From Thermodesulfobacteriota bacterium (GTDB taxonomy: Bacteria > Desulfobacterota > Desulfarculia > JACQYL01), in assembly GCA_963675595.2 (NCBI GenBank), contig CAXXLZ010000001.1, forward strand, positions 288,001 through 352,000: a stretch of 64,000 bases of DNA, written 5' to 3'. Positions 1 through 64,000 of this stretch are shown here, one piece after another. The translations under genes and the position numbers were made by a program. How positions within the stretch are numbered: position 1 is the first letter of the stretch; each line of letters begins with the position of its first letter. The notes beneath the pieces were generated by a model. It did not search any database. It was not told the origin of the DNA and saw only the letters and a list, made by a program, of their open reading frames with translations.

Positions 1-1
1 C

Positions 2-493
2 GTCGAATTCAACGAAATGGGATTCCTCACCGCCGTCCAGCAAGGAGACGAGGAAGCCGTGGCGTTATTTCTCAAAGCGGGCGCCGGCGTCAACGTCACC
101 TGGCCCGGGGCTCACGTATCGGCTCTTATGGTGGCATCCATGCACGACCGAACGGGAATCGCCGCAATGCTCATTTCCAGGGGAGCACAAGTGAACTTTC
201 AGAGCGACCGAGGCGATACGGCCCTGCACTATGCCGCTTATGTCGGCGACCCTCGGCTGGCGAATCTCCTGATCGACGCCGGGGCCTGGCTGAATTCCAG
301 GTCCAACATGGGGGACACTCCTCTCATAACAGCGGCTCGCTTTGGCCGCAGGGATGTGGTCGTGCTTTTGCTGCAACGGGGAGCCGATCCGCACATCCGC
401 AACAGGGACGGAGAGAGCGCGTTGGATGCTGCGAGTGCTCGGGGACACAGGGAGATCGTTTCCCTTCTGGAGAACCCTCCCGTCCCGACCTGA
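2..493 (+). CDS. Ankyrin repeat protein (probably 5'-partial)
   Basis: Repeated GxTALHxAA/GDTPLITAA ankyrin motifs; frame is open from the window edge to the ATG at 17. Confidence 0.9.
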   Translation, partial: VEFNEMGFLTAVQQGDEEAVALFLKAGAGVNVTWPGAHVSALMVASMHDRTGIAAMLISRGAQVNFQSDRGDTALHYAAYVGDPRLANLLIDAGAWLNSRSNMGDTPLITAARFGRRDVVVLLLQRGADPHIRNRDGESALDAASARGHREIVSLLENPPVPT

Positions 494-739
494 ATCTGCG
501 GGTTCGGGCATTGAGAGCCGGTGGGAGGAAGCGTCCGAGTCCCCTTGGAGATAAGGAACTCCAAACCGCGGACGGCATCTTCCCTTACTCGATTGAAAGG
601 GTCCGGTCGTTAAGGGGCGGACCAATTCCTTTCCCGTCCAGTGCGTTTCATGAGGACGATCCATTCAAGGCGTCGCCCGCGCTCACCCCCCTCCCCCGGA
701 GGGCTGGGCCCACGGGACGGAAGGAAACCGGCAGCGCCT

Positions 740-1174
740 TCAGGATCGGCCGGTTCTCGGAATCGCCTCCACCCGGACCGTCACTTCTCCGTATCCCATG
801 CAGGACACACCCGTGTCCGGACACCTTACCTGTCTCATGAAGTGAAAATGTTCCGGATCGAGTCCTTCGCTGAGCCTTTCGTTGATCAAAGCCACGGGAA
901 TACATAGCTGGCCGGCCAAGTAGACGCAGATTCGCTTCGGACAAAACTTGGATAGGAAATTGCCGTCCGCGTCAAGGAGAAAGCGATCTCCCTCGCGGTA
1001 GCCGGAGTTGCAGTTTCTGGCGTGAATCACCTCCGCTTGGATGGAATACCGTGGAGCCGCTTCCGATAAGCGTCTCACATGTCGGATCCGGTGTCCCCCT
1101 TCTTGGAAGCGTTCGAGTTCCTGCTCCGAGTAACCTACCCGGTTTCCGTACCTGCGTATGATGTCCTGGTCCAT
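740..1174 (-). CDS. Cys-containing hypothetical protein (TIGR04076-like)
   Basis: 144 aa with C..G...GDxF, CP...C and RCPD motifs; GGAG SD upstream. Confidence 0.65.
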   Translation of the reverse strand: MDQDIIRRYGNRVGYSEQELERFQEGGHRIRHVRRLSEAAPRYSIQAEVIHARNCNSGYREGDRFLLDADGNFLSKFCPKRICVYLAGQLCIPVALINERLSEGLDPEHFHFMRQVRCPDTGVSCMGYGEVTVRVEAIPRTGRS

Positions 1175-1343
1175 ATTCGACTCCTTTTGTCGGCCGGTCG
1201 CAAAACGGCTGTGATATGGCCCTTCCCGGATTCATTCATGCTGTGAAAGCTGCGTTTTGAATGCGGTTATGCTATAACTATCTGGAATTACAGGATATGC
1301 TTTGAATAAAAAATAAACCTGATTATTCGTTTGGTGAAAAAAC

Positions 1344-1370
1344 TAAAGTAATTTCGCCGTTAGTCGATGT
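1344..1370 (+). promoter_or_regulatory. sigma28 (FliA)-type promoter, distal copy 1
   Basis: TAAA-N15-GTCGATGT versus consensus TAAA-N15-GCCGATAA; spacer nearly identical to those at 5694 and 9675. Confidence 0.75.
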
Positions 1371-1377
1371 GTAAAGT

Positions 1378-1460
1378 GACAACGAGATGCCAGTCTCAAA
1401 CTCCTGATTGAATGAAGAGGACAACCCCGTTCCCGTGTTGCAGGTGCCGGCACATCTGTG
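1378..1460 (+). ncRNA. Candidate anti-flagellin-RBS structured sRNA, copy 1 (3' end unknown)
   Basis: Hairpin GAGA-TGCCAG-TCTC (1384-1397), anti-SD CTCCTGATTGAATG (1401-1414), hairpin CAGGTG-CCGGCA-CATCTG (1441-1458). Confidence 0.55.
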
Positions 1461-2218
1461 ACCCCGGAGCCCACGAGCGTGAAGGAAGCGTTTCGCTTTC
1501 CCGCTCGGAAAGGAGATTGAAGCACCCATCCAAATAGACGCTTTCTGAAGGATTTTCAAGTGGGGTCCGGTTCAACGCCTCCCGCAGCCGGAACGGGCAG
1601 ACCGGCCGAAAGGGAACGAGGGCGTCGGAGACCCCGACGAGAGAAACGAGAACCGTAAACGGGAGTCCCGTTTGATCGAATTTCGCGTAGCGATGAAGAG
1701 ACCGAATACCCAAGGAGAACGCGGAGAATACTACCAATTGATGACGTAGCGGATTTGGCGAGGTGCTCCTCGGTCCCATCCCATGCTCGATTTCAGCGCC
1801 GCCGACCGCGGCGGGGGCGTTGCGAGGGGAGGACCCGGGCTGAGAAGTCAAGACCATCTTGAGGCGTCGAGGTCTTTGGGGAAGCTGAAAGCCGTATTCA
1901 CGGCTTTGGCGAGCCGCGAGCCTTTAGGTTTCGTTCGCGTCCACCGCCGGGGCACAATGCATTTTCAGCGGTGGGAACCTCATCCATATTATTCTGAAGC
2001 ACAATCGGCAGTCGTCTATCTAAATTCACCCAAAACTTTCGAAGCCTCGACTCAACAGGAAGTGGAATCTCCGTTCCGCCTCCTCTTATCTCGAGCAGTA
2101 CCCTCCTCTTTTGCCCTAATCCGACATCTATTGCACGAATCGGCCACCGGAAAGCAAGCTCGGGAGACCATTTGTCCCGCATAAAGGCTCCGATTGTGAA
2201 AAAAATTTGTTCTCATGC

Positions 2219-2245
2219 TAAAGTTGGTTCACAAAGTGACGATAT
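2219..2245 (+). promoter_or_regulatory. sigma28-type promoter of flagellin 1
   Basis: TAAA-N15-GACGATAT about 195 nt upstream of the ATG. Confidence 0.75.
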
Positions 2246-2438
2246 CCAAAGCGAAGCTGTTGAATAAATCGATGAATCCAAACCGAGATTAAAAGTTTTT
2301 TACAGATTTCGTTTTTCGAAGGGAGGAATTCGAAAGAATATAAACCGGAACATCAAAAACGTCATTTGCCGGATGACGCGACGAACAACCATGCGGGGAA
2401 GGGAGTCCCCTAAGCATTCAATCAAGGAGGATTGAGAA

Positions 2439-5285
2439 ATGGCATTATCCGTTGTTAACAATCTTGCATCTTTTTCCGCCCAGCAGGCCCTCACCAAGAG
2501 CACGTACCATCTTCAGAAGGCCCTGAATCATCTTTCCACCGGCTACCGCATCAACAGTGCGGCGGACGATCCCTCCGGCTTGGCCATTTCCGAGCGATTT
2601 CGCGGTCAGATTCGAGGCCTGGAGCGCGCCACGGCCAACGCCCTGGATGCTCAGTCCATGCTGCAGACCGCCGAAGGCTCGCTGGGGGAAACGCACGCCA
2701 TTCTTCAGCGCATGCGGGAACTGGCCGTTCAGGCGGCCAACGGCGTGCTCACCGGAAGCGACAGACAGGAACTGCAGCGCGAGGTGGATCAATTAAAGGA
2801 AGAAATCGACCGCATCGCCACGGCTACCGAGTTCAATACCAAGAAGCTTCTCGATGGATCCTCGGCCGCCCTGTGGAGCGCGGACGGATCGGATATCACC
2901 GCGATCATCCGAGGTCGCGTTGTGGAAGGAAACTACAAGCTGGTCAAGAACGCCGAGCCCCTGACCAATCATGTGTTGAAAACGGACATTTTTCGTTTGA
3001 AGGACGGAGCGATCTCACAAGAGGAGGAAGGGTCCGCCAACCAGTTGCGCTTCACCTTCGGTGGGGATGACGGTGAATTAACCGTGGCGGGCGGATCGAC
3101 CCTGAATTTCCGTTTCAACTTCGACGGTGTGAACAACATCGATATCGGGGTAACGGCGGGATCCGCGGACGGAAGCGGATTTACGGACGCCGAATACCTG
3201 GCGAGGGTGATCAACGCCAACTCGACCATCAGCCGATACGTCGAGGCCGAATTGGTTTCCGAAGGCGATATTGTTTTGCGGTCCAAAGAAGTCACGGAAA
3301 TCGGAGACAATTATACTCTGCAACTGGTCACCGCCGGGGGCGGGGCTTCCGCGGTGGCGGCGTGGCAGCCCAACATTACCAATTGGGGCGGAGATGAGTT
3401 GAGCTCGACCCAGACGAGCAACAACCTCTGGACTACCGCGGTACGATTCGCCGATTTCGATCTTGTTGTGGGGTCGACGGCATCGGGAACCATGGGAACC
3501 TTCGGCACGGACCGCGCGACGGCCGCCGAGAACAAAGTGATCCAATATGTGAGTAATGCGGCGGAGCTCGAGGGCGGCGACTACGAAATCACCACTGTGG
3601 CGGCGGATAACATCCCCAGCGGCCTGCAGGGTGCGGATGGTTTGAGCGTCGACGCCGGCTTGCTCATGGGCGCCTATATGAAGAGCTCTTCCACTGCGGA
3701 AGTCACCACGATTCAGGCCGCCGTGGACGCAAACCATTACGTGATCGTCGAGGTCACCGGGGCCGGCGGGAGCGGCGTGGTGGACCTCAAAGTCTCCTGG
3801 GATCAGGGCGCCACCTGGACCAACATCGGCAACTACCATGAGGGCGCGTCAATTAATAAGCTAGCCGGGGATCCGGATAACTGGTTCTCCTTGCAGTTCA
3901 ACGGCGATATGGCTACGGGGGACCGTTTGCTCATCGGATTGCAGAATGGAATCGCAGCGACCTCCAACGTGGCGCGGCTCACGGGTCCCGCCAACGAATG
4001 GACCAACATAGCGGATTCCGACGGTGGATGGGACCCGAGGGAGAACCTCGCCGGCGCGGACTTCCAGTATTTCAATCATGGGCTTTGGGAAGATTTGGGT
4101 GCCAACCCGGGAAGCAAAACCGATACTTTGACCTTTGCCCGCATGGACGAGGAAGGACGCGTAACCTTTGGCACGCTGGACGTCACCTGGGGCACCGATG
4201 CCAACTTCGAGAGCAGAAGTTCGAGCATCAACATTCTCCAAGGGGGAGACGTCGCCGGCTTGACCACGGAACTGTCCAAAATCGACCGGTTCTACGACGC
4301 CAATGGAAATTTTATTCTGGGCGATAACGGCAAGTGGATCGACATCTACACCGCCGCGGGAGATCAGGCTTCTTTTTATGTGGACGGCGGCGACACGGTA
4401 AAGGAGCTTGCCGATAAGATCGAGCAGATCATCAGCCTGGAGGCCACCTCTCAAAACTGGGAAGGCCTGGGATTGGGCACCGTACTGGATTCCGAAGGCG
4501 AGAATCATGTGGTGGACTTTGTTACCAACGCCACGGAGAACTCCGACGAAGCGGTCAAGGGAACCCTGCTCATTCGGTCGCCGAAACAAGGATTGAGCGG
4601 AATCCTTTACTTCAGCGCGGAAGAAGCCGTGCTCAACGCTCTGAGTCTGGCCACGATTAAGGACCCGTCCGAGGACGTGGACCCGTTGACGGTTGAGGTA
4701 TACGATGCGCACACGGGGGAATTGATCGGACAGGATACGGTAAGCGACAACGTGCTTCACGGCGTCATCCAGGGAGTTGATGTTCTGGTGGACGCCAATG
4801 TGGACATCAATTACTCCTGGAACGAAAACACCAAAGAAATCGACTTCTACAGCGCCACCGAAGACCAGATCGAATACCTGCACGTTGTGGACAACTCGGT
4901 GAATTTTCAGATCGGCGCCAACCCCGGGCAAATCATGGAAGCTCATATCTCACAGATGGATGCTTTGGGGCTCGGAATCGAAAACGTGCTGGTCGTGAAC
5001 CAAGCCACGGCAGTGGCCGCCTTGGACAGCATCGATGAGGCCATCCAACGGGTGTCTTCAGAACGCGCCCGACTGGGTGCCTATGTCAACCGACTCGATT
5101 TCACCATTTCGAACCTGGCCGTTCAGGAGGAGAATCAGATCGCAGCCGAGTCCCTGATTCGCGACCTCGACATGGCCATGGCCATCTCGGAGATGACCCA
5201 GTACCAGATTCTGCAGCAGGTGGGCGTTGCCATGTTGGCTCAGGCCAATGCCATGCCTCAGAGCCTCCTCAGCCTGCTCGGATAA
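2439..5285 (+). CDS. fliC: Flagellin 1 (948 aa, large variable domain)
   Basis: N-terminal LSTGYRINSAADDPSGLAISE...LQRMRELAVQAAN; C-terminal RARLGAYVNRL...IRDLDMA...MLAQAN. Confidence 0.97.
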   Translation: MALSVVNNLASFSAQQALTKSTYHLQKALNHLSTGYRINSAADDPSGLAISERFRGQIRGLERATANALDAQSMLQTAEGSLGETHAILQRMRELAVQAANGVLTGSDRQELQREVDQLKEEIDRIATATEFNTKKLLDGSSAALWSADGSDITAIIRGRVVEGNYKLVKNAEPLTNHVLKTDIFRLKDGAISQEEEGSANQLRFTFGGDDGELTVAGGSTLNFRFNFDGVNNIDIGVTAGSADGSGFTDAEYLARVINANSTISRYVEAELVSEGDIVLRSKEVTEIGDNYTLQLVTAGGGASAVAAWQPNITNWGGDELSSTQTSNNLWTTAVRFADFDLVVGSTASGTMGTFGTDRATAAENKVIQYVSNAAELEGGDYEITTVAADNIPSGLQGADGLSVDAGLLMGAYMKSSSTAEVTTIQAAVDANHYVIVEVTGAGGSGVVDLKVSWDQGATWTNIGNYHEGASINKLAGDPDNWFSLQFNGDMATGDRLLIGLQNGIAATSNVARLTGPANEWTNIADSDGGWDPRENLAGADFQYFNHGLWEDLGANPGSKTDTLTFARMDEEGRVTFGTLDVTWGTDANFESRSSSINILQGGDVAGLTTELSKIDRFYDANGNFILGDNGKWIDIYTAAGDQASFYVDGGDTVKELADKIEQIISLEATSQNWEGLGLGTVLDSEGENHVVDFVTNATENSDEAVKGTLLIRSPKQGLSGILYFSAEEAVLNALSLATIKDPSEDVDPLTVEVYDAHTGELIGQDTVSDNVLHGVIQGVDVLVDANVDINYSWNENTKEIDFYSATEDQIEYLHVVDNSVNFQIGANPGQIMEAHISQMDALGLGIENVLVVNQATAVAALDSIDEAIQRVSSERARLGAYVNRLDFTISNLAVQEENQIAAESLIRDLDMAMAISEMTQYQILQQVGVAMLAQANAMPQSLLSLLG

Positions 5286-5307
5286 CCTGCGGTCCGCGAC
5301 GCAATTC

Positions 5308-5345
5308 AAGGCGGGGCTCCGTTTCGGAGCCCCGCCTTCTTTTTC
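5308..5345 (+). terminator. Rho-independent terminator after flagellin 1
   Basis: AAGGCGGGGCTCCG-TTT-CGGAGCCCCGCCTT hairpin followed by a T-tract. Confidence 0.85.
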
Positions 5346-5693
5346 GTAACGGTTCTCCTCCACGCCCGCCCATTTCTTCTCGGGATACCTTCGGATTCCG
5401 ATTTCGGTGACATCTCGAGCCGCCGCCACTCGTGCTTCGGCCGGACGCCGGCACACGAAGCGCTTCCCAGCCTCCGCGTCGTCCTCCGTTCCTGCATTCG
5501 TGAGAGTTGAAATCGGTACAACCCCTTAATTCCCGTCGCCGTTGACGTTATGGGCGCAGGTTGAGGCACGGCGAGGCCTCGAAGACCCGTCTGAATCGGT
5601 TGTCTTGGTGGCGTTTTCCCGGCGCTAAGGTATGCGATGGAGTAAAATTTCAATTTATGAACAAAGTCGAACACGATTTTTCTTTTATAAATG

Positions 5694-5720
5694 TAAAGTA
5701 TTTTCGCCGTTTGACGATGT
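5694..5720 (+). promoter_or_regulatory. sigma28-type promoter, distal copy 2
   Basis: TAAA-N15-GACGATGT. Confidence 0.75.
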
Positions 5721-5727
5721 AAGAATC

Positions 5728-5810
5728 AAACAGGTAATGCCACCTGAACTCCTTGATTGAATGCGGATTGGGAAGCCGAAAACTCCCGGGTGCCGGCACA
5801 TCCGGAAGAA
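5728..5810 (+). ncRNA. Candidate anti-flagellin-RBS structured sRNA, copy 2 (3' end unknown)
   Basis: Hairpin CAGGT-AATGCC-ACCTG (5731-5746); 5749-5773 is the exact reverse complement of 10277-10301; hairpin CCGGGTG-CCGGCA-CATCCGG (5786-5805). Confidence 0.65.
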
Positions 5811-6057
5811 AAAGGCGAAGTTAACCGTCACGACACACAAGAAACATCGCAACGGATGGGAGGATGATCCATCTTTCGTTAAGTCGTCGGATTCGGGCCG
5901 CCCGGGGTCGGGCATCAAACTCCGTGCAATGCTTTTCCGGCCTCCGGGATAGTCGTTAGGAACGGCACGAACCCCGAATATTCAAATCTTTCTCTCCTTT
6001 TTGATCAGCCGACAGTCCCCGGTTGAGCGCAAAATGCGCTTTTCCGCGCCTTGACAC

Positions 6058-6084
6058 TCAAGTTCGTCCGTTTCACACCGATAC
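6058..6084 (+). promoter_or_regulatory. sigma28-type promoter of flagellin 2
   Basis: TCAA-N15-ACCGATAC, positionally equivalent to the promoter at 10032. Confidence 0.65.
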
Positions 6085-6345
6085 AATTTGCGGGTAACTG
6101 CGGGGATCGCACCCGTCTCAAGCGGACGTGCATGCGATTTCCCTATCGTCTTTTGGTGATGCACGTTGATCCGAGCACCCTTGCCGGAGGGAGAGCGGAG
6201 GCGATGTGCATTGCTGCGGAAAGGGGGGGATAAGCCAACTAGAGCGCACTATTCCGTTGAGAATCGCCCCATAAGGGGACATCTCACGATGCCTTAGACG
6301 AGGGAATGGATTCCCGATCTGAGTTCAATCAAGGAGGATTGATTC

Positions 6346-9162
6346 ATGGCATTGACTGTTGTCAATAATATTGCTTCATTCGCTGCTCAGAAGGCCCTCA
6401 GTTCGAGTACCACTCACCTGCAGAACGCCCTGAACAGCCTTTCCACCGGCCTCCGCATCAACAGCGCGGCGGACGACCCGTCCGGACTGGCGATTTCCGA
6501 GCGGTTCCGCAGCCAGATTCGAGGCTTGGAACGCGCCACGTCCAACGCCTTGGACGCTCAGTCCATGCTGCAAACCGCGGAAGGCTCCCTCGGAGAAACC
6601 CACGCCATCCTGCAACGTATGCGCGAACTGGCGGTTCAAGCGGCCAACGGCGTGTTGACCGCAAGCGACCGGCAGGAAGTTCAGCGCGAAGTGGACCAGC
6701 TCAAAGAAGAAATCAACCGCATCGCCAACACCACCGAGTTCAACACCAAGAAACTGCTGGACGGTTCCTCCACGGCCCTTTGGAGCGCGAACAATTCCGA
6801 CATTGAAGCGGTCATTCGCGGAAAGGTGGCCGAAGGCAACTACAAGCTGGTGAAGAGTGCGGAGCCGCTGAGCAACCAGGTACTGAAGACGGATATCTTC
6901 CGGCTGAAAGACGGGGCCATCTCCCAGGCGGAAGAGGGTTCTCCGAACCAGATGCGGTTCACTTTCGGCGGATCGGATGCGACAATAGACGGAACCGGGG
7001 CGTCGACATTGACGTTCCGGTTCAACTTCGACGGCGTGAACAACATAGACGTATCGTTGAACTCGGCGTCGGGAGACGCCGCCCTCTTAACCGACGCGCG
7101 GTATTTGGTGGATGCCCTCAACGCCAACGCGACCATCAGCCAATACGTCGAAGTGGAGCTGGTGTCCAACTCGGACATTATCATTCGGTCCAAGGGGGTA
7201 ACGGACGAAAGCGACAATTATACCCTTCAGCTGGTGACCGGCGGAGGCGGTGCGTCGGCCGTGGCGGCGTGGCAGGCCAACATCACCAACTGGAGCGGAG
7301 ATGAGCTGAGTTCGACCCAGGCGACCAACAACCTCTTTACTTCCGCGGTCCGTTTCGCGGATTTCGATCAGATCGAAGGTCAGGTGAACTCGGGAGTGAC
7401 GGGCACCTTCGGAACGGACCGAACCACGGCCGCGCAGAACAAGGTGATCCAGTATGTGAGCAACGCCGAGAACCTCGAAGGGGGCGATTACGAAATCCTT
7501 ACCCTGTCGGCGAACGACTTTCCGAGCGGTACGGCGGGCGGAATCGGCGCTGTGGACTCCGCGTGGATTTTGGGCGCTCATCGACAAAGTTCGTCCACGG
7601 GAGAGATCGTGACCCTTACGGCGAGCGTTGACGAGAACCAGTACGTCATCGTCGAAGTGACCGGCGCAGGGGGCAGCGGCGTGGTGGACCTGAAGGTTTC
7701 CTGGGACCAGGGAGAAACCTGGACCAATGTTGGGAACTATCATGATGGGACTTCCATCAATAAGACTACCGGAGACCCGGCCAACTGGTTCTCCATGGAC
7801 TTGAACGGTGACTTGGCCACCGGCGACCGGTTCCTTTTCGGTCTGCAGGACCAATTGGATACGACCTCCAACTATGCCAGGCTGACGGGTCCCGCCAACG
7901 ATTGGTCGACCAGCTTGACCGCGGATCTGACGGAAGACTACGAGAACTTCAACCACGGGTTATGGCAGGACCTGGGAGCCAATCCGGGTGAGAAGACCCA
8001 TACCCTGACGCTTGCGAGCATGGACGAGGAAGGACGGGTGACCTTCGGCACCCTCGATGCCACCTGGGGAATGGATGACGATTTCGAGAGCCGAAGCTCG
8101 AACATCAAGATTCTCGAGGGCGGCGACGTTGCCGGTCTGACCACGGAGTTGTCCAAGATCGATCGATTCTACGACTCCAGCGGGAACTTCGTCCTGGGCG
8201 ACAGCGGCAAATGGATCGATGTCTACACCGCCGACGGAGACAACGCGTCGTTCTACGTGGACGGCGGTGATACGGTTCAGGAGCTTGCCGACAAGCTGGA
8301 ACAGATCATCAGCCTAACCTCGACTTCCCAAAACTGGGATGGTCTGGGGCTGGGCACGGTGCTGGACTCCGACGGCGAGAACCACGTGGTGGATTTCGTT
8401 ACCAACGCCACGGAGAACTCCGACGAAGCCGTCGAAGGAACCATGATCATTCGTTCGCCCAAACAAGGGGTCAACGGCTACCTCTATTTCAGTGCGGAGG
8501 AAGACCTGCTCAACGCCCTGAGTTTGGCCACCATCCAGGACCCCAAGGAAGACATCGATCCTCTCACGGTCACCGTATACAACGCCCACACGGGCGAGTT
8601 GATCGGCGAGGACACGGTGAGCGACAACGTCCTGCACGGAGTCATCCAGGGTGTGGACGTAATGGTGGACGCCAATGTGGACATCTCTTACTCCTGGAAC
8701 GATGATACTCGAGAGATCGACTTCTACAGTTCGGAAGGAGTGCAGGAAGAGTACCTCCACGTGGTGGACAATTCGGTGAACTTCCAGATCGGCGCCAACC
8801 CGGGCCAAGTGATGGAAGCCTACATCACACAGATGGATACCGTGGGATTGGGCGTTCAAAACGTTCTGGTGGTGAACCAGGAGACGGCCTCCGATGCCAT
8901 GTCCACCATCGACGACGCCATCCAAAGGGTGTCCTCGGAACGCGCCAGGCTGGGCGCTTACGTGAACCGTCTCGACTTTACCATCTCGAACCTGGCGGTT
9001 CAGGAGGAAAACCAGATCGCGGCGGAATCTTTGATCCGCGACCTGGATATGGCCAAGGCCATTTCCGAAATGACCCAGTACCAGGTGTTGCAGCAGGTGG
9101 GTGTGGCCATGCTGGCCCAGGCCAATACCTTGCCTCAGATGGTGCTGTCCCTACTCCGGTAA
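6346..9162 (+). CDS. fliC: Flagellin 2 (938 aa)
   Basis: Conserved flagellin N- and C-terminal helical domains; paralog of 2439-5285. Confidence 0.97.
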   Translation: MALTVVNNIASFAAQKALSSSTTHLQNALNSLSTGLRINSAADDPSGLAISERFRSQIRGLERATSNALDAQSMLQTAEGSLGETHAILQRMRELAVQAANGVLTASDRQEVQREVDQLKEEINRIANTTEFNTKKLLDGSSTALWSANNSDIEAVIRGKVAEGNYKLVKSAEPLSNQVLKTDIFRLKDGAISQAEEGSPNQMRFTFGGSDATIDGTGASTLTFRFNFDGVNNIDVSLNSASGDAALLTDARYLVDALNANATISQYVEVELVSNSDIIIRSKGVTDESDNYTLQLVTGGGGASAVAAWQANITNWSGDELSSTQATNNLFTSAVRFADFDQIEGQVNSGVTGTFGTDRTTAAQNKVIQYVSNAENLEGGDYEILTLSANDFPSGTAGGIGAVDSAWILGAHRQSSSTGEIVTLTASVDENQYVIVEVTGAGGSGVVDLKVSWDQGETWTNVGNYHDGTSINKTTGDPANWFSMDLNGDLATGDRFLFGLQDQLDTTSNYARLTGPANDWSTSLTADLTEDYENFNHGLWQDLGANPGEKTHTLTLASMDEEGRVTFGTLDATWGMDDDFESRSSNIKILEGGDVAGLTTELSKIDRFYDSSGNFVLGDSGKWIDVYTADGDNASFYVDGGDTVQELADKLEQIISLTSTSQNWDGLGLGTVLDSDGENHVVDFVTNATENSDEAVEGTMIIRSPKQGVNGYLYFSAEEDLLNALSLATIQDPKEDIDPLTVTVYNAHTGELIGEDTVSDNVLHGVIQGVDVMVDANVDISYSWNDDTREIDFYSSEGVQEEYLHVVDNSVNFQIGANPGQVMEAYITQMDTVGLGVQNVLVVNQETASDAMSTIDDAIQRVSSERARLGAYVNRLDFTISNLAVQEENQIAAESLIRDLDMAKAISEMTQYQVLQQVGVAMLAQANTLPQMVLSLLR

Positions 9163-9674
9163 ACTGAAACCATAATGATCCATAGGGGGCCCCGCATGAC
9201 CGGGCTCCCGCAACGGATCGAGTCCGGTGTCGAGGCGAACCGCCTCGGCATCGTTCTCTCCAAACCCAATTCGGGACCAAAACCGGTTCAAGGCCATTCC
9301 CTCCCCGAAGCCTGCCCGGTTCGCCCGGATCACCTTCGGCTCCCCAGCTGCGGAGCGGGTTTCGTCACGGAGCCGCGCTCCACCTTTTCGACATCCCCTC
9401 CATATGGCTCCTCAGGAGCGCTCTTCTTGTCGTTTCTCGCAAAGTGCGCCACCGTTATCATTTCATGGATCTAAGAATAAGCAAGGGGTGAGGTAGACGC
9501 CTCATTTCGTTAATAGTGGTTGTAGTGCCGACGATTGACCCTCCATTCACGAAACGCCTGAAACCTTAGGTTTCTATCTGTGGTTTCGGTGCCGGCTTTG
9601 CGCTCCTTATCATGATGACGGAGTGCGATTTGAAGTCATGGTGAAACCTAAAGACGATTTTTTTCATATGAAGG

Positions 9675-9701
9675 TAAAGTAATTTCGCCGGTTGACGATA
9701 T
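9675..9701 (+). promoter_or_regulatory. sigma28-type promoter, distal copy 3
   Basis: TAAA-N15-GACGATAT. Confidence 0.75.
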
Positions 9702-9708
9702 ACAAATC

Positions 9709-9790
9709 AAACAGGTAATGCCACCTGAACTCCTTGATTGAATGCAGATTGGGAAGCCCGCAACTCCCGGGTGCCGGCACACCCGGAAGA
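9709..9790 (+). ncRNA. Candidate anti-flagellin-RBS structured sRNA, copy 3 (3' end unknown)
   Basis: Hairpin CAGGT-AATGCC-ACCTG (9712-9727); anti-SD CTCCTTGATTGAATGCAGATTGGGAA (9730-9755); perfect hairpin CCGGGTG-CCGGCA-CACCCGG (9767-9786). Confidence 0.65.
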
Positions 9791-10031
9791 AAAAGGCCGA
9801 GTTAACGCATCAACCCCGTGACGAACCTAGGTGAAGAAATCCACAGGAGGTGTTTTTCTCAAAACCATAAATCGCCGGCCCGTCACAGCCCATCCAGAGG
9901 CGTCGGGGTTCCCGTTCCATGCCCTTCTATTTTCAGGGTTGACGGGAGGTCGCTCGCGCTCTGGTACCTCCCCGCCTTACGTTCAACCCCCCTCGGGCGA
10001 ACGCAAGATACGTTTTCCTATGCCCTGAAGC

Positions 10032-10058
10032 TAAAGTTCCGCCTTTCCATGCCGATGC
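10032..10058 (+). promoter_or_regulatory. sigma28-type promoter of flagellin 3
   Basis: TAAA-N15-GCCGATGC, near consensus. Confidence 0.85.
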
Positions 10059-10310
10059 TATAACCGACCGACTATCGGATTTGCACGAGTCTCGTGAAGA
10101 CGTGCGTGCAGATTTCCATCTCCGAGGCGCGAGCCGCTGATCCGTGGACCCTTGCCGGAGGGCGAACGGGGATGACAAGCGCCGCGGCGAAAGGGGGGAT
10201 GCCCGGAAATATGCTGATTCTTGGGGGACGTCCCATGGGAGGGAAGTCTCTCAAAACCTCAGACAAGGGAATGGAATCCCAATCCGCATTCAATCAAGGA
10301 GGATTGATTC

Positions 10311-13157
10311 ATGGCATTGACTGTTGTCAACAACATTGCTTCCTTTGCTGCTCAGAAGGCGCTCAGCTCGAGTACCACTCACCTGCAGAACGCCCTGAAC
10401 AGCCTTTCCACCGGCCTTCGCATCAACAGCGCGGCGGACGATCCGTCCGGACTGGCGATTTCCGAGCGGTTCCGCAGCCAGATTCGGGGCTTGGAACGCG
10501 CCACGTCCAACGCCTTGGACGCCCAGTCCATGCTGCAAACCGCGGAAGGTTCTCTCGGAGAAACCCACGCCATCCTGCAACGTATGCGCGAACTGGCGGT
10601 TCAGGCGGCCAACGGCGTGTTGACCGCAAGCGACCGGCAGGAAGTTCAGCGCGAAGTGGACCAGCTCAAGGAAGAGATCAACCGCATCGCCAACACCACC
10701 GAGTTCAACACCAAAAAGCTACTGGACGGCTCCTCCACGGCCCTCTGGAGCGCGAACAATTCCGACATTGAAGCGGTGATTACGGGAAAGGTGTCCGAAG
10801 GCAACTACAAACTGGTGAAGAGCGCCGAGCCGCTCAGTAACCATGTGTTGAAGACGGACATTTTCCGGCTGAAAGACGGAGCCATCTCGCAGGCCGAAGA
10901 GGGGTCCGCGAACCAGATGCGCCTCACTTTCGGTGGAGACGACGGAGAAGTGACCGTCGCAGGCGGATCGACCCTGAACTTCCGGTTCAACTTCGACGGT
11001 GTAAACAACATCGATATCGGAGTAACCGCAGGATCCGCCGACGGCACGGGCTTTACGGACGCTGAATATCTGGCGCGGGCCATCAACGCCCACTCGACCA
11101 TCAGCCAGTACGTGGAGGCGGAACTGGTGTCCGAGGGCGATATCATTATTCGCGCCAAGGATGTGACGGACGACAGCGACAACTACACGCTGCAAATGGT
11201 GACCGCCGGAGGCGGCGCGTCGGCCGTGGCGGCGTGGCAGCCCAACATCACCAATTGGGGCGGTGATGAACTTAGCTCGACCCAGACGAGCAATAACCTC
11301 TGGACTTCCGCGGTCCGTTTCGCGGATTTCGATCAGATCGAAGGTACGGTCAACTCGGGAGTCACGGGCACCTTCGGTACGGATCGGACCACCGCCGCCG
11401 AGAACAAGGTGATCCAGTACGTCAGCAACGCCGCCGATCTCGAAGCGGGCGACTATCAGATCACAACGGTGGCAACGGGCGACATCCCCAGCGGTTTGCA
11501 GAGTACGGACGGTCTGACCGTGGATCAGGGTCTGCTCATGGGCGCTTATCTCACGAGCACGTCCACGGCGGAAGTCACGACGATTCAGGCGGCCGTGGAT
11601 GAGAATCAGTACGTTATCGTCGAGGTGACGGGAGCCGGCGGCAGCGGCGCGGTGGACCTGAAGGTTTCCTGGGACCAGGGCGCCACATGGTCCAGTGTCG
11701 GGAACTACCACGAAGGAACCTCCATCAACAAGGTCGCCGGAGACCCGGACAACTGGTTCACGCTGGAATTCACCGGGGACATGGCGACCGGAGACCGCTT
11801 GCTTATCGGGCTCCAGAACGGGATTGCAGCGACTTCCAACGTGGCGAGGCTGACCGGTCCGGCCAACGAATGGACCAATGTAACGGATTCCGACGGAGAT
11901 TGGGACCCGAGGGAAAACCTGGCCGGGGCGGATTACCAAACCTTCAATCATGGGCTGTGGGAAGACCTGGGGGCCAATCCCGGTGAGAAGACCCATACCC
12001 TGACGTTTGCGAGCATGGACGATGAAGGGCGGGTGACCTTCGGCACCCTCGACGCCACCTGGGGCGCGGATGACGACTTCGAGAGCCGAAGCTCGAGCAT
12101 CAAGATTCTCGAGGGCGGCGACGTCGCCGGTCTGACCACGGAGTTGTCCAAGATCGATCGGTTCTACGACTCCAGCGGGAACTTCGTCCTGGGCGACAGC
12201 GGCAAATGGATCGATATCTACACCGCAGAAGGAGACAACGCGTCGTTCTATGTGGACGGCGGCGACACGGTGCAGGAGCTTGCCGACAAGCTGGAGCAGA
12301 TCATCAGTCTCACCTCGACTTCCCAGAACTGGGATGGTCTGGGGCTGGGCACGGTGCTGGACTCCGACGGCGAGAACCACGTGGTGGATTTCGTTACCAA
12401 CGCCACGGAGAACTCCGACGAAGCCGTCGAAGGAACCATGATCATTCGTTCGCCCAAACAAGGGGTCAACGGCTACCTCTATTTCAGTGCGGAGGAAGAC
12501 GTACTCAACGCCCTGAGTTTGGCCACCATCCAGGACCCCAAAGAAGACATCGATCCTCTCACGGTCACCGTATACAACGCCCACACGGGTGAGTTGATCG
12601 GTGAGGATACGGTGAGCGACAACGTCCTGCACGGAGTCATCCAGGGTGTGGACGTGATGGTGGACGCCAATGTGGACATCTCCTACTCCTGGAACGAGGA
12701 TACTCGAGAGATCGACTTCTTCAGTTCGGAAGGAGTGCAGGAAGAGTACCTCCACGTGGTGGACAATTCGGTGAACTTCCAGATCGGCGCCAACCCGGGC
12801 CAAGTGATGGAAGCCTATATCACACAGATGGACACCGTGGGATTGGGCGTTCAGAACGTTCTGGTGGTGAACCAGGCGACGGCCTCCGATGCCATGTCCA
12901 CCATCGACGACGCCATCCAGAAGGTGTCCTCGGAACGCGCCAGGCTCGGCGCCTACGTGAACCGTCTCGACTTCACCATCTCGAACCTGGCGGTTCAGGA
13001 GGAAAACCAGATCGCGGCGGAATCTTTGATCCGCGACCTGGATATGGCCAAGGCCATTTCCGAAATGACCCAGTATCAGGTGTTGCAGCAGGTGGGTGTG
13101 GCCATGCTGGCCCAGGCCAACACGTTGCCTCAGATGGTGCTGTCCTTACTCCGGTAA
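10311..13157 (+). CDS. fliC: Flagellin 3 (948 aa, mosaic of flagellins 1 and 2)
   Basis: Conserved flagellin termini almost identical to flagellin 2; central blocks resemble flagellin 1. Confidence 0.97.
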   Translation: MALTVVNNIASFAAQKALSSSTTHLQNALNSLSTGLRINSAADDPSGLAISERFRSQIRGLERATSNALDAQSMLQTAEGSLGETHAILQRMRELAVQAANGVLTASDRQEVQREVDQLKEEINRIANTTEFNTKKLLDGSSTALWSANNSDIEAVITGKVSEGNYKLVKSAEPLSNHVLKTDIFRLKDGAISQAEEGSANQMRLTFGGDDGEVTVAGGSTLNFRFNFDGVNNIDIGVTAGSADGTGFTDAEYLARAINAHSTISQYVEAELVSEGDIIIRAKDVTDDSDNYTLQMVTAGGGASAVAAWQPNITNWGGDELSSTQTSNNLWTSAVRFADFDQIEGTVNSGVTGTFGTDRTTAAENKVIQYVSNAADLEAGDYQITTVATGDIPSGLQSTDGLTVDQGLLMGAYLTSTSTAEVTTIQAAVDENQYVIVEVTGAGGSGAVDLKVSWDQGATWSSVGNYHEGTSINKVAGDPDNWFTLEFTGDMATGDRLLIGLQNGIAATSNVARLTGPANEWTNVTDSDGDWDPRENLAGADYQTFNHGLWEDLGANPGEKTHTLTFASMDDEGRVTFGTLDATWGADDDFESRSSSIKILEGGDVAGLTTELSKIDRFYDSSGNFVLGDSGKWIDIYTAEGDNASFYVDGGDTVQELADKLEQIISLTSTSQNWDGLGLGTVLDSDGENHVVDFVTNATENSDEAVEGTMIIRSPKQGVNGYLYFSAEEDVLNALSLATIQDPKEDIDPLTVTVYNAHTGELIGEDTVSDNVLHGVIQGVDVMVDANVDISYSWNEDTREIDFFSSEGVQEEYLHVVDNSVNFQIGANPGQVMEAYITQMDTVGLGVQNVLVVNQATASDAMSTIDDAIQKVSSERARLGAYVNRLDFTISNLAVQEENQIAAESLIRDLDMAKAISEMTQYQVLQQVGVAMLAQANTLPQMVLSLLR

Positions 13158-13247
13158 ACTGAAACAATGCATAACACCGTCGGGAATCCCCTAATGATTG
13201 GGATTTCCGATGGTTTCGCCCTACAGAGGTAAGCGAGGTGAACGGAC

Positions 13248-13661
13248 ATGGTAGAACTGGGACTGCTTGAGATATCCCGACAAACCGTGGCCGCCTCAGA
13301 TAATGAGATGCGAGGGAAGCCGGCCGCGGAGAGGCGGATAGACCACACGGCGGCGCTCCAACTCCTCCCTGAAGATCGGGTGGACAAGCCGACGAGGCCG
13401 AATCCCACTAAACCCGGCTCGGTTTCGGGCAAAGACGCGGATGTCGAGAAGACGGAAGAGAATCAGGAAGTGGTGGAACTGATGCCCCCTGGGCGTGTCG
13501 GTTTTGAGTACAAGGTCGACAAAGAATTGGGGCGGGTTTCGCTCAAGGTTTATGACAAAGAAACGGGAGAAACCATCCGGGAGGTACCGCCGGAGGAGCT
13601 TACGGAGGTTGCCAAGAAGATGAAGAAAATGGCCGGAATTCTTTTCGAGAAGAAGGTGTAG
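13248..13661 (+). CDS. flaG: Flagellar protein FlaG
   Basis: C-terminal motif VYDKETGETIREVPPEE...GILFEKKV; located directly after a flagellin. Confidence 0.9.
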   Translation: MVELGLLEISRQTVAASDNEMRGKPAAERRIDHTAALQLLPEDRVDKPTRPNPTKPGSVSGKDADVEKTEENQEVVELMPPGRVGFEYKVDKELGRVSLKVYDKETGETIREVPPEELTEVAKKMKKMAGILFEKKV

Positions 13662-13974
13662 CAGAGCTGATTTCCACCCATCTCGTGTGGGAGGACGCTT
13701 GATCGCTTCCCGGCAAGTTCGAAAAGACATGGGGAGCGTAAAGGGTGTGGTATGTCCTGAGAAGCGAATGTTTCCCTCCGCCCTTGTATCTCATCTCTCG
13801 CCGTGCTTCGAAGGTCCCGAAGTACTCTCCGGCTTCGGGGCTTCTATTCCGATGCTGCGGTCCGGCGCCTCTTCTTGGCCTCGCTCCCAATCCCCAACCG
13901 CTTGTCACCCGTTGTGGTTTCGCCTACAATACGATTCCTTTGGCAAATCCAGACGAGGAAGGAATCTATTGGTC

Positions 13975-14451
13975 ATGACTTGGAAGCGTAAGGTAATGCG
14001 TCTCTTTTACTTGGGCGCGGTGGTTTGTCTGGTTGGAACGCTGGCTGTTTCCTCGGCCGCCGCGGCGAAAGTCCGGTGGGAGTCCTATGACGAAGGGATC
14101 GCTCGAGGAAAGAAGGAGCAGAAGAAGATACTGGTGAAGTTTCACGCGGATTGGTGCACTTACTGCAAAGAGATGGAGCGGACCACCTTTTCCGATCCGG
14201 AAATCGTGGCCTACATCAATCGCTATTTTGTTCCCGTGTCCGTGGATACGGATAAACAGAAGGGGCTTGCCGTCAGGTACCGGGTGAACAGTCTTCCGGC
14301 TTCCTGGTTCTTGGATTATAAAGGTGAGCAGATCCTTCCCGTGCCGGGATATGTACCCCCAAAAATGTATCTTTATTTCCTGGAATGGATTGCGGAGGAC
14401 GGGTACAAGGATACGTCCCTGAAGGACTTTCTGAAGAATAAGAAGGAATGA
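13975..14451 (+). CDS. Exported thioredoxin-family protein (SoxW/DsbD-gamma-like)
   Basis: Signal peptide, FHADWCTYCKEM CxxC motif, cis-Pro SLP; start reassigned from 13687. Confidence 0.85.
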   Translation: MTWKRKVMRLFYLGAVVCLVGTLAVSSAAAAKVRWESYDEGIARGKKEQKKILVKFHADWCTYCKEMERTTFSDPEIVAYINRYFVPVSVDTDKQKGLAVRYRVNSLPASWFLDYKGEQILPVPGYVPPKMYLYFLEWIAEDGYKDTSLKDFLKNKKE

Positions 14452-14527
14452 GCCGGAAGGAATGATCCTCCGATTTCCGTCGTGGGGACCGGAAGGGCGG
14501 GGAAAGGATCGGCTTCCCGGGGTCCGG

Positions 14528-15268
14528 TCAGAGCTTATTCACGAACCATTCGGGTGCCACGCTTTGCAGGTAGCTGTTGATGGTCGCCAGGCTGTCCGTG
14601 AAGATCAACAGACCCACCAGAACCAACAATATCCCGGCGAAGAGGTTGAATACCGGGAGCCACCGTTTGATTCGGCTGAGCAGTGGAAGAAAATGACCCA
14701 CCGCCAGGGACGCGAGAAAGAACGGGACCGCCATTCCGAGGGAATAAGTGGTCAGCAGGATGATTCCCTGGGTTGCATTCTGATGGGTCCCCGCAACCAT
14801 TAGAATCGACCCGAGAATGGGCCCCACGCACGGAGTCCAGCCCACCGCGAAAGTGATTCCCACCAACGTCGTTCCCAAATAGCCGGCAGGCTTGTGCCGC
14901 AAGTGAACCGAGAATTCCTTCATCAGAAAAGGAAGCTGAAACTTGTATGAGAGGGCGATGAGCAGGCCGAAGAGGATGATCAATATCCCCCCGACCTTTC
15001 GGATGATATCCCCGTAGTCGAAAAAGAAACTCCCGAGGGTGCTGAAAGAGAAGCCCAGCGCCACAAAAGCGATCGAAAAACCGAGGATGAAGAAAAGGGA
15101 GTGGATGATCACCCGTCTACGGTATACGGGCTGGTCCTCAATGGCGATCTGATCGTAGCTGAGGCCGGTAATAAAGCTCAAATAGGAAGGGAACAACGGA
15201 AGGGTGCAGGGGGACAGAAAGGTCAACACCCCGGCGGTGAAAGCGATAAGGATGGTCACATCGGCCAA
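14528..15268 (-). CDS. ccdA: Cytochrome c biogenesis / transmembrane electron transporter CcdA
   Basis: FLSPCTLPL and GWTPCVGPILG motifs; about six TM helices. Confidence 0.92.
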   Translation of the reverse strand: MADVTILIAFTAGVLTFLSPCTLPLFPSYLSFITGLSYDQIAIEDQPVYRRRVIIHSLFFILGFSIAFVALGFSFSTLGSFFFDYGDIIRKVGGILIILFGLLIALSYKFQLPFLMKEFSVHLRHKPAGYLGTTLVGITFAVGWTPCVGPILGSILMVAGTHQNATQGIILLTTYSLGMAVPFFLASLAVGHFLPLLSRIKRWLPVFNLFAGILLVLVGLLIFTDSLATINSYLQSVAPEWFVNKL

Positions 15269-15350
15269 GCTGCTCCCCCCTGAAATTAAAGTCTTCCGTT
15301 GACGTGGATGTTTGTAAGTGGATTCAGGACCTCACCGGACCGGGGCGGGG

Positions 15351-15509
15351 TCATGAGTTGTCCTCTTCTCCCATATCGTCCCGCTTTTTCGAGTCACCGA
15401 CCCGACACGAGGACCGCATTCACGTATCCACCCCCAGTCCGGGAAGCACCACCGCTTGCAGCAGCACCCATAAGCCGACGACGATCAGAAAAATCCAAAC
15501 TTCGTTCAT
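15351..15509 (-). CDS. Predicted small membrane selenoprotein (52 aa, Sec30), not in the ORF track
   Basis: GGAG SD; MNEVWIFLIVVGLWVLLQAVVLPGLGVDT-UGA-MRSSCRVGDSKKRDDMGEEDNS; SECIS-like hairpin after the UGA. Confidence 0.6.
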
Positions 15510-15539
15510 TGTATTCTCCAACGCCCGGTTGGAGCCTGC

Positions 15540-15761
15540 TCAACCTCAGGAAAAGGGTGAAGACGACGGTCCGCAACTCGAACGGGCTGATGAGGCAACG
15601 CTCCCGTTTAGAGGACCGGAGCAGGTCGCAAAGGCGGATAGGAGTCTCTTTGGGTTGGATGCTCCACACTTGGGGCATTTGACCTCTGCAACCTTTCCCA
15701 AGGAGACGATTTCTTCAAAGTGGTGTGAGCATTGGTCGCAACAAAACTCGTACAACGGCAT
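15540..15761 (-). CDS. FmdB-family zinc-ribbon protein, probable C-terminal Sec-Gly
   Basis: MPLYEFCCDQC...CPKCG...; ends SPFS-TGA-GGT-TGA followed by hairpin CTCCAAC-CGGGC-GTTGGAG. Confidence 0.8.
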
Positions 15762-15925
15762 ACGTTTTTTCCTCCGGCGCACTGTACGCTCCTTCCAGGA
15801 GCGTCGTATGAGTTCAATTCACTGTTAAACATTTTCCAGTTTTTTTCAAGGAGCATATCCCTCCCGGACCGGGAGCCGTTCCTTCGGCCGCTCCGGAGAC
15901 TCCGTTTCAGCGGCTTCAGGTTTCA

Positions 15926-16141
15926 TCAGCCTCACCCGCAACAGGATCTTTTAACGGCTGGACTAGGCGATCCTTCCCGGCCTTGTTCGGCACTTGTTCG
16001 TTTCTTGACGTCGCATCCCGAACGGCCCGTATTCCGGCTTCCGCAATGGGGGCATTTCTCTTTTCGCAGCCTCCACCCTCTCGCGACAGCCGAAAATACG
16101 CTCTCACAGTCCCCACACACGAATGTTACAGGCGCTTTCAT
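15926..16141 (-). CDS. Second zinc-ribbon protein, possible C-terminal Sec-Gly
   Basis: CGDC...CPHCGS; ends RSCCG-TGA-GGC-TGA; AGGAGG SD. Confidence 0.65.
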
Positions 16142-16194
16142 CCCGTGCCTCCTTTCGTCCGCATTTATATATAGACCCGTGAACGGCGAAGAGG

Positions 16195-16986
16195 TTACAC
16201 GTTTCTATGGATAGGAGTGAAGAAAACCTTTTCCGAAGGCTTCGCGTCCAGAAACCCGGCGACGGGACTCAGGTCGGCCAAGCGACGGGTAAGGTTGGGC
16301 CAAAACCCCTCTCCACCCAAGTGGAGCCACCCGCCGATGTGGACGAGAACACCGCCTGATGCGGCCTTTGTCCGAGCCCAAAGACGCCGGATTTTACGCT
16401 CCATGGTATCGGTCCTTCGATTCCATTCCACCGACGTATCGCCATCCATAAGAATCAGCTCCCAAGGCGCAGACTTTCCGTGAAAGCGGACGGCCACTTG
16501 CTTTCTGAGGTTTTCGAAACTCTCGGATGGGTGACGGGGCGCGAGTCTAAGCATGGCCTCGAGATTGGGCATCGAGATCAGTTCTTCGAGAAATGGGAGC
16601 TTGTTTTTTGAGGATTCCGAGTCGTCCGTGCAAACCACCGTTGTAGACCTGGAATGGGCGTAGTCCCGGCTCGCGCTGAACTCGAAAGGCAGGGCGATCT
16701 GGTTCCTGATGTTCCGAAATGGCTCGAGCTGGAGGATGGACTCGATCTCAAGGTTTCTTTTTTTTGCCAGAAGACGCAGCCGCTCATCGAGGAGTTGCAG
16801 TTGTCTACGGGCGTGCTTCATTCGGAAACGGACTGCATAGGGACTGGTTTCGACACTGACGATCGTGGGACCGATGCGGTCGAGCATTCGCTTAAGCAGT
16901 TCTTCCCCTCTCGGGTCCCTGTGGATCGTACCAAGAAGGAAAAGACGGGCTTCCGGAACGGCTGTGGAGTCCGCCGAAGGGCTCAA
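16195..16986 (-). CDS. Hypothetical protein (TraB/EreA-like fold possible)
   Basis: LLGTIHRD...VSVE...VHIGGWLH; start overlaps the HDOD gene stop. Confidence 0.7.
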   Translation of the reverse strand: MSPSADSTAVPEARLFLLGTIHRDPRGEELLKRMLDRIGPTIVSVETSPYAVRFRMKHARRQLQLLDERLRLLAKKRNLEIESILQLEPFRNIRNQIALPFEFSASRDYAHSRSTTVVCTDDSESSKNKLPFLEELISMPNLEAMLRLAPRHPSESFENLRKQVAVRFHGKSAPWELILMDGDTSVEWNRRTDTMERKIRRLWARTKAASGGVLVHIGGWLHLGGEGFWPNLTRRLADLSPVAGFLDAKPSEKVFFTPIHRNV

Positions 16987-17825
16987 GTCTTCAGGAGGAA
17001 GGGCGTTCGTTTGAGCTCTCGCTTCAGTTCGGCGAGGCTGCGATCCATGACGTCCTCCGTCAATCCCGCAATTTCCAGAACGTCGCGAAACTCACGGAAG
17101 CTCCAATTATCCACGCCGAGTCCGATGCCGGCCAGCTTGCAGCATCGGTCGGCGAGATAGATCAGGGCCGTGATGGGGTGCCCTTTCCGAACTTCCTCAA
17201 TGGTGTGGTGAGTGCGTATGGGTTCACTGATGCTTGACGGGAGCTGCCATTTATCGGCCACCTCTCCCCCCACGGCGGCGTGGTCGATACCGATGATCTC
17301 TCGTTCCGCTTCCACGAAAGTGTAATTCTCTTCAGTAACCAAGTGCATAATTTCCCGAAATCGGTCTTGGACAAAAGAGTTCAGAACGACCTTGCCGATG
17401 TCGTGCAGCAGGCCGGCGGTGAAGAGGGCCGAGGGGTCCGCCTCAGGATTGGAAGCACCCAGAATTTGCGCCAGGAGGGCGCAGGAAACGGAGTGACGCC
17501 ACATCTCCCGAGCCGCCATTCCGTACCCGGGAACATCGGTGGTGTAGTAACTTAGAGACCCTCCGATGACGGCCAGCTCGATCACCTCCTGTGGGCCCAG
17601 AAGCTGAACGGCGCGCCGAAGAGAGCTGATTTCCTCCTGAAAGCCGAAATATCCCGAGTTACATAGCCGCAGCACCGTGGCTGTGATGTTTTGGTCGTAC
17701 TTGATCACATCCACAATCTCTCCCGGAGGAGCGTTCCGGCTCCGCATCAGATCGAAGGCTCTGTGAACCGTCGCCGGAAAAGGAGGAAGACTTTTGATGG
17801 AATAGAGTATTTTCTGACCCACCAT
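16983..17825 (-). CDS. HDOD domain protein
   Basis: LPPFP, DQNITATVLRLCNS, WRHS, GLLHDIGK, DHAAVG...WQLP. Confidence 0.93.
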   Translation of the reverse strand: MVGQKILYSIKSLPPFPATVHRAFDLMRSRNAPPGEIVDVIKYDQNITATVLRLCNSGYFGFQEEISSLRRAVQLLGPQEVIELAVIGGSLSYYTTDVPGYGMAAREMWRHSVSCALLAQILGASNPEADPSALFTAGLLHDIGKVVLNSFVQDRFREIMHLVTEENYTFVEAEREIIGIDHAAVGGEVADKWQLPSSISEPIRTHHTIEEVRKGHPITALIYLADRCCKLAGIGLGVDNWSFREFRDVLEIAGLTEDVMDRSLAELKRELKRTPFLLKT

Positions 17826-18140
17826 CAGCGCGTTACCTCGGACAGGTAATAGGTGATCCCCTGAAATCGTTCCATTCGGAGCGACGGCTCCGGGAAGGCG
17901 CGGGGAGCGGATCGGGAGCGGCGAGGGCTTCCTTCGGGTCCCGTACCGATTTTCGAGCTTTCAAAAAAGCCGGACAACGGGCTTGGCCTGCAAAGGCGCT
18001 GTCTGAAGGCAAGAGGCATAAACGTATGGAAAAACGCTCCTGAGAAAAGGGTTCCGGAACCTTCCCTTGCCTCTCCATATCCGATCCGTCTCGGTCCGGC
18101 GGGAGATGTCGGAAGAAGGGGGTGCTCTCCGTAGGTCGCC

Positions 18141-19136
18141 TTATGAACCACCTTCATGTTGCGGTGTCCTGTGAGCGCCTTCCGTTGTTTTGTATCCTGT
18201 TTGAGGATTCGCGCGGCTACAGACCACATGACGCAACGAATCCGCCGCCGCCGGGGAAATTACCGCCCCGGACTCCGTAAAATCATCCAGAGGAGCGTGA
18301 GCGGCGGGCGTCTGAAAATAGGCCACCTTTGTAGCCGCGCCGTTGGCGAATTCCCATGAGAACGCCTCGGATTCATCCTGCAGCCTGACAAGGCTCTCCC
18401 TTGGGAGGCCGGAAGAAATGTCCGCCGTCAGCAGTTGATCAAGTGTTTCCTTTCCCGTGATCACAACGAGGCGGGGACGGAAATACTCAAGAAATCGCCG
18501 AGTGTGCATTTCAAAACAAGGGGCTGCGGCATTTCTCACACCCGTGCCTTCCATATCCGTCTTACAGTGGACCAGTGGAAGGATGATGGAATGCTTTCCG
18601 AGTATACCTTCGGGGTCGTCGTAGCCAAGCGTTTCCAAAGCGGAACGGTTCAAAATGGAGCGGGTCACCGCGGATAGGAGAGTCCAGAGTTCATGAACAT
18701 GGTGCTTGTCCTGTGCCGCGCCTTCGGGTTTTGAATAGACCAGGGCTCCATCCCCCGACCTTCTTCGAATGGTTACAGTTCCGAAAGTCGTCAGGGATTG
18801 ATCTTCCCCGGGCAGTATGAACCTTCCCAATCGGTCCGCGAAACGCCGGGTGTAGAAACTCTCGTACGACGGTAGGTCGTGGCTGAGCGTGGGCACATTC
18901 CGTTCTCCCGGGCACAGTCGCCCCGCCTCAACCAGAAAGAGGAGGGGGATTCTTCTTTCACCTTGAACCTCGGGAATGAGCGTCGGCTCGATGCCGGTCC
19001 ATGGCTCTGGAAGGTGAAGTTCGGACTTATGCCGCAGAGCGGCGGACTTGAACTGATTTCCGACGATTTCGGCGCACGAGTTGGGCTGCTTTTTAAGCGC
19101 CTCCATCATGCGCGCACATCTCCACAAAGTTTGCAA
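18141..19136 (-). CDS. Hypothetical protein (uracil-DNA-glycosylase-like superfamily possible)
   Basis: 331-aa ORF with LPEPWTG, LVHCKT and PRLVVITGK motifs; start may be at the MMEALKK methionines. Confidence 0.6.
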   Translation of the reverse strand: MQTLWRCARMMEALKKQPNSCAEIVGNQFKSAALRHKSELHLPEPWTGIEPTLIPEVQGERRIPLLFLVEAGRLCPGERNVPTLSHDLPSYESFYTRRFADRLGRFILPGEDQSLTTFGTVTIRRRSGDGALVYSKPEGAAQDKHHVHELWTLLSAVTRSILNRSALETLGYDDPEGILGKHSIILPLVHCKTDMEGTGVRNAAAPCFEMHTRRFLEYFRPRLVVITGKETLDQLLTADISSGLPRESLVRLQDESEAFSWEFANGAATKVAYFQTPAAHAPLDDFTESGAVISPAAADSLRHVVCSRANPQTGYKTTEGAHRTPQHEGGS

Positions 19137-19246
19137 TATCCATTCCTCCGGCGATTCGGCGGGTCCGGGATCCTATAAGGCTTTTCGGGAAGAACCTCTC
19201 TGCGAGCCCGCCGGTCGATCTGATTGCTCTCCTCGGAAGGAGACGG

Positions 19247-19753
19247 CTAGGGCGCTTTGACGAAGAGTTCGTCGATGAGAAGACGATTGGTGTCCGAGAG
19301 GTCTTCGAACTCGACGGCAACGCCGATTCGATCGCGGTGGATATTGACTCGCAATATTTTGCCTTTAATCTCCATAGGTTCGGACATCATGGGATGTTGG
19401 AGATAAACCAGTATATCCGGCAGCCCCTGGTCTTTGTTCCATTCGGGTAATCTGGTCGAAGTGTTGGTTTCCATGAACAGTCCACCGGAACTGATGTCCT
19501 TGATCACGGACACGTGGATTTCTTCGGAAGCCGGTAGTCGCCATTTGACCGGGGCCACGAGTCTTTTTCGTGTGTGTCTGCGACGCTCTTGAGCGGGCTC
19601 TCTGACCCAGGAAACCCCGCGATCTTCAAGGTAGTCGGTAATTGTTTTCAGGATCAAGGAGGCGAGGGAACGTCGTTCCTTGCGAGCGATCTTTTCCAGA
19701 GCCTGCCGGATTTCAGTGGGCATTCGAAAAGAGTAGACAGGATCGTAAGACAC
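19247..19753 (-). CDS. Ribbon-helix-helix (CopG-like) plus PilZ domain protein
   Basis: YSFRMPTEIRQALEKIARKERRSLASLI (RHH); ERRRHTR (RxxxR) and DISSGG (DxSxxG) PilZ motifs; GTG start after AAGGGG. Confidence 0.85.
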   Translation of the reverse strand: MSYDPVYSFRMPTEIRQALEKIARKERRSLASLILKTITDYLEDRGVSWVREPAQERRRHTRKRLVAPVKWRLPASEEIHVSVIKDISSGGLFMETNTSTRLPEWNKDQGLPDILVYLQHPMMSEPMEIKGKILRVNIHRDRIGVAVEFEDLSDTNRLLIDELFVKAP

Positions 19754-20133
19754 GTAGTTTTCCCCTTGTATTCGTTTGGGATCAGAAGCAACGACGCTTG
19801 GCCGTAAGTTGTCACAATTTGCATGACAGATCAAGGAAAAAGTGCGGCGATCCGTGTGCGGCGGATTCAACCGTCGGAGAGGAGCCGGGCGTTGCGACAC
19901 TCATCGGTTTTTTGGAAAGGAATCCGTTCGGAAACCATGCCCCACCCTTGAAAACCTTTCCCCGAAGCATTAAAATTTTATAGTACGATTTTTGTAGGGC
20001 GGCAGCCCTCTTTTTTTCGATTGGAGATTGTTCCCGTGGGAAGTACCTCGAAGGCCGGTCGAGCCGGCCTTTGCGCACAGACAACCGGAACCTTCAGAGC
20101 AAACAGGACTGAACGTTAAAGGAGAGTAACGCG

Positions 20134-20838
20134 ATGAGGAGTGTTGCCTATTCGCAGGAGAAGGCCCAAGTGGTGGTAAACGACTTCATAAGAAGCGTTT
20201 ACAACTGGATGGTGATGGGGTTGGGTCTGACGGGAATCATGGCCTATTACGTGTCGGGCAGCGAGACATTGGTCAGGCTGATTTTCGGGAATCAGATTCT
20301 CTTCTGGGGCTTGGTTATCGGTGAGCTTGTGCTGGTTTTCGCCATCAGTGGTCGGATTCAGCGTATGTCGGGGCAAACGGCGACGGCTCTGTTTCTTCTT
20401 TATTCCGCTTTAAACGGAATGACCCTTTCATTTGTTTTCCTCGCCTATGCGGGCAGCTCAATAGCAAGGGTATTCTTCATCACGGCGGGGACTTACGCCG
20501 TTTCCAGCATCTATGGGATGACCACTAAAAGGGATCTGACTTCGTTGGGAAGCTTTCTCTTCATGGGGCTCATCGGCATTATCTTGGCCTCGGTGGTGAA
20601 CCTGTTCGTCCACTCCACCGCCATGCAGATGATCATATGCTACGTGGGGGTGCTGGTGTTCGTGGGATTGACCGCCTACGACACCCAGCAGATCAAGGAG
20701 ATGGCTCTTTCAAGGCCCGCCGGCTTGGACGCGGACGTGCAACGGAAAGGCGCCATCCTGGGAGCTCTTCGGCTCTACCTGGATTTCATCAACCTGTTCC
20801 TCATGATGCTGCAGATATTCGGAGGATCAAGAGAGTAA
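20134..20838 (+). CDS. Bax inhibitor-1/YccA family membrane protein
   Basis: Seven TM helices; TAYDTQQIK and GALRLYLDFINLFL. Confidence 0.95.
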   Translation: MRSVAYSQEKAQVVVNDFIRSVYNWMVMGLGLTGIMAYYVSGSETLVRLIFGNQILFWGLVIGELVLVFAISGRIQRMSGQTATALFLLYSALNGMTLSFVFLAYAGSSIARVFFITAGTYAVSSIYGMTTKRDLTSLGSFLFMGLIGIILASVVNLFVHSTAMQMIICYVGVLVFVGLTAYDTQQIKEMALSRPAGLDADVQRKGAILGALRLYLDFINLFLMMLQIFGGSRE

Positions 20839-20866
20839 TTCGACCGAGATGTTCCTGATTCAGAAG

Positions 20867-20908
20867 AAAAGATTCCGCCGGCCATATTGCGCCGGCGGAA
20901 TCTTTTTT
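20867..20908. terminator. Bidirectional rho-independent terminator
   Basis: AAAA-GATTCCGCCGGC...GCCGGCGGAATC-TTTTTT between convergent genes. Confidence 0.85.
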
Positions 20909-21002
20909 GGGGGGGGACCGGAAACGGGAATGTGAAACCGCGGAAAAGCCGCCGGCGACAAAGCCCCAAGCTCGCTCCTCGTGGGCTCTCTATTCGGCAG
21001 GC

Positions 21003-21257
21003 TTATGCGGGCAACCGGTTCAGCGGCTCTTCGCAAAACGGGCATGAGAGCAAAAGAACGATGTCCTCTTGGGGGTCAAGAGGGTTCTTTTCCTTGCCGA
21101 AGCCGGAGGACTGGCAGAAGATGCATTTGTAGACCACATATGAGCGCTTCTTGTGAAAACAGGAAGAACATACGAACCCGATGATCTCCATGAAGTAACA
21201 AGACTCTTTGTTGATGGGTTGTCCACAGAGCCCGCATACTTCCAGGCTGTAACGCAT
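21003..21257 (-). CDS. Small protein with four CxxC motifs (double zinc finger)
   Basis: CGLC, CSSC, CIFC and CPFC in 84 aa; start could be up to 21302. Confidence 0.65.
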   Translation of the reverse strand: MRYSLEVCGLCGQPINKESCYFMEIIGFVCSSCFHKKRSYVVYKCIFCQSSGFGKEKNPLDPQEDIVLLLSCPFCEEPLNRLPA

Positions 21258-21475
21258 GCGGGTTTCGGATAGACGGGGAATGGAAGGGTCCCGGCTAAGC
21301 ATATCTTATCTCCGTTCAAACCGCGCTCGAAACCCCTGCCGCTCCCGGGACAAGAGTACGTTCGTCCCGAAACGTCGGAATTGTCGGGGGCTGCGCCGCG
21401 GGCGCTCCCGTAGCTTATGATAATGGGCAGACCAGCTGTCTCTATTATCGGCGAAAGTTCCCACGGACTTTAGCC

Positions 21476-21592
21476 GGCTCTTGAAAAACGCGATCCGCCG
21501 CGTTGCGCTTCATCCCTCATTATTTCGGCGTACTACATGTACGTTTTGTTCGGGGTTTGCGCGCCTTGACAATCATCGTTTTCCATCAGCCT
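21476..21592 (+). repeat. ~120-bp MITE-like dispersed repeat (family A)
   Basis: TGAAAAACGCGATC...GCGTTGCGCTTCATCCC...GCGCGCCTTG...CATCGTTTT, shared with 33093, 37996, 45270 and 45806. Confidence 0.8.
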
Positions 21593-21770
21593 GGGCCGGC
21601 CGAACTCTTTCCACGAGTCGGCCGGTCATTCCGAAGGTGCCGGACTCACACGGACTCTCGACTTCCTAAGTCATTGCCGTTGATGGAAGTGAAAGGTATA
21701 CTAAAAAACTCATGGTCGGCGCCGCCCCGCTTCCGGCCCCGAACGGCACCAACTACCACCGTAGAGGGTT

Positions 21771-22484
21771 TTGACCATGATTCACTTCATTCCCTCCCAT
21801 CAACGGCATTTTGCCGATTTCGGTCGCCTCAAGACCTATTGGTTGTTTTCCTTTTCAGACTACTATGATCCCGAGAACGTACAATTCGGGGCGCTGAGGG
21901 TTTTCAACGACGACGTGCTCCAACCGGGATTCGGATTTCCAGCCCACTCGCACGACGAGATGGAGATCATTACCCTGGTTCTGAAGGGAGAACTCACGCA
22001 TAAGGACAGTACGGGAGTCGCCTCCTCCATTCGAGCCGGGGAAGTGCAAGCCATGACCGCCGGCACGGGAATCACCCATTCCGAATATAATCAGGGGGCG
22101 GAACCGGTTCACCTCTACCAGATTTGGATTCACCCGGAGGTGGAGGGATTGACTCCCGGCTATCGCCGAGAGGATTTCAGCGGGCACGAAAAGCGTGACC
22201 AATGGCTTCCCATCGTCTCCGGACAAGGCAAAGGTGACGCGCTTCCGATCCGGTCGGACTCTTCGATTTACCTGACGGAACTTTCTCAAGGCGTCGAACT
22301 TCACTTCGAATCGGACCATCAAAGAAAGAAGTTTGTCTACGTCACAGCCGGAACTGCGGAGCTGAACGGGCAAACACTGACTGAAGGAGACCAGGCGCGC
22401 GTGGAAAGTGAGTCTTTCCTGTCCTTCAAAGCGCTCGAAACCGCTTCGATGGTCCTCCTTGATTTGCCCCGGGGCCGCAAGTAG
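21771..22484 (+). CDS. Pirin family protein (YhhW-like)
   Basis: FSFSDYYDP, GFPAHSHDEMEII, MTAGTGITHSE, QIWI. Confidence 0.95.
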   Translation: MTMIHFIPSHQRHFADFGRLKTYWLFSFSDYYDPENVQFGALRVFNDDVLQPGFGFPAHSHDEMEIITLVLKGELTHKDSTGVASSIRAGEVQAMTAGTGITHSEYNQGAEPVHLYQIWIHPEVEGLTPGYRREDFSGHEKRDQWLPIVSGQGKGDALPIRSDSSIYLTELSQGVELHFESDHQRKKFVYVTAGTAELNGQTLTEGDQARVESESFLSFKALETASMVLLDLPRGRK

Positions 22485-22636
22485 GGTCCCCTGCGAACCG
22501 CACTCCGAGGGAGTGCGCCTCATCGTTCTCCCTCGATACAGGCTGCGAACTCCCTCTGCAATAAGCCGATACCAGGTCGGCTTTTTTGAGCCGGCCGATT
22601 TCCTGACTCGTTTCAGGAAAAGAGGAGCGTGGCGGC

Positions 22637-25006
22637 TTGAAAAAGCGAATTCTGTGGCTCGGCCTCGGATTACTCGGACTCATCTCTCTTCTTCCGGTTG
22701 TCGGCTTCCTTTGGTGGCGGGTGCAGGTGGGAAGAAATCTCCCCCGGCTTGACGGTACGGTAACGGTTCCGGGGCTTGCCGCCGCCGTCGATATCATTCG
22801 CGACGAATTCGGTGTGCCTCATATATTCGCTGAAAGCGAACCCGACCTTTTCTTGTCCCTGGGATTTGTCATGGCCCAGGATCGCCTCTGGCAAATGGAT
22901 TTTCACCGACGGCTCGGCGCCGGTCGTCTGGCCGAGCTCTTCGGCGAGGAGTTGGTGGAAACGGACCTTTATTTCAGGACCCTCACCGCAGGTATGGGGC
23001 GTCCCGCAATCCCTCCGGACTCCCGACGGCTCCTCGAAGCCTTTGCCGCCGGCGTCAATGCGTACATAGAGAGTCATAGAAACCGAATGCCCGTTGAGTT
23101 CGAAATACTCAAAGTGTACCCGGAACCCTGGTCGGTCGAGGATTACTTCCCGATTCTGAAACTAGTGTGCTGGGGGTTGAGCAGCGGTTGGAGGGTCGAT
23201 CCCACTGCGGGGGGCGTCCTGGAAAAGGTGGGGGAGGAGATGATGCGCCAGGTGTACCCGGCTTGGCCCGGCGAGGCCCCGGTTACGGTTCCTTCATCGG
23301 CAATCGTCTCCTCGGGATTGCGTCTCCACGGCCTCGAGTCCGCCGTCCGCTGGAGCGGGTTTCATGCTTCGGGAGCCAGCAACAACTGGGTAATCGGGCC
23401 GAGCCGTTCCAAGAGCGGGCGTCCGATACTCGCCAATGATACCCACCTCCCTCTGATCAATCCTTCCTTCTGGTACGAAGTACGTCTAGTCTGCCCCACG
23501 ATGGACGTCTCGGGATTCGCCATTCCCGGAATTCCCGGCATCCCGGTGGGACAGAATCGCAAGGTCGCCTGGGGCGTCACCAACGTCATGCTCGACGACG
23601 TGGACTTCTTTGCGGAAAAACGCAATCCGGACAATCCAAAACAGGTCTTGTATCGAGATCGTTGGGTGGACTTGCGTGTGCATCGCGAGCGAATCCGAGT
23701 CAGGGGAGGCGGAGTCGTGGACAAAGAGGTCTTCGTGAGTCCTCACGGCCCGTTGATCACCGGAGGGGAAACCGAGAAGCGTGATTTGCCTCTGGCGGCG
23801 AGGTGGGCGTTTCGGGATCGAATTCAGACTCTGCGTTCCGCTCTTCTCTTGATGAAGTCGGAAAACGTCTTTCAAGCGATCGATGCCTTGAGAGACTGGG
23901 CCGCTCCGGCCCAGAATTTCGTGTTCGCCGATGTGCAAGGCAATTTCGGCTACTGGTGTTGCGGAACGGTTCCGGTTCGCGTCAAGGGCGACGGGCTTCT
24001 GCCCGTCCCCGGATGGGACGGGGAGTATGAATGGTCCGGGTTCGTCCCTTTTGAGGAACTTCCCCACGTTGTGAATCCCGAGTCGGGATTCGTGGCCTCG
24101 GCCAACAACAAAGTAGGCGAGGATGGAAGTGGGGCATGGCTCGGCCGCTACTGGGAACCTTCGGATCGGATCGTACGAATTCGTCGGATGATCGGCTCGC
24201 GGAGGAAATTGGGTGTCGAAGACGTCAAAGCCATGCAGCTCGACGTGACCTGTCCGCTCGCGGAGGAACTCACTCCAAGACTGGTTCGAGTGTTGAAGGA
24301 GAGGCTCCCCCGTTACGTTTGGGCAAGAACGCTGTTTGAGAACTGGGATCACGCAGTCGAAGCGGACAGCACTGCGGCCGCACTCTTCGAGACGGTCTTT
24401 GGAAGGCTGGTCTTCAATCTGTTGCACGACGAACTGGGGGACGAGCTGTTTTCGGCTTATTTGAAGGCATCGGCTTTCGTCCCCAGGGCGATGAGACACC
24501 TGACGCGCCTGGAGGAGTCGGCCTGGTTCGACCGGGTGGATACTCCACGAAGAGAAACTTTGGACGATATCCTGGAAATCAGTCTCTTGGAGGCGATCAG
24601 GGAGTTGGAAAGAAAATCCGGCGGGCATCCCGAGGAATGGACCTGGGGGCGGCTGCATCAGATCGTGTTCGTTCACCCCTTCGGACTGAAGAAGCCTCTC
24701 GACGCGCTGTTTAACCTGGGCCCTTACGCCGCACCCGGCAATCACCTCACGGTCGACAAGAATCAGTACTCCTATGGGAATCCGTTCCGCACCGAAGTGG
24801 GCGTATCTCAAAGGATGATCGTGGACCTTGCAGCCCCGGACCGCTCCTACCGGGTTCTGCCCACGGGGGAGTCCGGCAATCCCGACGGGGCACACTACGA
24901 AGACCAGACCCACCTGTACCTGAGTGGGACGTACCGGCGGTGCTGTCCGGAGTCCCCGGCTGCTTCGAAATCATCGAAGGAGAGGTTGACGCTGAAACCG
25001 GAATGA
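22637..25006 (+). CDS. Penicillin acylase family Ntn-hydrolase
   Basis: RDEFGVPHIFA, AQDRLWQMD, ASNNWVI (Ser nucleophile), LANDTHL. Confidence 0.95.
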   Translation: MKKRILWLGLGLLGLISLLPVVGFLWWRVQVGRNLPRLDGTVTVPGLAAAVDIIRDEFGVPHIFAESEPDLFLSLGFVMAQDRLWQMDFHRRLGAGRLAELFGEELVETDLYFRTLTAGMGRPAIPPDSRRLLEAFAAGVNAYIESHRNRMPVEFEILKVYPEPWSVEDYFPILKLVCWGLSSGWRVDPTAGGVLEKVGEEMMRQVYPAWPGEAPVTVPSSAIVSSGLRLHGLESAVRWSGFHASGASNNWVIGPSRSKSGRPILANDTHLPLINPSFWYEVRLVCPTMDVSGFAIPGIPGIPVGQNRKVAWGVTNVMLDDVDFFAEKRNPDNPKQVLYRDRWVDLRVHRERIRVRGGGVVDKEVFVSPHGPLITGGETEKRDLPLAARWAFRDRIQTLRSALLLMKSENVFQAIDALRDWAAPAQNFVFADVQGNFGYWCCGTVPVRVKGDGLLPVPGWDGEYEWSGFVPFEELPHVVNPESGFVASANNKVGEDGSGAWLGRYWEPSDRIVRIRRMIGSRRKLGVEDVKAMQLDVTCPLAEELTPRLVRVLKERLPRYVWARTLFENWDHAVEADSTAAALFETVFGRLVFNLLHDELGDELFSAYLKASAFVPRAMRHLTRLEESAWFDRVDTPRRETLDDILEISLLEAIRELERKSGGHPEEWTWGRLHQIVFVHPFGLKKPLDALFNLGPYAAPGNHLTVDKNQYSYGNPFRTEVGVSQRMIVDLAAPDRSYRVLPTGESGNPDGAHYEDQTHLYLSGTYRRCCPESPAASKSSKERLTLKPE

Positions 25007-25183
25007 CGGCTCCCGGTTTGTCGGGAACGGCGGGAAAGGAGCGTTTGGTGCGAAGCAATACCGTTTACCGAGGACGGCGACGCGTAAGAGGTCCGATGGT
25101 GTTGGACGAGCGATGGTCCGGTTTGTCCGTCGGGCTCGGGAAATTATGGTGTTTCGGCCGCAACGAGTTACTCGAGGGACGAA

Positions 25184-25900
25184 GTGGGGAAGCCTGACAT
25201 GTTGTCGTATCTTCCCCAAGGGGGCGTATCCGTCGACGATGCGGGATCGGCCCAGCTTCCGATCCGGTTGCGTTTTGAACGGATCGCGGAAAGCGCCCCC
25301 GACGTGGAGTCTTTCGCGTCCAGGGCGATGAAGCTTTTGGGCGATCTCGTCAACGCCCGGAGCATTCAGTTGATCGTTCCGGATTTCAAAAGAGATCGAC
25401 GCTTGATTCAGGCCAAGTTGACGAGAAACGGCGGGAAACGGCGGATGGAATTCGACGACTCGGAATTCTTCTACCAGAAATCGGGGGTCAAGCGGAGGAG
25501 AACTCCGACCTATCTCCTTCAATCACTCTATCTCTATGCCCTGGAACTCCCACAACGCTGGTCCGCGACCTTGCGAATCGAGTTTCCGGGCATTTCCATC
25601 TTGTCTTATTCCGATGATTCAAACCTCAGGAAACTGCTCAGGTCCATGAGTCGCGGTCTTCATGTCGTGCTCATGAACGAGGAGCTGCATCGTTTGGAAA
25701 GACGTGTGGAGGAAGAGGAACAAGTCAACCAGGACCTGAGGGAGTTTACCGCGAACCTGAGTAAGGAATTGCATTGTTTAAGTAGTTTCTCCACGGTTCT
25801 GGGGCAAATCTTCAATGTGGCCGAGATTCCGTTTGGATTCCGACGGGTCCATGTTTTTCCGACACGGTGGACCGGCCCCGGCCGGAGGAGGAACGCATGA
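25184..25900 (+). CDS. Hypothetical protein, likely the N-terminal (GAF/coiled-coil) part of a truncated sensor
   Basis: GAF-like segment, then coiled coil and ELHCLSSFSTVLGQIFNVAEI; C-terminal tail looks non-native. Confidence 0.5.
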   Translation: MGKPDMLSYLPQGGVSVDDAGSAQLPIRLRFERIAESAPDVESFASRAMKLLGDLVNARSIQLIVPDFKRDRRLIQAKLTRNGGKRRMEFDDSEFFYQKSGVKRRRTPTYLLQSLYLYALELPQRWSATLRIEFPGISILSYSDDSNLRKLLRSMSRGLHVVLMNEELHRLERRVEEEEQVNQDLREFTANLSKELHCLSSFSTVLGQIFNVAEIPFGFRRVHVFPTRWTGPGRRRNA

Positions 25901-26913
25901 TCGTAGACGTGGTGTATGGATTCTTGGGGGCGGGAAAGACCACCTTTGTACGCCGGCTTCTGGACCGCCCCCCCAAGGGAGAAAAGCTCGTCGTGCTTGT
26001 CAACGAATTCGGCGAAGTGGGTTTGGACGGGCTTCTGCTGGCCGAGCAAGGAGCCGACATCGTTGAAATGCCTTCAGGCTGCATTTGCTGTACCATGTCC
26101 ACGGATTTTCGTCGGCGCTTCATGGAAATCCATGAGGAGTTCTCACCGGACCGTATCGTGGTCGAGCCCACCGGAGTGGCCACCATTTCGCAAATTCAAA
26201 GCCTGCTGGAAAGAGAGGACCTGCGTCCCCTCTATTCCCACGTCTACCGGATTCACGTACAGGACGCCTCCGAGTTCCTTCACTTCATGAAATCTCATCG
26301 GCACTTCATGATTAACCAGGTGCGGGGAAGCAACGTGGTGGTGCTCAACAAAACCGATCTGGTCGAACCCAACCTTGTGCGCATGCTGGTGGACTCCATC
26401 AAAGAAATCAATCCCGACGCTCGGGTGTTCCCCACGACCTTTGCCCTGTTGGATGAAGAGCTCATGCCGGAGATTTTGGGGGCGCCTTCTCCCATCGTTT
26501 CCGCCGTGGATACGTCGGAGGTCCCCCACGGTCATGAACATGCTCCCTTGGAGCACGGAGAATCGGTTTCCGGACACGATCACGATCACAATCATGATCA
26601 CAATCACGAAGAAGAGGACTGGGGGTTTGCCGGCCGATATGCGTCGTTCGGGCGTCGTTACTCCGAAGGTCAGGTCTTCGAGCCGGAGTGTCTGATCGGT
26701 CTTTTCGAGAAACTGATCCGCAAGGACCTTGGAATGGTAGTACGGGCCAAAGGAGTTTTCCGCGTTCCCGGTGAGTGTCTGAAACTGGAAATCGCTTCGG
26801 GACAGCTTCGTCGTGAGGAAGGACCTCGCACCCCGGAAAGTGTGGTCTCCATCATCGGACAGTTTTTGAACACGGAAGCGCTGGAGGCGCACTTGCGGAA
26901 ATGTCTGGTTTAG
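25897..26913 (+). CDS. CobW/COG0523 family metallochaperone GTPase
   Basis: GFLGAGKTT, NEFGE, GCICC, EPTG, NKTD; His-rich linker; RAKG in the C-terminal domain. Confidence 0.95.
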   Translation: MIVDVVYGFLGAGKTTFVRRLLDRPPKGEKLVVLVNEFGEVGLDGLLLAEQGADIVEMPSGCICCTMSTDFRRRFMEIHEEFSPDRIVVEPTGVATISQIQSLLEREDLRPLYSHVYRIHVQDASEFLHFMKSHRHFMINQVRGSNVVVLNKTDLVEPNLVRMLVDSIKEINPDARVFPTTFALLDEELMPEILGAPSPIVSAVDTSEVPHGHEHAPLEHGESVSGHDHDHNHDHNHEEEDWGFAGRYASFGRRYSEGQVFEPECLIGLFEKLIRKDLGMVVRAKGVFRVPGECLKLEIASGQLRREEGPRTPESVVSIIGQFLNTEALEAHLRKCLV

Positions 26914-27005
26914 GATGCCGTCCCGTTGTGCCGGCTCGCACGGATCACGCTCGTGGTCCCGGTAACTCCCGAATCGAAGCGACGGGACGGAAGCGGGAGG
27001 CGTCC

Positions 27006-27587
27006 GTGGAAAGGGGAGAAGAGTTCCTAAGGTGTTTCCGCGGGATTCCCGGTGTTGATCCGGTCTTCCTGCTCGATGAAGCCGACCGGTTCAAGTTGTT
27101 GGAAATTGAACCGGGTGCGGAAAAGAAGTCCTTCCTGGGTTTAGGCAAGGCATACAACAGCGGCATTCGTGAAATAATCGCCTGCCCCGTGGTAATCCTC
27201 GGCTTCACGAGCAAGGCGTTTTCCTGGGGCTGCGAGTCCCACATATTGCTGAAAAAGGACGATCGCGTCGTGGGAGAGGAGATTTGGGACCCGAACAAGA
27301 TCAGAGAGCTGGAGAGTCTGCCCGACATCTGGTTTCTTCACAGAAATTTTGTCGTCTACAAGTCCAGGGTGGATTTTCCGAGGGACGTTGTGGAACAGCG
27401 GTGCTGCTTTGAGTTGCCCGCGGTACTGTTCGAGCAGGAGTTGGAAGGAATGCCCCCGGACTGCGAATGTATCGTCTGCTATCCCTCGACCCGTGGAGAC
27501 GTGTTCCTGAAAGAGACGTATCTCGCCGGTAAGGGTGAACGGGGCACGGGCACGGCCCTTTTCGGCATTCGGAATCTCGATCTTTGA
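27006..27587 (+). CDS. Hypothetical protein
   Basis: GTG start after GGGAGG; in line with cobW and the ramA fragment. Confidence 0.7.
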   Translation: MERGEEFLRCFRGIPGVDPVFLLDEADRFKLLEIEPGAEKKSFLGLGKAYNSGIREIIACPVVILGFTSKAFSWGCESHILLKKDDRVVGEEIWDPNKIRELESLPDIWFLHRNFVVYKSRVDFPRDVVEQRCCFELPAVLFEQELEGMPPDCECIVCYPSTRGDVFLKETYLAGKGERGTGTALFGIRNLDL

Positions 27588-27635
27588 GGAGTTCTTCGGA
27601 AGGTTCAAGAGAGGAAACATGGGGAGATTGGTGGC

Positions 27636-27872
27636 ATGCCTCGACTATCCGTCGCTATGGACTTGGGCACGAGCGGTTTGAGGGACCAGGCATTGGACGT
27701 AGGGAACAAAGAAATCATATCCACCGTCATTACCACCCGACATCCTTTGCCCGGGGCCAATGTCATCGACCACCTGCATTTGGCCATCGAAATGGGAGTC
27801 GAAGTGTCCGCCGGCAGGCTTGACCCTTCAAACGAAACCAACCCCACAGCGGAATTCCCTACGAGGACTTGA
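27636..27872 (+). pseudogene. N-terminal fragment of a RamA-like corrinoid reductive activase (ASKHA)
   Basis: AMDLGTSGLR...TVITTRHPLPGANVIDHLHLAI resembles the RamA N-terminus; similarity ends after about 58 aa whereas RamA is over 500 aa. Confidence 0.75.
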
Positions 27873-27978
27873 GGCGTGTCCGGGCGGATATGATCGAGGT
27901 AAGTTCTTGAGGACCAATTGAAAGGGTTTGAAAGGTTCGTGGGCTTTCACTATTCTGAAAATTTAACGGAGGAAAATA

Positions 27979-28665
27979 TTGATAGACTGGACAGTCGTGA
28001 CCCGCTTGGCGCTTGCCGGCTTTTTGGCCGGGCTGGTGGGCATTGAGAGGGAGACTCACGGGCGCAGCGCGGGCTTGAGAACCAATGTCCTGGTGGGCAT
28101 GGGGTCGGCACTGTTCATGATCCTTTCCTCCCAACTCAACTCGCTCTATCCGACGCTCGACAGCCATAGCATACTAAGATTGGACCCCGGCCGCATCGCC
28201 TCCTATGCCGTCGCCGGGATGGGTTTCATGGGAGCGGGCGTCATTCTCAAAGGGAAAGGGGACATTCGGGGTGTCACCACGGCTGCATGTCTTTGGGTGA
28301 ATACAGGCGTGGGGCTGGCAGTGGGCTGCGGCATGTGGTTGCCGGCCGTCGTTCTCACCACCTTCACGCTGTTCACGCTCATCTGTCTAAAATATATCGA
28401 TATGCAACTGCATCGCGACCTTTACAGCATATTGGAAATTCAGTCGGAGGACCTGCCCGGACAACTCGATGCGGTCCTCAAGGTCATCTCCGAAAGGGAC
28501 GGCAGCGTCCTTTTCGTGGAATACGACCAGAACTTGAGAAACCGAACCGTTGAATACAGCATCAGTCTCAAGATGAAACGACAAGGACCCTGGAGGGAAA
28601 TCGCCGCCGAAATCTCCGCACTTCCCGGATTGAACCGGGTTTGCTGGCGGAGTGGGCGGGTATGA
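27979..28665 (+). CDS. MgtC/SapB family protein
   Basis: GIERETHGRSAGLRT, DPGRIA, GVTTAA. Confidence 0.93.
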   Translation: MIDWTVVTRLALAGFLAGLVGIERETHGRSAGLRTNVLVGMGSALFMILSSQLNSLYPTLDSHSILRLDPGRIASYAVAGMGFMGAGVILKGKGDIRGVTTAACLWVNTGVGLAVGCGMWLPAVVLTTFTLFTLICLKYIDMQLHRDLYSILEIQSEDLPGQLDAVLKVISERDGSVLFVEYDQNLRNRTVEYSISLKMKRQGPWREIAAEISALPGLNRVCWRSGRV

Positions 28666-28689
28666 AATTATAGACAAGGGAATGCGACT

Positions 28690-30366
28690 ATGATTCTCGG
28701 GTTGGATGTGGGAGGAACTCACACCGATACGGCTCTGGTTTCTCCCGGGGGAGTGGCCCGGGTGGTTAAAACGCCCACGGGATCGGACCTGTTGGAAACC
28801 TTGACCGAAGCTCTCACACGGGCTCTCGAAACCATTCCTTTGGTGAAATTGGAGCGGATGGTTTTCTCCACGACCCTGGCTACCAATGCCGTAGTCCAGG
28901 ACCGGCTTGATCCGGTGGGTATGATGGTCATGGCCGGGCCCGGGATCGATCCCGAGCTGTATTCCGTGGGACCGTGTTATCGAACGATCCCGGGAGTTGT
29001 GGATCATCGCGGCAAGGAAGTGGTGCCGCCCGACCGCAGAGCCGTCGAGGGAATCCGGGAAGAAATGGGGTGGCTGGGACTGGACAAGGTGGGCGTCGTG
29101 GGAAAATTCAGTGTCCGGCATCCGGGCCATGAGATGTCCGTGAGGACCTGGATCAAGGACCATTTTTCCCATGTGGCTTTGGGACATCGGATTTCCGGGG
29201 GGTTGAACTTCCCCAGGCGCATCCACACGACCTATCTCAACGCCGCGCTCAACGACATCCACGTCGAATTCGTCCAATCTCTTCAAGCGACCCTCGACCG
29301 GTTGGGTCTCGACGCTCCGAGTTACCTGCTTAAACCGGAAGGCGGCACGATTCTTATGGATCGTTCTTTCGATCAGCCCGCCCATACCGCCCAATCGGGA
29401 CCCGCGGCGAGCGTTATCGGGGCCATTGCGCTTCATTGCACTCCTCAGACATCCCTGGTGCTGGATATCGGAGGCACCACAACGGACATGGCTGTGATCA
29501 TGAACAGCGCGCCGCTGCTGAATCCCACGGGTGTTCGTATCGGCCCCTACAAGACCTCGATACGTTCCTTGTACACCTGTTCCATCGGGGTAGGCGGGGA
29601 CAGTGAGGTGCGTATCGACAAGCAGGGAAATCTCAGGGTGGGACCGAACCGCCAAGGGCCGCCGGCGGCCATGGGTGGAAGCGTTCCCACGCCTACGGAC
29701 GCCCTGGTGTTTTTGGGAAAACTAAAGGCGGGAAGGGCTTCGAGAGCGTGCGACGCCATCGAGAAGCTGGCGCAGAAGATCGAGAAACGACCGGAAGAAA
29801 CGGCGGAGCGGATCCTTGAGGAAGCCGCCCGGGTGATTGCCGAGGGAGCGAGCCAATTCATTCAGGAGATCAACAGCCAACCCGTCTATACCATCTATGA
29901 ATTGATTGAAGACCGCAAGGTGGAGCCGGAACGGGTGGTGCTTATCGGGGGGCCTGCCCTTTGCCTGGCTCCGTATGTCCAGGAAGCCCTCGGACTGCCC
30001 GCGGCGGTGCCCAAACACTACAAGGCGGCCAACGCCATCGGCGCCGCGTGTGCTCGGGTCACTACGGAAATCAATCTGCATGCCGACACGGAAATGGGAA
30101 AAGCGGTAATCCCGGAGGAGGAATTCGAGACGTCCATCGGTCGGGACTTCACCATCGAAAACGCTCGCGCCATGGCGGGCGAACGCCTGAAGGAAAGAGC
30201 CTTGCGACAGGGCGCCAACCCGGAAGAGCTTCAGGTGACCGTTTGCGACGAACAGGTGTTCGGCATGGTCCGCGATTTTCAGCGCGTGGGGACCAACATA
30301 CGGCTTCGCGCCCAGATCACGCCGGGCCTTACCCGCAAATGGATGCATGAACTGTGCGAGATATGA
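28690..30366 (+). CDS. Hydantoinase/oxoprolinase family protein
   Basis: GLDVGGTHTD, STTLATNA, SGPAAS, DIGGTTTD, GVGGDS, PTPTDA. Confidence 0.93.
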   Translation: MILGLDVGGTHTDTALVSPGGVARVVKTPTGSDLLETLTEALTRALETIPLVKLERMVFSTTLATNAVVQDRLDPVGMMVMAGPGIDPELYSVGPCYRTIPGVVDHRGKEVVPPDRRAVEGIREEMGWLGLDKVGVVGKFSVRHPGHEMSVRTWIKDHFSHVALGHRISGGLNFPRRIHTTYLNAALNDIHVEFVQSLQATLDRLGLDAPSYLLKPEGGTILMDRSFDQPAHTAQSGPAASVIGAIALHCTPQTSLVLDIGGTTTDMAVIMNSAPLLNPTGVRIGPYKTSIRSLYTCSIGVGGDSEVRIDKQGNLRVGPNRQGPPAAMGGSVPTPTDALVFLGKLKAGRASRACDAIEKLAQKIEKRPEETAERILEEAARVIAEGASQFIQEINSQPVYTIYELIEDRKVEPERVVLIGGPALCLAPYVQEALGLPAAVPKHYKAANAIGAACARVTTEINLHADTEMGKAVIPEEEFETSIGRDFTIENARAMAGERLKERALRQGANPEELQVTVCDEQVFGMVRDFQRVGTNIRLRAQITPGLTRKWMHELCEI

Positions 30367-30389
30367 CGGCAATCGAGGAGTGAAAACTC

Positions 30390-31697
30390 ATGCTGAAGGC
30401 CGAAAAGAAGATGGGGCTCATATTTTTCCCGGCCTACGACTGGGCCATCAGTCCCAATCACCCCGAGCGCGAAGAACGCCTCCTTTACACTCAGGACCAG
30501 GTACTGGAGGAGGGCGTGCTCGACATCGAAGGAATCCGCGAATACCGTACCCGGCCGGCGACCGTCGAGGACATCCGCCGAGTTCACTTCTGCGTGCCCG
30601 ATGAGCCCTCGGTGACCACGGAAAGCCACATGATCTCCGCGGGAGGCTGCATCGTGGCCGCGGACGCCGTCATGAAGAAGGAAGTGGATTGTTCCTTCGC
30701 CCTGGTCCGCCCGCCGGGGCACCACGCCACCCGCATCGTTCACGGGAACCGAGGCTTCTGCAATGTGAACATCGAAGCGGTCATGATCGAATACATTCGG
30801 GATACCTACGGAGTGCGCAAAGTCGCCGTGGTGGATACGGACTGTCATCATGGAGACGGCACCCAGGACGTCTATTGGCACGACCCGGACACCTTGTTCA
30901 TCTCCCTGCACCAGGACGGAAGGACTTTGTATCCCGGGACGGGATTTCCCAATGAAGTGGGCGGCCCCAACGCTTTAGGGGCCACCATGAATATTCCCCT
31001 TCCGCCTCATACCGGGGAGAAGGGAATCCTGTACGTCCTGGAAAATCTCATCATGCCGGCGTTGGAGCGCTTCCAACCGGAACTGATCATCAACTCGGCC
31101 GGCCAGGACAATCACTACCTGGACCCCATCACCAACATGAACTTTTCCGCGCAAGGGTATGCCCGACTGTCCAAAATACTTAATCCGGACATTGCCGTGC
31201 TCGAAGGAGGATACTCCATCGAAAGCGCCCTGCCGTACGTGAACCTCGGAATCATCCTGGCCATGGCGGGCATGGACACCACCCACGTGAAGGAACCCCG
31301 CTACGACGAGCAATACCGGCCGCAGGAAGACCGGATCAGCTCCTACATCGAACGTCTGGTGGAGGAGCTCGGACCCTATTTCTTCGAGGGCAAATGGGGC
31401 GGTCCCACCTATGAGATCGGAAGCGTGGCCACCAAATCCAGAGTGATCCATTACGATACGGATATGATCTCCGATAATCAGACCGAGCACGTGCGGGTCT
31501 GTGGAGACTGTGGAGGATGCTGGAAGATTCACTCGTCTTCGACCCGCGGCAGGCGGGTGCTGGTGGTGCACATTCCGCGCAACGCCTGTCCGGAATGCGT
31601 CAAGAAAGGCATGGATTGGTTCGACCGGGAGGAACCCGAGGATTACGATCATGTCTTCCTTCAGGATCGCACGAACCGGCAATATCTTGTGAAGTAA
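30390..31697 (+). CDS. Histone deacetylase family amidohydrolase with Cys-rich C-terminal extension
   Basis: HPE, RPPGHHA, GFC, DCHHGDGTQ, SLHQ, YPGTG, LEGGY. Confidence 0.93.
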   Translation: MLKAEKKMGLIFFPAYDWAISPNHPEREERLLYTQDQVLEEGVLDIEGIREYRTRPATVEDIRRVHFCVPDEPSVTTESHMISAGGCIVAADAVMKKEVDCSFALVRPPGHHATRIVHGNRGFCNVNIEAVMIEYIRDTYGVRKVAVVDTDCHHGDGTQDVYWHDPDTLFISLHQDGRTLYPGTGFPNEVGGPNALGATMNIPLPPHTGEKGILYVLENLIMPALERFQPELIINSAGQDNHYLDPITNMNFSAQGYARLSKILNPDIAVLEGGYSIESALPYVNLGIILAMAGMDTTHVKEPRYDEQYRPQEDRISSYIERLVEELGPYFFEGKWGGPTYEIGSVATKSRVIHYDTDMISDNQTEHVRVCGDCGGCWKIHSSSTRGRRVLVVHIPRNACPECVKKGMDWFDREEPEDYDHVFLQDRTNRQYLVK

Positions 31698-31700
31698 CTC

Positions 31701-33104
31701 ATGGATCGCCAGGCCTTGTTTCAAAGCCTGAGGCGGCGTTATCCCGTCTTCCGATATCGGAGCTTCCACAAGGAAGAAACGGCGGACCGCCTCAGGCTCA
31801 CCTTTCACTTCGAAATTCCTCCGGACATTCATTTCGATCCTTACGTGGAGATTTTCAGGCCGGTGACCGGGTTTGTTTATCCGGACCCGGCGGAAACGGA
31901 CAACCTCGTCTTTCACCTGGGCCTTATTGAGGCGATCAGTTACTGGAAGTGCGTGTGCGCACCGCGAATCTCCGTGGAATGCGGCGCGTTGACCTCCGAC
32001 CAGGCGGCCTGGTGGCGAGACCTGTTCCTGGACGGTCTCGGCGAATTCATCTACATCAATGGAATCGATTACCGTGGCGAACCCCTGGTGGACTTCACCT
32101 TTCCGATGGAGAGGGCCGGGACCTTCGCCAAAGGTCCATTCACGGAATTCCCCGGGAATCTCATTCCCGTGGGGGGAGGCAAGGACTCCGCCGTCACCCT
32201 GGAAGTCCTCCGACCGCTGCGGTCCCGTTCGTGGGCCTTTCTGCTGAACCCCACGCGGGCCATGACCGACTCGGTACGCATCGCCGAAATTCCCCCGGAA
32301 CGCACCCTGATCATACGCAGAGAAATCGAACCCGGACTTCTGGAACTCAACCGGCGAGGATACCTCAACGGACACACACCTTTTTCCGCCTACCTGGGGT
32401 TCCTGGGGGTGCTCTGCGCCCGCCTCACGGGATGCGGCCACATCGTGCTGTCCAATGAAACCAGTTCCAACTACGGCAACACGGAATACCTGGGACGCAC
32501 GGTGAACCATCAGTATTCCAAGAGCCTGGATTTCGAGGGGAAGTTCGACGAGTATGTCCGCGCTCACCTGGAACCGGGGATTCGGTATTTCAGCCTGCTC
32601 AGGCCCCTGGAGGAACTGCGCATCGCGCGGCTCTTCGCCTCCCTTCCCGAATACCCGGACGTGTTCCGAAGCTGCAACGCGGGCATGAAGGAAGACCGTT
32701 GGTGCGGAGAATGCGCCAAGTGTCTGTTCGTGTACATCATGCTGCACCCCTTTATGCCCCTTTCCCGTTTGACGCGTCTGTTCGGCGGGGACCTGCTGGA
32801 TCGGGAGGACCTCCTGCCCCTGTTCAAACGTCTGCTGGGAAGGGAAGGAGTCAAGCCTTTCGATTGCGTGGGCACGCAGGAGGAAGTGGGCGCCGCCCTG
32901 GCTCTGAGCCTTCAGGCCGTGCGAGACCAGGGGGGCAAGCCGCCGGTGTTGCTCGACCACTTTGGACGCCTCCTCGCGGAGGAGGGGCGAAGTCCGGATC
33001 GGGAAGCGAATCGGGCCCGGGACCTGCTTAGGCGGTTTCACACGGATCACCGGGTTCCCGAAGAATATCTACGGTTGCTCCGCCGTTTTATGGCAGACCG
33101 CTGA
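31701..33104 (+). CDS. murL: UDP-MurNAc-L-Ala-L-Glu epimerase MurL
   Basis: GGGKDS PP-loop, NGHTPFSA, LSNE, NHQYSKS, YFSLLRP, FRSCN, WCGECAKC; adjacent MurD homolog. Confidence 0.8.
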   Translation: MDRQALFQSLRRRYPVFRYRSFHKEETADRLRLTFHFEIPPDIHFDPYVEIFRPVTGFVYPDPAETDNLVFHLGLIEAISYWKCVCAPRISVECGALTSDQAAWWRDLFLDGLGEFIYINGIDYRGEPLVDFTFPMERAGTFAKGPFTEFPGNLIPVGGGKDSAVTLEVLRPLRSRSWAFLLNPTRAMTDSVRIAEIPPERTLIIRREIEPGLLELNRRGYLNGHTPFSAYLGFLGVLCARLTGCGHIVLSNETSSNYGNTEYLGRTVNHQYSKSLDFEGKFDEYVRAHLEPGIRYFSLLRPLEELRIARLFASLPEYPDVFRSCNAGMKEDRWCGECAKCLFVYIMLHPFMPLSRLTRLFGGDLLDREDLLPLFKRLLGREGVKPFDCVGTQEEVGAALALSLQAVRDQGGKPPVLLDHFGRLLAEEGRSPDREANRARDLLRRFHTDHRVPEEYLRLLRRFMADR

Positions 33105-33219
33105 AAAACGCGATCTGCAGCGTTGCGCTTCGTCCCTTGTCGCTGCGACGTACTTACATGTACGGTCTCACTCCGCGGGATTTGCGCGCCTTGCATCTCA
33201 TCGTTTTTCAACAGCCTGC
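33093..33219 (+). repeat. MITE-like repeat family A, overlapping the murL stop codon
   Basis: GCAGACCGCTGAAAAACG...CGTTTTTCAACAGCCTGC imperfect terminal inverted repeat. Confidence 0.85.
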
Positions 33220-33542
33220 CCGAGGATCACGAAGCGGTAAGCCGCATTGCCGATGAAGCGCATTCAAGCTGAGACGCCTTCGTCCAAGGTTCCACTCGCT
33301 ACGGTGCCGGCAGCCTGTACACGGAGAACACCGGGTTCCGGTTGCGACGCGCAAGCGAGCAACCCTTTTGAGAAGTTTGGGAAGCAACTGTGTTCTTTGT
33401 CAACTGAGTTGTTTGTCACTGATTCCTATGAAGCTGTAACACGGCGCTTGCTAGGCGCGGCACGCGTGGGGCTGCCGCGCGCAAGCACCGCGCCACAGCA
33501 GACCACGGCAGCATCGGTTAACCGATGTGATACATAAACCGG

Positions 33543-34700
<1,158 letters not shown>

Positions 34701-34719
34701 GGCATGCTAAATATACAAG

Positions 34720-34754
34720 GGGTCCGGGGAAACCCTTTTCAAAGGGTTTCCCCG
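34720..34754. repeat. REP-like palindrome (family B), target of the IS621-like element
   Basis: GGGTCCGGGGAAACCCTTT-TC-AAAGGGTTTCCCC; relatives near 51335, 56350, 57051, 57803, 57997 and 61187. Confidence 0.8.
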
Positions 34755-34835
34755 ACTGTCCCGCCGGGGCTCATTCTCTTGAAAGCCGGACATCAACAGA
34801 GATCACCCTCGTTTTCGACGGAGTCTGGAACACTT

Positions 34836-36308
34836 ATGGAGCCTTGGAAATCCATTCTTGATTTGGTGAGGGACCGAAAGGTGCTCATCGCGGGATTCGG
34901 CCGGGAAGGGCGAAGCACCTACCGGTTGCTTCGGGAGCGCCTGCCCGAGCAGGTTCTTCACGTGGGGGACCGCAACGGCTCCCATGAGGCTCTGGACGGG
35001 TTGCGAGGCGACCCCAAGGCGGTGCTTCACACGGGAGACGCCTACCTCCGGGACCTGGAGTCCTATGATTTGGTGATCAAGGCTCCGGGCATTCCGCCCT
35101 CCGAGCTGGGGCCGGCCGCCGTTGGTCACAAGATTACTTCCCAGACGGACCTGTTCCTGCGGGTCTGCCCCGGAACCGTGGTGGGCATCACGGGCACCAA
35201 GGGGAAAAGCACCTGCGCGTCCCTGACCTTTGCGCTGCTCAAGGCCCACCACACCGACGTGCATCTTCTGGGCAACATCGGACGGCCCGCTCTGGACGAC
35301 CTGGACCGCCTCACTCCCGATTCCCTGGTGGTGTACGAACTGTCCAGCCACCAACTGGCCGACGTGCACAACAGCCCGCAAATCTCCGTGCTCCTCAACA
35401 TCTATTCGGAACATCTGGACTATTACGAGAACATGGAAGCCTATGTGCGGGCGAAAACCAACATCGCCCGGTTCGCCGGTCCTCGGGATGTGCTGATCTA
35501 TAACGATTCCTTTGAGGAACTGCGCCACGCAGCCCAAGAGTCGGCGGCCCGGGGAATCTTTTATTCCTTGGAGTGCTTGGATTGTAGCTTGGCGGATTCG
35601 TTGGGCTCGGCAAGGGGAGACTCTTCCGGAGAAAACCTCGCTGAACCCCTCCCGAGAATATTATGCAGAGAGGATACCCTCTACCTGAGGGAAGGGGAGG
35701 GCGTGGAATCGGTGATTTCCGTGGAGGATATTCCCCTGGCGGGACGATTCAATCTGAACAACGTGATGCCCGCGATCATTGCGGCCCGGCTCCTGCGCGT
35801 GCCCGTGCCGGTGATCCGGGAGGCTCTGAAGCGCTTCACACCCCTGGAACACCGCCTGGAATTCGTGGGCAAATTCAAGGACATCGAATTCTTCGACGAC
35901 TCCATTTCCACCATTCCCGAATGCGCCATGGCGGCTTTGGAGCATTTCTCCGGCCGGGTAGGGAGCCTGATTCTGGGAGGGCACGATCGAAAGAACGACT
36001 ACCGCGCTCTGGCAAAAGCCTTGCTGAAACATCGCCCCGACGCGTTGATCCTGTTCCCCGGCACCGGAGACGCCATGCTCCGGGCTTTTGAAGCCGCACG
36101 AGGGACCTTGAATGCGGGCATCGAGACCTTTCGAGCACGCAACATGGAAGAAGCCGTGACCCTGGCCTATGCGCACACTCCGCGGGGCAAGGTCTGCCTC
36201 CTGTCTCCCGCGTCCCCGAGTTTCGGGCTGTTCAAGGACTTCGCCGACCGGGGAGACCAGTTCAAGATGTGGGTGCGGCGTTTGGGGGAGGCTTTCGACT
36301 CCAAGTAG
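34836..36308 (+). CDS. murD: MurD-type ligase, likely MurD2 (L-Glu-adding)
   Basis: GFGREG, GITGTKGKST, ELSSHQL, EHLDY, EHRLE, DDSISTIP, LSPASPSF; start reassigned to 34836. Confidence 0.9.
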   Translation: MEPWKSILDLVRDRKVLIAGFGREGRSTYRLLRERLPEQVLHVGDRNGSHEALDGLRGDPKAVLHTGDAYLRDLESYDLVIKAPGIPPSELGPAAVGHKITSQTDLFLRVCPGTVVGITGTKGKSTCASLTFALLKAHHTDVHLLGNIGRPALDDLDRLTPDSLVVYELSSHQLADVHNSPQISVLLNIYSEHLDYYENMEAYVRAKTNIARFAGPRDVLIYNDSFEELRHAAQESAARGIFYSLECLDCSLADSLGSARGDSSGENLAEPLPRILCREDTLYLREGEGVESVISVEDIPLAGRFNLNNVMPAIIAARLLRVPVPVIREALKRFTPLEHRLEFVGKFKDIEFFDDSISTIPECAMAALEHFSGRVGSLILGGHDRKNDYRALAKALLKHRPDALILFPGTGDAMLRAFEAARGTLNAGIETFRARNMEEAVTLAYAHTPRGKVCLLSPASPSFGLFKDFADRGDQFKMWVRRLGEAFDSK

Positions 36309-36715
36309 GGAATGGTTCACGCGGACCAAATCTCGAGATATCCGTCTCACGTTCCTCTCGGTTCAGCTTCACGATTCTTGTAGAAAACCGCTCTCAATAC
36401 CGGCATGTGCCTTACCGAGTGCCTCAATGGAATAACCGAGCCGCTTTCTTGCCACCACGGGCCAAAAACCGCTATATCCGGGAAATTGTTCGAGGTGGTT
36501 TCGAGAACCGTATGAGAAGCCCGATGTTGGTTCCTGCTTATCATTTCGCGGAGAAAAAGAGATCGGAAGTTCATGATATGCTTGGAGGTTGTTTCCGGGA
36601 CCCCGGACGAAAAAGGATTCCACCTCGGAAACGATCTCAAAAGGAGCCCCTGCGTCTCCGGCAAATCCATACGAAATTTGGGGCGCTGTGGGGGCGAACC
36701 TTATTCACTTTCTCA

Positions 36716-37800
36716 TTACCGGACTCCCGATCCCTTCATACCGCAATCAGCCTCCGTGTCAGAGGCCCCCGGTTCATGAAGGGCCACGGTGATCCGGTCC
36801 CTGCCGTCCCGCTTGCTCCGGTAAAGAGCCTTGTCCGCCAAGGCGACGAGAGTTTCCGCTTCGTAGGCCTGATGGGGAATCACGGTAGCCAAGCCGAAAC
36901 TCAAGGTTACGATTTCGCGGATCGTGGAAGCCGCGTGGGGAACGGCTTTGGCTTCCATGCGCTCCTTGATCTCCCGCGCGATGTTGAGCGCTCCCGACGA
37001 GTCGGTGTTGGGCAGGATGACGGCGAACTCCTCGCCTCCGTATCGAGCCGCCACGTCGGAGACACGACCCACGGAGCGGCCGATGGCGTCGGCCGCCTGC
37101 CGGATGCAGTCGTCCCCGGCGAGGTGACCGTAGAACTCGTTGTATTTCTTAAAAAATCGCTGTCTCCCATGATGAGGGACAAGGGACGGCCGTCGCGCGT
37201 GAGGCGTCGCCACTCGGTTTGGATCGTTTCATCGAAATATCGTCTGTTTCTGAGGCCGGTCAGGCCGTCCCGGCTGGAAGGGGCTTCCAGTTTGCGGTTC
37301 GCATCCTGAAGTTCGGCCGTTTTTTCGGAAATCTTGCTCTCCAACTGGACGGCGAAGGATCGCTGAGCTTCCAATGCCTGCTGCTGCGCCGCAAAGTTTT
37401 GTTTACGCAGCAGGTTGATCCTGTCTCCCAGGGCAAAGGAAAGCAGCACCACCTGAAAGATCAGGCCGATGCGAAGTCCGTGGAGCGTCAGGAAATGCCC
37501 GGGCGGAATCTCGGAGAGGTTGAGCCCGACCACGATGGACAAGGAAAGAAAGATGCTCCACGCCGGCAGGAAGAATCTGGCGGAGTGGTAGCCACGTCTC
37601 CAGACGAAGATTACGGTGAATACCAGAAAAGGGGGGATCACCATGGAACAAAATCGATGGATTCCGCGTCTATCCATGAGCACGGGGCATCGGAGCGTTG
37701 TTTCGTCACGGAGAAGATGTGCGGTCGCCGTGCTAAGACACGAAGTTCCGCAACGGTACCGCCTTCGTCCCCGACTATACCCTAAACAGAGACCGAGATG
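36716..37800 (-). pseudogene. Frameshifted, 5'-truncated membrane (7TM-DISM-like) diguanylate cyclase
   Basis: TM segments and DGLTGLRNRR in one frame; FKKYNEFYGHLAGD...RYGGEEF in another; shift at the T6 tract 37151-37156. Confidence 0.8.
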
Positions 37801-37995
37801 GTTGATAATCGGACTTCCGGCGTCCTCCCGCACCATGAGCCCCACTTCGGCAGGGTCGCGCTGAATCGGACTCCGGAAGGCAAACGCCTCCCATGGGCAC
37901 CGGCTCTCGCGACAAAGCGGGTGCCGGCTCTTCATACGGGCTCTGGATTGCGGTCGGCATCGGAAGGGCGAGGAAGCGAGGGTGTAGACATTTAC

Positions 37996-38118
37996 CAGGC
38001 CGATGAAAAACGCGATCTGCGGCGTTGCGCTTCATCCCGCGTCACTGCGACGTACTCTATGTACGTCTCATTCCTCAGGAATTGCGCGCCTTGCATCTCA
38101 TCGTTTTTCAGCGGCCTG
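37996..38118 (+). repeat. MITE-like repeat family A
   Basis: CAGGCCGATGAAAAACG...CGTTTTTCAGCGGCCTG terminal inverted repeat. Confidence 0.85.
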
Positions 38119-38154
38119 CTGCAACCTGCTTTTCTCAACGGGCTGTTGATACCT

Positions 38155-38180
38155 GGGAGGACTTTCGGGGAAGTCCTCCC
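38155..38180. repeat. Short palindrome GGGAGGACTTT-N4-AAGTCCTCCC (REP/terminator-like)
   Basis: Near-identical copies at about 61922-61946 and 63490-63520. Confidence 0.65.
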
Positions 38181-38220
38181 GGGCGAATGAACAAAGGATG
38201 GGAAGAGGGTGGGCGGTCGA

Positions 38221-38991
38221 CTATCGGGAAGCGTTGTTCATGAAATCCCGAACCAATTTCTCGTAGGAACCGTCGTTCTTCATCTCCGCGAGGGCCTGAT
38301 TGAAGGCGGCGAGGACCGTCTCTTTCTTCAACGATTTTGCGAACGCCAAGTAGGCCTTGTTCACCGCGGCGAGTTGGCCCAGTTGCTCGACCCGGTCGCT
38401 CCAGTTTTCCTTGCGGACGACCCGAGAGGCGGCCACATGGTCCGCAATGACACAGTCCACTTTCCCCGAGAGCAGGTTCCGAAAGTTTTCCGCGTCGGAA
38501 TGGACCGCCTCAACGGTGAATTGATATCTTGCTCGGGCGGCATCAAACGCTTCGCCGTAGCTCCATCCATGGAGCAGGCCGATGGTTTTTCCCTGCAAAT
38601 CGGACAATCCGGAGAATTGGAACGCCTTCCCTTTCTTGACGTACACGGCCAGGTGCTCCTCGAACAGGGGTTCCGAGTAGTCGTAGATTTTGGTACGCGC
38701 GTCGTTCCGGTAAATGCCTCCCACGGCCGCGGCGCCCTCCTCACCCGCCTTTAACGCCTCTTCCCAGGGAAGCGCGCGAATCTCCACTTGAGCTCCCATG
38801 CGGGCGAAAACCGCTTTGATCAGTTCGGGGTATAGTCCCTTGGCCTGTTCCGTCGTGCCGAACATATACGGTGGGTAGGCCTCATCCACGACTACGATGG
38901 TCTTGTCCGGGGACCCCAGGGCGGTCATAGCCGATCCGGAGACCGCGGAAAAAACGAGCATGAAGAGTAAGGTTATTATTCTCATTTTCAT
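38221..38991 (-). CDS. Periplasmic substrate-binding protein (family 3)
   Basis: Signal peptide; YPPY, DYSEPL, DLQGKTIG, MKNDGSYEKL. Confidence 0.9.
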   Translation of the reverse strand: MKMRIITLLFMLVFSAVSGSAMTALGSPDKTIVVVDEAYPPYMFGTTEQAKGLYPELIKAVFARMGAQVEIRALPWEEALKAGEEGAAAVGGIYRNDARTKIYDYSEPLFEEHLAVYVKKGKAFQFSGLSDLQGKTIGLLHGWSYGEAFDAARARYQFTVEAVHSDAENFRNLLSGKVDCVIADHVAASRVVRKENWSDRVEQLGQLAAVNKAYLAFAKSLKKETVLAAFNQALAEMKNDGSYEKLVRDFMNNASR

Positions 38992-40801
38992 TCCCTTTCT
39001 CCACTTCGCGGGAGACGGGATTGGGGGGACGCTCCGGATCGTGGTGAGCGTCCCGAATCCCCCCTACCGGGCGCACAGTGTCACGGTCGTTTCGGGGAGC
39101 CGATCAGGGGAGTCTTGACCGGTTCCGCAAGGCCGATGAACACCACGATCTCGTGGCCGCCGGGGTTCGTCTGAACCGGCACGGTCAGCCAGTTGTTGGC
39201 CAGCCAGACATTCCCCGAAGGATCGATCTGAACTCCGGTATTACGCACCAGACCGTCATGACTGTAGCCGGTGTCCGGTGAGATGGGATCTCCGGTAGTG
39301 AGTCCCTCCGGGCATGTGGACGGTCGCGCCCCGCAAATATTGGATAGCCGCCGGCCATGGAAATTGGCCACCCACACATTGTCGTTGCCGTCCACCGCAA
39401 TCCCCCATGGAGCGACAAGGCCGCCGCCTTTGTACGGAGAATCGGCGGTGGGCTCCCCATTGGGTTGAATCATGGTGACGGACGCGTTTTCCCCGGTGAT
39501 TTCATCCGGGAAATGAATGGTCGTGTCTCCGCAGGGTGTATCCACCACTCCGGAATTGGCTACCCACACGTTACCCAAGCTGTCGGAGGCGATGCCCATG
39601 GGATAGTTGACGCCGGCTTCTCCATTCAATACGCTGCTAATGACGTTCCCGTCGGGGTCCAGCTGGAACACGCTGTCGTTGTGATTGCTGGTGACCCAGA
39701 TATTGCCGTTCACGTCCACGGCGACGTCAAAGGGCGCCGAGGCGCCGAAATCGTTGAAGACCATGCGCTGATTCACGTCACCGCCGGGGAACATGGTCAC
39801 ACTGTCACTGCCGCAATTCGCAACCCAGATATTGCCCGCTTCGTCCGAAACAATACCTTGAGGCTGTGCGTGGTCATCCAGAAAATAACCGCCCGGATCG
39901 GCTCCGTCCCTGTTGGGGGAGATGGGGTCTCCTGCGGAACTGAATTTGGCGGTGTTGTTCCAAAGCAGACTCGGATCCTCGGTGCAACCGGTTCCCTGGA
40001 ATCCGAAACTCGTGACCCACACATCGCCGTTCAGATCAAGGGCGATGCCGAAACCGGCCCCATAAAGGCCTCCCCCTTCGTAGGGCGCGCCGGGATAATC
40101 TTCGCCGGTGGGAGTGAGTTTCAGTACGTGGGTATCCCCGCAAACGTTTTCAGCGAAGGGATCGAGGTTGAAGGTATAGTTGTTGCTGATCCAGGCGTTC
40201 CCATCGGCATCGAAGGCGATGTTGCCCGGGCCGTCCAATTCTTCCCCGTTGCCGTCGTATCGAATGGCCAGGGTCCAGGCGTCGGGCGCCGACGAAAGTG
40301 CCGGTTCGTAAACCGCGAGCGTCTGCGAAACCTGGAACAGGGCTTCGGCGTTTTGTCCGGGAAAATGGGCGATGTTCGCCGCGGCCTGCAAAACGTTGTC
40401 CGGAGCGGCGCCGCCGGGAGGCGTCGCTTGTTCGAAGAGCGCCGTGCATGACGTGGAGTCGCGCACGCAGCCGGCCAGCATGTTGGCCAACGAATTGAAC
40501 TCGTTCATGGTCGAGGTGAACTCGCCGTTGGGGAAGGTTCCGAGCACCGAACCCACATCCCCGGAGTAAATATCGACCAGATTCTGCAGTATGGCCGCGG
40601 CGTTTTGCAGGCCCGGATAGGTTCCGCCGAGCTCGTAGCCTTCCAGGAACTGAGCCATTGCATAGGCTGTGGCCACGGTTGTTCTTTCGTTGACTACCGT
40701 GCCGGACGATGCGGGCGAGACGCCGATCACCGAAGCCATTCTCATGGAGGCTTCCGGGCCGTCCGCGATGAGATAAAGCACTCGGCTTTCCCCTTTAGGG
40801 G

Positions 40802-42186
40802 CATAAGCGCTAACTTAAGCATTGTTTGCTATGCTTCTTTCCGTCTGAGGAATCAGCCGCTGAAGTGCTCGTTTCCTTGGCGGTTCTCGCAAATAAAAAG
40901 ATATGTTATCCCAGCCGGCAATGCATTCGGCCAAGCCGAGTTTAGGGTTCACGGCTTGTTTCAGCAGGTGTAACATAAACATGGTCTCTCTCCAGAAGCA
41001 TCGATTTCTACGGTGGTTCTTTTTGGAGTGGGTATCCCCAGGGAAAAAAAGATTCGCCTGCGGCGATCATGGCCTCCACTAAGAAAGCCACCAGTAGTTT
41101 CCCATGGATCCAGGCCTTGGCTCCTTCGATGTCGGTCTTTCTAAGATGGCCTAAACCGAGAATGGACTTTAGACGCTTGAAAGCGAGTTCAATTTGCCAT
41201 CGACCTCGGTACATCTCGAGGACCTGAGAGGGCGAGATTTCACGGCCCAATGTTGTGAAAACAAATATGTAGGCCGCCGCTTCGAGGGTGTCCGGAGTAA
41301 CTTGGCGACCTTTTTTCCTCGCCTCTTTTTCTATCGCTTTACGAGCTTTTTCAGTGGCGTCTTTGCTCTTCTTGATGGCACAGATTCTACCTGCAACCAA
41401 GCGTTGTTCAAATGGAACGAATGCATCCCAGTCGCCAAGCTTATTTACACGTAACGTCCTTAGATGAGGGAGTAATTGGAATCGTTCCCCTTGCTTGTCC
41501 ACCATGGCGACACGGTGTTTCATTCGAACCAGGACGTCGCCGCCGTTGTCTATGACATGGTGAATTCCTCTTGGTGTGCAATAGGCTCTATCCGCTACAA
41601 GAAGTTCACCGCCATGGACTTTGAAATTGGTGAAGGATTCTCCGATCTTGGGGTCTGTTACATAGACTTCGTCGCAGCGCAGCGAAGGCAATTGTATGGA
41701 ATAATGGACCCTCCAAGTCGTTCCGGTACTTCCAGGTTCTTGAATGGTGGAGGCATCGATCAACCTGATGCGTGAATTCTCTCCAAAAACAACGGCGGGC
41801 AGCTTTCGAAACCATTTCTCCATGACCCCTAAGGCCATCCACCGAAACCACTCTCCGCATTTATTCAGTCGTTTTAGGAGAGCTACGTCGGAAATCGACG
41901 TAATGTTGCCGAACCTGGCTTTGGCCGCCGTCAGCCGAAGTGAGCAACCTTCCGCCAGATGGATCAGAAGCGTTCGCAACAGACCTTCGGCGTCCACGAA
42001 CTTACGGTATCTGACAACGGCACCAAGTTCCCTTGCTTTGGATTGCCAGCCATCGGGAAGAAAACCCTGGAGAACTTCCCAGTCTTCCATTTCCTCGGAA
42101 AAAACGAGACGCTCCATTGCCACCTCCTTTGGCGGCAACGGTACCATAAACCTCACCAAAACAAAAGGCTTAAGTTAGCGCTTATG
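40802..42186 (-). mobile_element. IS4-family insertion sequence
   Basis: Perfect 19-bp TIR CATAAGCGCTAACTTAAGC; 11-bp TSD CCCTTTAGGGG at 40791-40801 and 42187-42197. Confidence 0.95.
41008..42117 (-). CDS. IS4 family DDE transposase
   Basis: IDAST, ADRAY, YRGRWQIELAFKRLK (Y-2-R-3-E-6-K signature). Confidence 0.93.
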   Translation of the reverse strand: MERLVFSEEMEDWEVLQGFLPDGWQSKARELGAVVRYRKFVDAEGLLRTLLIHLAEGCSLRLTAAKARFGNITSISDVALLKRLNKCGEWFRWMALGVMEKWFRKLPAVVFGENSRIRLIDASTIQEPGSTGTTWRVHYSIQLPSLRCDEVYVTDPKIGESFTNFKVHGGELLVADRAYCTPRGIHHVIDNGGDVLVRMKHRVAMVDKQGERFQLLPHLRTLRVNKLGDWDAFVPFEQRLVAGRICAIKKSKDATEKARKAIEKEARKKGRQVTPDTLEAAAYIFVFTTLGREISPSQVLEMYRGRWQIELAFKRLKSILGLGHLRKTDIEGAKAWIHGKLLVAFLVEAMIAAGESFFPWGYPLQKEPP

Positions 42187-42844
42187 CCCTTTAGGGGTGT
42201 ACGATATCTTGAAATAGCCGTTCGCGTCGGTTTGCCCTGTGCCGAGCATAACCGCACCGGAACGCCGCTCCTCCCCCGCCGCGTAAAGCGTGACCAGGGC
42301 GTCCGCGATGGGCGTGTCGCCGCTCAGCACTCGACCGTTCCGAGTTGCAGTGACTTCGTCGTCGGAACTGGAACATGCGGCCATGATCAGCAGGATTGAA
42401 CAGACGGCCGTTAAACGAAGGAGCTTTCGAATCGCCATAAACACTCTCCAATGCTGGTAAGGGGTGGCTGTTGGAGTACCTTAACGGAATTAAGGCTAAC
42501 CATTGGATGGGCGGGATGGAAGCGGTTGAGTAAAGAATCGAGTTGTTTTATGACTCCCATCGGCGGATTTGTGGGTGTTTATACGGCGGATTTGAGACGG
42601 AAAACGTACAGGAACCCTCTGATGTTTCCGAGGAAATGAGGTCGGCGGCAGCGGGAATCGGGAGCAAGTGTAATGGGTCTTATTACGTATTTCTATTATA
42701 TTTCGAAGAAGGACTTGAACTCAAGCGGGTGAATCGCCTCATGCCGTGTGCCGGGTCCACTGCGGCAAGCACAACTCCGGCCCGGGTCGAGAAGTCTTCG
42801 TCGACCCAGGCGGTTCCGGTGCATTTCCCAAGGGCCTTCGGTGT

Positions 42845-45247
42845 TCAGGAGCCCAGGGCTTCCCGCACTTTTCGGCTCAGGTCCGCCTTCAAAAAGGGCT
42901 TCTGCAGAAAGAAAATACCTTCCTCCAGCACACCCTCATGGGCGATCACCTCGGCCGTGTAGCCGGACATGAAAAGAACTTTGATCTCCGGACGGAGGTG
43001 TCGGAGTCTGTCGGCAAAGTCACGACCATTCATTTCGGGCAACACCACGTCGGTGATCAGCAGATGAATCACCTCCGATGTGCCGGCGGCCAGATCCAAC
43101 GCTTCGCCGGGAGTTCTCGCGGTAAGCACCGTGTAGCCCAGATTCTCCAGCATCGCATTGCCGAGTTCCAGCATGGAAGGATCGTCTTCAACCAGCAGCA
43201 CCGTTTCGCTATGGCTGGAGGGAGTCTCGGCCGAGGTCTCCGAGGTTTTTTCGACTTCGGACCCTGTATGTCGGAGCAAATAGAGGCTGATGGTGGTCCC
43301 TTGGCCCTTTTCACTCTGAATCCCGATGAGTCCGTCGTTCTGTTTCACAATACCGTAAACGGTCGCGAGGCCGAGCCCGGTGCCGCGCCCGACCGGTTTG
43401 GTGGTGAAGAACGGGTCGAAAACCTTCTCCAGGTATTGCGGATCAATGCCGGGACCGTCGTCGCTCACGACGAGGGACACATAATCGCCGGGTACAAAGC
43501 CGTTACGGTCGGCGCAATGGGTTTCGTCGAAAGTGACGTTCTTGGTTTCGATGGTGACTTTGCCCACTCCGCCGATGGCATCGCGGGCGTTAACGCACAG
43601 GTTGACCAAAATCTGATCCACCTGTACCGGATCCAATTTGACCCACCATAATTCTCTTCCGGGAAGCCAAACGAGATCGATGTCTTCACCGATCAGCTTT
43701 CGCAGCAGTTTGAGCATGCTTTCCACGGTTTTGTTCAGATCGATTACCTTGGGGGCGATGGTTTGTTGACGCGCAAAGGCCAATAATTGCCGGGTAATTT
43801 CGCTGGAACGCTTGCCCGCATCGAGGATCTCCTTGAGATTGGATCGTAAAGGGTCTTCCGGGCTCACGTTGGACAGGGCCAGTTCGGCATAGCCCATGAT
43901 TACATTGAGCATGTTGTTGAAATCGTGGGCCACGCCTCCCGCCAGCCGACCCACGGATTCCATCTTCCGCGCCTGGAGCAGTTGCTCCTCCAATTGGAGG
44001 TGTTCCGTGATGTCGTGCTTAATGGCCACATAGTTGACCACTCGGCCCGCTTTGTCGAACACCGGAGAAATGGTCCCGTCTTCGACATAGTGTTTTCCGT
44101 CCCGGCGCTTGTTGACCATGCGCCCTTTCCAGGTCTTCCCGGAAGTAATGGTTTCCCACAGGTTTCGGTAAAAGGCCCGATCCTGCTCACCGCTTTTCAG
44201 CATACGGGGGGTCCGACCAACGGCCTCTTCGCGAGTGTAGCCGGTGACGGTCTCGAATGCGGGGTTGGCATACTGGATCACCCCGTGGGTGTCGGTGATG
44301 AAGACGATCTCATCGGCCTCCTCGATGGCCGCCATCAGGCGCTCCTTCTCGGCTTCGCCTCGCTTCCGTTCGTCGATGTCCACGTGGCACCCCATGAAGC
44401 GCTTGGATTTCTCCTCGGGGCCCCGGATTATTTTACCGAACGCTGCGATCCACAGGTAGTTGCCGTTTTTGTGGCGCAGTCGATATTCGACCTGATAGTC
44501 CTGGACACGCCCCTGCAGGCACGCCTGGATTTCGGCCAGAATGCGGGGGCGGTCCTCCGGATGCAGCCTGTTTTCCCACTCCTCGAAGCGGTCGGGCAAT
44601 TCGTGGTCATCGTAGCCGATTTGGCGTTTGTACTCCGGAGAAAACCATATCTCGTCGGTGTCGATGTTCCAGTCCCACAAACCGATATTGGCGGAGGCCA
44701 AAGCCAGACGAAGCCGGGTGTTGCTGATTCTCAAGTCCTCCTCGGCCGCCTGTCTCGCCTGGATTTCCCGCTCCGCCTGGAGCATTTTCTGTTCGAGCTT
44801 CCTTACCAGTCGTTCGTTGTAGAGTTTGAGGACTTCTTCCTCTTTTTCCTGCGGCGGCGATGCGTGCCCGTCACGATGTCCCACATCCGCGATCACTTTT
44901 CCCACAATCTGCATGAACTCGGCGGGGTCGCAAGGTTTCAGAATGAAGCTGTCCGCACCGATCTTCATGGCGAATTCCTCATCCTGAGGCCCGGTGTAAG
45001 TGGCGGTATAAAAGATGAACGGGATATGGCAAAACGCCTCATCCGTCTTCACTTTTCGGCACAATTGAAAGCCGTCCATGACCGGCATGAGGATATCGCT
45101 GATAATCAGTTCGACCCCACCGGCCTTGATCTTTTCGAAGGCCTCAAGACCGTTGACGACCGATTGCACTTCGTGTCCGCTCCCCTTGAGCAGAGACTCG
45201 AGTAAATACCGATTCTCTTCGTTGTCGTCGACGTTAAGAATGTTCAT
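42845..45247 (-). CDS. Hybrid sensor kinase (REC-PAS-PAS-HisKA-HATPase-REC)
   Basis: [21 protein letters not shown]...GTGLGL; receiver domains at both ends. Confidence 0.95.
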
Positions 45248-45269
45248 TATTGACTCTCCTGATCTTGAC

Positions 45270-45394
45270 GACTTGTTGAAATACGGGATCAGCGGCGATG
45301 AACTTCATCCGTCTTCGCTGTAACGTGTGTAAGTGCTCGGCTCGGTCCTCAGTATCGCGCGCGCCTTGCGTTCCATCCTGTTTCAACAGCCTGC
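45270..45394 (+). repeat. Degenerate MITE-like repeat family A
   Basis: TGTTGAAA...GCGCGCCTTGC...TTTCAACAGCCTGC. Confidence 0.6.
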
Positions 45395-45427
45395 TTCCGA
45401 CTCTTTGAGCGAAATGTTCAGCGCTTC

Positions 45428-45790
45428 CTACAAGAACTGGGCGATTTCGCGCACAAAGGTTTCAGGATTGATCGGTTTTTCGATGTAGCCGGTCGCGCCG
45501 GCGGCCAATATTCGTTCTCGATCCCCGGCCATTGCATAAGAAGTAACCGCGATAATCGGCACGCCCTGAAGTTCGTCGTGCTTTTTCAACTCCTCGGCTA
45601 CGGCATATCCGTCCATTTCCGGCAATTGGATATCAAGCAATATGGCATCAGGCCTTTGTTGCAATGCCTTATCAATACCTTCACGGCCGTTTTCCGCTCC
45701 GATTATGGTAAAGCCGTTCTTTTCCAGCAAGAATCGCATCATATAAAAATTCTGCTCGTTGTCTTCGATGATCAGCAAGGTTTCGTTCAC
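45428..45790 (-). CDS. Single-domain response regulator (DivK-like)
   Basis: IIEDN, LLDIQLPEMDG, AVTSYAMAGD, EKP. Confidence 0.95.
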   Translation of the reverse strand: MNETLLIIEDNEQNFYMMRFLLEKNGFTIIGAENGREGIDKALQQRPDAILLDIQLPEMDGYAVAEELKKHDELQGVPIIAVTSYAMAGDRERILAAGATGYIEKPINPETFVREIAQFL

Positions 45791-45805
45791 GACGAACCCC
45801 CTCTC

Positions 45806-45890
45806 AGCCCGTTGAAAAAAATCCGACTATTGCAGGCCGTTCAAAAACGATGCGGCGCAACGCAGCAGATCGCGTTTTTCAACGACCGGC
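45806..45890 (-). repeat. Partial MITE-like repeat family A, overlapping the kinase stop codon
   Basis: Minus strand reads GTTGAAAAACGCGATCTGCTGCGTTGCGC. Confidence 0.7.
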
Positions 45891-48800
45891 CATCCGTTTG
45901 GGAAAGCGTATGGAGAAGACGCTGCCCATGCCGTAGCGGCTTTGGACATGGATAGTGCCGCCCATCATATCCATAAGCTTCTTGCAGATGGACAGCCCCA
46001 AACCGCTCCCCTCTTGTTTGCGGGCAAGCCCGGTATCGATTTGGCGGAAGGGTTGGAACAGGCCCTCGACGTCTTCCGGTTTGATGCCGATGCCCGTGTC
46101 CGCAACCGAAAAGACGTAGTGATCGTTTTCACTCCGGCAGGCAACCTTAACGTACCCCTCTTCCGTGAATTTGACGGCGTTATTGATCAGGTTGAGAAAC
46201 ACCTGCTCCAATCGACGTTGATCCAGGGTTACGGTTGAGATATCATCGGCAATATCCAGCTTCAAGGCGATCGCTTTCTTCTCGGCCTGTGGAGAGGCGA
46301 TTTTCACCATTTTTTCGATGGATGGCTTCAAATCGAAAGAATTCAGAGAAAGAGAGAGTTGGCCGGCTTCGATTTTCGAGATATCCAGGATATCATTGAT
46401 CAGGTTCAGCAGGTGCCGGGAGCTGTTTTGCACCATGGTCAGCTGCTTACGTTGTTCCTGGTTGAGGGACCCGGCCAGGCCCTGCAGCAGGATGCCGGTG
46501 AATCCGATGATCGAGTTCAGCGGGGTCCGCAATTCATGCGACATGGTGGCGAGGAAGGCGGACTTGATGCGGTCGGCGGCCTCGGCCTGTTCCTTGGCCA
46601 CGACCAGTTCGGCGGTGCGTTCCTCCACGCGTTTCTCCAGGATTTCCGCGTGCCGCTGCAGGTCGATATTCAACTGCCGGACCTGCTCCTCGGCGTGTCT
46701 GCGATCCGTTATGTCCGAACCGATACTCAGTATCTCCTTGACCTGTCCGTGCTCATCGAGCACTACCCTGTTGCTCCACTCAATCCAGGCGCGCTCTCCG
46801 TTTTGCCGGATATTCTCGTTGATATTGTGCTCGAACCTTGTGGCGTCGGTGCCGATCTCCTCTATCATCCGCTGCAGGTCCCGGCCGGTACTTTCCGTTT
46901 CCGGGACAATGGTCCCCACCAGCGAACGACCTACGATCTCTTCTTCCGTGTAGCCGAAAAACTTCAGGCCGAACTCATTTAGGAAGGTCACACGGCCATC
47001 CCGGGACCATCGCAGTATGATGCTGTTGGCCAGCATCACCAGTTCGCGGTATTTTTGTTCACTCGCGCGCAGCGTCTGCTCCATTTCCTTTTGTGCGGAG
47101 ACGTCCCGGATGGTCTCAATGGCTCCACACGGCCGGCCGTCCTGGTCGTATAAGGGGGATGCGACCGCCCAGAAATGAGCGCCCCGACCACCTCCGAGAA
47201 GCGGCAGGAAAGACTCGCCGTATATTCTATCTTCCCTGCGCTCGACGTATTTATAGAAGCTCTCCAATTCAGGCATGGATTGGTCCAGAAGATCAATGAG
47301 CATGGGACGGCGTTCCCCGAAGAACGGTTCGGCATAGGCATAGTCCCCTTGTCCGAGCAAGGAGTCCTTCTTTACACCGGTGATGGCTTCGCAGGCCCGG
47401 TTCCACGCGATGAGTCTTCTGTCCTGATCGATCACGAACGTGGCATCCGGAAGAAATTCCACAATATCTTCGAATCGTTGTTGCGCCTTCTTCCTTTGTT
47501 CTTCCGCGTCCTTATGGGCGGCGCGTGTTCGATGGTTGGCGATGCCGAAAGACAGATCATCGGCGATTTCCTTGAGGCGCGCCGTTTCTTTTTCGTCAAA
47601 GGCGGCTGATTCGGCCGCGTAGATTCCGAGCACGCCCAGCGTGGTGGTCCCGGATAAGAGCGGCACCATTAGGCACGATGCGTAACCTCGGTTGCGCGCG
47701 TCCGCGCGCCATGACTTGAAGCTCGCATCGGCAAAGATATGCCTCGCTGCATGCAACCGTTGAGTTCGGAAAGCTTCTTCCGCGAGGACGCGACTGGGGT
47801 CGCTCGCGCCCCAAATGATGTTGGTTTCCCATGAGTCCTCTTGGCTGGATTGCGCTTGGACCCCGGGACGGAGGGTTTGGGCTCCTTCGGACTCGTTGAG
47901 GCCGATGCAGGCCATGCAATAGCCGCCGGTGTTCACCATGATCCGGCAGACGGCTTCCAGCAGCTGGGCTTCGTTCGTGGAACGCACCAGCGCCTGATTG
48001 CATTCGCCCAAGGTGAGCAAAGCGCCGTTCAATCTCCGCAATTCCCGAGTGCGGGCATTCACTTGTCGCCTGAGAACGAAGCTCCCCCCGAGACTGAGAC
48101 TCAGGAAGAGCACCAGAACCAGGCCGATCGTCCGAAGCCGCTCGGGAAGCTTGAAGTGCGTGTCTTCGGAAACCCACCGTTTTAATGATTGATAATAGAT
48201 GGATTGCGTGTCCTGCTTGAGCTCTGTCAGGTGGAAGTCGATGGCGTTAAGCAGCTCTTGGTTCTTGCCCTTTGGGGCTGCGTAGAAAAGATTGCTGGGG
48301 TGAAAAACAATCGAAGTGTCTTCAACACCGGAGTTTCTTGCATGCGTTAAGCCGTGGAAACGGTTACTAATGGCTGCATCCACCTCGTTATCTCTAACCA
48401 TGTCAAAGATGGTTTTATAATCCGGCAAGGCGATGACGGTAGTGTTCAAGCCGAAGCCCTGTCCAAGTTGAGTAAATGCCTTCTGTTGAACGGAACGATC
48501 AAGTACCGCAATTCGTTTTCCACTAAGGTCCAATATCGATCGAATATTGGATCCTTTCCGGGCATATATCTGAAACCAGGAGGACAACATAGGAACTTGG
48601 TGGAAAGAGAATATCCGTTCCCTATCCGAGGTGTGGACCACATCAGGCATAAGGTCGATTTCTCCTCTTTGTAAACGATCCAGTCCTTCGCCCCAGGTCC
48701 CGGGAACATATCGAAGCTTCCAATGCTCTTTCTCTGCAATGTATTCAATTATGTCGACAAATATGCCGGACGGCTTGCCGGATTCGGAAACAAATACTTT

Positions 48801-48950
48801 TGGTGAATTCTCATAGATACCCACCCTGATGGTCCGATTGTCCGCTCTTGAAGGAACGACACACAGAAGTGCGGAGGACACAAAAAAGACGGCTAATACT
48901 ACTAGTGAGGATTCAAGTGAAATACGCTTGATCCGATTGCTCATCATCAC
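45879..48950 (-). CDS. Sensor histidine kinase (SBP3-TM-GAF-PAS-PAS-HisKA-HATPase)
   Basis: N-terminal binding-protein domain; MSHELRTPLNSI, NNAVKFT, DTGIGI, GSGLGL. Confidence 0.95.
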   Translation of the reverse strand: MMMSNRIKRISLESSLVVLAVFFVSSALLCVVPSRADNRTIRVGIYENSPKVFVSESGKPSGIFVDIIEYIAEKEHWKLRYVPGTWGEGLDRLQRGEIDLMPDVVHTSDRERIFSFHQVPMLSSWFQIYARKGSNIRSILDLSGKRIAVLDRSVQQKAFTQLGQGFGLNTTVIALPDYKTIFDMVRDNEVDAAISNRFHGLTHARNSGVEDTSIVFHPSNLFYAAPKGKNQELLNAIDFHLTELKQDTQSIYYQSLKRWVSEDTHFKLPERLRTIGLVLVLFLSLSLGGSFVLRRQVNARTRELRRLNGALLTLGECNQALVRSTNEAQLLEAVCRIMVNTGGYCMACIGLNESEGAQTLRPGVQAQSSQEDSWETNIIWGASDPSRVLAEEAFRTQRLHAARHIFADASFKSWRADARNRGYASCLMVPLLSGTTTLGVLGIYAAESAAFDEKETARLKEIADDLSFGIANHRTRAAHKDAEEQRKKAQQRFEDIVEFLPDATFVIDQDRRLIAWNRACEAITGVKKDSLLGQGDYAYAEPFFGERRPMLIDLLDQSMPELESFYKYVERREDRIYGESFLPLLGGGRGAHFWAVASPLYDQDGRPCGAIETIRDVSAQKEMEQTLRASEQKYRELVMLANSIILRWSRDGRVTFLNEFGLKFFGYTEEEIVGRSLVGTIVPETESTGRDLQRMIEEIGTDATRFEHNINENIRQNGERAWIEWSNRVVLDEHGQVKEILSIGSDITDRRHAEEQVRQLNIDLQRHAEILEKRVEERTAELVVAKEQAEAADRIKSAFLATMSHELRTPLNSIIGFTGILLQGLAGSLNQEQRKQLTMVQNSSRHLLNLINDILDISKIEAGQLSLSLNSFDLKPSIEKMVKIASPQAEKKAIALKLDIADDISTVTLDQRRLEQVFLNLINNAVKFTEEGYVKVACRSENDHYVFSVADTGIGIKPEDVEGLFQPFRQIDTGLARKQEGSGLGLSICKKLMDMMGGTIHVQSRYGMGSVFSIRFPKRMAGR

Positions 48951-49377
48951 CCATCTCCTTTTGGATGATACTTTCGGATTAGGATGGCCTCATGATAAAG
49001 GACTTCTCGCTTCTTTCCGATCCGGCCCTGCCATTTGCTCTTCGGCAAGATTATAGCCGAAAGCATTCGAATCCACCATAGCTCGTGCGCATCGTTACGG
49101 TGCTTCCGACACGCGCAATCTCCCAATGATGGTAGAACTATCAGATAATTGGGTATATTACGTCGAAAAACAGATGAAGGCGGAAGAAATGTGAACCCAG
49201 CGAGCATGTTTACTTCCAGTACCGTAGAAATGGTCGCCGCGTCGTTTATGCGGCGGATGGTTCCGTTCCCGGATTCAGGTAACCGGACGGTATTCGTTTC
49301 CAAGTCGGCATTTCATCTTCCGATTACGGAAATATTTCATCAGTGTGGGAATGATGGACATTTCCTTAATGAATGTT

Positions 49378-51253
49378 GATGAGTTCGTAAAAACCTCTCC
49401 GTAAAGGTATCTAGTTGAAAATATGAATAAAAATGGCATTTATGGGTTGACCTTTCTTTTGGGTCCTGTATGATAAGTATCTGACTTGATTAATAATATG
49501 GTCCTTAGGGGGGTTGTTTTGTTTCGGCCTAAGAGAACGCAAAAGACCATTTTCGACCACGATATTTGCCTTCCCGCAGACAGGATCGAGGCGTTGGAGA
49601 AGACGTGGGCCGGTCCGTTCCGGCGCCTGGTGCTTCCCATGATCGATGAGGAGTCTTTCCGGCCTTTCTACTGTGAGGACAACGGCAGGCCCAACAGACC
49701 CGTGGCCATCCTTGTCGGAGCGTGTGTTTTGAAGGAAATGAACAGCCTGACCGATGCGGAAGTCTTGGGCGCTCTGGACTTCGATCTGCGTTGGCAATAT
49801 GCCTTCAACATCAACGCCTTTGAATCTCACGTCTGCCAGAAGACCCTGCACAATTTCCGGACCTTGATTACCGACAACAAGCAAGCGCGGAGCCTCTTTA
49901 CCGGAATCACGGACGCCATCATCGAGACGGCGGCCCTTAGCACGGACAAACAGCGGTTGGACTCCACACAGATCACTTCCAACATGGCTCATCTGAGCCG
50001 TCTGGGGCTCTTTACGCGCACCATCGAGGCGTTCTTGAAACGGCTCCATAAGAAACATCCCAAGTTGTATGAGAAACTGCCCCGACTTTACGACAAGGCC
50101 TACTTGAAGCGCGCAGGCTATTTTGCCGATGCAAAATCATCGCGGGCCAAGCGTCGTCTGGACAAGTCCGCCCGCCATCTCGCCGACCTGGTGGACCGCT
50201 TCCGAGGTCATCCGGAAATCAGCCGAATGAAAGAATACCGGCTGATGGCCCGACTACTGTCGGAGCAATGCCGTTTCACCGAGGGAGATCCCGACAAAAC
50301 AGAACTCGAGAAGCCCAAGGAAATCCCTGCGGACTCCCTGCAGAATCCTTCGGATCCCGACGCCACCTATGGGCGCAAGGGCAAAGGATATAAGGCTTCC
50401 CTCACGGAGACCTGCGTGAAGGAAAATCCCTTCCAGGTGATCACCGATGTGGACGTGGCCCCTTCCTATGACAGCGACCAGAAAGACGTGATGCCCGTTA
50501 TCGAACGCCTGGAGGAAACGGGCCGCAAACCCGAAGAGTTGTTCGCCGACGCAGGCTACGGCAGCGGCGAGAACATCCTTCAAGCTCACGAGCACGGAGT
50601 CGAGCTTACCGCTCCGGTGACTTGCGGAAAAGCGCCGGATCTCAATAAGATGCAGTTGAGTGACTTTGAAACGAACGAGGACTGCACCCAGGTCGTTTAC
50701 TGTATCCGGGGGCACGCGCCACTTGAATGCAAGATCGTTGACCGCGGCAAAGCGGTGGAAGCCGTGTTTTCCCGCGAGCACTGTCTCCTATGCGAATTTC
50801 TCCCCATCTGTCCGGTAAAACGGATCAAGGGCGGAAATTATCGACTGAAGTACAAGCGCAAGGACATGGCGACCTCCAAGCGCAGACTACAGCAGGAAAG
50901 CCATGATTTCAAAGAACGCTACAAAATCCGGTCCGGCATCGAGGCCACCATCTCCGAAGCGGATCGGGTCACGGGATTGAAACGATCGTGGACCCGAGGC
51001 AAAAAACGGGTCACCTTATCTGTTTTCATGAAGGCCCTGGCCATCAACATCAAGAGGTTCGTCCAGAGCCGCCTTGATAAGGCCAAGAAGGCCCTTTCCA
51101 ACTCGATAGAGGGAGGCAGCAACGATAATTTCCGTCGTCTTTGTAGCCTATGTCACGATGACAGTAACCTTGGCAGTGTTGCAATGGCCGCTTGAACTTC
51201 CAATGCTCCAAAAAACAGCCCTGTTCGTAAAGGGGGGTTCTTACGACGGCATC
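49378..51253 (+). mobile_element. IS1182/IS5-like insertion sequence
   Basis: Imperfect TIR GATGAGTTCGTAAAAAC / GTTCTTACGACGGCATC around a DDE transposase. Confidence 0.75.
49486..51195 (+). CDS. IS1182-like DDE transposase
   Basis: NGRP, RLDST, DPDAT...GYK, ADAGYGS, CxxCxxxxxC insertion, YKIRSGIEAT; exact start uncertain. Confidence 0.9.
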   Translation: MINNMVLRGVVLFRPKRTQKTIFDHDICLPADRIEALEKTWAGPFRRLVLPMIDEESFRPFYCEDNGRPNRPVAILVGACVLKEMNSLTDAEVLGALDFDLRWQYAFNINAFESHVCQKTLHNFRTLITDNKQARSLFTGITDAIIETAALSTDKQRLDSTQITSNMAHLSRLGLFTRTIEAFLKRLHKKHPKLYEKLPRLYDKAYLKRAGYFADAKSSRAKRRLDKSARHLADLVDRFRGHPEISRMKEYRLMARLLSEQCRFTEGDPDKTELEKPKEIPADSLQNPSDPDATYGRKGKGYKASLTETCVKENPFQVITDVDVAPSYDSDQKDVMPVIERLEETGRKPEELFADAGYGSGENILQAHEHGVELTAPVTCGKAPDLNKMQLSDFETNEDCTQVVYCIRGHAPLECKIVDRGKAVEAVFSREHCLLCEFLPICPVKRIKGGNYRLKYKRKDMATSKRRLQQESHDFKERYKIRSGIEATISEADRVTGLKRSWTRGKKRVTLSVFMKALAINIKRFVQSRLDKAKKALSNSIEGGSNDNFRRLCSLCHDDSNLGSVAMAA

Positions 51254-51445
51254 AATATTGCCAAGACTTCGGAGAATCAACGGCAACAGGTAGTATCTGG
51301 AATTCTTCGTGCTTTGTTGGTATTTGTTCACACCGTTTCCGGGGGGACATCGTTCACCCGGACCCCCAGTTGCGCTTTTGCGAATCGCGTACGCGATTCG
51401 CAAAACGAGCAGCATGTGCCGTACAATTTATTAAAATACCTAAAG

Positions 51446-51991
51446 TTTCCTATGTGGCCTCAAATCAAGCCGAAATTGAATAACCTTTTCCTATTCGCGC
51501 CCGAAGCGCCAAGTACGCATGCGATGCTAAAACGAAGATGCCGCCATTTGCAGGACGCTGCGAATACAGCCAAACTTTAGCCGCGGCCACCCTCGCTGTT
51601 ACCGAATCGGCTTGAGGCACGGGACCCACCTCAAGTAGGGTCCCGAGCCGGTTGAGTCCGGTTAAACGTGTTTCGGGGGCTTCACGCCTGGGTTGCTTGG
51701 AGACGAAATTCAAAACACCGCTTTTCCAGGGTCAATCGCCACAAAATAAGGGCGAGTTTTCGTGCCAATGCGCAGATGGCCTTTTGGGGAAGACCCGTTC
51801 GACCCAGGAGTTTACGATAATGCAATTCGGCCGCCGGATCTTTGGACTTCCACGTCCAGGCCGCCTCCACCAACAGGCTCCGAAGCCGCGTCTGCCCCAC
51901 CGGATGAAGCGCTCCTCGGAATTTCCGCTCTCCGCTTTGTCGCACCAATGGGGCGAGTCCCAAGTAGCTGGTGACCTCCTCCGCCCGGAGA
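51446..51991 (-). mobile_element. Truncated IS1111-type IS110 copy (3' transposase plus downstream ncRNA end)
   Basis: Closely similar to 55800-56349 (EEVTSYLGLAP...ALARKLA; end TTGAGGCCACATAGGAAA). Confidence 0.9.
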
Positions 51992-51994
51992 AAC

Positions 51995-52308
51995 CGATCA
52001 AATACGAGTCGATGAAGGAATTGCTGGACGGATTGCGAACCTACTTCGAATATTGCAGCAACCACCGGCCCCATCAGACTCCGAAGGGAAAAACTCCGGC
52101 GGGAAGTCTACCGGGAGACGGCCACGGTCCGGGATGCGGCTTGATGAAAGGGAAAACGACCATCCACAAGGTTGGCCTCGCCTCGCCTGAGCGGCGCAAG
52201 GCTCCGCTCGGCTCGGCCAACTTCCGCAACGCGGATACTGGGCTTCGACCCAAAACAATACACCTTTATTCTCCGGAAAAATTGGTACTAACCTTGGGGT
52301 CCACTTCC
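51995..52308 (+). pseudogene. IS3-family remnant (integrase C-terminus and right end)
   Basis: YESMKELLDGLRTYFEY...HRPHQ...KTP; end TGGGGTCCACTTC. Confidence 0.65.
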
Positions 52309-52483
52309 GGTGACCTGGAGAGTAGAACGAATATCGTAGAGTTGCCGGACATTCTCGAGAAGGTGATTAACAGCAATTTCCAAACACACGGGGAAAAACA
52401 GGTCGCTATCGGAGAGACCGCAACATACGAATTGAATTCTACGCAGATGCAGAGCGAAGCCAAACTTCACACGGAGAACAGGG

Positions 52484-53647
52484 ATGTCCGACGGAATATT
52501 TCTCATTGATAAGGACGGTCGTCTCCAGCAGATGGGCCGGGAAGATTACGTGACCGAGGACCTGCTTCAGGAACTCATTGCCAAATACCCTAACCTCATT
52601 CCTGGAGATCAAATCAATAGTGACAGCCCGAGGCGGTGGCTTCTGATTACACGGGAGGCGGGAGTCCCTTCGGAATCGGACGGAGGAAGTCGATGGTCTG
52701 TGGATCATCTCTTTTTGGACCAGGAGGGCATTCCCACGTTGGTGGAGGTCAAGCGAAGCAGCGACACTCGCATCCGCAGGGAAGTGGTGGGGCAAATGCT
52801 CGATTATGCCGCCAATGCGGTAGTGTTTTGGCCTGTGGAACAAATCTTCGCCCGTTTCGAGCAGCAGTGCGAGAAAGAAGGAATCAATCCTGATGAAGCC
52901 GTTTCGAATCTGGTGGGTAATGAAGGGTCCGTCGGGGATTTCTGGAAAATGGTAAAGACGAACTTACTGGCTGGTAGGGTGCGTCTTCTGTTCGTGGCCG
53001 ATGTGATCCCAAAGGAACTAAGACGGATTGTCGAATTTTTGAATACGCAGATGGATCCCGCGGAGATGCTGGCCGTTGAAATCCGCCAGTTCGTGGGAGA
53101 AAACGTAAGAGCTCTAGTTCCAAGGCTGTTTGGACAAACCACGGAAGCTCAAAGCAAGAAGGCTGGAGGTGTGCGCGAGACCAAAATGTGGGATGAACCC
53201 TCCTTTTTTGAGGCGATCAAGGAACGACGTGGCGTCGATGAAATGCACCCCGTCCACAGGATCCTCTCCTGGGCTGTAGACAGAAATCTGGAGATTCAGT
53301 GGAAGCAGGGCAGTGTTGACGGCAGTTTGAAGGTCCGATACAACCCACTAGGGATCAAGGAAGCGGTTTCTCCCCTATTCAACGTCTATACCTATGGGGC
53401 TGTTGAGATTCAATTTCAGTACTTGCGCAAGCGCCCGCCTTATGAAAGCAAAGAAAAACGGCAGGAGATGAGGGAACGTCTGAACGCCATAGAAGGCGTG
53501 CACATAGCCGAGAGCAAACTAGACGCTCGCCCAAACCTGCCGCTTTCTGCCCTGACGAACCAAGAGAGCTTGAAGAAGTTCCTGGATACTTTCGATTGGG
53601 TGGTTTTGGAGGTGAAAACCTCATCTGAAACGAAAGAGACCCATTAA
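52484..53647 (+). CDS. PD-(D/E)XK nuclease, NucS/restriction-endonuclease-like
   Basis: EDLLQ, VDHLFLD, LVEVKR, GQMLDY motifs. Confidence 0.8.
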   Translation: MSDGIFLIDKDGRLQQMGREDYVTEDLLQELIAKYPNLIPGDQINSDSPRRWLLITREAGVPSESDGGSRWSVDHLFLDQEGIPTLVEVKRSSDTRIRREVVGQMLDYAANAVVFWPVEQIFARFEQQCEKEGINPDEAVSNLVGNEGSVGDFWKMVKTNLLAGRVRLLFVADVIPKELRRIVEFLNTQMDPAEMLAVEIRQFVGENVRALVPRLFGQTTEAQSKKAGGVRETKMWDEPSFFEAIKERRGVDEMHPVHRILSWAVDRNLEIQWKQGSVDGSLKVRYNPLGIKEAVSPLFNVYTYGAVEIQFQYLRKRPPYESKEKRQEMRERLNAIEGVHIAESKLDARPNLPLSALTNQESLKKFLDTFDWVVLEVKTSSETKETH

Positions 53648-53750
53648 GGCCGTTTTTCCTCCTGCTGTAATTTGGGCAAGCCCAGAGCTTGGAAACGAAA
53701 ACAAATGCCCAACCATTTACTTGGCCCGATGATCACGCACCTCCCCCTCC

Positions 53751-54887
53751 TCAGCCCACCATGGCTTTCAATGCATTCGCCAAGGTATCCAGTTCGGCAG
53801 CGGTGTTGTAGCGCCCCAGGCTGATGCGTACCGAACCCGCGGTGCCGTTGCCCAGGTCGTGGTGCACCAAGGGAGCGCAGTGCAGGCCCGTGCGCACGGC
53901 AATGTCATAGTCGCCGTCCAGCACCATGCCCGCGTCGCCCGGGGTCCAACCTTCCACATTGCAGGAGATCAGGGGCACGCGGTCCGGTCCGTGCCCGGGA
54001 CAGTGCAGCCGCACCCCGTCCAGATCGGTGAGGGCGTCCAACAATCGACGGTGCAACTCCGATTCCCGGTGCAGGGCCCGCTCAGCCTCCAGGCTTTGCA
54101 GATGGTCCAGGCATCGGCTCAGGATCAGAATGCCCAGCAGGTTGATGGTGCCGGCCTCCAAACGCTCGGGATAGTCCGGGCTTTGAACCAGGCGAGCCGA
54201 GTCCACGCCCGTGCCGCCGAAGCGGCTGGGCCGCACATCGAGTTCGGGGTCGACGACCAGGCCCCCGATGCCGGACGGGCCCAGCAGGGCCTTGTGCCCG
54301 GTGAAGGCCAGGCCGCTCACTCCCCAATCGCGCATGTGGATGGGAATCGTACCGGCGCTCTGGGATACGTCCAGAATCAACGGAATCCCGCGCATACGGC
54401 AGATACGGCCGATTTCGGCAGTCGGCTGCACGGTGCCCAGCACGTTGGACGCGTGATTCAGCACCACCAGGGCAGTGTTGGGCTTGAAGCACCGAGCCAC
54501 GGCCTCGGGCTCCACCACGCCCCGCCCGTTGAATGGAACCAGATCAAAGTCGCACACTCCGTTTTCACGTAGATGGTGCAGGGGACGAAGCACCGAGTTG
54601 TGCTCCAGCCGAGTGCTCACCACGTGCGTGCCCGGTGCGACGAGTCCCTGGAGCAGCGTGTTCAAGGCGTCGGTGGCATTGGCTCCAAAGCAGGTGACAA
54701 ATCCTTCCCCTCCGAAAAACGCGGCAATACGCTTACGCACCGCGTCCACCGCTTCCTGGGCGCGTACCGCGGAGTCATAGCCTCCGCGTCCCGGGGATGC
54801 GCCCATCTCCAGGTAGTCCCGCATGCCCTGTTGGAAGCAGTGGGAAGGCTTGGGAAAACTGGTGGCTGCGTTGTCCAGATAGATCAC
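53751..54887 (-). CDS. Cysteine desulfurase-family PLP enzyme (class V aminotransferase)
   Basis: IYLDNAATSFPKP, EHNSV, HASNV, TGHK, RTGLHCAP; GTG start after GGAG. Confidence 0.92.
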   Translation of the reverse strand: MIYLDNAATSFPKPSHCFQQGMRDYLEMGASPGRGGYDSAVRAQEAVDAVRKRIAAFFGGEGFVTCFGANATDALNTLLQGLVAPGTHVVSTRLEHNSVLRPLHHLRENGVCDFDLVPFNGRGVVEPEAVARCFKPNTALVVLNHASNVLGTVQPTAEIGRICRMRGIPLILDVSQSAGTIPIHMRDWGVSGLAFTGHKALLGPSGIGGLVVDPELDVRPSRFGGTGVDSARLVQSPDYPERLEAGTINLLGILILSRCLDHLQSLEAERALHRESELHRRLLDALTDLDGVRLHCPGHGPDRVPLISCNVEGWTPGDAGMVLDGDYDIAVRTGLHCAPLVHHDLGNGTAGSVRISLGRYNTAAELDTLANALKAMVG

Positions 54888-55025
54888 GTTGGTCGACTCC
54901 GGGACCCGATAGGGTGTAAGCGTGAGGGAGAGAGGTTTGTATTCATTTGCCGGGGGAAATACCATGTTGGCCTCAGGTGCTCGATCGTTATGATGGAGCA
55001 TCACCCAAACAGAAAGGAGACCAAC

Positions 55026-56114
55026 ATGGTAGCAACGAAAGTAACAGAATTGGCCAAGTTTTTGGAGCTGGATATCGACCGTGATTTCCACGTCGGGATC
55101 GACGTACACAAAAAGAGCTACCACGTGGCCGTGCTTCGCAGCGACGGCGAGGTGAAGACTTTTGTGTCCTCGGCCTCTCCGGAGGCCATCGTGGCCATGT
55201 TGCTCCCCCACTTGAGGCGCATCCGAGCCGTAGCCTACGAAGCGGGGCCCACCGGCTTCGGCCTTGCGCGCACTTTGGCCAAAGCCGGGTTCAGCGTGAT
55301 CGTGGTGGCGCCGAGTCGGGTCCCTAGGCCGGTGACTGCGGGGGCCAAGACCGACCGCCTGGATTGCATGCGGTTGGCGGACCATGCCGCCCGAGGGATA
55401 TTGAAGTCCATCGCCGTTCCCACGGAGGAAGAGGAGGCCGAACGCAGCGTAATTCGCCGTCGGCACGATCTGGCCGACGGCACTCGACGCGTTAAGCAGA
55501 GAATTCAATCCCTTCTGCTGTTTCACGGTGTGGAGGCGCCTCCCGGGCTCAATCATTGGGGCCGAAGCGCTGTGGCGCAACTTCGAAAGCTTCGTCTGCC
55601 GAAGGAGGCCAAAGCGACGCTGCTCAGCTTGCTCCGTGAGTTGAATTTCCTCACAAAGGAAAAAGCCTTCATGGAGGAAAGGACTTCCAGTGTGTGCGAG
55701 AAACCTGAACACTTTGAGGAAATGCGATGCCTTCGAAGCGTCCCCGGGGTGGGTCCCATCACAGCGGCTACCTTCCTCCTGGAATTGTTTCGCCCGAGTC
55801 GGTTCCATCGGGTGGAGGAAGTGACCAGCTATCTGGGACTCGCACCGTTGGTAAGACAAAGCGGAGAGCGGAAATCTCGAGTGGCGCTTCCTCCCGTGGG
55901 TCAGACGCGACTGCGGAGTCTGTTGGTGGAGGCGGCCTGGACGTGGAAGTCCAGGGATCCGGCCATTGATTCGCATTATCGAAAACTCCTGTCGCGAACG
56001 GGCCTTCCACAAAAGGCCATTTGTGCGTTGGCACGGAAACTGGCCGTTGTTCTATGGCGATTGACCATGGAAAAACGGACCTATGAATTTCGTCTCCAAG
56101 CGGACCAAGCATGA
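55026..56114 (+). CDS. IS110 family recombinase (362 aa)
   Basis: VGIDVHK, YEAGPTG, KTDRLD; GLAPLVRQSG; AAGGAG SD before the ATG at 55026. Confidence 0.95.
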   Translation: MVATKVTELAKFLELDIDRDFHVGIDVHKKSYHVAVLRSDGEVKTFVSSASPEAIVAMLLPHLRRIRAVAYEAGPTGFGLARTLAKAGFSVIVVAPSRVPRPVTAGAKTDRLDCMRLADHAARGILKSIAVPTEEEEAERSVIRRRHDLADGTRRVKQRIQSLLLFHGVEAPPGLNHWGRSAVAQLRKLRLPKEAKATLLSLLRELNFLTKEKAFMEERTSSVCEKPEHFEEMRCLRSVPGVGPITAATFLLELFRPSRFHRVEEVTSYLGLAPLVRQSGERKSRVALPPVGQTRLRSLLVEAAWTWKSRDPAIDSHYRKLLSRTGLPQKAICALARKLAVVLWRLTMEKRTYEFRLQADQA

Positions 56115-56119
56115 GCCGG

Positions 56120-56330
56120 TTAGGACTTGTTTAGGAGAACCCAACCGGCTCGGGACCCATACTTGAGGTGGGTCCCGAGCCTCAAGCCGGGAGAAAAAAG
56201 CGGAGACGGCCGCGATAAAGTTTGGCTGCATCGGTAGCGCTGGGGAAATGGCGGCATCTTCGCTTCTACATCGCATGTGTACTTGGCGCTTCGGGCGCGA
56301 ATAGGAAACGGTTATCCAATTCCGGCTTGA
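56120..56330 (+). ncRNA. Downstream guide RNA (seekRNA/bridge RNA) of the IS1111-type element
   Basis: Structured non-coding end with target-matching (TAAAGTTT, GGGGAAA) and donor-matching (ATAGGAAA, CATGTGTACTT) segments. Confidence 0.7.
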
Positions 56331-56356
56331 CTTGAGGCCACATAGGAAACTTTCGA

Positions 56357-57890
56357 GAAAGTTTCCCCCGGTCCCCTTTCAAAACGTTTTAAGAGTGCCT
56401 CACCGCCTACGGCGGAGAGGGTGAGGGGGAAAATCAGGTTTGCTCGGTAATCTCCGGCGTTCCTCACATCTCCTAAGTGGACCAAAAATCTCGTAGGCAT
56501 TCGCGGGAGGAACTCGTCTATTGTAGGGGCAGGCCACAGTGCCTGCCCGAAAGACAGCCGAAGGCCCACCTTCTTCACTGCGCTACTAACCACTCCCTAC
56601 TCAAACGCCTCAAGCCGGCTTCACCGCCTTGGGCGGACTGAAGCTTCCCATGCAAGAACGCATTCAATCATAGGGGAGAGTACGGGTCCACGCCACGGAC
56701 CTCCCGGGAACGCCGAGCCCCAGCTCGGCAGACTTCTTTCCCTCCATCCGCCGTACCGTGAGGGTCACTCGCGGTTGTTCGTCCCGATGCACAGCGGACC
56801 GGGATGGTCTTGGCCGCGCGATTGACTCCGCCCCTGTGCCGAGCTGGGGCTCGGCGCTCCCAGGGCAACCAACCACGCTGTGAACGTGCCCCAACGTTCG
56901 TCTTACGCGTTCACGGGGTATTCGCGAAGAGCTCGGCAAACTTGCCGACGGGTTGCTCGTTTCGGTCTTGCGAATCGCGTACGCAATTCACAAAACAAGC
57001 AGCATGTGCCGTTCAACCGATTAAAACACCTGAAGTTTTTCGGAAGGAGCCCGAGGGAACCCTTTTTTCAAAAAGGGTTCCCTCGGATCCCCCTCTGAAG
57101 GCTCACAACTGAAATTTCCCCCGGTCCCCTTTCAAAGCGTTTTAAGAGTGCCTCACCGCCTACGGCGGAGAGGGTGAGGGGGAAAATCAGGTTTGCTCGG
57201 TAATCTCCGGCGCTCCTCACATCTCCTAAGTGGACCAAAAATCTCGTAGGCATTCGCGGGAGGAACTCGTCTATTGTAGGGGCAGGCCACAGTGCCTGCC
57301 CGAAAGACGGCCGAAGGCCCACCTTCTTCTCTGCGCTACTAACCACTCCCTACTCAAACGCCTCAAGCCGGCTTCACCGCCTTGGGCGGACTGAAGCTTT
57401 CCATGCAAGAACGTATTCAATCACAGGGCAAAGTCCGAGTCTCCGCCACGGACCCCCTGGGAACGCCGAGCCCCAGCTCGGCAGACTTCTTTCCATCCAT
57501 CCGCCGTACCGTGAAGGTCATCCGCGGTTGTTCGTCCCGATGCACAGCGGACCGGGATGGTCTTGGCCGCGCGATTGTCTCCGGCCCCTGTGCCGAGCTG
57601 GGGCTCGGCGCTCCCAGGGCAACCAACCACGCTGTGAACGTGCCCCAACGTTCTTCTTACGCGTTCACCGGGTATTCACCAAGAGCTCGGCAAACTTGCC
57701 GACGGGTTGCTCGTTTCACTTCTGCGGATCGCGTACGCAATTCACAAAACGAGCAGCATGTGCCGTCCAACCTATTAAAACACCTGAAGTTTTTCGGAAG
57801 GAGCCCGAGGGAACCCTCTTTTCAAAAAGGGTTCCCTCGGATCCCCAAAGCGTTTTAGAGTGCCTCACCGCCTGCGGCGGGGAGGCTGCG
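56357..57890 (+). repeat. Tandem duplication of a ~750-bp composite REP unit plus the start of a third copy
   Basis: GAGTGCCTCACCGCCT(A/G)CGGCGG at about 56393, 57146 and 57858; the first two units align along their length. Confidence 0.9.
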
Positions 57891-58052
57891 GAAGAGTTCA
57901 GGTTTCCTCACTCATTCCCAACGTTCCTTACATCTGCTGAATCGGCTAAGATGCCCCCAAGTTCGGCTTCGTCCCGCCAGGGACGGAGCCCGCGTCAGGG
58001 GGTCCGGGGGAACGACGTTCCCCCGGAAACGGTATGAAAGAATAGTCGGCGT

Positions 58053-58415
58053 TCAGTTGCAGGTCTTGGGATTGGGAAGGCCGGACAGTCTACGTGCTCC
58101 GTCCTTCAATCCCCCGGGGAACAGCTTCTGCAGCTCCAGCAGGCTCAGGCCGGTGCCCTGTCTGAGGTCCCGATTCAGGGGCGCCCTGCCGTGGAATTCA
58201 TAATATTCCCGGAAGAACCGGATTACTTTCCAATGGACGTCTTGAAGATTGTCGAGTCCGCTTTCCGCGGCCAGTTCCCGGGCGGCGTCTTCGCTCCATT
58301 CGTCGTAGTCCCAGAAGAAGCCTTCGTCGTCAAAGGCGGTTCGGCGTCCCGCCACCACGCGGAAAAAAGGGCCGGGGCCGGACGCCTGTTCTTCCGTGCC
58401 GTCCATCGGGTCCAC
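58053..58415 (-). CDS. TusE/DsrC-family sulfur relay protein
   Basis: DDEGF, HWKVIRFFREYY, LFP.G, C-terminal GLPNPKTCN. Confidence 0.9.
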   Translation of the reverse strand: MDPMDGTEEQASGPGPFFRVVAGRRTAFDDEGFFWDYDEWSEDAARELAAESGLDNLQDVHWKVIRFFREYYEFHGRAPLNRDLRQGTGLSLLELQKLFPGGLKDGARRLSGLPNPKTCN

Positions 58416-58418
58416 GGT

Positions 58419-61085
58419 TCAGGCCTTCCCGGATGCCAGGGCGGCCAACACCTTGTCCGGTGTGGCGGGAAGATCGCAAATAAACACGCCCACCGCGTCC
58501 TTGACGGCGTTGATCACCGCGGGAGCGGTGGGCACCAAGCACATCTCGCCCACTCCGGTGCAACCCAGGGGCCCTTTGGGACGGGGCGTTTCCCGGATGA
58601 TCACCTCCTGAGGGAAGGAATCCCGGATGGTGGGAAACTTGAAGGTGCGCCAGTCCTTGGTTTCGCCGGCGATGTACTGTTCACGCAGGGCCAGGCCCAC
58701 GCCCATGTCCGCGCCGCCTTCGAGTTGGCCGGTGAGGTTGTTGGGATTGATTACCGGGCCGGCGTCCACCGCGGTGGTCATCTTGAGCACCTTGACCTCG
58801 CCGGTCTCGGTGTCCACCTCCAATTCCACCATCTGCACCGCGTGAACCTGGGATTCAAAGGAGGGACCCTGGCCGGTCTTTGGGTCCAGGGGACCGGAGT
58901 CTTCATTCTTTTTTCGGCCCAGATAGCGCACGGGTTTTTCCGCGGCTTTCAACTCGCCGGCGGTTTGGGCTCCGGTTTCGGCCATGGCCGCTTTGAGTTG
59001 ATGGAGCGCGTCCACCACGGCATTGCCGATCATATAGGTGATGCGGCTGCCGGCCGCCGGTCCGGAGGCGGCGGTGTCGTCGGTCCGCCGGGTGTGCAGG
59101 CGCACCTTGTCCAAGGGCAGGCCCATGACTTCGGCCGTGAGCTGGGTGAGCATGGAGTCGTTGCCCTCACCGGGGTCGGCCGCGGCCGCGAAAATACTCA
59201 CCCCGCCGTCTTCATCCAATTCCACCGCGGCCACGGAAGCGTCGCCGGGACCGCCGATGCCGAAGGAGCCGGTTGCGATGCCCACGCCTCGCTTGTAACG
59301 GCCGTCCGATGCGGCGGCCTCGCGTTTGGCTCTTTCATAGTGGGGCCGCAGCGCCTCCATCAATCCGGGTACCGGCCACTCGGTCACGGTGCGTCCGGTG
59401 GATTTGCTCTCACCCACTTGGAGCAGGTTGTTGAAGCGGAACTCGAAGGGGTCCATGCCCAGCTTGTCGGCGAGCATTTCCATGGCGCATTCCAGGGCGA
59501 AGTTGACCTGAGGCGGTCCTGCGCCCCGAGCGGCGGAGCCCCAAGGGCTGTTGGTGTACACCAGTTTGCCGTCGGCCTTGACATGGGGGATTTGATAGGA
59601 CCCTGAAAGCATGAGCAGGGCCCGGTACACCACCACGTGGCCCATGGAGTAGTACGCGCCCTTGTCCACCAGAAAATCGTTGCAGTAGGCCGTGAGTTTG
59701 CCTTGGCGGTCGGCCGCCAGCTTTACGTCCATGTGAAAGGCGTGACGCTTGGACGTCATGAGCATGGACTCGTGCAGACTGGGGATGTAGCGCACGGCTT
59801 TTTTGAAATGAATGGCAGCGGCCGCGCATAATCCCTCGGACATCACGTCCAGTTTGATGCCGAACTGCCCGCCGCAGTAGGCTTCCTCATAGGTCATGTT
59901 TTCCCAGCCCAAGGCGGCCTGCAGCATGCCCAGGTGATGATGAATGTTGATGCTGCGGCCCACCACCACCAAATGGGGCTCGTCCTCTTCGTCCTCCTCC
60001 TCGTGCCAATAGGCCACGGTGGCTTCGGGTTCCAAGGGAGCCTGGTGGTTGGTCTGGGTGGTGAACCGGGCTTGGATGACGGCCGCGGACTCCGCAAGGG
60101 CGGCGTCGGCGTCTCCCTTGACCTGGGGCTGACGGTAGCAGAGGTTTTCACGATCCGCATGCACCCGGACCGCATCGTCACCCAGGGCCTGCTCCGGAGA
60201 TTCCAGCGCGGGCAGGGCTTCCAGCTCGATCCTGATCGTCCGTGCGGCAGCTTCGGCTTGGTCTTTGGTTGCGGCGGCCGCCAGTGCGATGGGGTCGCCG
60301 ATGTAGCGCACCTTGTCCGAACACAGCACGGGACGGTCGGCTTCCAGGTACTTGAGCCGGTTGGTCCCCCGAATGTCGGCCGCGGTCATGACCCCGGCTA
60401 CGCCGGGCATGGCCAGGGCGGCGGAGGCGTCGATGGACTTGATCAGGGCATGGGGAACTTCGCTGCGCACAACGGCGATTTCCAGGGCGTCGGGGATTTT
60501 GTAGTCCGCCGTGAACCGGGCGGTGCCGCAGGCCTTGGCCATGGAGGAAGGCCGGGGATGGGACACTCCCATATTGCCGTCGGACGCCTTGGGCGTTACC
60601 TCTTCCAGGGTGGTCTCGCCGCGCAACAGACGACTCGCCAGTTTCACGGCGTCGATGATTTTCACATATCCGGTACAGCGGCACAGGTTGCGCTGAAGGG
60701 CCTTCTTGATGAGGTCCTCGCCCGGGTCGGGAGCATTGTCCAGAAGGACCTTGACGGCCGTGATGAGGCCCGGAGTGCAGAAGCCGCATTGGATCGCGCC
60801 GGTGAGCACGAATGCGTGCTGGATCAGGTGCGGGTTGTCCGGAGTGCCCAGGCCTTCCACGGTGATGACCTTGGACCCGTCGAGGTTCATGAGTTTGATC
60901 AGGCAGGACCGCACCGCCTTGCCGTCCACGATGACGGTGCAGGCTCCACATTGTCCTTTGCGGTCGCAGGATTGCTTGGCCCCGATCAAATCCAGACCAT
61001 CCCGCAAGTAGTCGAGCAAGACATCGTCTTTGCCGGCCAACACCTCGTGCCGGATTCCATTCACCTCTAAGGAAATTTTTTTCAC
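58419..61085 (-). CDS. Molybdopterin aldehyde oxidoreductase (Mop-like, xanthine oxidase family)
   Basis: Two [2Fe-2S] motif sets (CDRKGQCGAC; QCGFC...CRC); Moco domain GGQFGIK, ARGAG, GVGE. Confidence 0.93.
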   Translation of the reverse strand: MKKISLEVNGIRHEVLAGKDDVLLDYLRDGLDLIGAKQSCDRKGQCGACTVIVDGKAVRSCLIKLMNLDGSKVITVEGLGTPDNPHLIQHAFVLTGAIQCGFCTPGLITAVKVLLDNAPDPGEDLIKKALQRNLCRCTGYVKIIDAVKLASRLLRGETTLEEVTPKASDGNMGVSHPRPSSMAKACGTARFTADYKIPDALEIAVVRSEVPHALIKSIDASAALAMPGVAGVMTAADIRGTNRLKYLEADRPVLCSDKVRYIGDPIALAAAATKDQAEAAARTIRIELEALPALESPEQALGDDAVRVHADRENLCYRQPQVKGDADAALAESAAVIQARFTTQTNHQAPLEPEATVAYWHEEEDEEDEPHLVVVGRSINIHHHLGMLQAALGWENMTYEEAYCGGQFGIKLDVMSEGLCAAAAIHFKKAVRYIPSLHESMLMTSKRHAFHMDVKLAADRQGKLTAYCNDFLVDKGAYYSMGHVVVYRALLMLSGSYQIPHVKADGKLVYTNSPWGSAARGAGPPQVNFALECAMEMLADKLGMDPFEFRFNNLLQVGESKSTGRTVTEWPVPGLMEALRPHYERAKREAAASDGRYKRGVGIATGSFGIGGPGDASVAAVELDEDGGVSIFAAAADPGEGNDSMLTQLTAEVMGLPLDKVRLHTRRTDDTAASGPAAGSRITYMIGNAVVDALHQLKAAMAETGAQTAGELKAAEKPVRYLGRKKNEDSGPLDPKTGQGPSFESQVHAVQMVELEVDTETGEVKVLKMTTAVDAGPVINPNNLTGQLEGGADMGVGLALREQYIAGETKDWRTFKFPTIRDSFPQEVIIRETPRPKGPLGCTGVGEMCLVPTAPAVINAVKDAVGVFICDLPATPDKVLAALASGKA

Positions 61086-61867
61086 GACACGCTCCCGCGC
61101 TCATCGCCGAGCCCCGTTGAGTCAAGCATTCCCGGGACTCTTTGCGGATTAAGAGGTTGATACGTACGCGTTCGCCGGGTACTTGGAGAACCTTTTGAAA
61201 AAGGGTTCCCTCGGGCTCCTTTTCAAGAACTTCAGGTGGCTTACCAGGTTGGACGGCTTCCCTCTGCGGCGCACCCCATGAATAGGTACGAAAATGGTTG
61301 CGTTCAATTCCTCATAAGCAGCCGATACCAGCCTATCAGACAAAACGGTATCCGTGCAAGAGTTCGGATTTCAGCCGGACTTCATTGGCCGTAAACCAAT
61401 GGATGGCGCTTTTCCCGGCGGATTGCACACACGCGCCCCTTGCTCAGTGTTTGCAGGCATTCACGGGAGGGACTCGTCTCCTTGTTCCCGGTTCATCGGA
61501 CGAGGGGCGACACCCGGATTCTCCTTGTGCAGCGGCCCTGATTTAGAGAGATTCACGCAGCGGATTCAAGCAATAGAGGGGGATGCCCATATCCGCCGGC
61601 GGGGTTTGTCGCGTACGGGTGCGATACGATCCGCAAACGTTCGAGGAGCCTCTTTTTGTGATGCAATCAACGCTTCGATTTTGTTACATTGCAGGTCGAT
61701 AAGTTCCATCCCCTCCCTTTTTGTATTGTTCCTTTTCAAAACAGATTGAGTCATTTTGTTTTCGTTCACAGGGGGCTCGGGACGAAGCCGAACTTGCGGG
61801 CATCTTTGCCGATTCAGGAGATGAAGGGAACGCTGGAAATCAGCGAGGAAGCCTATTTCCTTCCGAG

Positions 61868-61897
61868 CCTCTCCGCCGTAGGCGGTGAGGCACTCTC
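61868..61897 (-). repeat. Inverted copy of the composite-repeat head motif
   Basis: Reverse complement of GAGTGCCTCACCGCCTACGGCGGAGAGG. Confidence 0.75.
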
Positions 61898-62137
61898 AAA
61901 GCGCTTACAAGGGGGTGCGGTGGAGGACTCTCCCCAAAGTCCTCCCCCGTGTAGGTGTTGGTCCTATCGGTAAAGGGGTTGTCGCTCCTTTGGTAATGGT
62001 GAGTATCAATGACATGGAATGCTTGATTGTATCGTAATTATTAATGGTTTCAGGGTTCATATTCAATTTGAGCGTGTTAAGTCAATGGCGTTGTTGCAGG
62101 TCAATGAAACAAACCAAACAGATTTGGAGGAAAGCTC

Positions 62138-63433
62138 ATGAGAAAAGCTGGTTTCTTGGTGGTGTTGGCGGGTGTCCTCTTGGCGGTTTCATTCATTGGT
62201 TGCTCTGATTCCGATAATGATTCTCCAATATCTGAATCTACCGTCTATCTGGCGGGCATGGCGTATGATGTTGAGCATGGAGGTGGAGAAATTCCCATCC
62301 CGGTCTGGTGGAATGGTGAAGATTCACCTACAAAGCTGCCCATGCTCCCTTTCAATGACGAAGACTGCCCTCCTGCAGGTAGTGTCCAGGCAATGACCAT
62401 CGTAAACGGCAATGTGGTGATGGTCGGCATCTCCTCCCTCTGCCTGGAAGGGAATCAGAACATGAAGCCCGCTCTCTGGCAGGGCGGCACCGTAACGCAG
62501 CTGGCTCTTCTTCCGGACACCGTACTGGGTGTGGCTCTGGATGTGGCGTATTCGCAGGAAGTGCTCTATGTTGCGGGTGCATCAGGTAAATTCGGGCCCT
62601 TGCCGGTGCTGTGGGTGGACGGATATCCCATTGACCTGGAGTTGCCGGATGATTACGAGAACGGCGAGGCCTACAAGATCGTGATAGAAGGGGACTTTAT
62701 CTATGTATCCGCGTTGCTCAGCAAGAGTCAAGACGGGGAACTCTCATGGGCCGTGGGATATTGGAAGCTTGACAGCTCATTGGAATGGGATGAATGGACC
62801 TATATTACCTTGCCCGAAGGCTCCGGAGGCGTTAATGGTCCCGTGGCTTTGGCGGCCGGCGGGGAGGATGTCTGGGGCGTCGCCAACGCATATGGGTTGG
62901 ATGGGGTCTCCTCGACCAAACCGGCCCTTTCAACCAATGGTGGAACGCCGACCCCGCTCATCGATTTCGAATTCGACCAAGAGCCCTATGGGTTGGTCAT
63001 GGGCCTGGTTTATTCGGGAACATCCACGCTTGCGGTGGGATATGTGAGCCTGGAGGATCAATACGGTTATCCCGGTCCCGTGTCTTGGACCGGTACGGCC
63101 GTTGAGAAACTTTCGACAGCCGACGAAACTCTTGGAATCGGCAGCGCCAATTGCGTGATGCAGGCTGGAACCGACGTATATATCGGCGGTCAAACCTACC
63201 AAAAGGACTCGGAAGACGAGACGGCACTCATCGCCGTACCCGCGTACTGGAAGAATGGGACACGCCACGATCGCGAAGGTCTGCCGCAAAGCGGCGTCGT
63301 CTCGTCGGAACCCGGTACTCTGGGCAGCTGGCCGGCATGGCCGAATAGTGCGGTAACTCACAACCTGCCGACAGGCCAATACGGGGTAAATGCATCGCAG
63401 TCGGCCGTAGTATACGCGATTGCCGTGAAATAG
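62138..63433 (+). CDS. Hypothetical lipoprotein (probable beta-propeller)
   Basis: Lipobox FIGC-SDSD; repeated P.xW.NG / DVYIGG motifs; GGAGG SD. Confidence 0.8.
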   Translation: MRKAGFLVVLAGVLLAVSFIGCSDSDNDSPISESTVYLAGMAYDVEHGGGEIPIPVWWNGEDSPTKLPMLPFNDEDCPPAGSVQAMTIVNGNVVMVGISSLCLEGNQNMKPALWQGGTVTQLALLPDTVLGVALDVAYSQEVLYVAGASGKFGPLPVLWVDGYPIDLELPDDYENGEAYKIVIEGDFIYVSALLSKSQDGELSWAVGYWKLDSSLEWDEWTYITLPEGSGGVNGPVALAAGGEDVWGVANAYGLDGVSSTKPALSTNGGTPTPLIDFEFDQEPYGLVMGLVYSGTSTLAVGYVSLEDQYGYPGPVSWTGTAVEKLSTADETLGIGSANCVMQAGTDVYIGGQTYQKDSEDETALIAVPAYWKNGTRHDREGLPQSGVVSSEPGTLGSWPAWPNSAVTHNLPTGQYGVNASQSAVVYAIAVK

Positions 63434-63555
63434 GGACGGGGCCCGGTAAGGCCTGATCCCCCCGTAGATTTCATACCGTTGGCATTCACGAGGGAGGACT
63501 TTCGGGAAAGTCCTCCCTCGTGTTCTCTCCGACCCAGCACAACAAGACCCCCGGG

Positions 63556-64000
63556 ATGGTATTTATGTGGTTTGCCGAACATCGCCGAAAAAAGCTCACC
63601 GAGGCTCCGTTTCCCGAGTCATGGGAGGAAGTCGTTCGCCGCAACGTGGCTCACTATGCCATGCTGGACGACGACGAGCGGGCTCACCTGCGCGCCTTGA
63701 TCCAGGTATTCATCGCGGAAAAACACTGGGAGGGCGCCGGCGGGCTGGAACTCACCGACGAAATCCGCGTGACCGTGTCCGCCCAGGCCTGTCTGCTGCT
63801 GTTGGGCCTGCCCCACAACTTCTACCGGGACGTGGAATCCATCATCGTGTATCCTTCCACCGTGGTGCCGCCGCAACGCAGCCCGGGCGTTTTCGAAAAC
63901 GTCACCATGCCGTTGCAGGCTACGCAGCCCATTCTCGGACAGGCGTTCCAACGCGGGCCGGTGATCATTATCTGGGACGCGGCCCTGCGCGGAAGCCGGC
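63556..64000 (+). CDS. M90/MtfA-family zinc peptidase (3'-partial, not in the ORF track)
   Basis: Translation gives FIAEKHWEGAGGLELTDEIRVTVSAQACLLLL...IIVYPS...GQAFQRGPVIIIW, open to the window end. Confidence 0.85.
   Translation, partial: MVFMWFAEHRRKKLTEAPFPESWEEVVRRNVAHYAMLDDDERAHLRALIQVFIAEKHWEGAGGLELTDEIRVTVSAQACLLLLGLPHNFYRDVESIIVYPSTVVPPQRSPGVFENVTMPLQATQPILGQAFQRGPVIIIWDAALRGSR

Follow-up and report, generated by a model that had tools for sequence, protein, structure and literature searches.

Candidate anti-leader RNA elements upstream of three tandem flagellin genes in a member of the Thermodesulfobacteriota

Introduction

What could be the role of a short element that recurs upstream of each of three tandem flagellin genes? 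The window (the whole 64-kb stretch of DNA that was analysed) holds three copies of it, at 1384-1458, 5731-5805 and 9712-9786. They lie 1025, 569 and 557 nt upstream of, respectively, the flagellin gene fla1 (2439..5285, + strand, 948 aa) and its paralogues fla2 (6346-9162) and fla3 (10311-13157). The first-pass annotation saw in them two covarying hairpins whose complementary loops would kiss and so frame an antisense segment. The best reading of the sequence is, in our view, an anti-leader RNA that would repress flagellin translation, most likely in trans and possibly in cis. To the more specific proposal that the elements are small RNA genes, giving a separate RNA of ~85-105 nt that would repress the three linked flagellin mRNAs, with action in trans favoured, we assign a probability of roughly 0.55.

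Location and parts of the elements

The predicted anti-leader RNA 1 (1376..1465, + strand) runs colinear with the reverse-complemented fla1 leader and first codons; its 5' end is a prediction good to a few nucleotides and its 3' end a provisional one. It begins with hairpin 1 (1384..1397, + strand), in which a GAGA/TCTC stem (1384-1387/1394-1397) closes a loop with (A)TGCC. The antisense core that follows (1398..1414, + strand) complements the fla1 Shine-Dalgarno (SD) hairpin and the leader upstream of it, with one base fewer than the target, and the distal hairpin (1441..1458, + strand) combines a CAGGTG/CATCTG stem with a CCGGCA loop. The other two predicted RNAs, also on the + strand, are built alike. 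RNA 2 (5724..5808) comprises hairpin 1 at 5731-5746 (CAGGT/ACCTG stem, 5731-5735/5742-5746), an antisense segment at 5749-5777 and a distal hairpin at 5786-5805 (CCGGGTG/CATCCGG stem, CCGGCA loop), and RNA 3 (9705..9789) has the corresponding parts at 9712-9727 (CAGGT/ACCTG stem, 9712-9716/9723-9727), 9730-9754 and 9767-9786 (CCGGGTG/CACCCGG stem, CCGGCA loop). The block conserved between elements 2 and 3 reaches 5825 on the element 2 side. The letters of all three copies thus bear out the original description: the stem of hairpin 1 differs between copies with TGCC in the loop each time, and the distal stem varies around an invariant CCGGCA loop.

Rfam gave no match at the gathering score in the 64-kb window, c-di-GMP riboswitches included, and none at E<=1 for 5600-6400. 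A mobile element or MITE was ruled out, the genome having no further element copies. A tiny open reading frame of 6-10 codons begins at the conserved ATGCC; it has no SD, its versions have only Met-Pro in common, and it was judged a by-product of the antisense sequence.

Complementarity to the flagellin translation initiation region

The first ~55 nt from the predicted start are an inverted, condensed copy of the cognate flagellin translation initiation region (TIR), spanning the first codons, the ATG, the SD sequence and the CsrA-type hairpins; in element 1 the homology to the target starts at the predicted +1, 1379. The antisense core of element 1 targets the SD-hairpin/GGA region of fla1 (2395..2435, + strand), where CsrA-type sites are formed by a GGA-loop hairpin (2395-2410) and the SD hairpin TCAATC-AAGGAG-GATTGA (2418-2435); their equivalents in the other two leaders lie at 6302-6342 and 10267-10307. 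Each target leader has two GGA sites, one of them in the SD hairpin loop, which are the predicted CsrA sites, and csrA and fliW are present and adjacent in the genome.

The description of the segment between the hairpins as an antisense, 'anti-SD' strand is well founded. Elements 2 and 3 carry CTCCTTGATTGAAT on the + strand, and the ribosome-binding sites of all three flagellin genes carry it on the - strand; these five matches at <=2 mismatches compare with 0.61 expected, and none of 100 shuffles reached five. A minus-strand blastn match shows element 2 to be complementary to the fla3 leader at 25 of 25 positions, a better match than that to its own fla2. In local alignments of the reverse-complemented TIR (-60..+25) with the upstream DNA, elements 1-3 score 32, 37 and 49 against shuffled maxima of 26, 27 and 25.

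The relation extends beyond this genome. Elements were found in all three genomes of the family, three in this one (G000) and one in each of two other genera (G001 and G002). The inverted-TIR alignment of G002 is borderline, with a score of 25 against shuffled maxima of 26 in one test and 24 in another. Pairing energies were computed from trimmed segments and by cofolding, because full-length duplex predictions gave unrealistic long-range pairings. The duplexes of the five elements with their cognate TIRs reach -70.2, -59.6, -61.0, -43.6 and -46.3 kcal/mol, and all five beat every shuffled RNA (minima of -41.8, -34.8, -32.2, -34.2 and -32.4 kcal/mol); the cofold ddG values lie between -24 and -40, where shuffled RNAs average between -5 and -8, and element 1 has -40.0 against a shuffled mean of -7.0. 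The complementarity is imperfect and includes indels, perfect cores of 14-25 nt lying within ~50 nt of near-continuous complementarity.

The inverted TIR copy also accounts for the TGCC of hairpin 1, which becomes antisense to the ATGGCA around the start codon. The motif sits in a longer block, AATGCCA or GATGCCA, and this block reverse-complements the start context ATGGCAT, itself invariant; the conservation of TGCC therefore requires no partner loop. The spacers of the RNAs carry target-specific matches (UCUCAA, UGAA or GAUUC against UUGAGA, UUCA or GAAUC), and the RNAs also match the sequences of codons 3-6 of their own targets; in G002, GUAACGCUUUGAGG in the RNA faces CCCCAAAGCGUUAC in the target. 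Among 12 TIRs, the best partner of each of the five RNAs belongs to a flagellin of the array in which that RNA lies, and the unlinked flagellins fla4 and fla5 give pairing energies no better than -27 to -40. Such cognate-specific complementarity, seen in five sequences from three related genomes, could result from gene conversion between the inverted repeats as an alternative to selection on pairing.

How might such an RNA act? Being an inverted copy of the TIR, it can pair with the first codons, the AUG, the SD hairpin and the 3' half of the upstream GGA hairpin. Pairing with the flagellin mRNA would block access of the ribosome and of CsrA, and the duplex between RNA and leader would be a substrate for RNase III. 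The expected outcome is lowered or delayed flagellin translation, and the ratio of the paralogues might be tuned as well. Hairpin 1 of the elements in this genome would, with its TGCC loop, present the anti-start-codon bases to the message.

Hairpins, covariation and the two loops

Both hairpins are predicted by ViennaRNA in all three copies of the window. Short-window energies are -5.1 kcal/mol (element 1) and -5.7 kcal/mol for hairpin 1 (z of -1.8 and -3.0 against shuffles), and -10.6, -11.2 and -13.8 kcal/mol for the distal hairpin of elements 1-3 (z of -2.1, -1.8 and -2.6), so that the short-window hairpins beat shuffles modestly. The whole RNA of ~90 nt folds no better than shuffles (z of -0.94, +0.09 and -0.67 for elements 1-3). 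In elements 2 and 3, the centroid fold leaves the antisense segment unpaired.

The term 'covarying' is overstated. In the distal stem, a single pair changes on both sides, from A-U to G-C, and another goes from G-U to G-C. The pairs of hairpin 1 occupy different alignment columns (15-28 to 18-25 in copy 1, 12-29 to 16-23 in copy 2) and close a UGCCAG loop in one version and an AAUGCC loop in the other; they are thus two distinct small hairpins around one motif rather than products of compensatory change. Over the five homologues, one of ten pairs in the distal stem and the proposed TGCC:GGCA interaction shows a two-sided change, and the covariation score of 0.080 compares with a shuffled mean of 0.118, with 434 of 500 shuffles scoring as high. 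The RNAalifold consensus retains the distal hairpin alone (-3.6 kcal/mol, covariation term +1.08).

These data bear directly on the proposal that the TGCC loop of hairpin 1 and the distal GGCA pair within one molecule, forming a pseudoknot that presents the antisense strand like a guide. Both motifs are present in all five elements, TGCC:GGCA can form in four of the five aligned rows and is one column off in the fifth, the pairing extends to 5 bp in G001 (UGCCG:CGGCA), and the three window copies are each predicted to form both hairpins. The pairing nevertheless comprises only 4 bp, and none of its four pairs shows a compensatory change among the five sequences, because the bases of TGCC and GGCA never vary. 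Hairpin 1 itself is not kept: it is absent from the G002 orthologue (-0.4 kcal/mol) and the G001 orthologue folds differently. Given, moreover, that the antisense relation to ATGGCA already accounts for TGCC and that CCGGCA has a better, 6-nt partner in the target leader, we consider the pseudoknot improbable. The two conserved loops are better read as putative contacts with the flagellin message than as each other's partners.

The leader partner of the distal loop is a hairpin that we call HP-A. In fla1 it lies at 2360..2378 (+ strand), with a CGTCAT/ATGACG stem and a UUGCCGG loop region; its equivalents at 6178-6191 and 10149-10162 have CCCT/AGGG stems. All five cognate leaders have a hairpin loop, UGCCGG or GUGCCG, that complements the element loop CCGGCA, and none of the seven flagellin leaders that lack an element has this partner. 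HP-A is predicted as a hairpin in each of the five, on four different stems, with its loop ~70-165 nt upstream of the AUG. In this genome its minimum-energy fold exposes only GCC or GCCG in the loop, and on the side of the element the distal hairpin shows the motif in its loop in four of five cases, that of G001 lying partly within the stem. When the distal part of the RNA is aligned with the reverse-complemented leader, the similarity is not significant, 168, 200, 447, 31 and 220 of 500 shuffles scoring at least as well, and descent of the distal hairpin from HP-A by reverse complementation thus lacks statistical support. The link to HP-A therefore rests on the 6-nt complementarity, for which the chance expectation in a 250-nt leader is 0.09-0.14 per lineage. 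We suggest, with less assurance than for the antisense segment, that the CCGGCA loop may make a second contact with the UGCCGG/GUGCCG loop, starting or stabilising the duplex, and that the distal hairpin may also cap the 3' end of the RNA.

The palindrome and a role at the DNA level

The distal hairpin includes a perfect 10-bp palindrome, GTGCCGGCAC, as had been stated; it is exact in all three copies (at 1444, 5790 and 9771), which are three of its nine copies in the 6.8-Mb genome. It might be the operator of a protein, or the inverted repeats might be crossover sites of an invertible promoter in flagellar phase variation, an arrangement to which the bracketing of the proximal promoter by the element and the TIR would lend itself. 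The operator, offered earlier as an alternative, is weakened by the comparison between genera: the palindrome is perfect only in this genome and imperfect in G001 and G002, which share only the asymmetric core CCGGCAC, and the other six genomic copies have no common context. As for inversion, the identical repeat cores vary between units in position and in length, from 8 to 25 nt, and the open reading frames of the unit 1 spacer match no Pfam family, so that no recombinase is seen there. Among the joints listed for contigs of four runs there is no strand-switch joint, contigs being a form of the data that drops rare forms. We regard either role at the DNA level as very improbable.

Promoters, 3' ends and read-through

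A predicted sigma-28-type promoter precedes each element on the + strand, at 1344..1369 (pattern match TAAAGT-N..-GTCGATG), 5694..5719 and 9675..9700. The sigma-28-type motif TAAAGT-N13-15-G(A/T)CGAT lies directly upstream of all five elements and is nearly invariant, the best conserved block in the alignment. The same motif class is found 220-290 nt upstream of the flagellin ATGs; the proximal promoter of fla1 is a motif match at 2219..2244 (+ strand), with equivalents at ~6058-6084 for fla2 and ~10032-10057 for fla3. Over the whole genome, matches to a loose sigma-28 regular expression show no enrichment (19 against an expected 19.8), and six of these 19 matches fall in flagellin upstream regions. 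With fliA present in the genome, the elements are probably transcribed from a promoter of the sigma-28 (FliA) class, as the flagellin genes would be.

Where would the transcript end? No canonical intrinsic terminator follows the distal hairpin, which lacks a U tract and is succeeded by AAGAAAAAGG or GC-rich sequence. In a scan of the + strand for terminator-like sites, none turned up on the way from elements 2 and 3 to their flagellin promoters and genes, and unit 1 gave one weak site, at 1970-1984, so that read-through is possible. It could be, then, that transcripts from the distal promoter continue through the 467-1025 nt into the flagellin gene and that the anti-TIR segment folds onto the TIR of its own mRNA, leaving a silent or RNase III-processed long mRNA beside a translatable one from the proximal promoter. 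The complementarity data fit this action in cis as well as action in trans. The spacer between element and leader is, however, not conserved (1025, 569, 557, 481 and 467 nt), and one related strain lacks 137 nt of it, directly after the conserved block. The closer match of element 2 to the fla3 leader than to that of fla2 suggests cross-talk in trans, and there is no obvious logic in a second promoter of the same class that yields only dead mRNA. We therefore hold action in cis to be rather unlikely, and continue to favour a separate RNA that acts in trans.

A further reading has the opposite strand transcribed. A minus-strand RNA would mimic the flagellin leader, complete with an SD-like CAAGGAG, end in a terminator-like hairpin and serve as a decoy for CsrA. 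In copies 2 and 3, hairpin 1 is followed on the - strand by TTTGATT(T/C)(G/T)T and was scanned as terminator-like, and both csrA and fliW are present. Yet no promoter motif was seen on the - strand, copy 1 lacks the T-rich tail, and the mimic retains one GGA, with both CsrA-type hairpins disrupted. It would also leave the strongly conserved promoter block of the + strand unexplained, and we give the decoy hardly any credence.

Relation to known systems

In plasmid control by CopA/CopT and RNAI/RNAII, the hairpin loops of an antisense RNA touch the loops of the target first, and an extended duplex over the TIR follows. The antisense RNA is made there from the opposite strand of the target and is fully complementary to it. 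The complementary loops of the present system, CCGGCA(C) and (U/G)UGCCG(G), found in all five units, resemble this type, whereas the element is a separate, co-oriented and imperfect inverted repeat, 467-1025 nt away, and its loop-loop contact is suggested by 6-nt complementarity only.

Translation of flagellin is controlled by FliW and CsrA in hag of Bacillus subtilis. Such control is also described for flaA of Campylobacter jejuni (PMC4894983). The target leaders considered here have the two GGA sites to be expected under such control, one of them in the SD hairpin loop, and csrA and fliW are adjacent. Compared with that switch, which as described is based on protein, the element would be an added layer of RNA over the same sites.

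FlaX of Vibrio cholerae is the closest analogue. A flagellin locus encodes it and its expression is part of the flagellar cascade; it pairs with three separate sites of the flaB mRNA 5' UTR, the ribosome-binding site included, blocks 30S binding and alters the composition of the filament and the timing of expression (PMC11879080). The same source presents it as a product of RNase E cleavage of the flaA 3' UTR that depends on RpoN/FlrA-C and works with ProQ (PMC11879080). Pairing with a flagellin leader at several sites is the closest functional parallel in that account. By comparison with FlaX as portrayed there, the element would have its own sigma-28-type promoter upstream of the target, is an inverted copy of the leader, occurs once per paralogue and belongs to the Thermodesulfobacteriota; no sequence relation to FlaX is apparent, the element having no Rfam match.

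Small RNAs that depend on sigma-28 are described elsewhere. UhpU, MotR, FliX and FlgO of Escherichia coli are reported in the cited passages to depend on FliA and to feed back on flagellar synthesis and flagellin levels (PMC10578931), and CJnc170/FlmR of C. jejuni is presented as a sigma-28-dependent small RNA with flagellar feedback (PMC11187230). In these passages they are UTR-derived or have other targets (lrhA, ribosomal protein mRNAs, flgM), and none is described there as an inverted copy of a flagellin TIR (PMC10578931, PMC11187230). Full-text searches of a library of open-access papers yielded no flagellin-linked RNA of such build.

A parallel for the origin of the element comes from plants, where microRNA genes such as that of miR163 are described as born by inverted duplication of their targets (PMC5388894). 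As far as that description goes, the two have in common a regulator RNA gene that arose when its pairing target was duplicated in inverted form; miR163 is eukaryotic, dependent on Dicer and Argonaute and derived from a self-folding repeat, whereas in the element a single arm would be transcribed and would pair with the mRNA.

We tentatively hypothesize, as a possibility somewhat against the odds, that the elements encode sigma-28-driven 'mirror' RNAs, born by inverted duplication of the leader of their own target and tracking the paralogues as these diverged. Two loop contacts, one anti-start-codon and one of CCGGCA with the leader UGCCGG, would nucleate a duplex of 50-90 bp that overrides FliW-CsrA and sets which flagellin paralogue is translated. 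If true, this would constitute a bacterial parallel to the birth of plant microRNAs, and a chromosomal instance of the kissing antisense control of plasmids. Should the RNA be produced, it would be an extra RNA layer upon the sigma-28 and FliW-CsrA control of flagellin in a little-studied, sulfate-reducer-like lineage, and an unusually clear case of a regulatory RNA that arose by reverse copying of the leader of its target and then co-evolved with it. With three regulator-target pairs in one array, paralogue specificity and cross-talk could be tested directly.

Homologues and conservation

How far does the element reach beyond this genome? A blastn search with the element found nothing in the two other genomes of the family, the G002 orthologue being missed and later recovered by the inverted-TIR test, and in 94 other genomes of the class it gave only five short matches (E 8e-4 to 0.04). 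A covariance model recovered the five elements at E 1e-24 to 1e-29, and the other 92 class genomes gave nothing better than E 8e-4; over 95 class genomes, the strong matches are thus the five training sequences only, and none of seven weak matches inspected lies near a flagellin gene. In the inverted-TIR test upstream of the flagellins G001a and G002a, three of G094 and fla4, none of the six loci scored above the shuffled maximum or had a true antisense match, and in 26 further genomes of the class, each represented by its best flagellin locus, the test gave 0 of 26. An apparent antisense match for fla4 on another contig proved to be the ribosome-binding site of another gene, in sense. A scan of metagenome and genome contigs with the promoter pattern, which was too narrow, returned 30 loci, of which one, the G001 contig, is an element. 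The other loci look like coding sequence of a conserved protein or chance.

Could the element be a neutral relic that has no function now, left beside a duplicated promoter when the 5' end of a flagellin gene was long ago duplicated in inverted form? It is clearly derived from, or homogenised with, the TIR, as such a relic would be. The flagellin upstream regions, 600-1260 nt long, are however otherwise unalignable, and in the comparisons of unit 1 with unit 2 and across the three genera the element is one of only two conserved islands, the other being the last ~45 nt of the leader. The complementarity to the cognate target, moreover, has been kept in each lineage. A weak argument comes from a strain of ~97% identity: among the changes listed, the 115 nt of element 1 hold one, compared with six in the preceding 143 nt and 15 in the following 482 nt, a sparing that is not significant alone. 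We regard a neutral relic as improbable. One extra blastn match between the upstream regions joins promoter to promoter.

Inverted copies of the flagellin translation initiation region

Judged from sequence, each of the three short elements at 1384-1458, 5731-5805 and 9712-9786 repeats the translation initiation region (TIR) of its own flagellin in inverted and shortened form. The elements are parts of three tandem units in a genome of 6.8 Mb and 56% G+C, each unit ending in a gene for a flagellin of ~948 aa that has both a Flagellin_N and a Flagellin_C domain; these genes (fla1 to fla3) have their ATGs at 2439, 6346 and 10311, respectively 1025, 569 and 557 nt downstream of the elements, and flaG follows. 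When the reverse-complemented TIR (-60..+25) was aligned locally to the upstream DNA, it picked out exactly the elements, with scores of 32, 37 and 49 for elements 1, 2 and 3, shuffled sequences reaching at most 26, 27 and 25. In a blastn search against the genome, element 2 matched the minus strand of the fla3 leader at 25/25 positions, and CTCCTTGATTGAAT, allowing up to 2 mismatches, has 5 matches where 0.61 are expected (0 of 100 shuffles reach 5): elements 2 and 3 have one each on the plus strand, and the three ribosome-binding sites one each on the minus strand. Starting at the predicted transcription start (1379), the homology takes in codons 6-3, then the start codon, spacer and Shine-Dalgarno sequence (SD), and continues into the leader. 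The TGCC motif belongs to (A/G)ATGCCA, which is antisense to the invariant ATGGCAT opening all three flagellin genes. These results support, and greatly extend, the anti-SD segment proposed in the first-pass annotation.

The 5' parts of the five putative RNAs considered, including those of two related genera, are predicted to form duplexes with their cognate TIRs at -70.2, -59.6, -61.0, -43.6 and -46.3 kcal/mol, the best shuffled RNAs reaching -41.8, -34.8, -32.2, -34.2 and -32.4 kcal/mol, respectively. With intramolecular structure allowed for, the net gain on cofolding is -24 to -40 kcal/mol against shuffled averages of -5 to -8.

Promoter-like block

A block of the form TAAAGT-N13-15-G(A/T)CGAT stands directly upstream of each element (1344-1369, 5694-5719 and 9675-9700). 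The flagellar sigma-28 consensus is TAAA-N15-GCCGATAA, which we take these blocks to fit. The same motif class recurs at a distance of 220-290 nt before the flagellin ATGs, and 6 of the 19 genome-wide matches to a loose version fall in flagellin upstream regions, the genome-wide total itself showing no enrichment (19.8 expected). The genome also has fliA, csrA and fliW. A further motif of this type (TAAAGT..CGCCGATA; 21446-21472, minus strand) faces leftwards to small ORFs at 21003-21319 and may mark another late flagellar gene. Two such motifs stand in tandem upstream of the unlinked flagellin fla4 (G000:C2:2595464-2596060, outside the window), which has neither an antisense element nor a UGCCGG hairpin.

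Conservation and co-evolution with the target

The GTDB family comprises three genomes. The relatives' elements escaped blastn; the inverted-TIR test together with reading of the DNA located one in each of the other two genera, G001 (L048:2956-3085, with a flagellin ATG 481 nt downstream) and G002 (L050:870-1005, minus strand, with the ATG 467 nt downstream). Both contain the promoter, ATGCC, CTCCTT and CCGGCAC. When the five elements were used to train a covariance model, it scored them at E 1e-24 to 1e-29 and found nothing better than E 8e-4 in the other 92 genomes of the class; seven inspected weak matches had no flagellin gene nearby. No upstream inverted TIR copy was detected in the sister family (three flagellins in G094), at the unlinked flagellins of the same genomes or at the best flagellin locus in each of 26 further genomes of the class. 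When upstream regions of 600-1260 nt are compared between units 1 and 2 and from genus to genus, the conserved blocks are the element and the final ~45 nt of the leader; one additional blastn match pairs promoter with promoter.

The matching follows the target. SD-to-AUG spacers UUGAGA, UUCA, GAAUC and UGAAAC are answered in the RNAs by UCUCAA, UGAA, GAUUC and GUUUUA, codons 3-6 are mirrored in every unit, and a G002 leader block unrelated to the sequence of the window's genome, CCCCAAAGCGUUAC, is matched by GUAACGCUUUGAGG in the G002 RNA. Among 12 flagellin TIRs, the best partner of all five RNAs is a gene of their own array, the TIRs of the unlinked fla4 and fla5 reaching only -27 to -40 kcal/mol. 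The promoter block is orthologous among all five elements, which makes independent origins unlikely; the target-specific matching could stem from selection on pairing or from repeated gene conversion between inverted repeats. In a ~97%-identical strain (run X3 contigs), the changes listed include one in the 115 nt of element 1 (1384 G>A, in the outer pair of hairpin 1), six in the preceding 143 nt and 15 in the following 482 nt, a difference that is not significant.

Three genera show a conserved promoter-like block followed by sequence highly complementary to the adjacent flagellin TIRs in a target-specific way, and the most probable reading of the element is a gene for an RNA directed against the flagellin leader.

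Hairpins of the element and of the target leaders

Element 1 consists of hairpin 1 (GAGA-TGCCAG-TCTC, 1384-1397), a pyrimidine-rich segment (AAACTCCTGATTGAATG, 1398-1414) and a distal hairpin (CAGGTG-CCGGCA-CATCTG, 1441-1458). The other two copies have different stems and identical loop motifs, and GTGCCGGCAC is exact in all three, which account for three of its only nine occurrences genome-wide. In centroid folds of elements 2 and 3 the two hairpins alone form, leaving the antisense segment free; Rfam gave no match. Hairpin 1 is real in this genome according to folding predictions (-5.1 and -5.7 kcal/mol, z -1.8 and -3.0), but G002 lacks it (-0.4 kcal/mol), and another fold takes its place in G001. 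The distal hairpin persists in G002 on a wholly different 11-bp stem (loop ACCGGCAC, -17.0 kcal/mol) and is less clear in G001. The bases reported earlier for these 'covarying hairpins' are correct, but the covariation was overstated, as the two versions of hairpin 1 occupy different alignment columns and loops. Nor do pair counts lend support to an intramolecular TGCC:GGCA kissing scaffold, a contact of 4 bp between invariant bases, and the alternative reading of the palindrome as a protein operator is likewise unsupported overall.

What, then, might the distal loop contact? Flagellin leaders of the whole order carry two hairpins, one of GGGAAnGGAnTCCC type whose loop holds GGA and one, TCAATC-AAGGAG-GATTGA, whose loop holds the SD; CsrA-controlled flagellin mRNAs are known for this two-site arrangement. 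Of the SD hairpin, the antisense segment spans the 5' arm and the loop; of the GGA hairpin, it spans the 3' half. In addition, a hairpin with UGCCGG or GUGCCG in the loop region lies 70-165 nt before the ATG in all five cognate leaders, on four different stems (CGTCAT/ATGACG, CCCT/AGGG, GTCCC/GGGAC and GGTTCC/GGAACC; -6.6 to -13.3 kcal/mol). This loop appears a better partner for CCGGCA than TGCC. Its presence in 5/5 leaders with an element and 0/7 without suggests a 6-bp loop-loop contact between the RNA and the flagellin mRNA, the chance of the hexamer occurring in a 250-nt leader being 0.09-0.14 and the lineages that have it being related. In the window's genome the minimum-energy fold of the leader hairpin narrows the loop, and the distal part of the RNA otherwise has no significant similarity to the reverse complement of the leader.

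Proposed mode of action

Sigma-28 RNA polymerase would transcribe the plus strand of the element, and the RNA, its loops acting as first contacts, would pair with flagellin mRNA across the AUG and SD; flagellin translation would drop, and RNase III may cut the duplex. A terminator scan found no terminator-like site after the distal hairpin, as would suit an element acting in cis within a read-through 5' UTR. We nevertheless regard cis action as less likely and favour action in trans, because the spacer is unconserved and variable in length, because one strain (run X7 contig) lacks the 137 nt of 5826-5962, which immediately follow the conserved block of element 2, and because element 2 fits fla3 better than fla2.

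In function, the elements most closely resemble FlaX of V. cholerae, which differs in being a 3'-UTR fragment of other origin and in another chaperone context (PMC11879080). Sigma-28-dependent sRNAs are known in E. coli (PMC10578931) and C. jejuni (PMC11187230); unlike the elements here, they are not described there as mirror copies of a flagellin TIR. Searches of open-access literature returned no description of an RNA built like these elements, and inverted duplication of a target as the birth of a regulator appeared there only for plant microRNAs (PMC5388894).

Other features of the window

A run X9 contig joins 5723 to 9705, skipping 3981 nt or exactly one flagellin unit; either the array exists in a variant with two copies, or the assembly collapsed where the elements repeat. 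Upstream of element 1 lie an ankyrin-repeat protein, ending at 493, and, directly before the element, a 144-aa ORF without Pfam match (740-1174, minus strand). Intergenic direct repeats of 55-83 nt, 61-89% identical and in three to four copies, occur at 21469-21594, 33089-33219, 37991-38119 and 45340-45394. Tandem units of ~753 nt, 95-98% identical and each with a GC-rich hairpin-like motif, lie at 56359-57891, and an 80-nt relative lies 5.6 kb upstream at 51369-51448.

Follow-up and report, generated by a model that had tools for sequence, protein, structure and literature searches.

The window, by which we mean the whole 64-kb stretch of DNA that was analysed, carries within its first 13 kb three tandem giant-flagellin genes, all on the + strand, and each of them is preceded by a short module in which a sigma-28-type promoter stands before an inverted, imperfect copy of that gene's translation start region. 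We propose that the module is a FliA-transcribed gene for an antisense RNA that acts in trans on the flagellin leader, a reading that we judge to be about evenly balanced between right and wrong. It is built on sequence, namely the anatomy of the module, the excess of complementarity, the conservation, the lineage-specific matching, the presence of fliA, csrA-fliW and rnc, and no hfq found. From these we infer transcription of the module, the 3' end of its RNA, its action in trans and the sign of the regulation.

The first-pass annotation of this DNA had placed one module before each flagellin, and this is what we find, on the + strand at 1344-1462, 5694-5805 and 9675-9786 (parts in Table 1). 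A flaG gene lies downstream of the three flagellins, followed directly by genes for a thioredoxin-like protein and a DsbD-type membrane protein (13687-15268), and an ankyrin-repeat protein is encoded directly upstream of the cluster (17-493, +). The whole genome of 6.79 Mb (G000) encodes five flagellins, of which only the three in the window have a module; the dispersed fla4 and fla5 are at G000:C2:2595071 (-) and G000:C1:1381844 (-), and a search elsewhere in the genome found no further module for either. All five flagellins are giant, with open frames of 939-989 aa and a long insert in the middle, separating Flagellin_N from Flagellin_C. A tree of the first 645 aa groups flagellin paralogues by genome and not by module presence, a pattern that suggests concerted evolution or recent duplication. 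The module-bearing flagellins do not form one clade in this tree, and three changes are required. Two open reading frames in the spacer, 1783-2184 (+) and 1396-1857 (-), were considered as coding sequences and set aside, having no Pfam match.

Table 1. Features of the three flagellin loci, with positions counted from the first letter of the window.
Feature	Position	Strand	Detail or basis
Module 1 distal sigma-28-type promoter	1344..1368	+	TAAAGT-N13-GTCGAT; exact pattern match; 11/16 consensus positions
Module 1 antisense segment	1376..1440	+	ATGCCA 1387-1392 (start-codon complement); anti-SD CTCCTGATTGAATG 1401-1414
Module 1 hairpin 2	1441..1458	+	CAGGUG/CAUCUG; invariant CCGGCAC 1447-1453; MFE fold
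fla1 proximal sigma-28-type promoter	2219..2243	+	exact pattern match
fla1 5' UTR hairpin	2360..2378	+	CGUCAU/AUGACG, loop UUGCCGG
fla1 translation initiation region (predicted target)	2390..2460	+	GGA-loop hairpin and SD hairpin UCAAGGAGGAUUGA
Flagellin 1 (fla1)	2439..5285	+	948 aa; Pfam Flagellin_N and Flagellin_C
Module 2 distal sigma-28-type promoter	5694..5718	+	exact pattern match
Module 2 antisense segment	5727..5785	+	hairpin 1 5731-5746 (loop AAUGCC); anti-SD 5749-5763
Module 2 hairpin 2	5786..5805	+	CCGGCAC 5793-5799; predicted loop CCGGCA 5793-5798
fla2 proximal sigma-28-like promoter	6058..6082	+	TCAA-N15-ACCGAT; 12/16 consensus positions; weaker
fla2 5' UTR hairpin	6178..6191	+	CCCU/AGGG, loop UGCCGG
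fla2 translation initiation region (predicted target)	6297..6367	+	duplex and alignment scores
Flagellin 2 (fla2)	6346..9162	+	938 aa; open reading frame, N-terminal homology
Module 3 distal sigma-28-type promoter	9675..9699	+	exact pattern match
Module 3 antisense segment	9708..9766	+	hairpin 1 9712-9727; anti-SD 9730-9744
Module 3 hairpin 2	9767..9786	+	CCGGCAC 9774-9780; predicted loop CCGGCA 9774-9779
fla3 proximal sigma-28-type promoter	10032..10056	+	exact pattern match
fla3 5' UTR hairpin	10149..10162	+	loop UGCCGG
fla3 translation initiation region (predicted target)	10262..10332	+	duplex and alignment scores
Flagellin 3 (fla3)	10311..13157	+	948 aa; open reading frame, homology
Leader layout GGGAAnGGAnUCCC/UCAAGGAGGAUUGA	2390-2438, 6297-6345, 10262-10310		also at L043, L044, L054-L056, L061, L065

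The consensus of sigma-28 (FliA) promoters consists of a -35 element TAAA(GTTT), a 15-nt spacer and the -10 element GCCGATAA. Within the 64 kb, TAAA-N15-GNCGAT is matched exactly at just five places, 1344, 2219, 5694, 9675 and 10032, all of them on the + strand upstream of flagellins. Three of them belong to the modules (11-12 of 16 consensus positions), in agreement with the distal promoters and their orientation as annotated at first pass, and the separate proximal promoters that had been ascribed to the flagellins are also present, at 2219, 6058 and 10032. It had further been stated that all six promoters have a 15-nt spacer, which is indeed common to all; five match the pattern exactly, and the site at 6058 has the weaker form TCAA-N15-ACCGAT. 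A proximal sigma-28-like promoter lies at -196 to -288 of every module-bearing flagellin in the genomes, and the flagellin on the metagenome contig L076 has one too; the distal promoter precedes the start codon by 509 to 1095 nt. In all five genomic modules, 18 nt separate the -10 element from the motif ATGCC, a spacing on which the strict search pattern described below was built.

Some other sigma-28-like sites deserve mention. The module-less fourth flagellin (L065, on G000:C2) has two such promoters, at -528 and -288 from the start codon, and neither an antisense copy nor ATGCC nor CCGGCAC follows the distal one. The first bases that would be transcribed from the proximal promoters of module-less flagellins (L055, L065; AAAGCAAACAG...) resemble the starts of the module RNAs, and the L055 site, which belongs to the second flagellin of the related genome G001, is scored at 31.7 bits by our covariance model R1. 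Another site of this kind, at 21447-21472 (-), TAAAGT-N14-GCCGAT with a spacer of 16, lies upstream of a 99-aa cysteine-rich (CxxC-type) open reading frame (21003-21302, -), to which no function was assigned.

Over about 70 nt (-49 to +22), the start region of each flagellin is complementary to the RNA predicted from its module. The first-pass annotation had recognized that the module is antisense to the ribosome-binding region and had confined the complementarity to a 15-nt Shine-Dalgarno (SD) segment; RNAduplex and local alignment uphold the former and extend the latter to the whole 70 nt. When the first 60-70 nt of the module RNA were paired with the start region, duplexes of -50.2 to -70.5 kcal/mol with 46-54 pairs were obtained, well beyond those of dinucleotide-shuffled modules, which average about -25 to -31 kcal/mol (sd 4-5). 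For module 1 with the fla1 start region the values are -70.5 kcal/mol and 53 pairs, against a shuffled average of -29.4 (sd 4.7). Similarly, the local-alignment score of the module with the reverse-complemented start region exceeded the maximum of 1000 shuffles for five modules out of five, and the module is the top-scoring 75-nt window of each flagellin upstream region. These long duplexes and the alignment excess show the module to be an inverted copy, with imperfections, of the 5' end of its own flagellin gene, and the copied region covers the GGA-loop hairpin, the SD, the AUG (as the module motif ATGCCA) and codons 2-7.

Within this copy, the anti-SD sequence CTCCTTGATTGAATG is exact at 5749 and 9730 (+), and its reverse complement is found at the SD regions of fla1 and fla3; the fla2 SD region has two mismatches to it, and the anti-SD of module 1, CTCCTGATTGAATG, is one base shorter. 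The 15-mer and its complement, at up to three mismatches, give eight matches in the window against 1.7 expected, a number reached by none of 100 shuffles, and over the 6.79-Mb genome, at up to one mismatch, the motif is restricted to the flagellin locus and one unrelated site. The copies in this genome track their neighbours, since module 1 mirrors the codons of fla1, and modules 2 and 3 those of fla2 and fla3. On the other hand, modules 2 and 3 both score best with fla3, and a 25-nt stretch of module 2 (5749-5773) is perfectly complementary to the fla3 start region, versus 13 nt to its own fla2; no clear cross-paralog design emerges from these matches. Exact inverted-repeat cores are 9-16 nt long here and at most 11 nt in the related genomes G001 and G002.

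Both short hairpins reported at first pass are predicted by minimum free energy (MFE) folding, but the folding energy of the module as a whole is no better than that of shuffled sequences (z = -0.98, +0.09 and -0.67 for modules 1-3). Covariation over a common structure of hairpin 2 is likewise not in excess, with 75% of cells paired versus 69.9% after shuffling and 76 of 500 shuffles as high. The loop region of this hairpin contains CCGGCAC, which is invariant in all six known modules, and the predicted loop CCGGCA(C) is complementary to a loop (G/U)UGCCG(G) predicted in the flagellin leader at all five module-bearing loci and, by sequence, at L076. The motif TGCCGG is present in the 300-nt leader of five out of five module-bearing flagellins versus none of seven module-less ones (Fisher p = 0.0013, or 0.003 with fla2 and fla3 counted once), the genome-wide expectation being 0.17 per 300 nt, or 0.04 for the 7-mer carried by G001 and G002. 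It is placed in a hairpin loop in 5/5 local folds and in 4/5 folds of the whole short leader. Five different stems support this loop, including CGUCAU/AUGACG, CCCU/AGGG and GUCCC/GGGAC, with GGUUCC/GGAACC and, on L076, GGUUUC/GAAACC as further ones, and a C-G pair is changed to U-A between G001 and L076. The module and leader hairpins are complementary in their loops only and have unrelated stems, which fits a loop-loop RNA contact and would not be predicted for a gene-converted DNA repeat.

The module behaves as a discrete unit. The upstream regions of fla2 and fla3 are 82-97% identical over about 5677-5830 and about 35-40% identical on both flanks, and beyond the module it recovers only where the proximal promoter, the UTR hairpin and the start region lie. 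In a related strain, among the differences listed, module 1 has at least one substitution (1384 G>A), with at least six in the 94 nt upstream and at least 17 in the 627 nt downstream, counts that give no more than a hint.

To describe the distribution of the module, we used a strict pattern consisting of the promoter, 14-22 nt, ATGCC, 35-65 nt and CCGGCAC. It matched five sites in three of the 95 genomes of the class, all of them in one family (f1) and all upstream of flagellins; the reversed control gave no match, and no module was found in the other 92 genomes. The covariance model R1 recovered the same five modules at E <= 5e-22 and nothing convincing elsewhere, its remaining matches being flagellin proximal promoters (31.7 bits at best) and weak ones. 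Fifteen of the weak loci (E 0.01-1, other families) were examined and rejected; one is upstream of a flagellin and consists of a promoter only, with no antisense copy. BLASTN of the module in 40 relatives returned only noise. The homologous modules of G001 and G002, which represent other genera of the same family, came to light when the four closest genomes (G000-G003) were inspected at their 12 flagellin loci, and the flagellins with a module number 3/5, 1/2 and 1/2 in the three genomes of f1. A lack of conservation beside flagellins in related genomes had been named beforehand as a possible refutation; modules are present in both G001 and G002, and each matches its own flagellin.

In GTDB species genomes the strict pattern found one real locus, which has the same sequence as the G002 module locus, and in metagenome contigs one more copy, L076, which resembles G001; two further matches in the former and five in the latter have neither the CTCC segment nor a flagellin and were judged to be chance. 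Thirteen flagellin loci belonging to other families of the class showed no upstream antisense copy (best scores 16-24, near background), one of these loci being without an identified start and three having doubtful starts. Only about four independent module lineages are known, all from one family. The module also matches no family of Rfam 15, in line with the first-pass annotation, which did not recognise the motif: nothing in the whole window reached a gathering threshold, and at E <= 5 over 1200-10400, only an unrelated weak match inside the fla1 coding sequence appeared.

Modules of different genera fit their own flagellins best. The G001 module has an alignment score of 25 with its own start region versus 12-18 with 11 others, and that of G002 scores 31 versus 17-20. 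A block of the G001 module, GTAACGCTTTG, mirrors CAAAGCGTTAC in the leader of its own flagellin, and the G002 module is nearly continuously antisense to its own gene from the SD to the start codon. The antisense part, as far as sequences can tell, tracks its target at the level of lineage-specific blocks. At single positions the picture is less sharp: among 31 column pairs of module and start region with at least three lineages, three change on both sides, eight on one side and 20 on neither, and the pairing fractions are only slightly higher for cognate than for non-cognate combinations. Reading the + strand, G:U mismatches number 15 versus seven for A:C, a difference that is not significant and is suggestive of an RNA made from the + strand. 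Gene conversion between inverted repeats could mimic such co-variation of module and target.

FliA is present in the genome (TIGR02479, 252.8 bits versus a cut-off of 189.6), csrA and fliW are adjacent at G000:C2:1771727-1772387 (87.2 bits for CsrA and 130.7 bits for FliW), RNase III (rnc) is encoded, and Hfq (PF17209) was not found in this 98% complete genome. The flagellin leaders of the four genomes have a hairpin GGGAAnGGAnUCCC, with GGA in its loop, and then the SD hairpin UCAAGGAGGAUUGA; both sequences occur in six of 12 leaders, and most of the others have a closely similar form of the first hairpin, fla5 and G003a being the most divergent. To judge from its sequence, this pair of GGA motifs, one in the upstream hairpin loop and one at the SD, has the two-site arrangement of flagellin mRNAs that CsrA represses, and we refer to them as presumed CsrA sites.

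We propose the following mechanism. The module would have arisen as an inverted copy of the 5' end of the flagellin gene that later diverged, and there are hints that its promoter was born by duplication of a flagellin promoter. Transcription would start a few bases downstream of the -10 element and run through at least hairpin 2, giving an RNA of about 100 nt. The loop CCGGCA[C] of hairpin 2 would first kiss the loop (G/U)UGCCG[G] of the flagellin 5' UTR hairpin in trans, and then the 5' two-thirds of the RNA, which are largely free of structure, would zip onto the region from -49 to +22. Within this region lie the Shine-Dalgarno sequence, the GGA-loop hairpin upstream of it, the AUG and the initial seven codons. 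Duplex formation would shut out the 30S subunit (and CsrA) and would probably invite cleavage by RNase III, so that translation of the three clustered flagellins may be repressed. Because brake and target would both be under sigma-28, the circuit would be an incoherent feed-forward or threshold device.

The 3' end is where another explanation comes closest. The distal promoter may instead produce an alternative flagellin mRNA, whose leader of 0.5-1.1 kb folds back onto its own ribosome-binding site by the kissing and antisense contacts already described; distal transcripts would then be silent or RNase III-sensitive and proximal ones translated, and promoter choice would set the output. We regard this as rather unlikely, though several observations speak for it. 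No module copy has an intrinsic terminator after hairpin 2, and there is no canonical terminator between module and flagellin, which counts against a discrete 3' end of a small RNA. This absence is more notable because the organism does use such terminators, as seen from a strong canonical one after fla1 at 5308-5338 (+), with a 14-bp stem and a T-run. Moreover, in MFE folds of the full leader the module pairs with 34-51 nucleotides of the 71-nt start region, and with 12-15 of the 18 from SD to AUG, at all five loci, and module and target are always adjacent and co-directional. Against the long leader, regions with C > G follow hairpin 2 in five of six copies and could be Rho entry sites, a weak point, and a second sigma-28 promoter would be redundant. 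An antisense RNA acting in trans is nevertheless favoured by the proximal promoters, by the spacer between module and proximal promoter, which is unconserved (about 35-40% identity) and variable in length, by module 2, which matches fla3 better than its own fla2, and by the kissing design.

It is improbable, in our opinion, that the module matters only as DNA, either as a decaying fragment of a flagellin 5' end kept by gene conversion or as the arms of an inversion switch flanking the proximal promoter. Such an origin would agree with an imperfect inverted copy of -49 to +22, with the grouping of paralogues by genome, suggestive of concerted evolution, and with the weak formal RNA covariation. 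It leaves aside a correctly oriented sigma-28 promoter that is kept at a constant 18-nt spacing across three genera, the sharp end of conservation at the module edges, and a second contact that is complementary in loops and not in stems; the exact repeat cores, moreover, are merely 9-16 nt, or no more than 11 nt in G001 and G002. With respect to inversion, no strand-changing joint was present among the 15 joints listed from DNA contigs of four runs, contigs being blind to rare variants. Breaks in these contigs fall on the repeated module and start-region sequences, which is to be expected of assemblies. A functional minus strand, serving as a flagellin-leader mimic that decoys CsrA or ribosomes or as a tiny translated open reading frame, is most improbable: it does read as a degenerate flagellin start (SD-like AAGGAG, then GUGGCAUUA) and folds well in module 3 (z = -2.58), but that strand has no promoter-like signal near the modules and lacks the GGA-loop hairpin, its folds lack significance in the other two modules (z = +1.11 for module 1 and -0.15 for module 2), and, for coding in general, the mini-ORFs that begin at ATGCC on the + strand give unrelated peptides of 6-10 aa with no SD and no conservation.

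If the RNA exists, it may represent a hitherto undescribed class of self-templated regulators, in which a gene's start region, duplicated and inverted behind a second FliA promoter, yields a small RNA that kisses the leader and seals the SD, the AUG and the presumed CsrA sites. In the apparent lack of Hfq, the three clustered flagellins would then have a tunable threshold apart from the two dispersed ones, and the composition of the filament would be controlled. We offer this broader view tentatively and rate it somewhat short of even. Control of flagellin at the RNA level is known from only a few model Proteobacteria, and here comparative sequence alone defines a compact and testable antisense system in uncultured or little-studied Thermodesulfobacteriota. 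If true, it would show small RNA genes arising from their own targets and would add an RNA layer to the CsrA-FliW checkpoint of flagellin synthesis. Its general importance is limited, since the family of modules is narrow (three genera). A full-text search of the literature turned up no account of an inverted flagellin start region that carries a promoter.

The antisense systems CopA/CopT, RNA I/RNA II and Sok/hok work by loop-loop recognition followed by a long duplex, a block of translation and a cut by RNase III, with no chaperone. The modules resemble them in having complementary loops in both RNAs, as predicted at 5/5 loci, and the combination of long complementarity, a kissing loop and no Hfq found is what one would expect of an antisense RNA that works independently of a chaperone. 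RNAs of the CopA/CopT type are transcribed opposite their targets and are hence perfectly complementary to them; in contrast, the antisense gene of the module is separate, imperfect and on the same strand, 0.5-1 kb upstream of its target. A true cis-encoded antisense RNA was rejected for this reason, with module and target on one strand and the promoter 509-1095 nt before the start codon.

CsrA-FliW controls translation of hag in Bacillus subtilis. The leaders described here resemble such targets in their GGA-loop hairpin and the GGA at the SD, and csrA and fliW are adjacent in the genome; that control is protein-based, whereas both presumed CsrA sites would be masked by the module RNA, which would add an RNA layer not described for these systems. 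Control of flaA by CsrA-FliW has also been described in Campylobacter jejuni (PMC4894983).

Sigma-28-dependent small RNAs are known from Escherichia coli, where UhpU, MotR, FliX and FlgO are UTR-derived, carry Hfq as a keyword and act on mRNAs of regulators or ribosomal proteins via short seeds (PMC10578931), and CJnc170 of C. jejuni is FliA-dependent (PMC11187230). These RNAs feed back on flagellin level, flagellar number or filament length and have other targets than the modules, which would share with them expression from the late flagellar sigma factor. The modules differ from the E. coli RNAs in that their predicted target is the flagellin start region, their complementarity is long and Hfq was not found. 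An Hfq-dependent RNA acting in trans was rejected, with Hfq not found in the 98% complete genome and no terminator-like site after the modules.

The nearest functional analogue of the modules is FlaX of Vibrio cholerae. This small RNA pairs at three sites in the flaB leader, prevents 30S binding and alters flagellar composition; it is derived from a 3' UTR, associated with ProQ and does not use Hfq (PMC11879080). A 3' UTR origin of the same type was rejected for the modules, which have their own promoters, module 1 having no flagellin upstream and module 2 lying beyond the fla1 terminator. Multi-site pairing with the 5' region of a flagellin mRNA is described for FlaX, and two complementary sites are predicted for the modules. 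Unlike FlaX, to which we saw no sequence relationship, the modules are inverted copies of their target, with a sigma-28-type promoter of their own upstream of it, and would combine about 70 nt of near-continuous complementarity with a loop-loop contact.

Follow-up and report, generated by a model that had tools for sequence, protein, structure and literature searches.

Putative anti-leader RNA elements with sigma-28-like promoters upstream of three tandem flagellin genes in a Thermodesulfobacteriota bacterium

The 64,000-nucleotide stretch of DNA analysed here (the window; Thermodesulfobacteriota bacterium, GCA_963675595.2, CAXXLZ010000001.1:288001-352000) carries three tandem flagellin genes on the plus strand, each with one unit of the same composition upstream. 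Flagellin 1 (2439..5285, 948 amino acids) matches Flagellin_N (1.7e-40) and Flagellin_C (3.1e-24); flagellin 2 (6346..9162) and flagellin 3 (10311..13157) have 938 and 948 amino acids. The unit consists of a sigma-28-like promoter, about 90 nt of sequence complementary to a flagellin leader (the anti-leader) and a hairpin whose loop, CCGGCA, is invariant. Promoter and element lie 0.4-1 kb upstream on the strand of the flagellin gene, and not on the opposite strand overlapping the target.

The consensus for sigma-28 (FliA) promoters comprises a -35 box TAAA(G) and a -10 box resembling (G)CCGATAA at a canonical spacing. The promoters in front of the elements, here called outer promoters, read TAAAGT-N15-CGAT(G/A)T and match both boxes. 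They are found at 1344..1370 (element 1, with CGATGT), 5694..5720 (element 2) and 9675..9701 (element 3), as well as in G001, G002 and L065, and the spacing TAAAG-N16-CGAT-N18-ATGCC is identical in all six instances. Genome-wide there are 17 matches to TAAAG-N16-CGAT, four of which are in this 8.3-kb locus, and the genome has a fliA gene (252.8 bits, exceeding the family cut-off). The flagellin genes also have inner promoters resembling the outer ones, at 2219..2245 (flagellin 1), 6058..6084 (flagellin 2, TCAAGTT..ACCGATAC, a weaker match) and 10032..10058 (flagellin 3); an inner promoter is kept, facing the gene, in 6/6 instances. Each element has its own promoter and would not depend on the neighbouring flagellin gene for its transcription; a strong terminator of flagellin 1 (5308-5338) precedes element 2.

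In element 1 the anti-leader (1377..1436, repeat I5) is complementary to the flagellin 1 leader from -53 to +19, with 51 Watson-Crick pairs, and is followed by a predicted 3' hairpin (1437..1462) with the stem GTTGCAGGTG/CATCTGTGAC and the loop CCGGCA. The putative RNA of element 2 would extend over 5727..5817, an island conserved in comparison with unit 3. Its predicted parts are a 5' hairpin (5731-5746, loop AAUGCC), the anti-Shine-Dalgarno core (5749-5773), a hairpin GGGA..UCCC and a 3' hairpin (5786-5805, loop CCGGCA). The putative RNA of element 3 (9708..9798) has a 5' hairpin at 9712-9727, a core at 9730-9754 with a G>A change at 9746, and a 3' hairpin at 9767-9786, again with the loop CCGGCA. 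Units 2 and 3 are identical at 55/60 positions within the island and at 22-36/60 in the surrounding spacer. Only one of the differences between the two elements falls in the antisense core. The rest affect a loop or the 3' tail, or turn a G-U pair of a stem into G-C; the copies are near-identical and redundant. The putative RNAs fold with ordinary stability (z-scores +0.05 to -1.61), and RNAalifold gave no consensus structure beyond 4 pairs. No Rfam match to an element was obtained at E<=1 in positions 1-16000 of the window, the sole hit being a sub-threshold sucA inside flagellin 3 (25.2 bits, gathering score 40). A search for RNA-seq runs of the organism returned none, and metatranscriptome depth over 5628-5969 was zero in one run.

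The leader and start region of flagellin 1 (2386..2457) contains two GGA hairpins, the Shine-Dalgarno sequence AAGGAGG and the ATG at 2439; the corresponding regions of flagellins 2 and 3 are 6298..6360 and 10263..10325. A preliminary description of the locus had reported a perfect match of element 2 to the leader of flagellin 3 and an imperfect one to its own leader, and all of its sequence matches were reproduced. The core 5749-5773 (CTCCTTGATTGAATGCGGATTGGGA) is a 25/25 reverse complement of leader 3 (10277-10301) and the longest inverted repeat in 1100-13700 (I1, 25 nt, 100%). It is far beyond chance, because about 1.6e8 position pairs at 4^-25 give an expected number of about 1e-7. Against its own leader (6311-6336) element 2 has four differences (21/25 in the core; I4, 29 nt, 83%), two of which can form G-U pairs. 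Copy 3 pairs 24/25 with leader 3 (I3, 96%), and its match to leader 2 is 86% across 29 nt (I2), the G>A change turning a G-C pair into an A-C mismatch on leader 3 and a G-U pair into an A-U pair on leader 2. Both copies pair 16/16 with the flagellin 1 leader at 2414-2429 (I16, I17). The complementarity is far longer than the 25-mer: it takes in leader positions about -50 to +18, and cognate partners form 45-51 Watson-Crick pairs. G-U pairs and A-C mismatches in cognate pairs stand at 11 to 6, numbers too small to demonstrate selection on the RNA.

A second site of complementarity lies in the loops, as the element loop CCGGCA is the complement of the loop UGCCGG of a hairpin in the flagellin 5' UTR. 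CCGGCA is invariant in 6/6 instances and in five of them occupies a predicted hairpin loop, on stems that differ; the exception is G002, where the minimum-energy fold places it within a stem. TGCCGG is found at most 330 nt from the ATG in 5/5 element-bearing flagellin genes and in 0/7 others. A closing stem of 4-7 bp, varying in sequence, is predicted in 6/6 UTR hairpins; genome-wide, 14% of the TGCCGG sites have a comparable stem. The hairpins of the window are CGTCAT-tTGCCGG-ATGACG for flagellin 1 (2360..2378) and CCCT-TGCCGG-AGGG for flagellins 2 (6178..6191) and 3 (10149..10162), and the computed energies of the CCGGCA(C)/(G)UGCCGG loop pairing are -9.9 and -12.6 kcal/mol. The UTR hairpins are downstream of the inner promoters, and mRNAs from these promoters therefore hold both target sites without holding the element. 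A 5' UTR that lacks the element and yet has the loop site implies action in trans.

The unit was present in 3/3 genomes of the family and in 0/92 others of the class. When the elements were cofolded with 12 flagellin leaders from four genomes, the adjacent leader gave the best ddG for four of the five elements, the exception being element 2 with leader 3. Element 1 was best with leader 1 (-32.8 and -36.6), and the elements of G001 and G002 complement leader sequence peculiar to their own genome. Guide and leader were thus found to co-vary, with the elements tracking the adjacent leader across three genera, in a small and related sample of these genera and one metagenome contig with the leader cut off.

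The conserved and co-varying complementarity and the joint presence of the two loops, all read directly from the DNA, make it reasonably probable that the element is a sigma-28-dependent anti-leader RNA gene which represses flagellin translation, mainly in trans. A small gene under the flagellar sigma factor (sigma-28/FliA) would give an RNA starting a few bases past the promoter. Its 5' hairpin would display AUGCC, which is complementary to the sequence around the start codon. An unpaired anti-Shine-Dalgarno segment would run on into the complement of the leader to about -50, and the 3' hairpin would display CCGGCA(C). This RNA would encounter flagellin transcripts that start at the inner sigma-28 promoter of the gene itself, make its initial contact through a loop-loop kiss with the UGCCGG loop of the 5' UTR hairpin, and then zip into a duplex across both GGA hairpins, the Shine-Dalgarno sequence and the AUG. 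Binding of 30S would be blocked and the duplex perhaps exposed to RNase III. Because regulator and target share a sigma factor, the circuit would damp flagellin synthesis or set a threshold on it, with an effect restricted to the site-bearing paralogs. No Hfq was found in the genome, in keeping with antisense action through a long duplex.

Transcripts from the outer promoter could instead continue across the 0.4-1 kb spacer as far as the flagellin gene, forming a long 5' UTR in which the anti-leader folds in cis onto its own Shine-Dalgarno sequence and AUG, so that a self-silenced or conditionally opened mRNA isoform would exist alongside the productive one from the inner promoter. The shared strand, the adjacent leader as best partner of most elements and an intramolecular pairing that needs no chaperone, in a genome in which no Hfq was found, all agree with such an arrangement. 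It also agrees with the scan for terminator-like sites, which gave no plus-strand intrinsic terminator between any element of the window and its gene; downstream of the elements there are only weak hairpins with U-rich tails, and a C/G skew suggestive of Rho termination is inconsistent. Folding in cis is nevertheless unlikely, as inner promoters whose mRNAs hold both target sites are kept throughout, the spacer is unconstrained in sequence and ranges from about 250 to 920 nt, and element 2 departs from its own leader. A loop-loop first contact is, moreover, a classic solution to bimolecular association.

The preliminary description also proposed guide RNAs acting in trans with a reciprocal bias, element 2 on flagellin 3 and element 3 on flagellin 2, leading to mutually exclusive or hierarchical expression. 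The guide function and the action in trans are retained here but the reciprocal bias is not, since both copies prefer leader 3. Cofold ddG on leaders 2 and 3 was -29.9 and -41.8 for element 2 and -29.3 and -34.5 for element 3, and the 29-nt core duplexes gave -40.7 and -49.0 for element 2 and -41.4 and -42.8 for element 3. The gain of element 3 over element 2 on leader 2 is only 0.1-0.7 kcal/mol. The reciprocal order was obtained with unconstrained RNAduplex alone, which disregards intramolecular structure (element 3, leader 2 -72.0 and leader 3 -68.7; element 2, leader 3 -75.9 and leader 2 -71.4), and the crosswise signal amounts to the one nucleotide changed in element 3. The four changes separating leader 2 from leader 3 are all inside 6316-6323. 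Three of them are unique to leader 2, while leader 1, leader 3 and all three elements share GCATTCAATC, and leader 2 is therefore a diverged target. Crosswise tuning with mutual repression and exclusive expression has a parallel in the flagellin-locus sRNAs of Vibrio cholerae that repress other flagellins (PMC11879080), and would account for the perfect match of element 2 to leader 3. It is very improbable here, given also that every promoter is of sigma-28 type in appearance, that no switch input is visible and that the elements would be expressed independently of the neighbouring flagellin gene. On predicted pairing, leader 3 is the best target of both copies and leader 2 is weakened, making the sensitivity graded and not reciprocal. 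This would allow a graded hierarchy but gives no sign of mutual exclusion.

The least credible reading places the function in the DNA itself, as recombination sites of an invertible promoter segment (phase variation) or as an inert inverted-duplication relic kept alike by gene conversion: inverted repeats of 25-29 nt do flank 520-530 bp with the inner promoter (522-530 nt between the arms of I3 and I4), and element 2 and leader 3 are perfect repeats flanking flagellin 2, but the inner promoter faces the gene in every instance, an inversion would leave the gene linked to a sigma-28 promoter, given that the outer promoter has the same orientation as the inner one, and no serine or tyrosine recombinase was found among 47 window ORFs scanned, in which the mobile-element ORFs were one IS110 and two DDE transposases at least 20 kb away. 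Contigs of four runs had no strand-changing joint, a weak argument as contigs drop rare forms. A relic would explain neither why the promoter spacing is fixed, nor why the loop is invariant on stems that are not homologous, nor why the UTR has a loop to match, and gene conversion with the nearest partner predicts that element 2 equals the complement of leader 2, which it does not match.

The anti-leader RNA can be compared with several known systems. The classical antisense RNAs CopA/CopT, RNAI/RNAII and Sok/hok initiate pairing by kissing loops. With these and with IstR/tisB the element shares loop-loop complementarity leading into a long duplex across the ribosome binding region, and the position of a regulator beside a single dedicated target. 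The three former, but not IstR, are transcribed from the opposite strand and so are perfectly complementary by construction. The element described here is upstream on the same strand and would regulate a chromosomal structural gene family; being on the strand of its target, it must have its complementarity kept by selection. Complementary hairpin loops in regulator and target, as in the CopA/CopT type, are predicted here, whereas the opposite-strand overlap is absent. IstR/tisB is an adjacent-locus regulator-target pair (IstR is mentioned in PMC11879080).

FlaX of V. cholerae (PMC11879080) is an sRNA from a flagellin locus that pairs with a flagellin mRNA 5' UTR at more than one site, blocks 30S binding and alters the set of flagellins made; the authors of that study propose that RNAs of this kind allow flagellin loci to inhibit other flagellins. 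The likeness to the present elements is in a flagellin-locus RNA complementary to a flagellin 5' UTR at more than one site. FlaX is there described as an RNase E cleavage product of the flaA 3' UTR that shares the flaA promoter and associates with ProQ (PMC11879080), whereas the present elements have their own sigma-28-like promoter upstream of the target, mirror about 65-70 nt of it including Shine-Dalgarno sequence and AUG, and have a conserved loop-loop site; they have no sequence relation to FlaX and no Rfam match. The flagellar-sigma sRNAs of E. coli, like the RNA proposed here, are controlled by the flagellar sigma factor and adjust the level of flagellin or the number or length of flagella. 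They are UTR-derived and Hfq-binding with short seeds, and MotR and FliX pair inside coding sequences of their targets, including ribosomal protein mRNAs, while the pairing found here is long and dedicated to the adjacent flagellin leader, in a genome without a detected Hfq gene.

Flagellin leaders are controlled by CsrA-FliW in Campylobacter jejuni (flaA) and Bacillus subtilis (hag), a system described in PMC4894983 as using a protein repressor and no antisense RNA. The leaders of the present locus contain two hairpins whose loops carry GGA, and the second of these spans the Shine-Dalgarno sequence; they read GGGGAAGGGAnTCCCC and CAATCAAGGAGGATTG and resemble SL1/SL2 of flaA as given there (PMC4894983). 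The genome has csrA (87.2 bits) and fliW (130.7 bits) next to each other. The anti-leader covers the predicted CsrA sites of the leader, so that the two layers of control would either compete or act together.

An inverted duplication of the leader is the probable origin of the elements. We tentatively suggest, as a possibility beyond the repressor role, a lineage-specific regulatory RNA family born by inverted duplication of the target start region, each member of which would be under the flagellar sigma factor and sit in front of its own flagellin gene, and in which the conserved kissing loop and a duplex of about 65-70 nt would set paralog-specific translation thresholds. If this is true, single substitutions in guide or leader, such as those in leader 2 and element 3, would retune which flagellins enter the filament, and the locus would be a natural, still-readable example of the way in which a bacterial sRNA and the specificity for its target come into being and drift.

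The window contains three giant flagellin genes in tandem, fla1 (2439-5285), fla2 (6346-9162) and fla3 (10311-13157), followed by flaG. The fla2 and fla3 genes, which encode giants of 938-948 amino acids, are mosaics: the 5' 600 nt and the 3' 1200 nt are 90-100% identical, and identity in the central blocks falls to 50-70%. The pattern in the sequences suggests that the ends have been gene-converted and the surface-exposed middle diversified. Shortly downstream of the cluster lie genes for an HDOD-HD protein (16983-17825, minus strand) and for a protein joining an Arc-like DNA-binding domain to PilZ (19247-19900, minus strand), both possible c-di-GMP-linked motility regulators. The distal half of the window carries transposase genes at 33543-34661 (minus), 41008-42159 (minus) and 49486-51195 (plus), one of the IS110 family and two DDE.

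Upstream of each flagellin gene lies an anti-leader element, a putative small RNA gene (e1, e2 and e3 for fla1, fla2 and fla3). Each copy is directly preceded by an outer promoter that reads in the flagellin direction (starts 1344, 5694 and 9675; TAAAGT-N15-CGAT(G/A)T), which we take to be sigma-28-like from its resemblance to the sigma-28 consensus. FliA is encoded in the genome. A simple sigma-28 pattern is not enriched genome-wide (17 observed, 17 expected) and is informative only through its clustering at the flagellin locus. Downstream of the promoter, the element is the reverse complement of the flagellin leader (L1, L2 or L3, the translation start region) from about -50 to +18, extending beyond the linker and the Shine-Dalgarno sequence to cover the AUG with the first five or six codons. 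Between an element and its cognate leader, 45-51 Watson-Crick pairs form. In e1 (1377-1436) one base is deleted from the stretch complementary to the Shine-Dalgarno sequence, and the remainder mirrors the fla1 leader, which is distinct. Over the element, units 2 and 3 are identical at 55/60 positions, compared with 22-36/60 in the surrounding spacer, and identity recovers only at the leader; the element is therefore an island under constraint. One of the differences between e2 and e3 is in the antisense core, the others being in a loop, at a stem position changing from G-U to G-C, and in the 3' tail. Fold z-scores of the putative element RNAs were unremarkable, RNAalifold on six elements gave just 4 pairs, and Rfam had no match to the element. 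The asymmetry of G-U against A-C mismatches in cognate pairs (11 and 6) involves numbers too small to use.

The preliminary description had proposed that elements 2 and 3 act in trans and, more tentatively, with a reciprocal bias, e2 on fla3 and e3 on fla2. The matches behind this proposal were all recovered. Positions 5749-5773 in e2 are the exact reverse complement of 10277-10301 in L3 and form the longest inverted repeat in 1100-13700; since about 1e-7 matches of 25/25 are expected by arithmetic within 12.6 kb, the observation stands. The leader belonging to e2 (6311-6336) differs at 4 positions, and the e2/L2 inverted repeat matches at 83%. In copy 3 (9730-9755) there is one G>A change; its inverted repeats match at 96% (e3/L3) and 86% (e3/L2), and both copies match 2414-2429 at 16/16. 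The cofold ddG values on L1, L2 and L3 were -32.8, -25.6 and -29.5 for e1, -27.2, -29.9 and -41.8 for e2, and -27.5, -29.3 and -34.5 for e3. The corresponding energies of the 29-nt core duplex were -25.8, -22.1 and -21.4 for e1, -35.3, -40.7 and -49.0 for e2, and -34.3, -41.4 and -42.8 for e3. A second set of windows left the order unchanged. The one exception was RNAduplex on long windows, a calculation that takes no account of intramolecular structure, which ranked e3 on L2 (-72.0) over L3 (-68.7). The e3 element shows little preference between L2 and L3, its G>A change gaining less than 1 kcal/mol on L2. Reciprocity, which turns on one site, was therefore not upheld, because cofold ddG and core-duplex energies favour L3 for both e2 and e3; the other part of the proposal, a guide RNA that probably acts in trans, agrees with the sequences. 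The data fit a graded sensitivity, with fla3 above fla2, or plain divergence after duplication.

Three of the four changes in L2 are unique to that leader. In the predicted L2 fold (6286-6375) two of four L2-specific changes complete the UUAGA/UCUGA helix that encloses the first GGA hairpin, and an upstream GAUGCC pairs with GGCAUU right after the AUG; L3 can form neither. Because of this helix and this pairing, L2 may have drifted toward a distinct structure, and it may have a built-in start-site clamp.

The distribution of the elements and their co-variation with the leaders extend beyond this genome. The pattern promoter-N18-ATGCC-N5-11-CTCCT was found in 3/3 genomes of the family, each from a different genus, and in 0/92 other genomes of the class. 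The sole match in pattern scans of genome contigs was the contig of one of these relatives (G002), titled Thermodesulfobacteriota MAG. A first pattern scan of metagenome contigs gave no match, and a loosened pattern gave one contig (L065), which resembles the other relative (G001) and ends before the leader. A DNA search with the element in 41 genomes, the source genome included, gave nothing above noise outside the source genome, and a protein-guided scan of genome contigs found distant flagellins only and no near relatives. A close relative, 'organism B' (sequencing runs X4 and X6), has 5748-6353 with 24 substituted letters and 3 gaps. One of two full-length flagellin genes carries the element in each of G001 and G002, as do three of five in the source genome. 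When 12 leaders from four genomes were compared, 4/5 elements had their best cofold ddG with the adjacent leader (e1 -36.6, e3 -31.9, G001 -28.9, G002 -25.6); the exception is e2, for which L3 (-38.9) ranked above the adjacent L2 (-26.8). The other two flagellins of the source genome pair poorly with the elements (-6 to -17). Because the sample is small and made up of related genomes, the co-variation is strong qualitative support and not a statistic. A fifth flagellin gene, at another place in the source genome (fla5, C2:2595505), also has tandem sigma-28-like promoters at -528 and -288, and has neither an anti-leader nor a TGCCGG hairpin.

A second complementary site is found as loop against loop. 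The motif CCGGCA(C) is invariant in 6/6 known instances, 97-103 nt past the promoter start, and is predicted to be a hairpin loop in five of them, on a stem that varies by lineage: GTTGCAGGTG/CATCTGTGAC in e1, CCGGGTG/CA(T/C)CCGG in e2 and e3, and CGCTTCACG/CGTGAAGCG in G001 and L065. The minimum-energy fold of the G002 element places the motif in a stem. The exact complement of the loop, (G/U)UGCCGG, forms the loop in a 5' UTR hairpin of every element-bearing flagellin gene, again on differing stems (CGTCAT/ATGACG in fla1, CCCT/AGGG in fla2 and fla3, GGTTC/GAACC in G001, GTCC/GGAC in G002 and GGTTT/AAACC in L065). Within 330 nt of the ATG, TGCCGG is present in 5/5 element-bearing genes and 0/7 others, the genome average being 0.57 per kb, and just 14% of 7649 genomic TGCCGG sites have a closing stem of at least 4 bp. 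The stem of the element hairpin is not the reverse complement of the UTR hairpin's stem, so the matching loops are not leftover homology from a duplication. The computed energy of the loop-loop duplex is -9.9 to -12.6 kcal/mol. Both sites can pair antiparallel in colinear order, the 5' part of the element facing the start region and the 3' loop the upstream UTR hairpin. The distance from e1 to its target UTR hairpin is about 920 nt, compared with 250-390 nt in the other instances, and 1470-2200 in between holds only ORFs without Pfam matches. Small plus-strand ORFs (5761-5952, 9742-9831 and 1412-1537) start at an ATG within the element and read CCGGCAC in frame as ..RH.. in all lineages; they encode 19-63 amino acids, lack a Shine-Dalgarno sequence and have no conserved flanking codons, and were judged a chance reading of the nucleotide motif.

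Each flagellin gene has its own inner sigma-28-like promoter between element and ATG, at -220 (fla1), -288 (fla2) and -279 (fla3), so normal flagellin mRNA would lack the element. Equivalents are visible in G001, G002 and L065. No RNA-seq run of the organism itself turned up. In a rhizosphere metatranscriptome run a 158-nt contig matches the fla2 5' UTR past the inner promoter (6115-6228; 1 difference over 114 nt), and the same run has a few fragments inside fla2 and no transcript of the element. The contig may be a near relative's RNA or carried-over DNA.

The reading favoured by the comparative evidence is that the element encodes a sigma-28-dependent anti-leader RNA, mainly trans-acting. 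This RNA would target the mRNAs from the inner promoters by a loop-loop contact, followed by occlusion of the Shine-Dalgarno sequence and the AUG. A less likely but viable alternative is that the outer promoter gives a long UTR acting in cis on its own flagellin: no terminator follows the element, and Rho-type C>G skew past the element is inconsistent. A DNA inversion switch is unlikely, as 6/6 instances have the same orientation, the 47 ORFs scanned include no site-specific recombinase and the outer promoter would still face the gene once inverted; contigs of four runs had no strand-changing joints, which is a weak test. Transposon or MITE ends were rejected because what would be the right arm is the start region of the flagellin gene, kept in relatives without the element, and a minus-strand mini-ORF (SD-GTG-5 codons) because its start is not retained in e1, G001 and G002.

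The anti-leader RNA would meet an already structured leader. Two GGA hairpins, GGGGAAGGGAnTCCCC and CAATCAAGGAGGATTG, occur in all leaders of the family and its sister family, the second spanning the Shine-Dalgarno sequence; the same layout was demonstrated for CsrA binding in C. jejuni flaA (PMC4894983). In the source genome csrA adjoins fliW, and no Hfq was found in this 98% complete assembly.

Flagellin control by sRNAs has been shown for E. coli, Campylobacter and Vibrio in the published accounts consulted, with sigma-28-dependent sRNAs in E. coli and C. jejuni (PMC10578931, PMC11187230) and, in Vibrio, the flagellin-locus FlaX sRNAs that repress flagellin mRNAs (PMC11879080). The present elements differ from these in that each has a dedicated promoter, lies on its target's strand and upstream of it, probably arose as a mirror copy and carries a predicted kissing loop, with one regulator per paralog. 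Full-text literature searches turned up no account of such an element, whether in Desulfobacterota or elsewhere. On comparative sequence evidence, the anti-leader elements appear to be flagellin regulation of a known kind in a new form, and the locus suggests an independent solution to flagellin control in Thermodesulfobacteriota. Flagellin is among the costliest proteins of a motile cell, and its regulator here would be dedicated, sigma-28-driven and a visible mirror copy of its target, atop a leader of the CsrA-FliW type. How bacterial sRNAs arise is an open question, and it would be easier to approach with an sRNA family in which descent from the target can still be read. With three paralogous guide-target pairs adjacent to each other and differing naturally in small ways, and related genera with different leader sequences, the locus and its relatives would be a compact system for the evolution of antisense specificity and for the choice among several flagellins.

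Follow-up and report, generated by a model that had tools for sequence, protein, structure and literature searches.

Candidate selenoproteins upstream of ccdA in a Thermodesulfobacteriota bacterium: zinc ribbons with UGA-Gly-stop ends and a membrane peptide with an internal UGA

Three small ORFs on one strand of a Thermodesulfobacteriota contig, upstream of ccdA, each run into an in-frame UGA codon that is followed by further sense codons and a second stop. The question raised by this locus is whether these UGAs terminate translation or encode selenocysteine (Sec). The window analyzed was the whole stretch of DNA containing the locus, 64,000 nucleotides in length. The sequences show a UGA that is kept among relatives, second stops of the ordinary kind, and a hairpin of the bSECIS type that is likewise conserved. 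From these features we infer that Sec is inserted at the UGAs, and on this sequence evidence we estimate at about 0.8 the probability that two, probably three, genuine selenoproteins are encoded here and have been truncated by standard gene calling.

Layout of the locus

The preliminary description of this DNA had placed three small UGA-bearing ORFs upstream of ccdA and in the same orientation, with a CxxC thioredoxin convergent on them. All three ORFs were found on the minus strand with all coordinates in agreement (Table 1), and both the shared orientation with ccdA and the convergent thioredoxin-like ORF, with its WCTYC motif, were seen. Gaps of 165, 30 and 83 nt separate ORF1, ORF2, ORF3 and ccdA, in that order, along the minus strand, on which nothing resembling a terminator was detected between ORF1 and ccdA. 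In this lineage ORF1 to ORF3 may be co-transcribed with ccdA. The thioredoxin-like ORF has a hydrophobic signal-like stretch before its domain, its listed start is probably too far upstream, and its best NCBIfam matches, to TsoB and to DsbD C-terminal regions, were under the cut-off.

Table 1. Coordinates, strand and main characteristics of the features of the locus (window positions)
Feature	Position	Strand	Characteristics
ORF1	16141..15932, 69 aa	minus	end ...S-C-C-G, TGA(15934-15932) GGC TGA(15928-15926) TGA(15925-15923)
ORF1 + putative Sec-Gly	15929..16141	minus	...SCCG-U-G
ORF2 + putative Sec-Gly	15543..15761, 71 aa + Sec-Gly	minus	likely ATG 15761; ...SSC-GPSSSPFS-U-G
ORF2 stops	TGA 15548-15546, GGT, predicted true stop TGA 15542-15540	minus	
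ORF3	15354..15509, 52 aa including putative internal Sec	minus	likely ATG 15509; ...LPGLGVDT-U-MRSSC-RVGD...
ORF3 stops	TGA 15422-15420, 22 further sense codons, stop TGA 15353-15351	minus	
Candidate bSECIS, ORF1	15887..15914	minus	GCCGCU-GAAA-CGGA-[GUC]-UCCG-G-AGCGGC; loop 31 nt past UGA
Predicted bSECIS, ORF2	15516..15534	minus	CUCCAAC-[CGGGC]-GUUGGAG; 3' untranslated region; stem from 11 nt, loop 18 nt past UGA
Predicted bSECIS, ORF3	15389..15405	minus	UCGGGUC-[GGU]-GACUCGA; within coding region; loop 21 nt past UGA
ccdA (DsbD-type transmembrane thiol-disulfide transporter)	14528..15268	minus	Pfam DsbD_TM 6.8e-20
Thioredoxin-like ORF, WCTYC	13687..14451	plus, convergent on ccdA	Pfam Thioredoxin_2 8.9e-17, residues 142-229

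The occurrence of two neighbouring genes ending in UGA-Gly-stop had been considered improbable by chance. The sequence TGAGGNTGA has two copies in the 64 kb window (both strands), a count which is ordinary because about 2.3 copies are expected, anywhere and in any frame. What is unusual is that each copy forms the in-frame end of a zinc-ribbon ORF and that these two ORFs are neighbours: at about 0.001 per TGA (2.3 per 1950 TGA triplets) the chance is about 1e-6 for a given pair. The improbability thus holds for the placement of the two copies but not for their number.

With 24 of the 44 long ORFs of the window ending in it, TGA is the most frequent ordinary stop, so the codon has not been generally reassigned. 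No selA, selB, selD or tRNA-Sec was found within the 64 kb window (0 tRNAs, 0 Rfam matches and no Sel domains among the scanned ORFs). A possible SelD beside a NifS-like gene at 53.7-56 kb was rejected, there being no SelD match; the long NifS-like ORF at that place is overlapped in its upstream part by a transposase-like ORF of the opposite strand.

Conservation of the UGA codons and of the hairpins that follow them

ORF2 is a member of the FmdB family, scoring 56.1 bits against TIGR02605 (cut-off 31.3) and 52.5 bits against Pfam Zn_ribbon_8, PF09723 (cut-off 34.4). Its knuckles, C8-x2-C11 and C29-x2-C32 (numbered from MPLYEF), are all specified by Cys codons. Both ORF1 and ORF2 have the layout by which the FmdB model is described, two CxxC motifs 17 residues apart that start near the initiator Met. 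The AlphaFold2 pLDDT of ORF2 was 82-91 at residues 1-40, below 50 at residues 47-62 and 54-61 in the tail, and a sequence search of the PDB returned generic zinc fingers and RpoP only. The protein is predicted to begin with a folded Zn ribbon over residues 1-44, to continue in a Ser/Gly linker that is disordered, and to end in a conserved Cys-x9-Sec-Gly tail.

To follow the UGA through the family, 80 FmdB loci were gathered by an N-terminal motif unrelated to the stop codon, and the stop was readable in 79. These were grouped by the tail alone, the tail type being ...C-x(4-9)-G-F-S/T and the F-[S/T/R] end being present in 26 loci. The first stop was TGA in 25 of these 26, and a second in-frame stop followed after 1-2 codons in 24; in the remaining 53 loci the corresponding figures were 27 and 5. 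The association of tail type with a second stop within 1-2 codons was highly significant (24/26 vs 5/53; Fisher p = 2.8e-13), supporting the proposal that the UGA of ORF2 is a selenocysteine codon. The Sec-type set, for which a TGA first stop is part of the definition, comprised 35 loci and the window, 36 genes in all, with TGA (15), TAG (11) and TAA (10) as second stops. The 41 loci outside the pattern ended in TAA (17), TGA (15) or TAG (9), with the next in-frame stop 1-702 codons further on. The C-terminal U-Gly-stop architecture noticed at the outset is real, and recurs across ORF2-type genes as U-[G/A]-stop or U-x-x-stop.

The branch with the Sec-type tail made up 82 of the 150 best FmdB representatives at 50% identity (protein entries; stop codons were read only in the DNA loci). 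The loci fetched are labelled Thermodesulfobacteriota, Acidobacteriota, Chloroflexota, Myxococcales and Spirochaetota. ORF2 would accordingly stand for a widespread zinc-ribbon family for which the database entries examined stop short of the putative selenium-bearing residues at the end. On the other hand, the homologues with Cys at the position of the UGA that the preliminary description had looked to were not found: neither these nor an F-[S/T]-C extension occurred in the 150 best representatives, the 14 first matches or the 79 loci. Cys forms exist for most selenoprotein families, and their absence here would be unusual.

The published bSECIS model (PMC13188914, section 5) specifies a 3-9 nt loop opening with G[G/U], a 4-16 bp stem, a distance of 16-37 nt from the UGA and an energy of at most -7.5 kcal/mol. 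When these criteria were applied in our own implementation, not bSECISearch, all three UGAs passed (ORF1 -13.1, ORF2 -10.5 and ORF3 -12.4 kcal/mol), compared with 81 of 600 random TGAs of the window (13.5%; 4.8% at -12 kcal/mol or below), in agreement with the suspected selenocysteine signals. Single-sequence folding after the three UGAs was no better than that of shuffles (z = -0.30, -0.12 and -0.69), so that the hairpin is revealed by comparative analysis only. Of the FmdB genes with TGA and a short extension, 34 of 37 have a hairpin whose loop reads N-G-[G/U] and whose stem has at least 5 pairs; the figure for the other FmdB genes is 2 of 42, and the rate over all 6715 TGA triplets of these loci is 6.8%. 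This comparison is free of bias. The stems vary in sequence and keep their pairing (86.6% of cells paired vs 53.3% when shuffled), but this second statistic leans toward structure because pairing was the ground on which its set had been chosen. The distance from the UGA to the N-G-[G/U]-N-N loop was 15-22 nt in 35 of 36 Sec-type genes, a U-run after the hairpin was present in 0 of 36, and the loop motif and spacing were kept even without any downstream gene. The features of the ORF2-family hairpin agree with the published bacterial SECIS model as far as that section describes it. Since the hairpin of ORF2 starts 11 nt after the UGA, it would fall downstream of the true stop and so within the 3' untranslated region, where its 3' arm overlaps the Shine-Dalgarno sequence of ORF3. 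The UGA of ORF2 is probably decoded with the aid of this SelB-type hairpin, translation then appending Sec-Gly and terminating at the second stop.

A covariance model of the hairpin (R1), built from ORF2-type sites only with the window excluded, was used for rank and position. The model is short, and its E-values in the window (0.48 and 8.2) are not significant by themselves. The ORF2 hairpin ranked 2nd of 17 window matches (17.2 bits) and the ORF3 hairpin 12th (15385-15409, 11.5 bits), and no match was found at the ORF1 hairpin. The top match in the window lies at 17463-17487 (+), on the strand opposite to ORF1-3.

ORF3-type peptides were identified in five further loci (L001, L002, L003, L005 and L076), that is, the motif is present in 5 of the 80 FmdB loci, and the TGA is at the identical position in each. 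In an alignment of the six sequences T29, U30 and C35 are invariant, the UGA being followed by x4-Cys. R1, although trained on ORF2-type sites, matched at the ORF3-type position of L001, L002 and L003 as well as of the window, and such sites were 3 of the 7 non-training matches in the five loci (35,170 bases, both strands). The view that the UGA of ORF3 is a Sec codon was strengthened by this constant position and by the bSECIS-like hairpin. The conserved peptide after the UGA overlaps the hairpin and therefore gives no separate proof of coding. Database searches gave 41 matches to ORF3, of which 22 were read; all 22 end at ...T just before the UGA, and none has a Cys aligned to it, so that the anticipated Cys forms were again missing. 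Up to the UGA, ORF3 is 29 aa long and does not include the Sec region. The complete product is probably a single-pass membrane peptide in which T-Sec-x4-Cys immediately follows the helix and is likely to face the cytoplasm, and its bSECIS would be situated inside its own ORF. Because ORF2-type and ORF3-type genes are adjacent in six loci, the two products probably work together.

ORF1 scored 24.6 bits against Zn_ribbon_8 and 18.9 bits against TIGR02605, both under the cut-offs given above, and is therefore only FmdB-like. It has the CxxC-x17-CxxC arrangement (C9-x2-C12 and C30-x2-C33, all Cys codons), and AGGAGG precedes its ATG. A homologue search gave one candidate and no significant match, and no ORF1-like zinc ribbon was present in translations upstream of eight related FmdB genes. 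The loop of its hairpin, 31 nt from the UGA, is beyond the 15-22 nt range of ORF2-type genes. The proposal that ORF1 is a selenoprotein is consistent with its UGA-Gly-stop pattern and with the bSECIS criteria, but is not backed by homologues or by R1. ORF1 probably ends in Cys-Cys-Gly-Sec-Gly, decoded like ORF2.

Alternative readings and possible roles

The UGAs could be ordinary stops, the proteins ending at ...CCG, ...PFS and ...VDT, with the tandem stops acting as a fail-safe and the hairpins as terminators or structures regulating ribosome binding. This would fit the prevalence of TGA among the stops of the window, the unremarkable folding z-scores, the lack of Sec machinery within the window and the overlap of the ORF2 hairpin with the Shine-Dalgarno sequence of ORF3. 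It would also fit the fact that all database entries examined end at these positions, but gene callers end any selenoprotein entry at UGA. A fail-safe does not account for the retention of TGA, with a second stop no more than two codons away, by almost all F-[S/T/R]-tailed relatives and few others, nor for second stops that use all three codons while the first is always TGA (in a set selected for TGA). Neither terminators nor ribosome-binding structures explain hairpins that lack a U-run and keep loop and spacing where no gene follows. We consider ordinary termination highly improbable, and decoding of the UGAs as Sec remains the preferred reading.

If the proteins are selenoproteins, what they do is a separate matter. 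Each Cys...Sec pair could form a redox-active selenenylsulfide, or a chalcogen- or metal-binding site, on a flexible arm. The preliminary description had cytoplasmic Sec zinc ribbons and a membrane Sec peptide feeding CcdA and the periplasmic thioredoxin, that is, a dedicated relay to CcdA and then to the exported thioredoxin. The uninterrupted, co-oriented arrangement of the four genes is consistent with such a relay, as are a Cys...Sec pair in each protein and the resemblance of ccdA and the thioredoxin to a split DsbD, and the order ORF2-ORF3-ccdA recurs in L003. This locus is the closest relative of the window and also shares an upstream HDOD gene and a 260-aa gene with it, so that its synteny reflects general co-linearity. 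In the other four loci bearing the pair (L001, L002, L005 and L076) no DsbD_TM gene was found among ORFs of at least 70 aa within 2.5 kb. Conserved synteny with ccdA was therefore not observed: ccdA adjoins the ORF2/ORF3 pair in just 2 of 6 loci, which leaves the feeding of CcdA unsupported. Moreover, clustering of 250 surrounding ORFs revealed no neighbour common to the 35 Sec-type loci and the window, and most Sec-type FmdB genes are without an ORF3 partner. A dedicated relay is in our judgement quite unlikely. The same low expectation applies to a broader version, in which the Sec-tailed zinc ribbon and the Sec-x4-Cys peptide would form a novel selenium relay at the cytoplasmic membrane face, feeding CcdA in this lineage with reducing power (or chalcogen or metal) independently of thioredoxin.

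The Cys/Sec tail might instead bind or carry a soft metal, a metalloid or sulfur or selenium species (Cu, Hg, As, persulfide, selenide) with no shuttling of electrons. Such a role would be in keeping with a domain that is a four-Cys zinc ribbon and with several bacterial selenoproteins with Cys/Sec motifs that handle metals, such as MerT-like, HgcA/B and MbdU, listed in the catalogue table (PMC13188914 Table 1) and in 10.1101/2022.07.06.499078. A gene for a CsoR-type metal- or persulfide-sensing repressor (PF02583, 2.6e-25 and 7.4e-25) lies directly downstream of the FmdB genes of two Chloroflexota loci, L014 and L018, but these are only 2 of 35 loci, and no conserved metal transporter or resistance gene was found nearby. 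We regard metal or chalcogen binding as a possible though rather unlikely role for the putative Sec tails.

Few small bacterial proteins without known function are as common as the FmdB zinc ribbons. If Cys...Sec-[Gly/Ala] is the end of a large FmdB branch, the probable active residue is missing from its public entries, selenoproteome counts would be too low for these phyla, and two families would be added to the catalogue of 119. The hairpin in the 3' untranslated region would be a natural model of bacterial C-terminal Sec decoding, and the membrane Sec peptide that is their conserved partner could provide a lead to the function of these proteins. Were the selenium relay to CcdA true, unlikely as we judge it, it would be the first mechanism for this ubiquitous family.

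Comparison with known selenoproteins

Selenoproteins of the FmdB family had been cited as known from deltaproteobacteria. The passages concerned describe instead predictions from marine metagenome reads, with a CxxU/UxxU motif and 807 Cys homologues (Zhang and Gladyshev 2008, PMC2398784), and the TIGR02605 entry of the 2026 catalogue reads 'UxxU, 2 Sec' (PMC13188914 Table 1), another position of Sec. The marine proteins resemble ORF2 in domain family, small size, unknown function and predicted Sec. They differ, by the text description of their Sec position, in that ORF1 and ORF2 keep all knuckle Cys, have the putative Sec penultimate in the tail and have no Cys form among the homologues found. 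ORF1 and ORF2 consequently fall outside the CxxU/UxxU type, no knuckle Cys being replaced by Sec.

No NCBIfam or Pfam selenoprotein model covering ORF1-3 was found, the 2026 catalogue table (PMC13188914 Table 1) holds no such entries, and in the literature outside subscription journals we found no prior description of a C-terminal-Sec FmdB protein or of the ORF3 peptide. The C-terminal-Sec families of that catalogue, as described there, share with ORF1 and ORF2 a Sec 0-2 residues before the true stop, and therefore a decoding hairpin that lies entirely or for the most part past the end of the ORF, and have database entries cut at the UGA. They are other protein families, and their NCBIfam models did not match ORF1, ORF2 or four relatives at E <= 10. 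NF041197 (OS_HP3, 'hypothetical protein DW'; CxxC_Se_CxxC) is, like ORF1 and ORF2, small with two CxxC motifs, and has one Sec; the motifs given for it in the catalogue, RxU/GxU, are unlike a C-terminal Sec, as is its model name, and its sole match was L039 (17.3 bits, cut-off 40), with none for ORF1 or ORF2 at E <= 10. NF041197, UXX-star, KCU-star, TsoA/C/X/Y and SaoC likewise gave no match at E <= 10 for ORF1-3 or for the peptides of ORF3 type in L001 and L076.

The Tso 'three selenoprotein operon' and the SAO operons, as presented in the catalogue, resemble the window in having selenoprotein genes side by side. TsoB, a rhodanese/DsbD fusion, was the best NCBIfam match of both the CcdA (56.1 bits) and the thioredoxin (66.8 bits) of the window, far under its cut-off of 805, and in contrast to the selenoprotein TsoB both carry Cys rather than Sec.

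Animal thioredoxin reductase has a C-terminal Gly-Cys-Sec-Gly arm, to whose Sec-Gly end the preliminary description had likened the two gene ends. No pyridine-nucleotide disulfide oxidoreductase (flavoprotein) domain was found in ORF1 or ORF2, and the likeness is one of mechanism only. The partner Cys of ORF2 stands 9 residues from the putative Sec (C-x9-U-G) and is not adjacent to it, ORF1 would have C-C-G-U-G, and decoding would be bacterial. What the arm and the two zinc ribbons would share is a flexible tail that holds a partner Cys and closes with Sec-Gly-stop, and by analogy this suggests that the tails of ORF1 and ORF2 may act as a mobile selenenylsulfide/selenolthiol centre.

Gene layout in the window

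Translation of the window confirmed the preliminary description of three consecutive small ORFs with an in-frame TGA beside ccdA (ORF1, ORF2 and ORF3). No terminator-like site was found on the minus strand between ORF1 and ccdA, and TGAGGNTGA occurs in two copies in the whole window, both at these ORFs. TGA is the most frequent ordinary stop in the window (24 of 44 long ORFs), and tRNA, Rfam and Pfam/NCBIfam domain scans found no Sec machinery within the 64 kb.

Features in the window and in the FmdB loci (L numbers) fetched for comparison
Feature	Position	Strand	Remarks
ORF1	16141..15932	-	zinc ribbon; ends S-C-C-G, then TGA GGC TGA TGA
ORF2	likely ATG at 15761	-	GGAGG before ATG; ends S-P-F-S, then TGA GGT TGA
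ORF2 hairpin	15516-15534	-	CUCCAAC-CGGGC-GUUGGAG
ORF3	likely ATG at 15509; TGA 15422-15420	-	open 22 codons beyond TGA
ccdA	15268..14528	-	DsbD_TM 6.8e-20; downstream of ORF1-ORF3
Thioredoxin-like ORF			motif WCTYC; convergent on ccdA; Pfam scan
260-aa ORF	16195-16986	-	between HDOD gene and putative selenoprotein genes; no Pfam or NCBIfam match
260-aa ORF, closest relative	L003 2904-3683	+	conserved counterpart of the window's ORF
DnaJ-domain/DUF1232 gene	L001 3214-3636; L002 3477-3896; L005 3484-3894	-	Pfam
DnaJ/DUF1232 gene	L006 148-570; L008 3033-3455	-	BLAST clustering only
CsoR-type repressor	L014 4134-4505	+	PF02583 2.6e-25
CsoR-type repressor	L018 4229-4522	+	PF02583 7.4e-25
Large flagellins	2439-5285; 6346-9162; 10311-13157	+	948, 938, 948 aa
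FlaG gene	13248-13661	+	after flagellin genes
DDE transposase	41008-42159	-	PF01609, also PF13751 and DUF772
DDE transposase	49486-51195	+	PF01609, also PF13751 and DUF772
Desulfurase-like long ORF	53751-56012	-	within 53751-56123 region
Near-identical ORF translations	56312-56593 / 56903-57346; 56477-57145 / 57230-57778		about 750 nt apart
Molybdenum hydroxylase and TusE/DsrC-family genes	58053-61085	-	hydroxylase of xanthine-dehydrogenase type, 2Fe-2S domains, 888 aa

Elsewhere in the window, the three very large flagellins match Flagellin_N and Flagellin_C at their ends only, their centres of roughly 700 residues having no Pfam match at the thresholds used. A block of two-component sensor genes lies between the two DDE transposase genes. 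Only from residue 377 on does the long ORF resemble a cysteine desulfurase of the TIGR01977/selenocysteine-lyase-like type (TIGR01977, 368.6 bits, cut-off 377; SclA model, 269.7, cut-off 525), and its upstream part overlaps a 516-aa plus-strand ORF that by eye has the look of an IS110-type transposase. The recurring near-identical translations indicate a direct repeat at 56300-57800. The molybdenum hydroxylase gene, with a gene for a TusE/DsrC-family sulfur-relay protein next after it, lies near this cysteine desulfurase.

Stop codons and hairpins of the FmdB relatives of ORF2

The ORF2 product clearly belongs to the FmdB family of zinc-ribbon proteins (56.1 bits with TIGR02605, cut-off 31.3; 52.5 with PF09723, cut-off 34.4). 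AlphaFold2 gave a confident ribbon (pLDDT 82-91 at residues 1-40), a disordered linker (residues 47-62, pLDDT below 50) and a tail of pLDDT 54-61, a model compatible with a mobile arm that would bear a Cys-x9-Sec pair. Protein searches revealed a common tail, ...S-C-[G/A/S]-x(3-6)-G-F-[S/T]; all five close database matches sharing it end where ORF2 meets its TGA, and the NCBI annotation of a 69%-identical relative gives a zinc-ribbon protein of 70 aa that ends ...PFS. Of the 150 best representatives retrieved from 1.84 billion library proteins, 82 had F-[S/T] as the C-terminal end, and none carried a Cys extension after it. Since such ends could be either the true C-terminus or a systematic truncation, the DNA of the relatives was read.

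Genome contigs were scanned for MPLYE[YF][CR]C, a motif at the N-terminus whose presence does not depend on the stop codon used, and the best 80 of 406 confirmed FmdB loci were taken; the stop was readable in 79 (L065 runs off its contig). Sorted by tail alone, 26 loci ended in F-[S/T/R] and 53 in another tail. The stop was TGA in 25 of the 26, and in 24 a second in-frame stop followed one or two codons on (extensions A, G, R, AS, AN, GA, GI, GS and NT), the exceptions being L060 (TAG) and L046 (TGA, then a 109-codon extension). The other 53 showed TGA in 27 and a one- or two-codon extension in 5 (Fisher p = 2.8e-13 versus the F-[S/T/R] set). Twelve of the 53 had TGA plus at most 5 codons, and their tails again carried a Cys shortly upstream of the TGA (CCxGTxT, CxPSGGG, RCYG, CWSGG); one of them, L049, is in our judgement a coincidence. 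In the 41 loci outside this pattern the stop was TAA (17), TGA (15) or TAG (9), and the second stop of the 36 Sec-type genes (TGA plus short extension; 35 loci and the window) was TGA in 15, TAG in 11 and TAA in 10. The stop pattern of the Sec-type genes is the signature expected when a UGA is recoded and translation ends at an ordinary stop behind it.

A stem-loop lies 3' of the TGA in nearly all Sec-type genes. When defined as a stem of at least 5 bp whose loop reads N-G-[G/U] and begins 14-39 nt from the first base of the UGA, it was present in 34/37 Sec-type genes, 2/42 other FmdB genes and 6.8% of the 6715 TGA triplets of the same loci. The UGA-to-loop spacing was 15-22 nt in 35 of 36 Sec-type genes (28 nt in L066), with loops CGU[G/U]N, CGG[G/C/U]N or [C]GGUC[G/C]. 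The stems vary in sequence yet stay paired, 7/7 pairs changing on both sides across the loci; paired cells made up 86.6% of the alignment versus 53.3% in shuffles, but this set was picked for pairing, so the fair test is the counts. A U-run followed the hairpin in none of the 36 genes, indicating that these are not intrinsic terminators. The features agree with the published bacterial SECIS model (PMC13188914).

The ORF2 hairpin starts 11 nt after the UGA and is therefore located past the true stop. R1, a covariance model of this hairpin trained on 34 other loci, ranked it second of 17 matches in the window. The 3' arm of the ORF2 hairpin and the ORF3 Shine-Dalgarno overlap (GUUGGAG-AAUACA-AUG), as also occurs just after the FmdB stop in the Desulfobacterales loci L001, L002, L005 and L006, suggesting translational coupling by which ORF3 translation may be linked to ribosomes finishing ORF2. 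The tail-sharing TGA, the nearby second stop and the hairpin together support the proposed Sec codon, and we put the probability that ORF2 codes Sec at its UGA at about 0.9.

ORF3 and ORF1

ORF3 matched no Pfam or NCBIfam model. Its residues 1-29 read as one hydrophobic helix, and the K and R after it suggest that the Sec-x4-Cys motif would face the cytoplasm. An ORF3-type gene directly follows the FmdB gene in L001, L002, L003 and L005 and precedes it in L076 (TGA read as U), with the motif W..L...[I/V]LPK[L/F]G.[S/D/E]T-U-[L/M]xxxC. In an alignment of six such sequences (A3), T, U and the Cys at +5 were invariant, at 30-54% identity to the window's ORF3. In the window, R1 placed a match of 11.5 bits (12th of the 17) just 3' of the ORF3 UGA; it also matched the ORF3-type site in L001, L002 and L003, these making up 3 of its 7 non-training matches in 35,170 bases on both strands; comparable hairpins were seen by eye in L076 and L005. 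Of 41 homologues from a profile search 22 were read, and all end at ...T, one residue before the UGA, none having a Cys form. The shared site in five relatives, the invariant residues and the hairpins support the suggested Sec codon, and ORF3 probably codes Sec at its UGA.

ORF1 has the CxxC-x17-CxxC layout of ORF2 and scored under both cut-offs (TIGR02605, PF09723). It follows the common logic of the family: a zinc-ribbon domain, a Cys shortly ahead of the UGA, then one Gly codon and two stops; its end would be C-C-G-U, a CxxU like the C-Y-G-U of L052. Its hairpin (lower stem GCCGCU/AGCGGC, upper stem CGGA/UCCG, loop GUC, -13.1 kcal/mol), with the loop 31 nt from the UGA, falls within the published bSECIS criteria in our own implementation, by which 13.5% of 600 random TGAs qualify, 4.8% at this energy. 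Homology search found no homologue, no counterpart lay upstream of eight related FmdB genes, and R1 missed the hairpin. We lean towards Sec at the UGA of ORF1.

Neighbouring genes and known selenoproteins

The ORFs had been proposed to feed CcdA and a periplasmic thioredoxin. ccdA adjoins the ORF2/ORF3 pair in only two of the six loci holding the pair, the window and its closest relative L003, and because L003 also shares the upstream HDOD and 260-aa genes, its synteny is plain co-linearity. Conserved synteny with ccdA was therefore not borne out, and the CcdA pathway is improbable. Neighbour clustering found no general neighbour across Sec-type loci. Common to five Desulfobacterales-type loci (L001, L002, L005, L006, L008) is instead a gene for a small DnaJ-domain/DUF1232 membrane protein, divergently oriented to the FmdB-Sec gene; two Chloroflexota loci (L014, L018) carry a gene for a CsoR-type metal/persulfide-sensing repressor directly 3' of the Sec-type FmdB gene.

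Our best guess is that the ORF2 tail would form a selenenylsulfide/selenolthiol centre acting on a partner, and that the ORF3 peptide would be its membrane-bound counterpart in Desulfobacterota. The chief alternative would be the binding of a metal or chalcogen.

NCBIfam selenoprotein models run against ORF1-3 and relatives (E <= 10) gave only a sub-threshold NF041197 match in L039. In the main text of openly accessible papers we found no description of a C-terminal-Sec FmdB or ORF3-type protein; the "FmdB" of PMC11227280 is formylmethanofuran dehydrogenase, irrelevant to the ORF2 family. According to PMC2398784, PMC9312934 and PMC13188914, those FmdB selenoproteins already catalogued derive from marine reads, carry Sec in CxxU/UxxU and have 807 Cys homologues, and C-terminal Sec has precedents in the KCU-star, UXX-star and SaoC families (PMC13188914). 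Beside these we rate the ORF2 group as an FmdB subfamily new in its Sec position, and the ORF3 group as a new family of small membrane selenoproteins.
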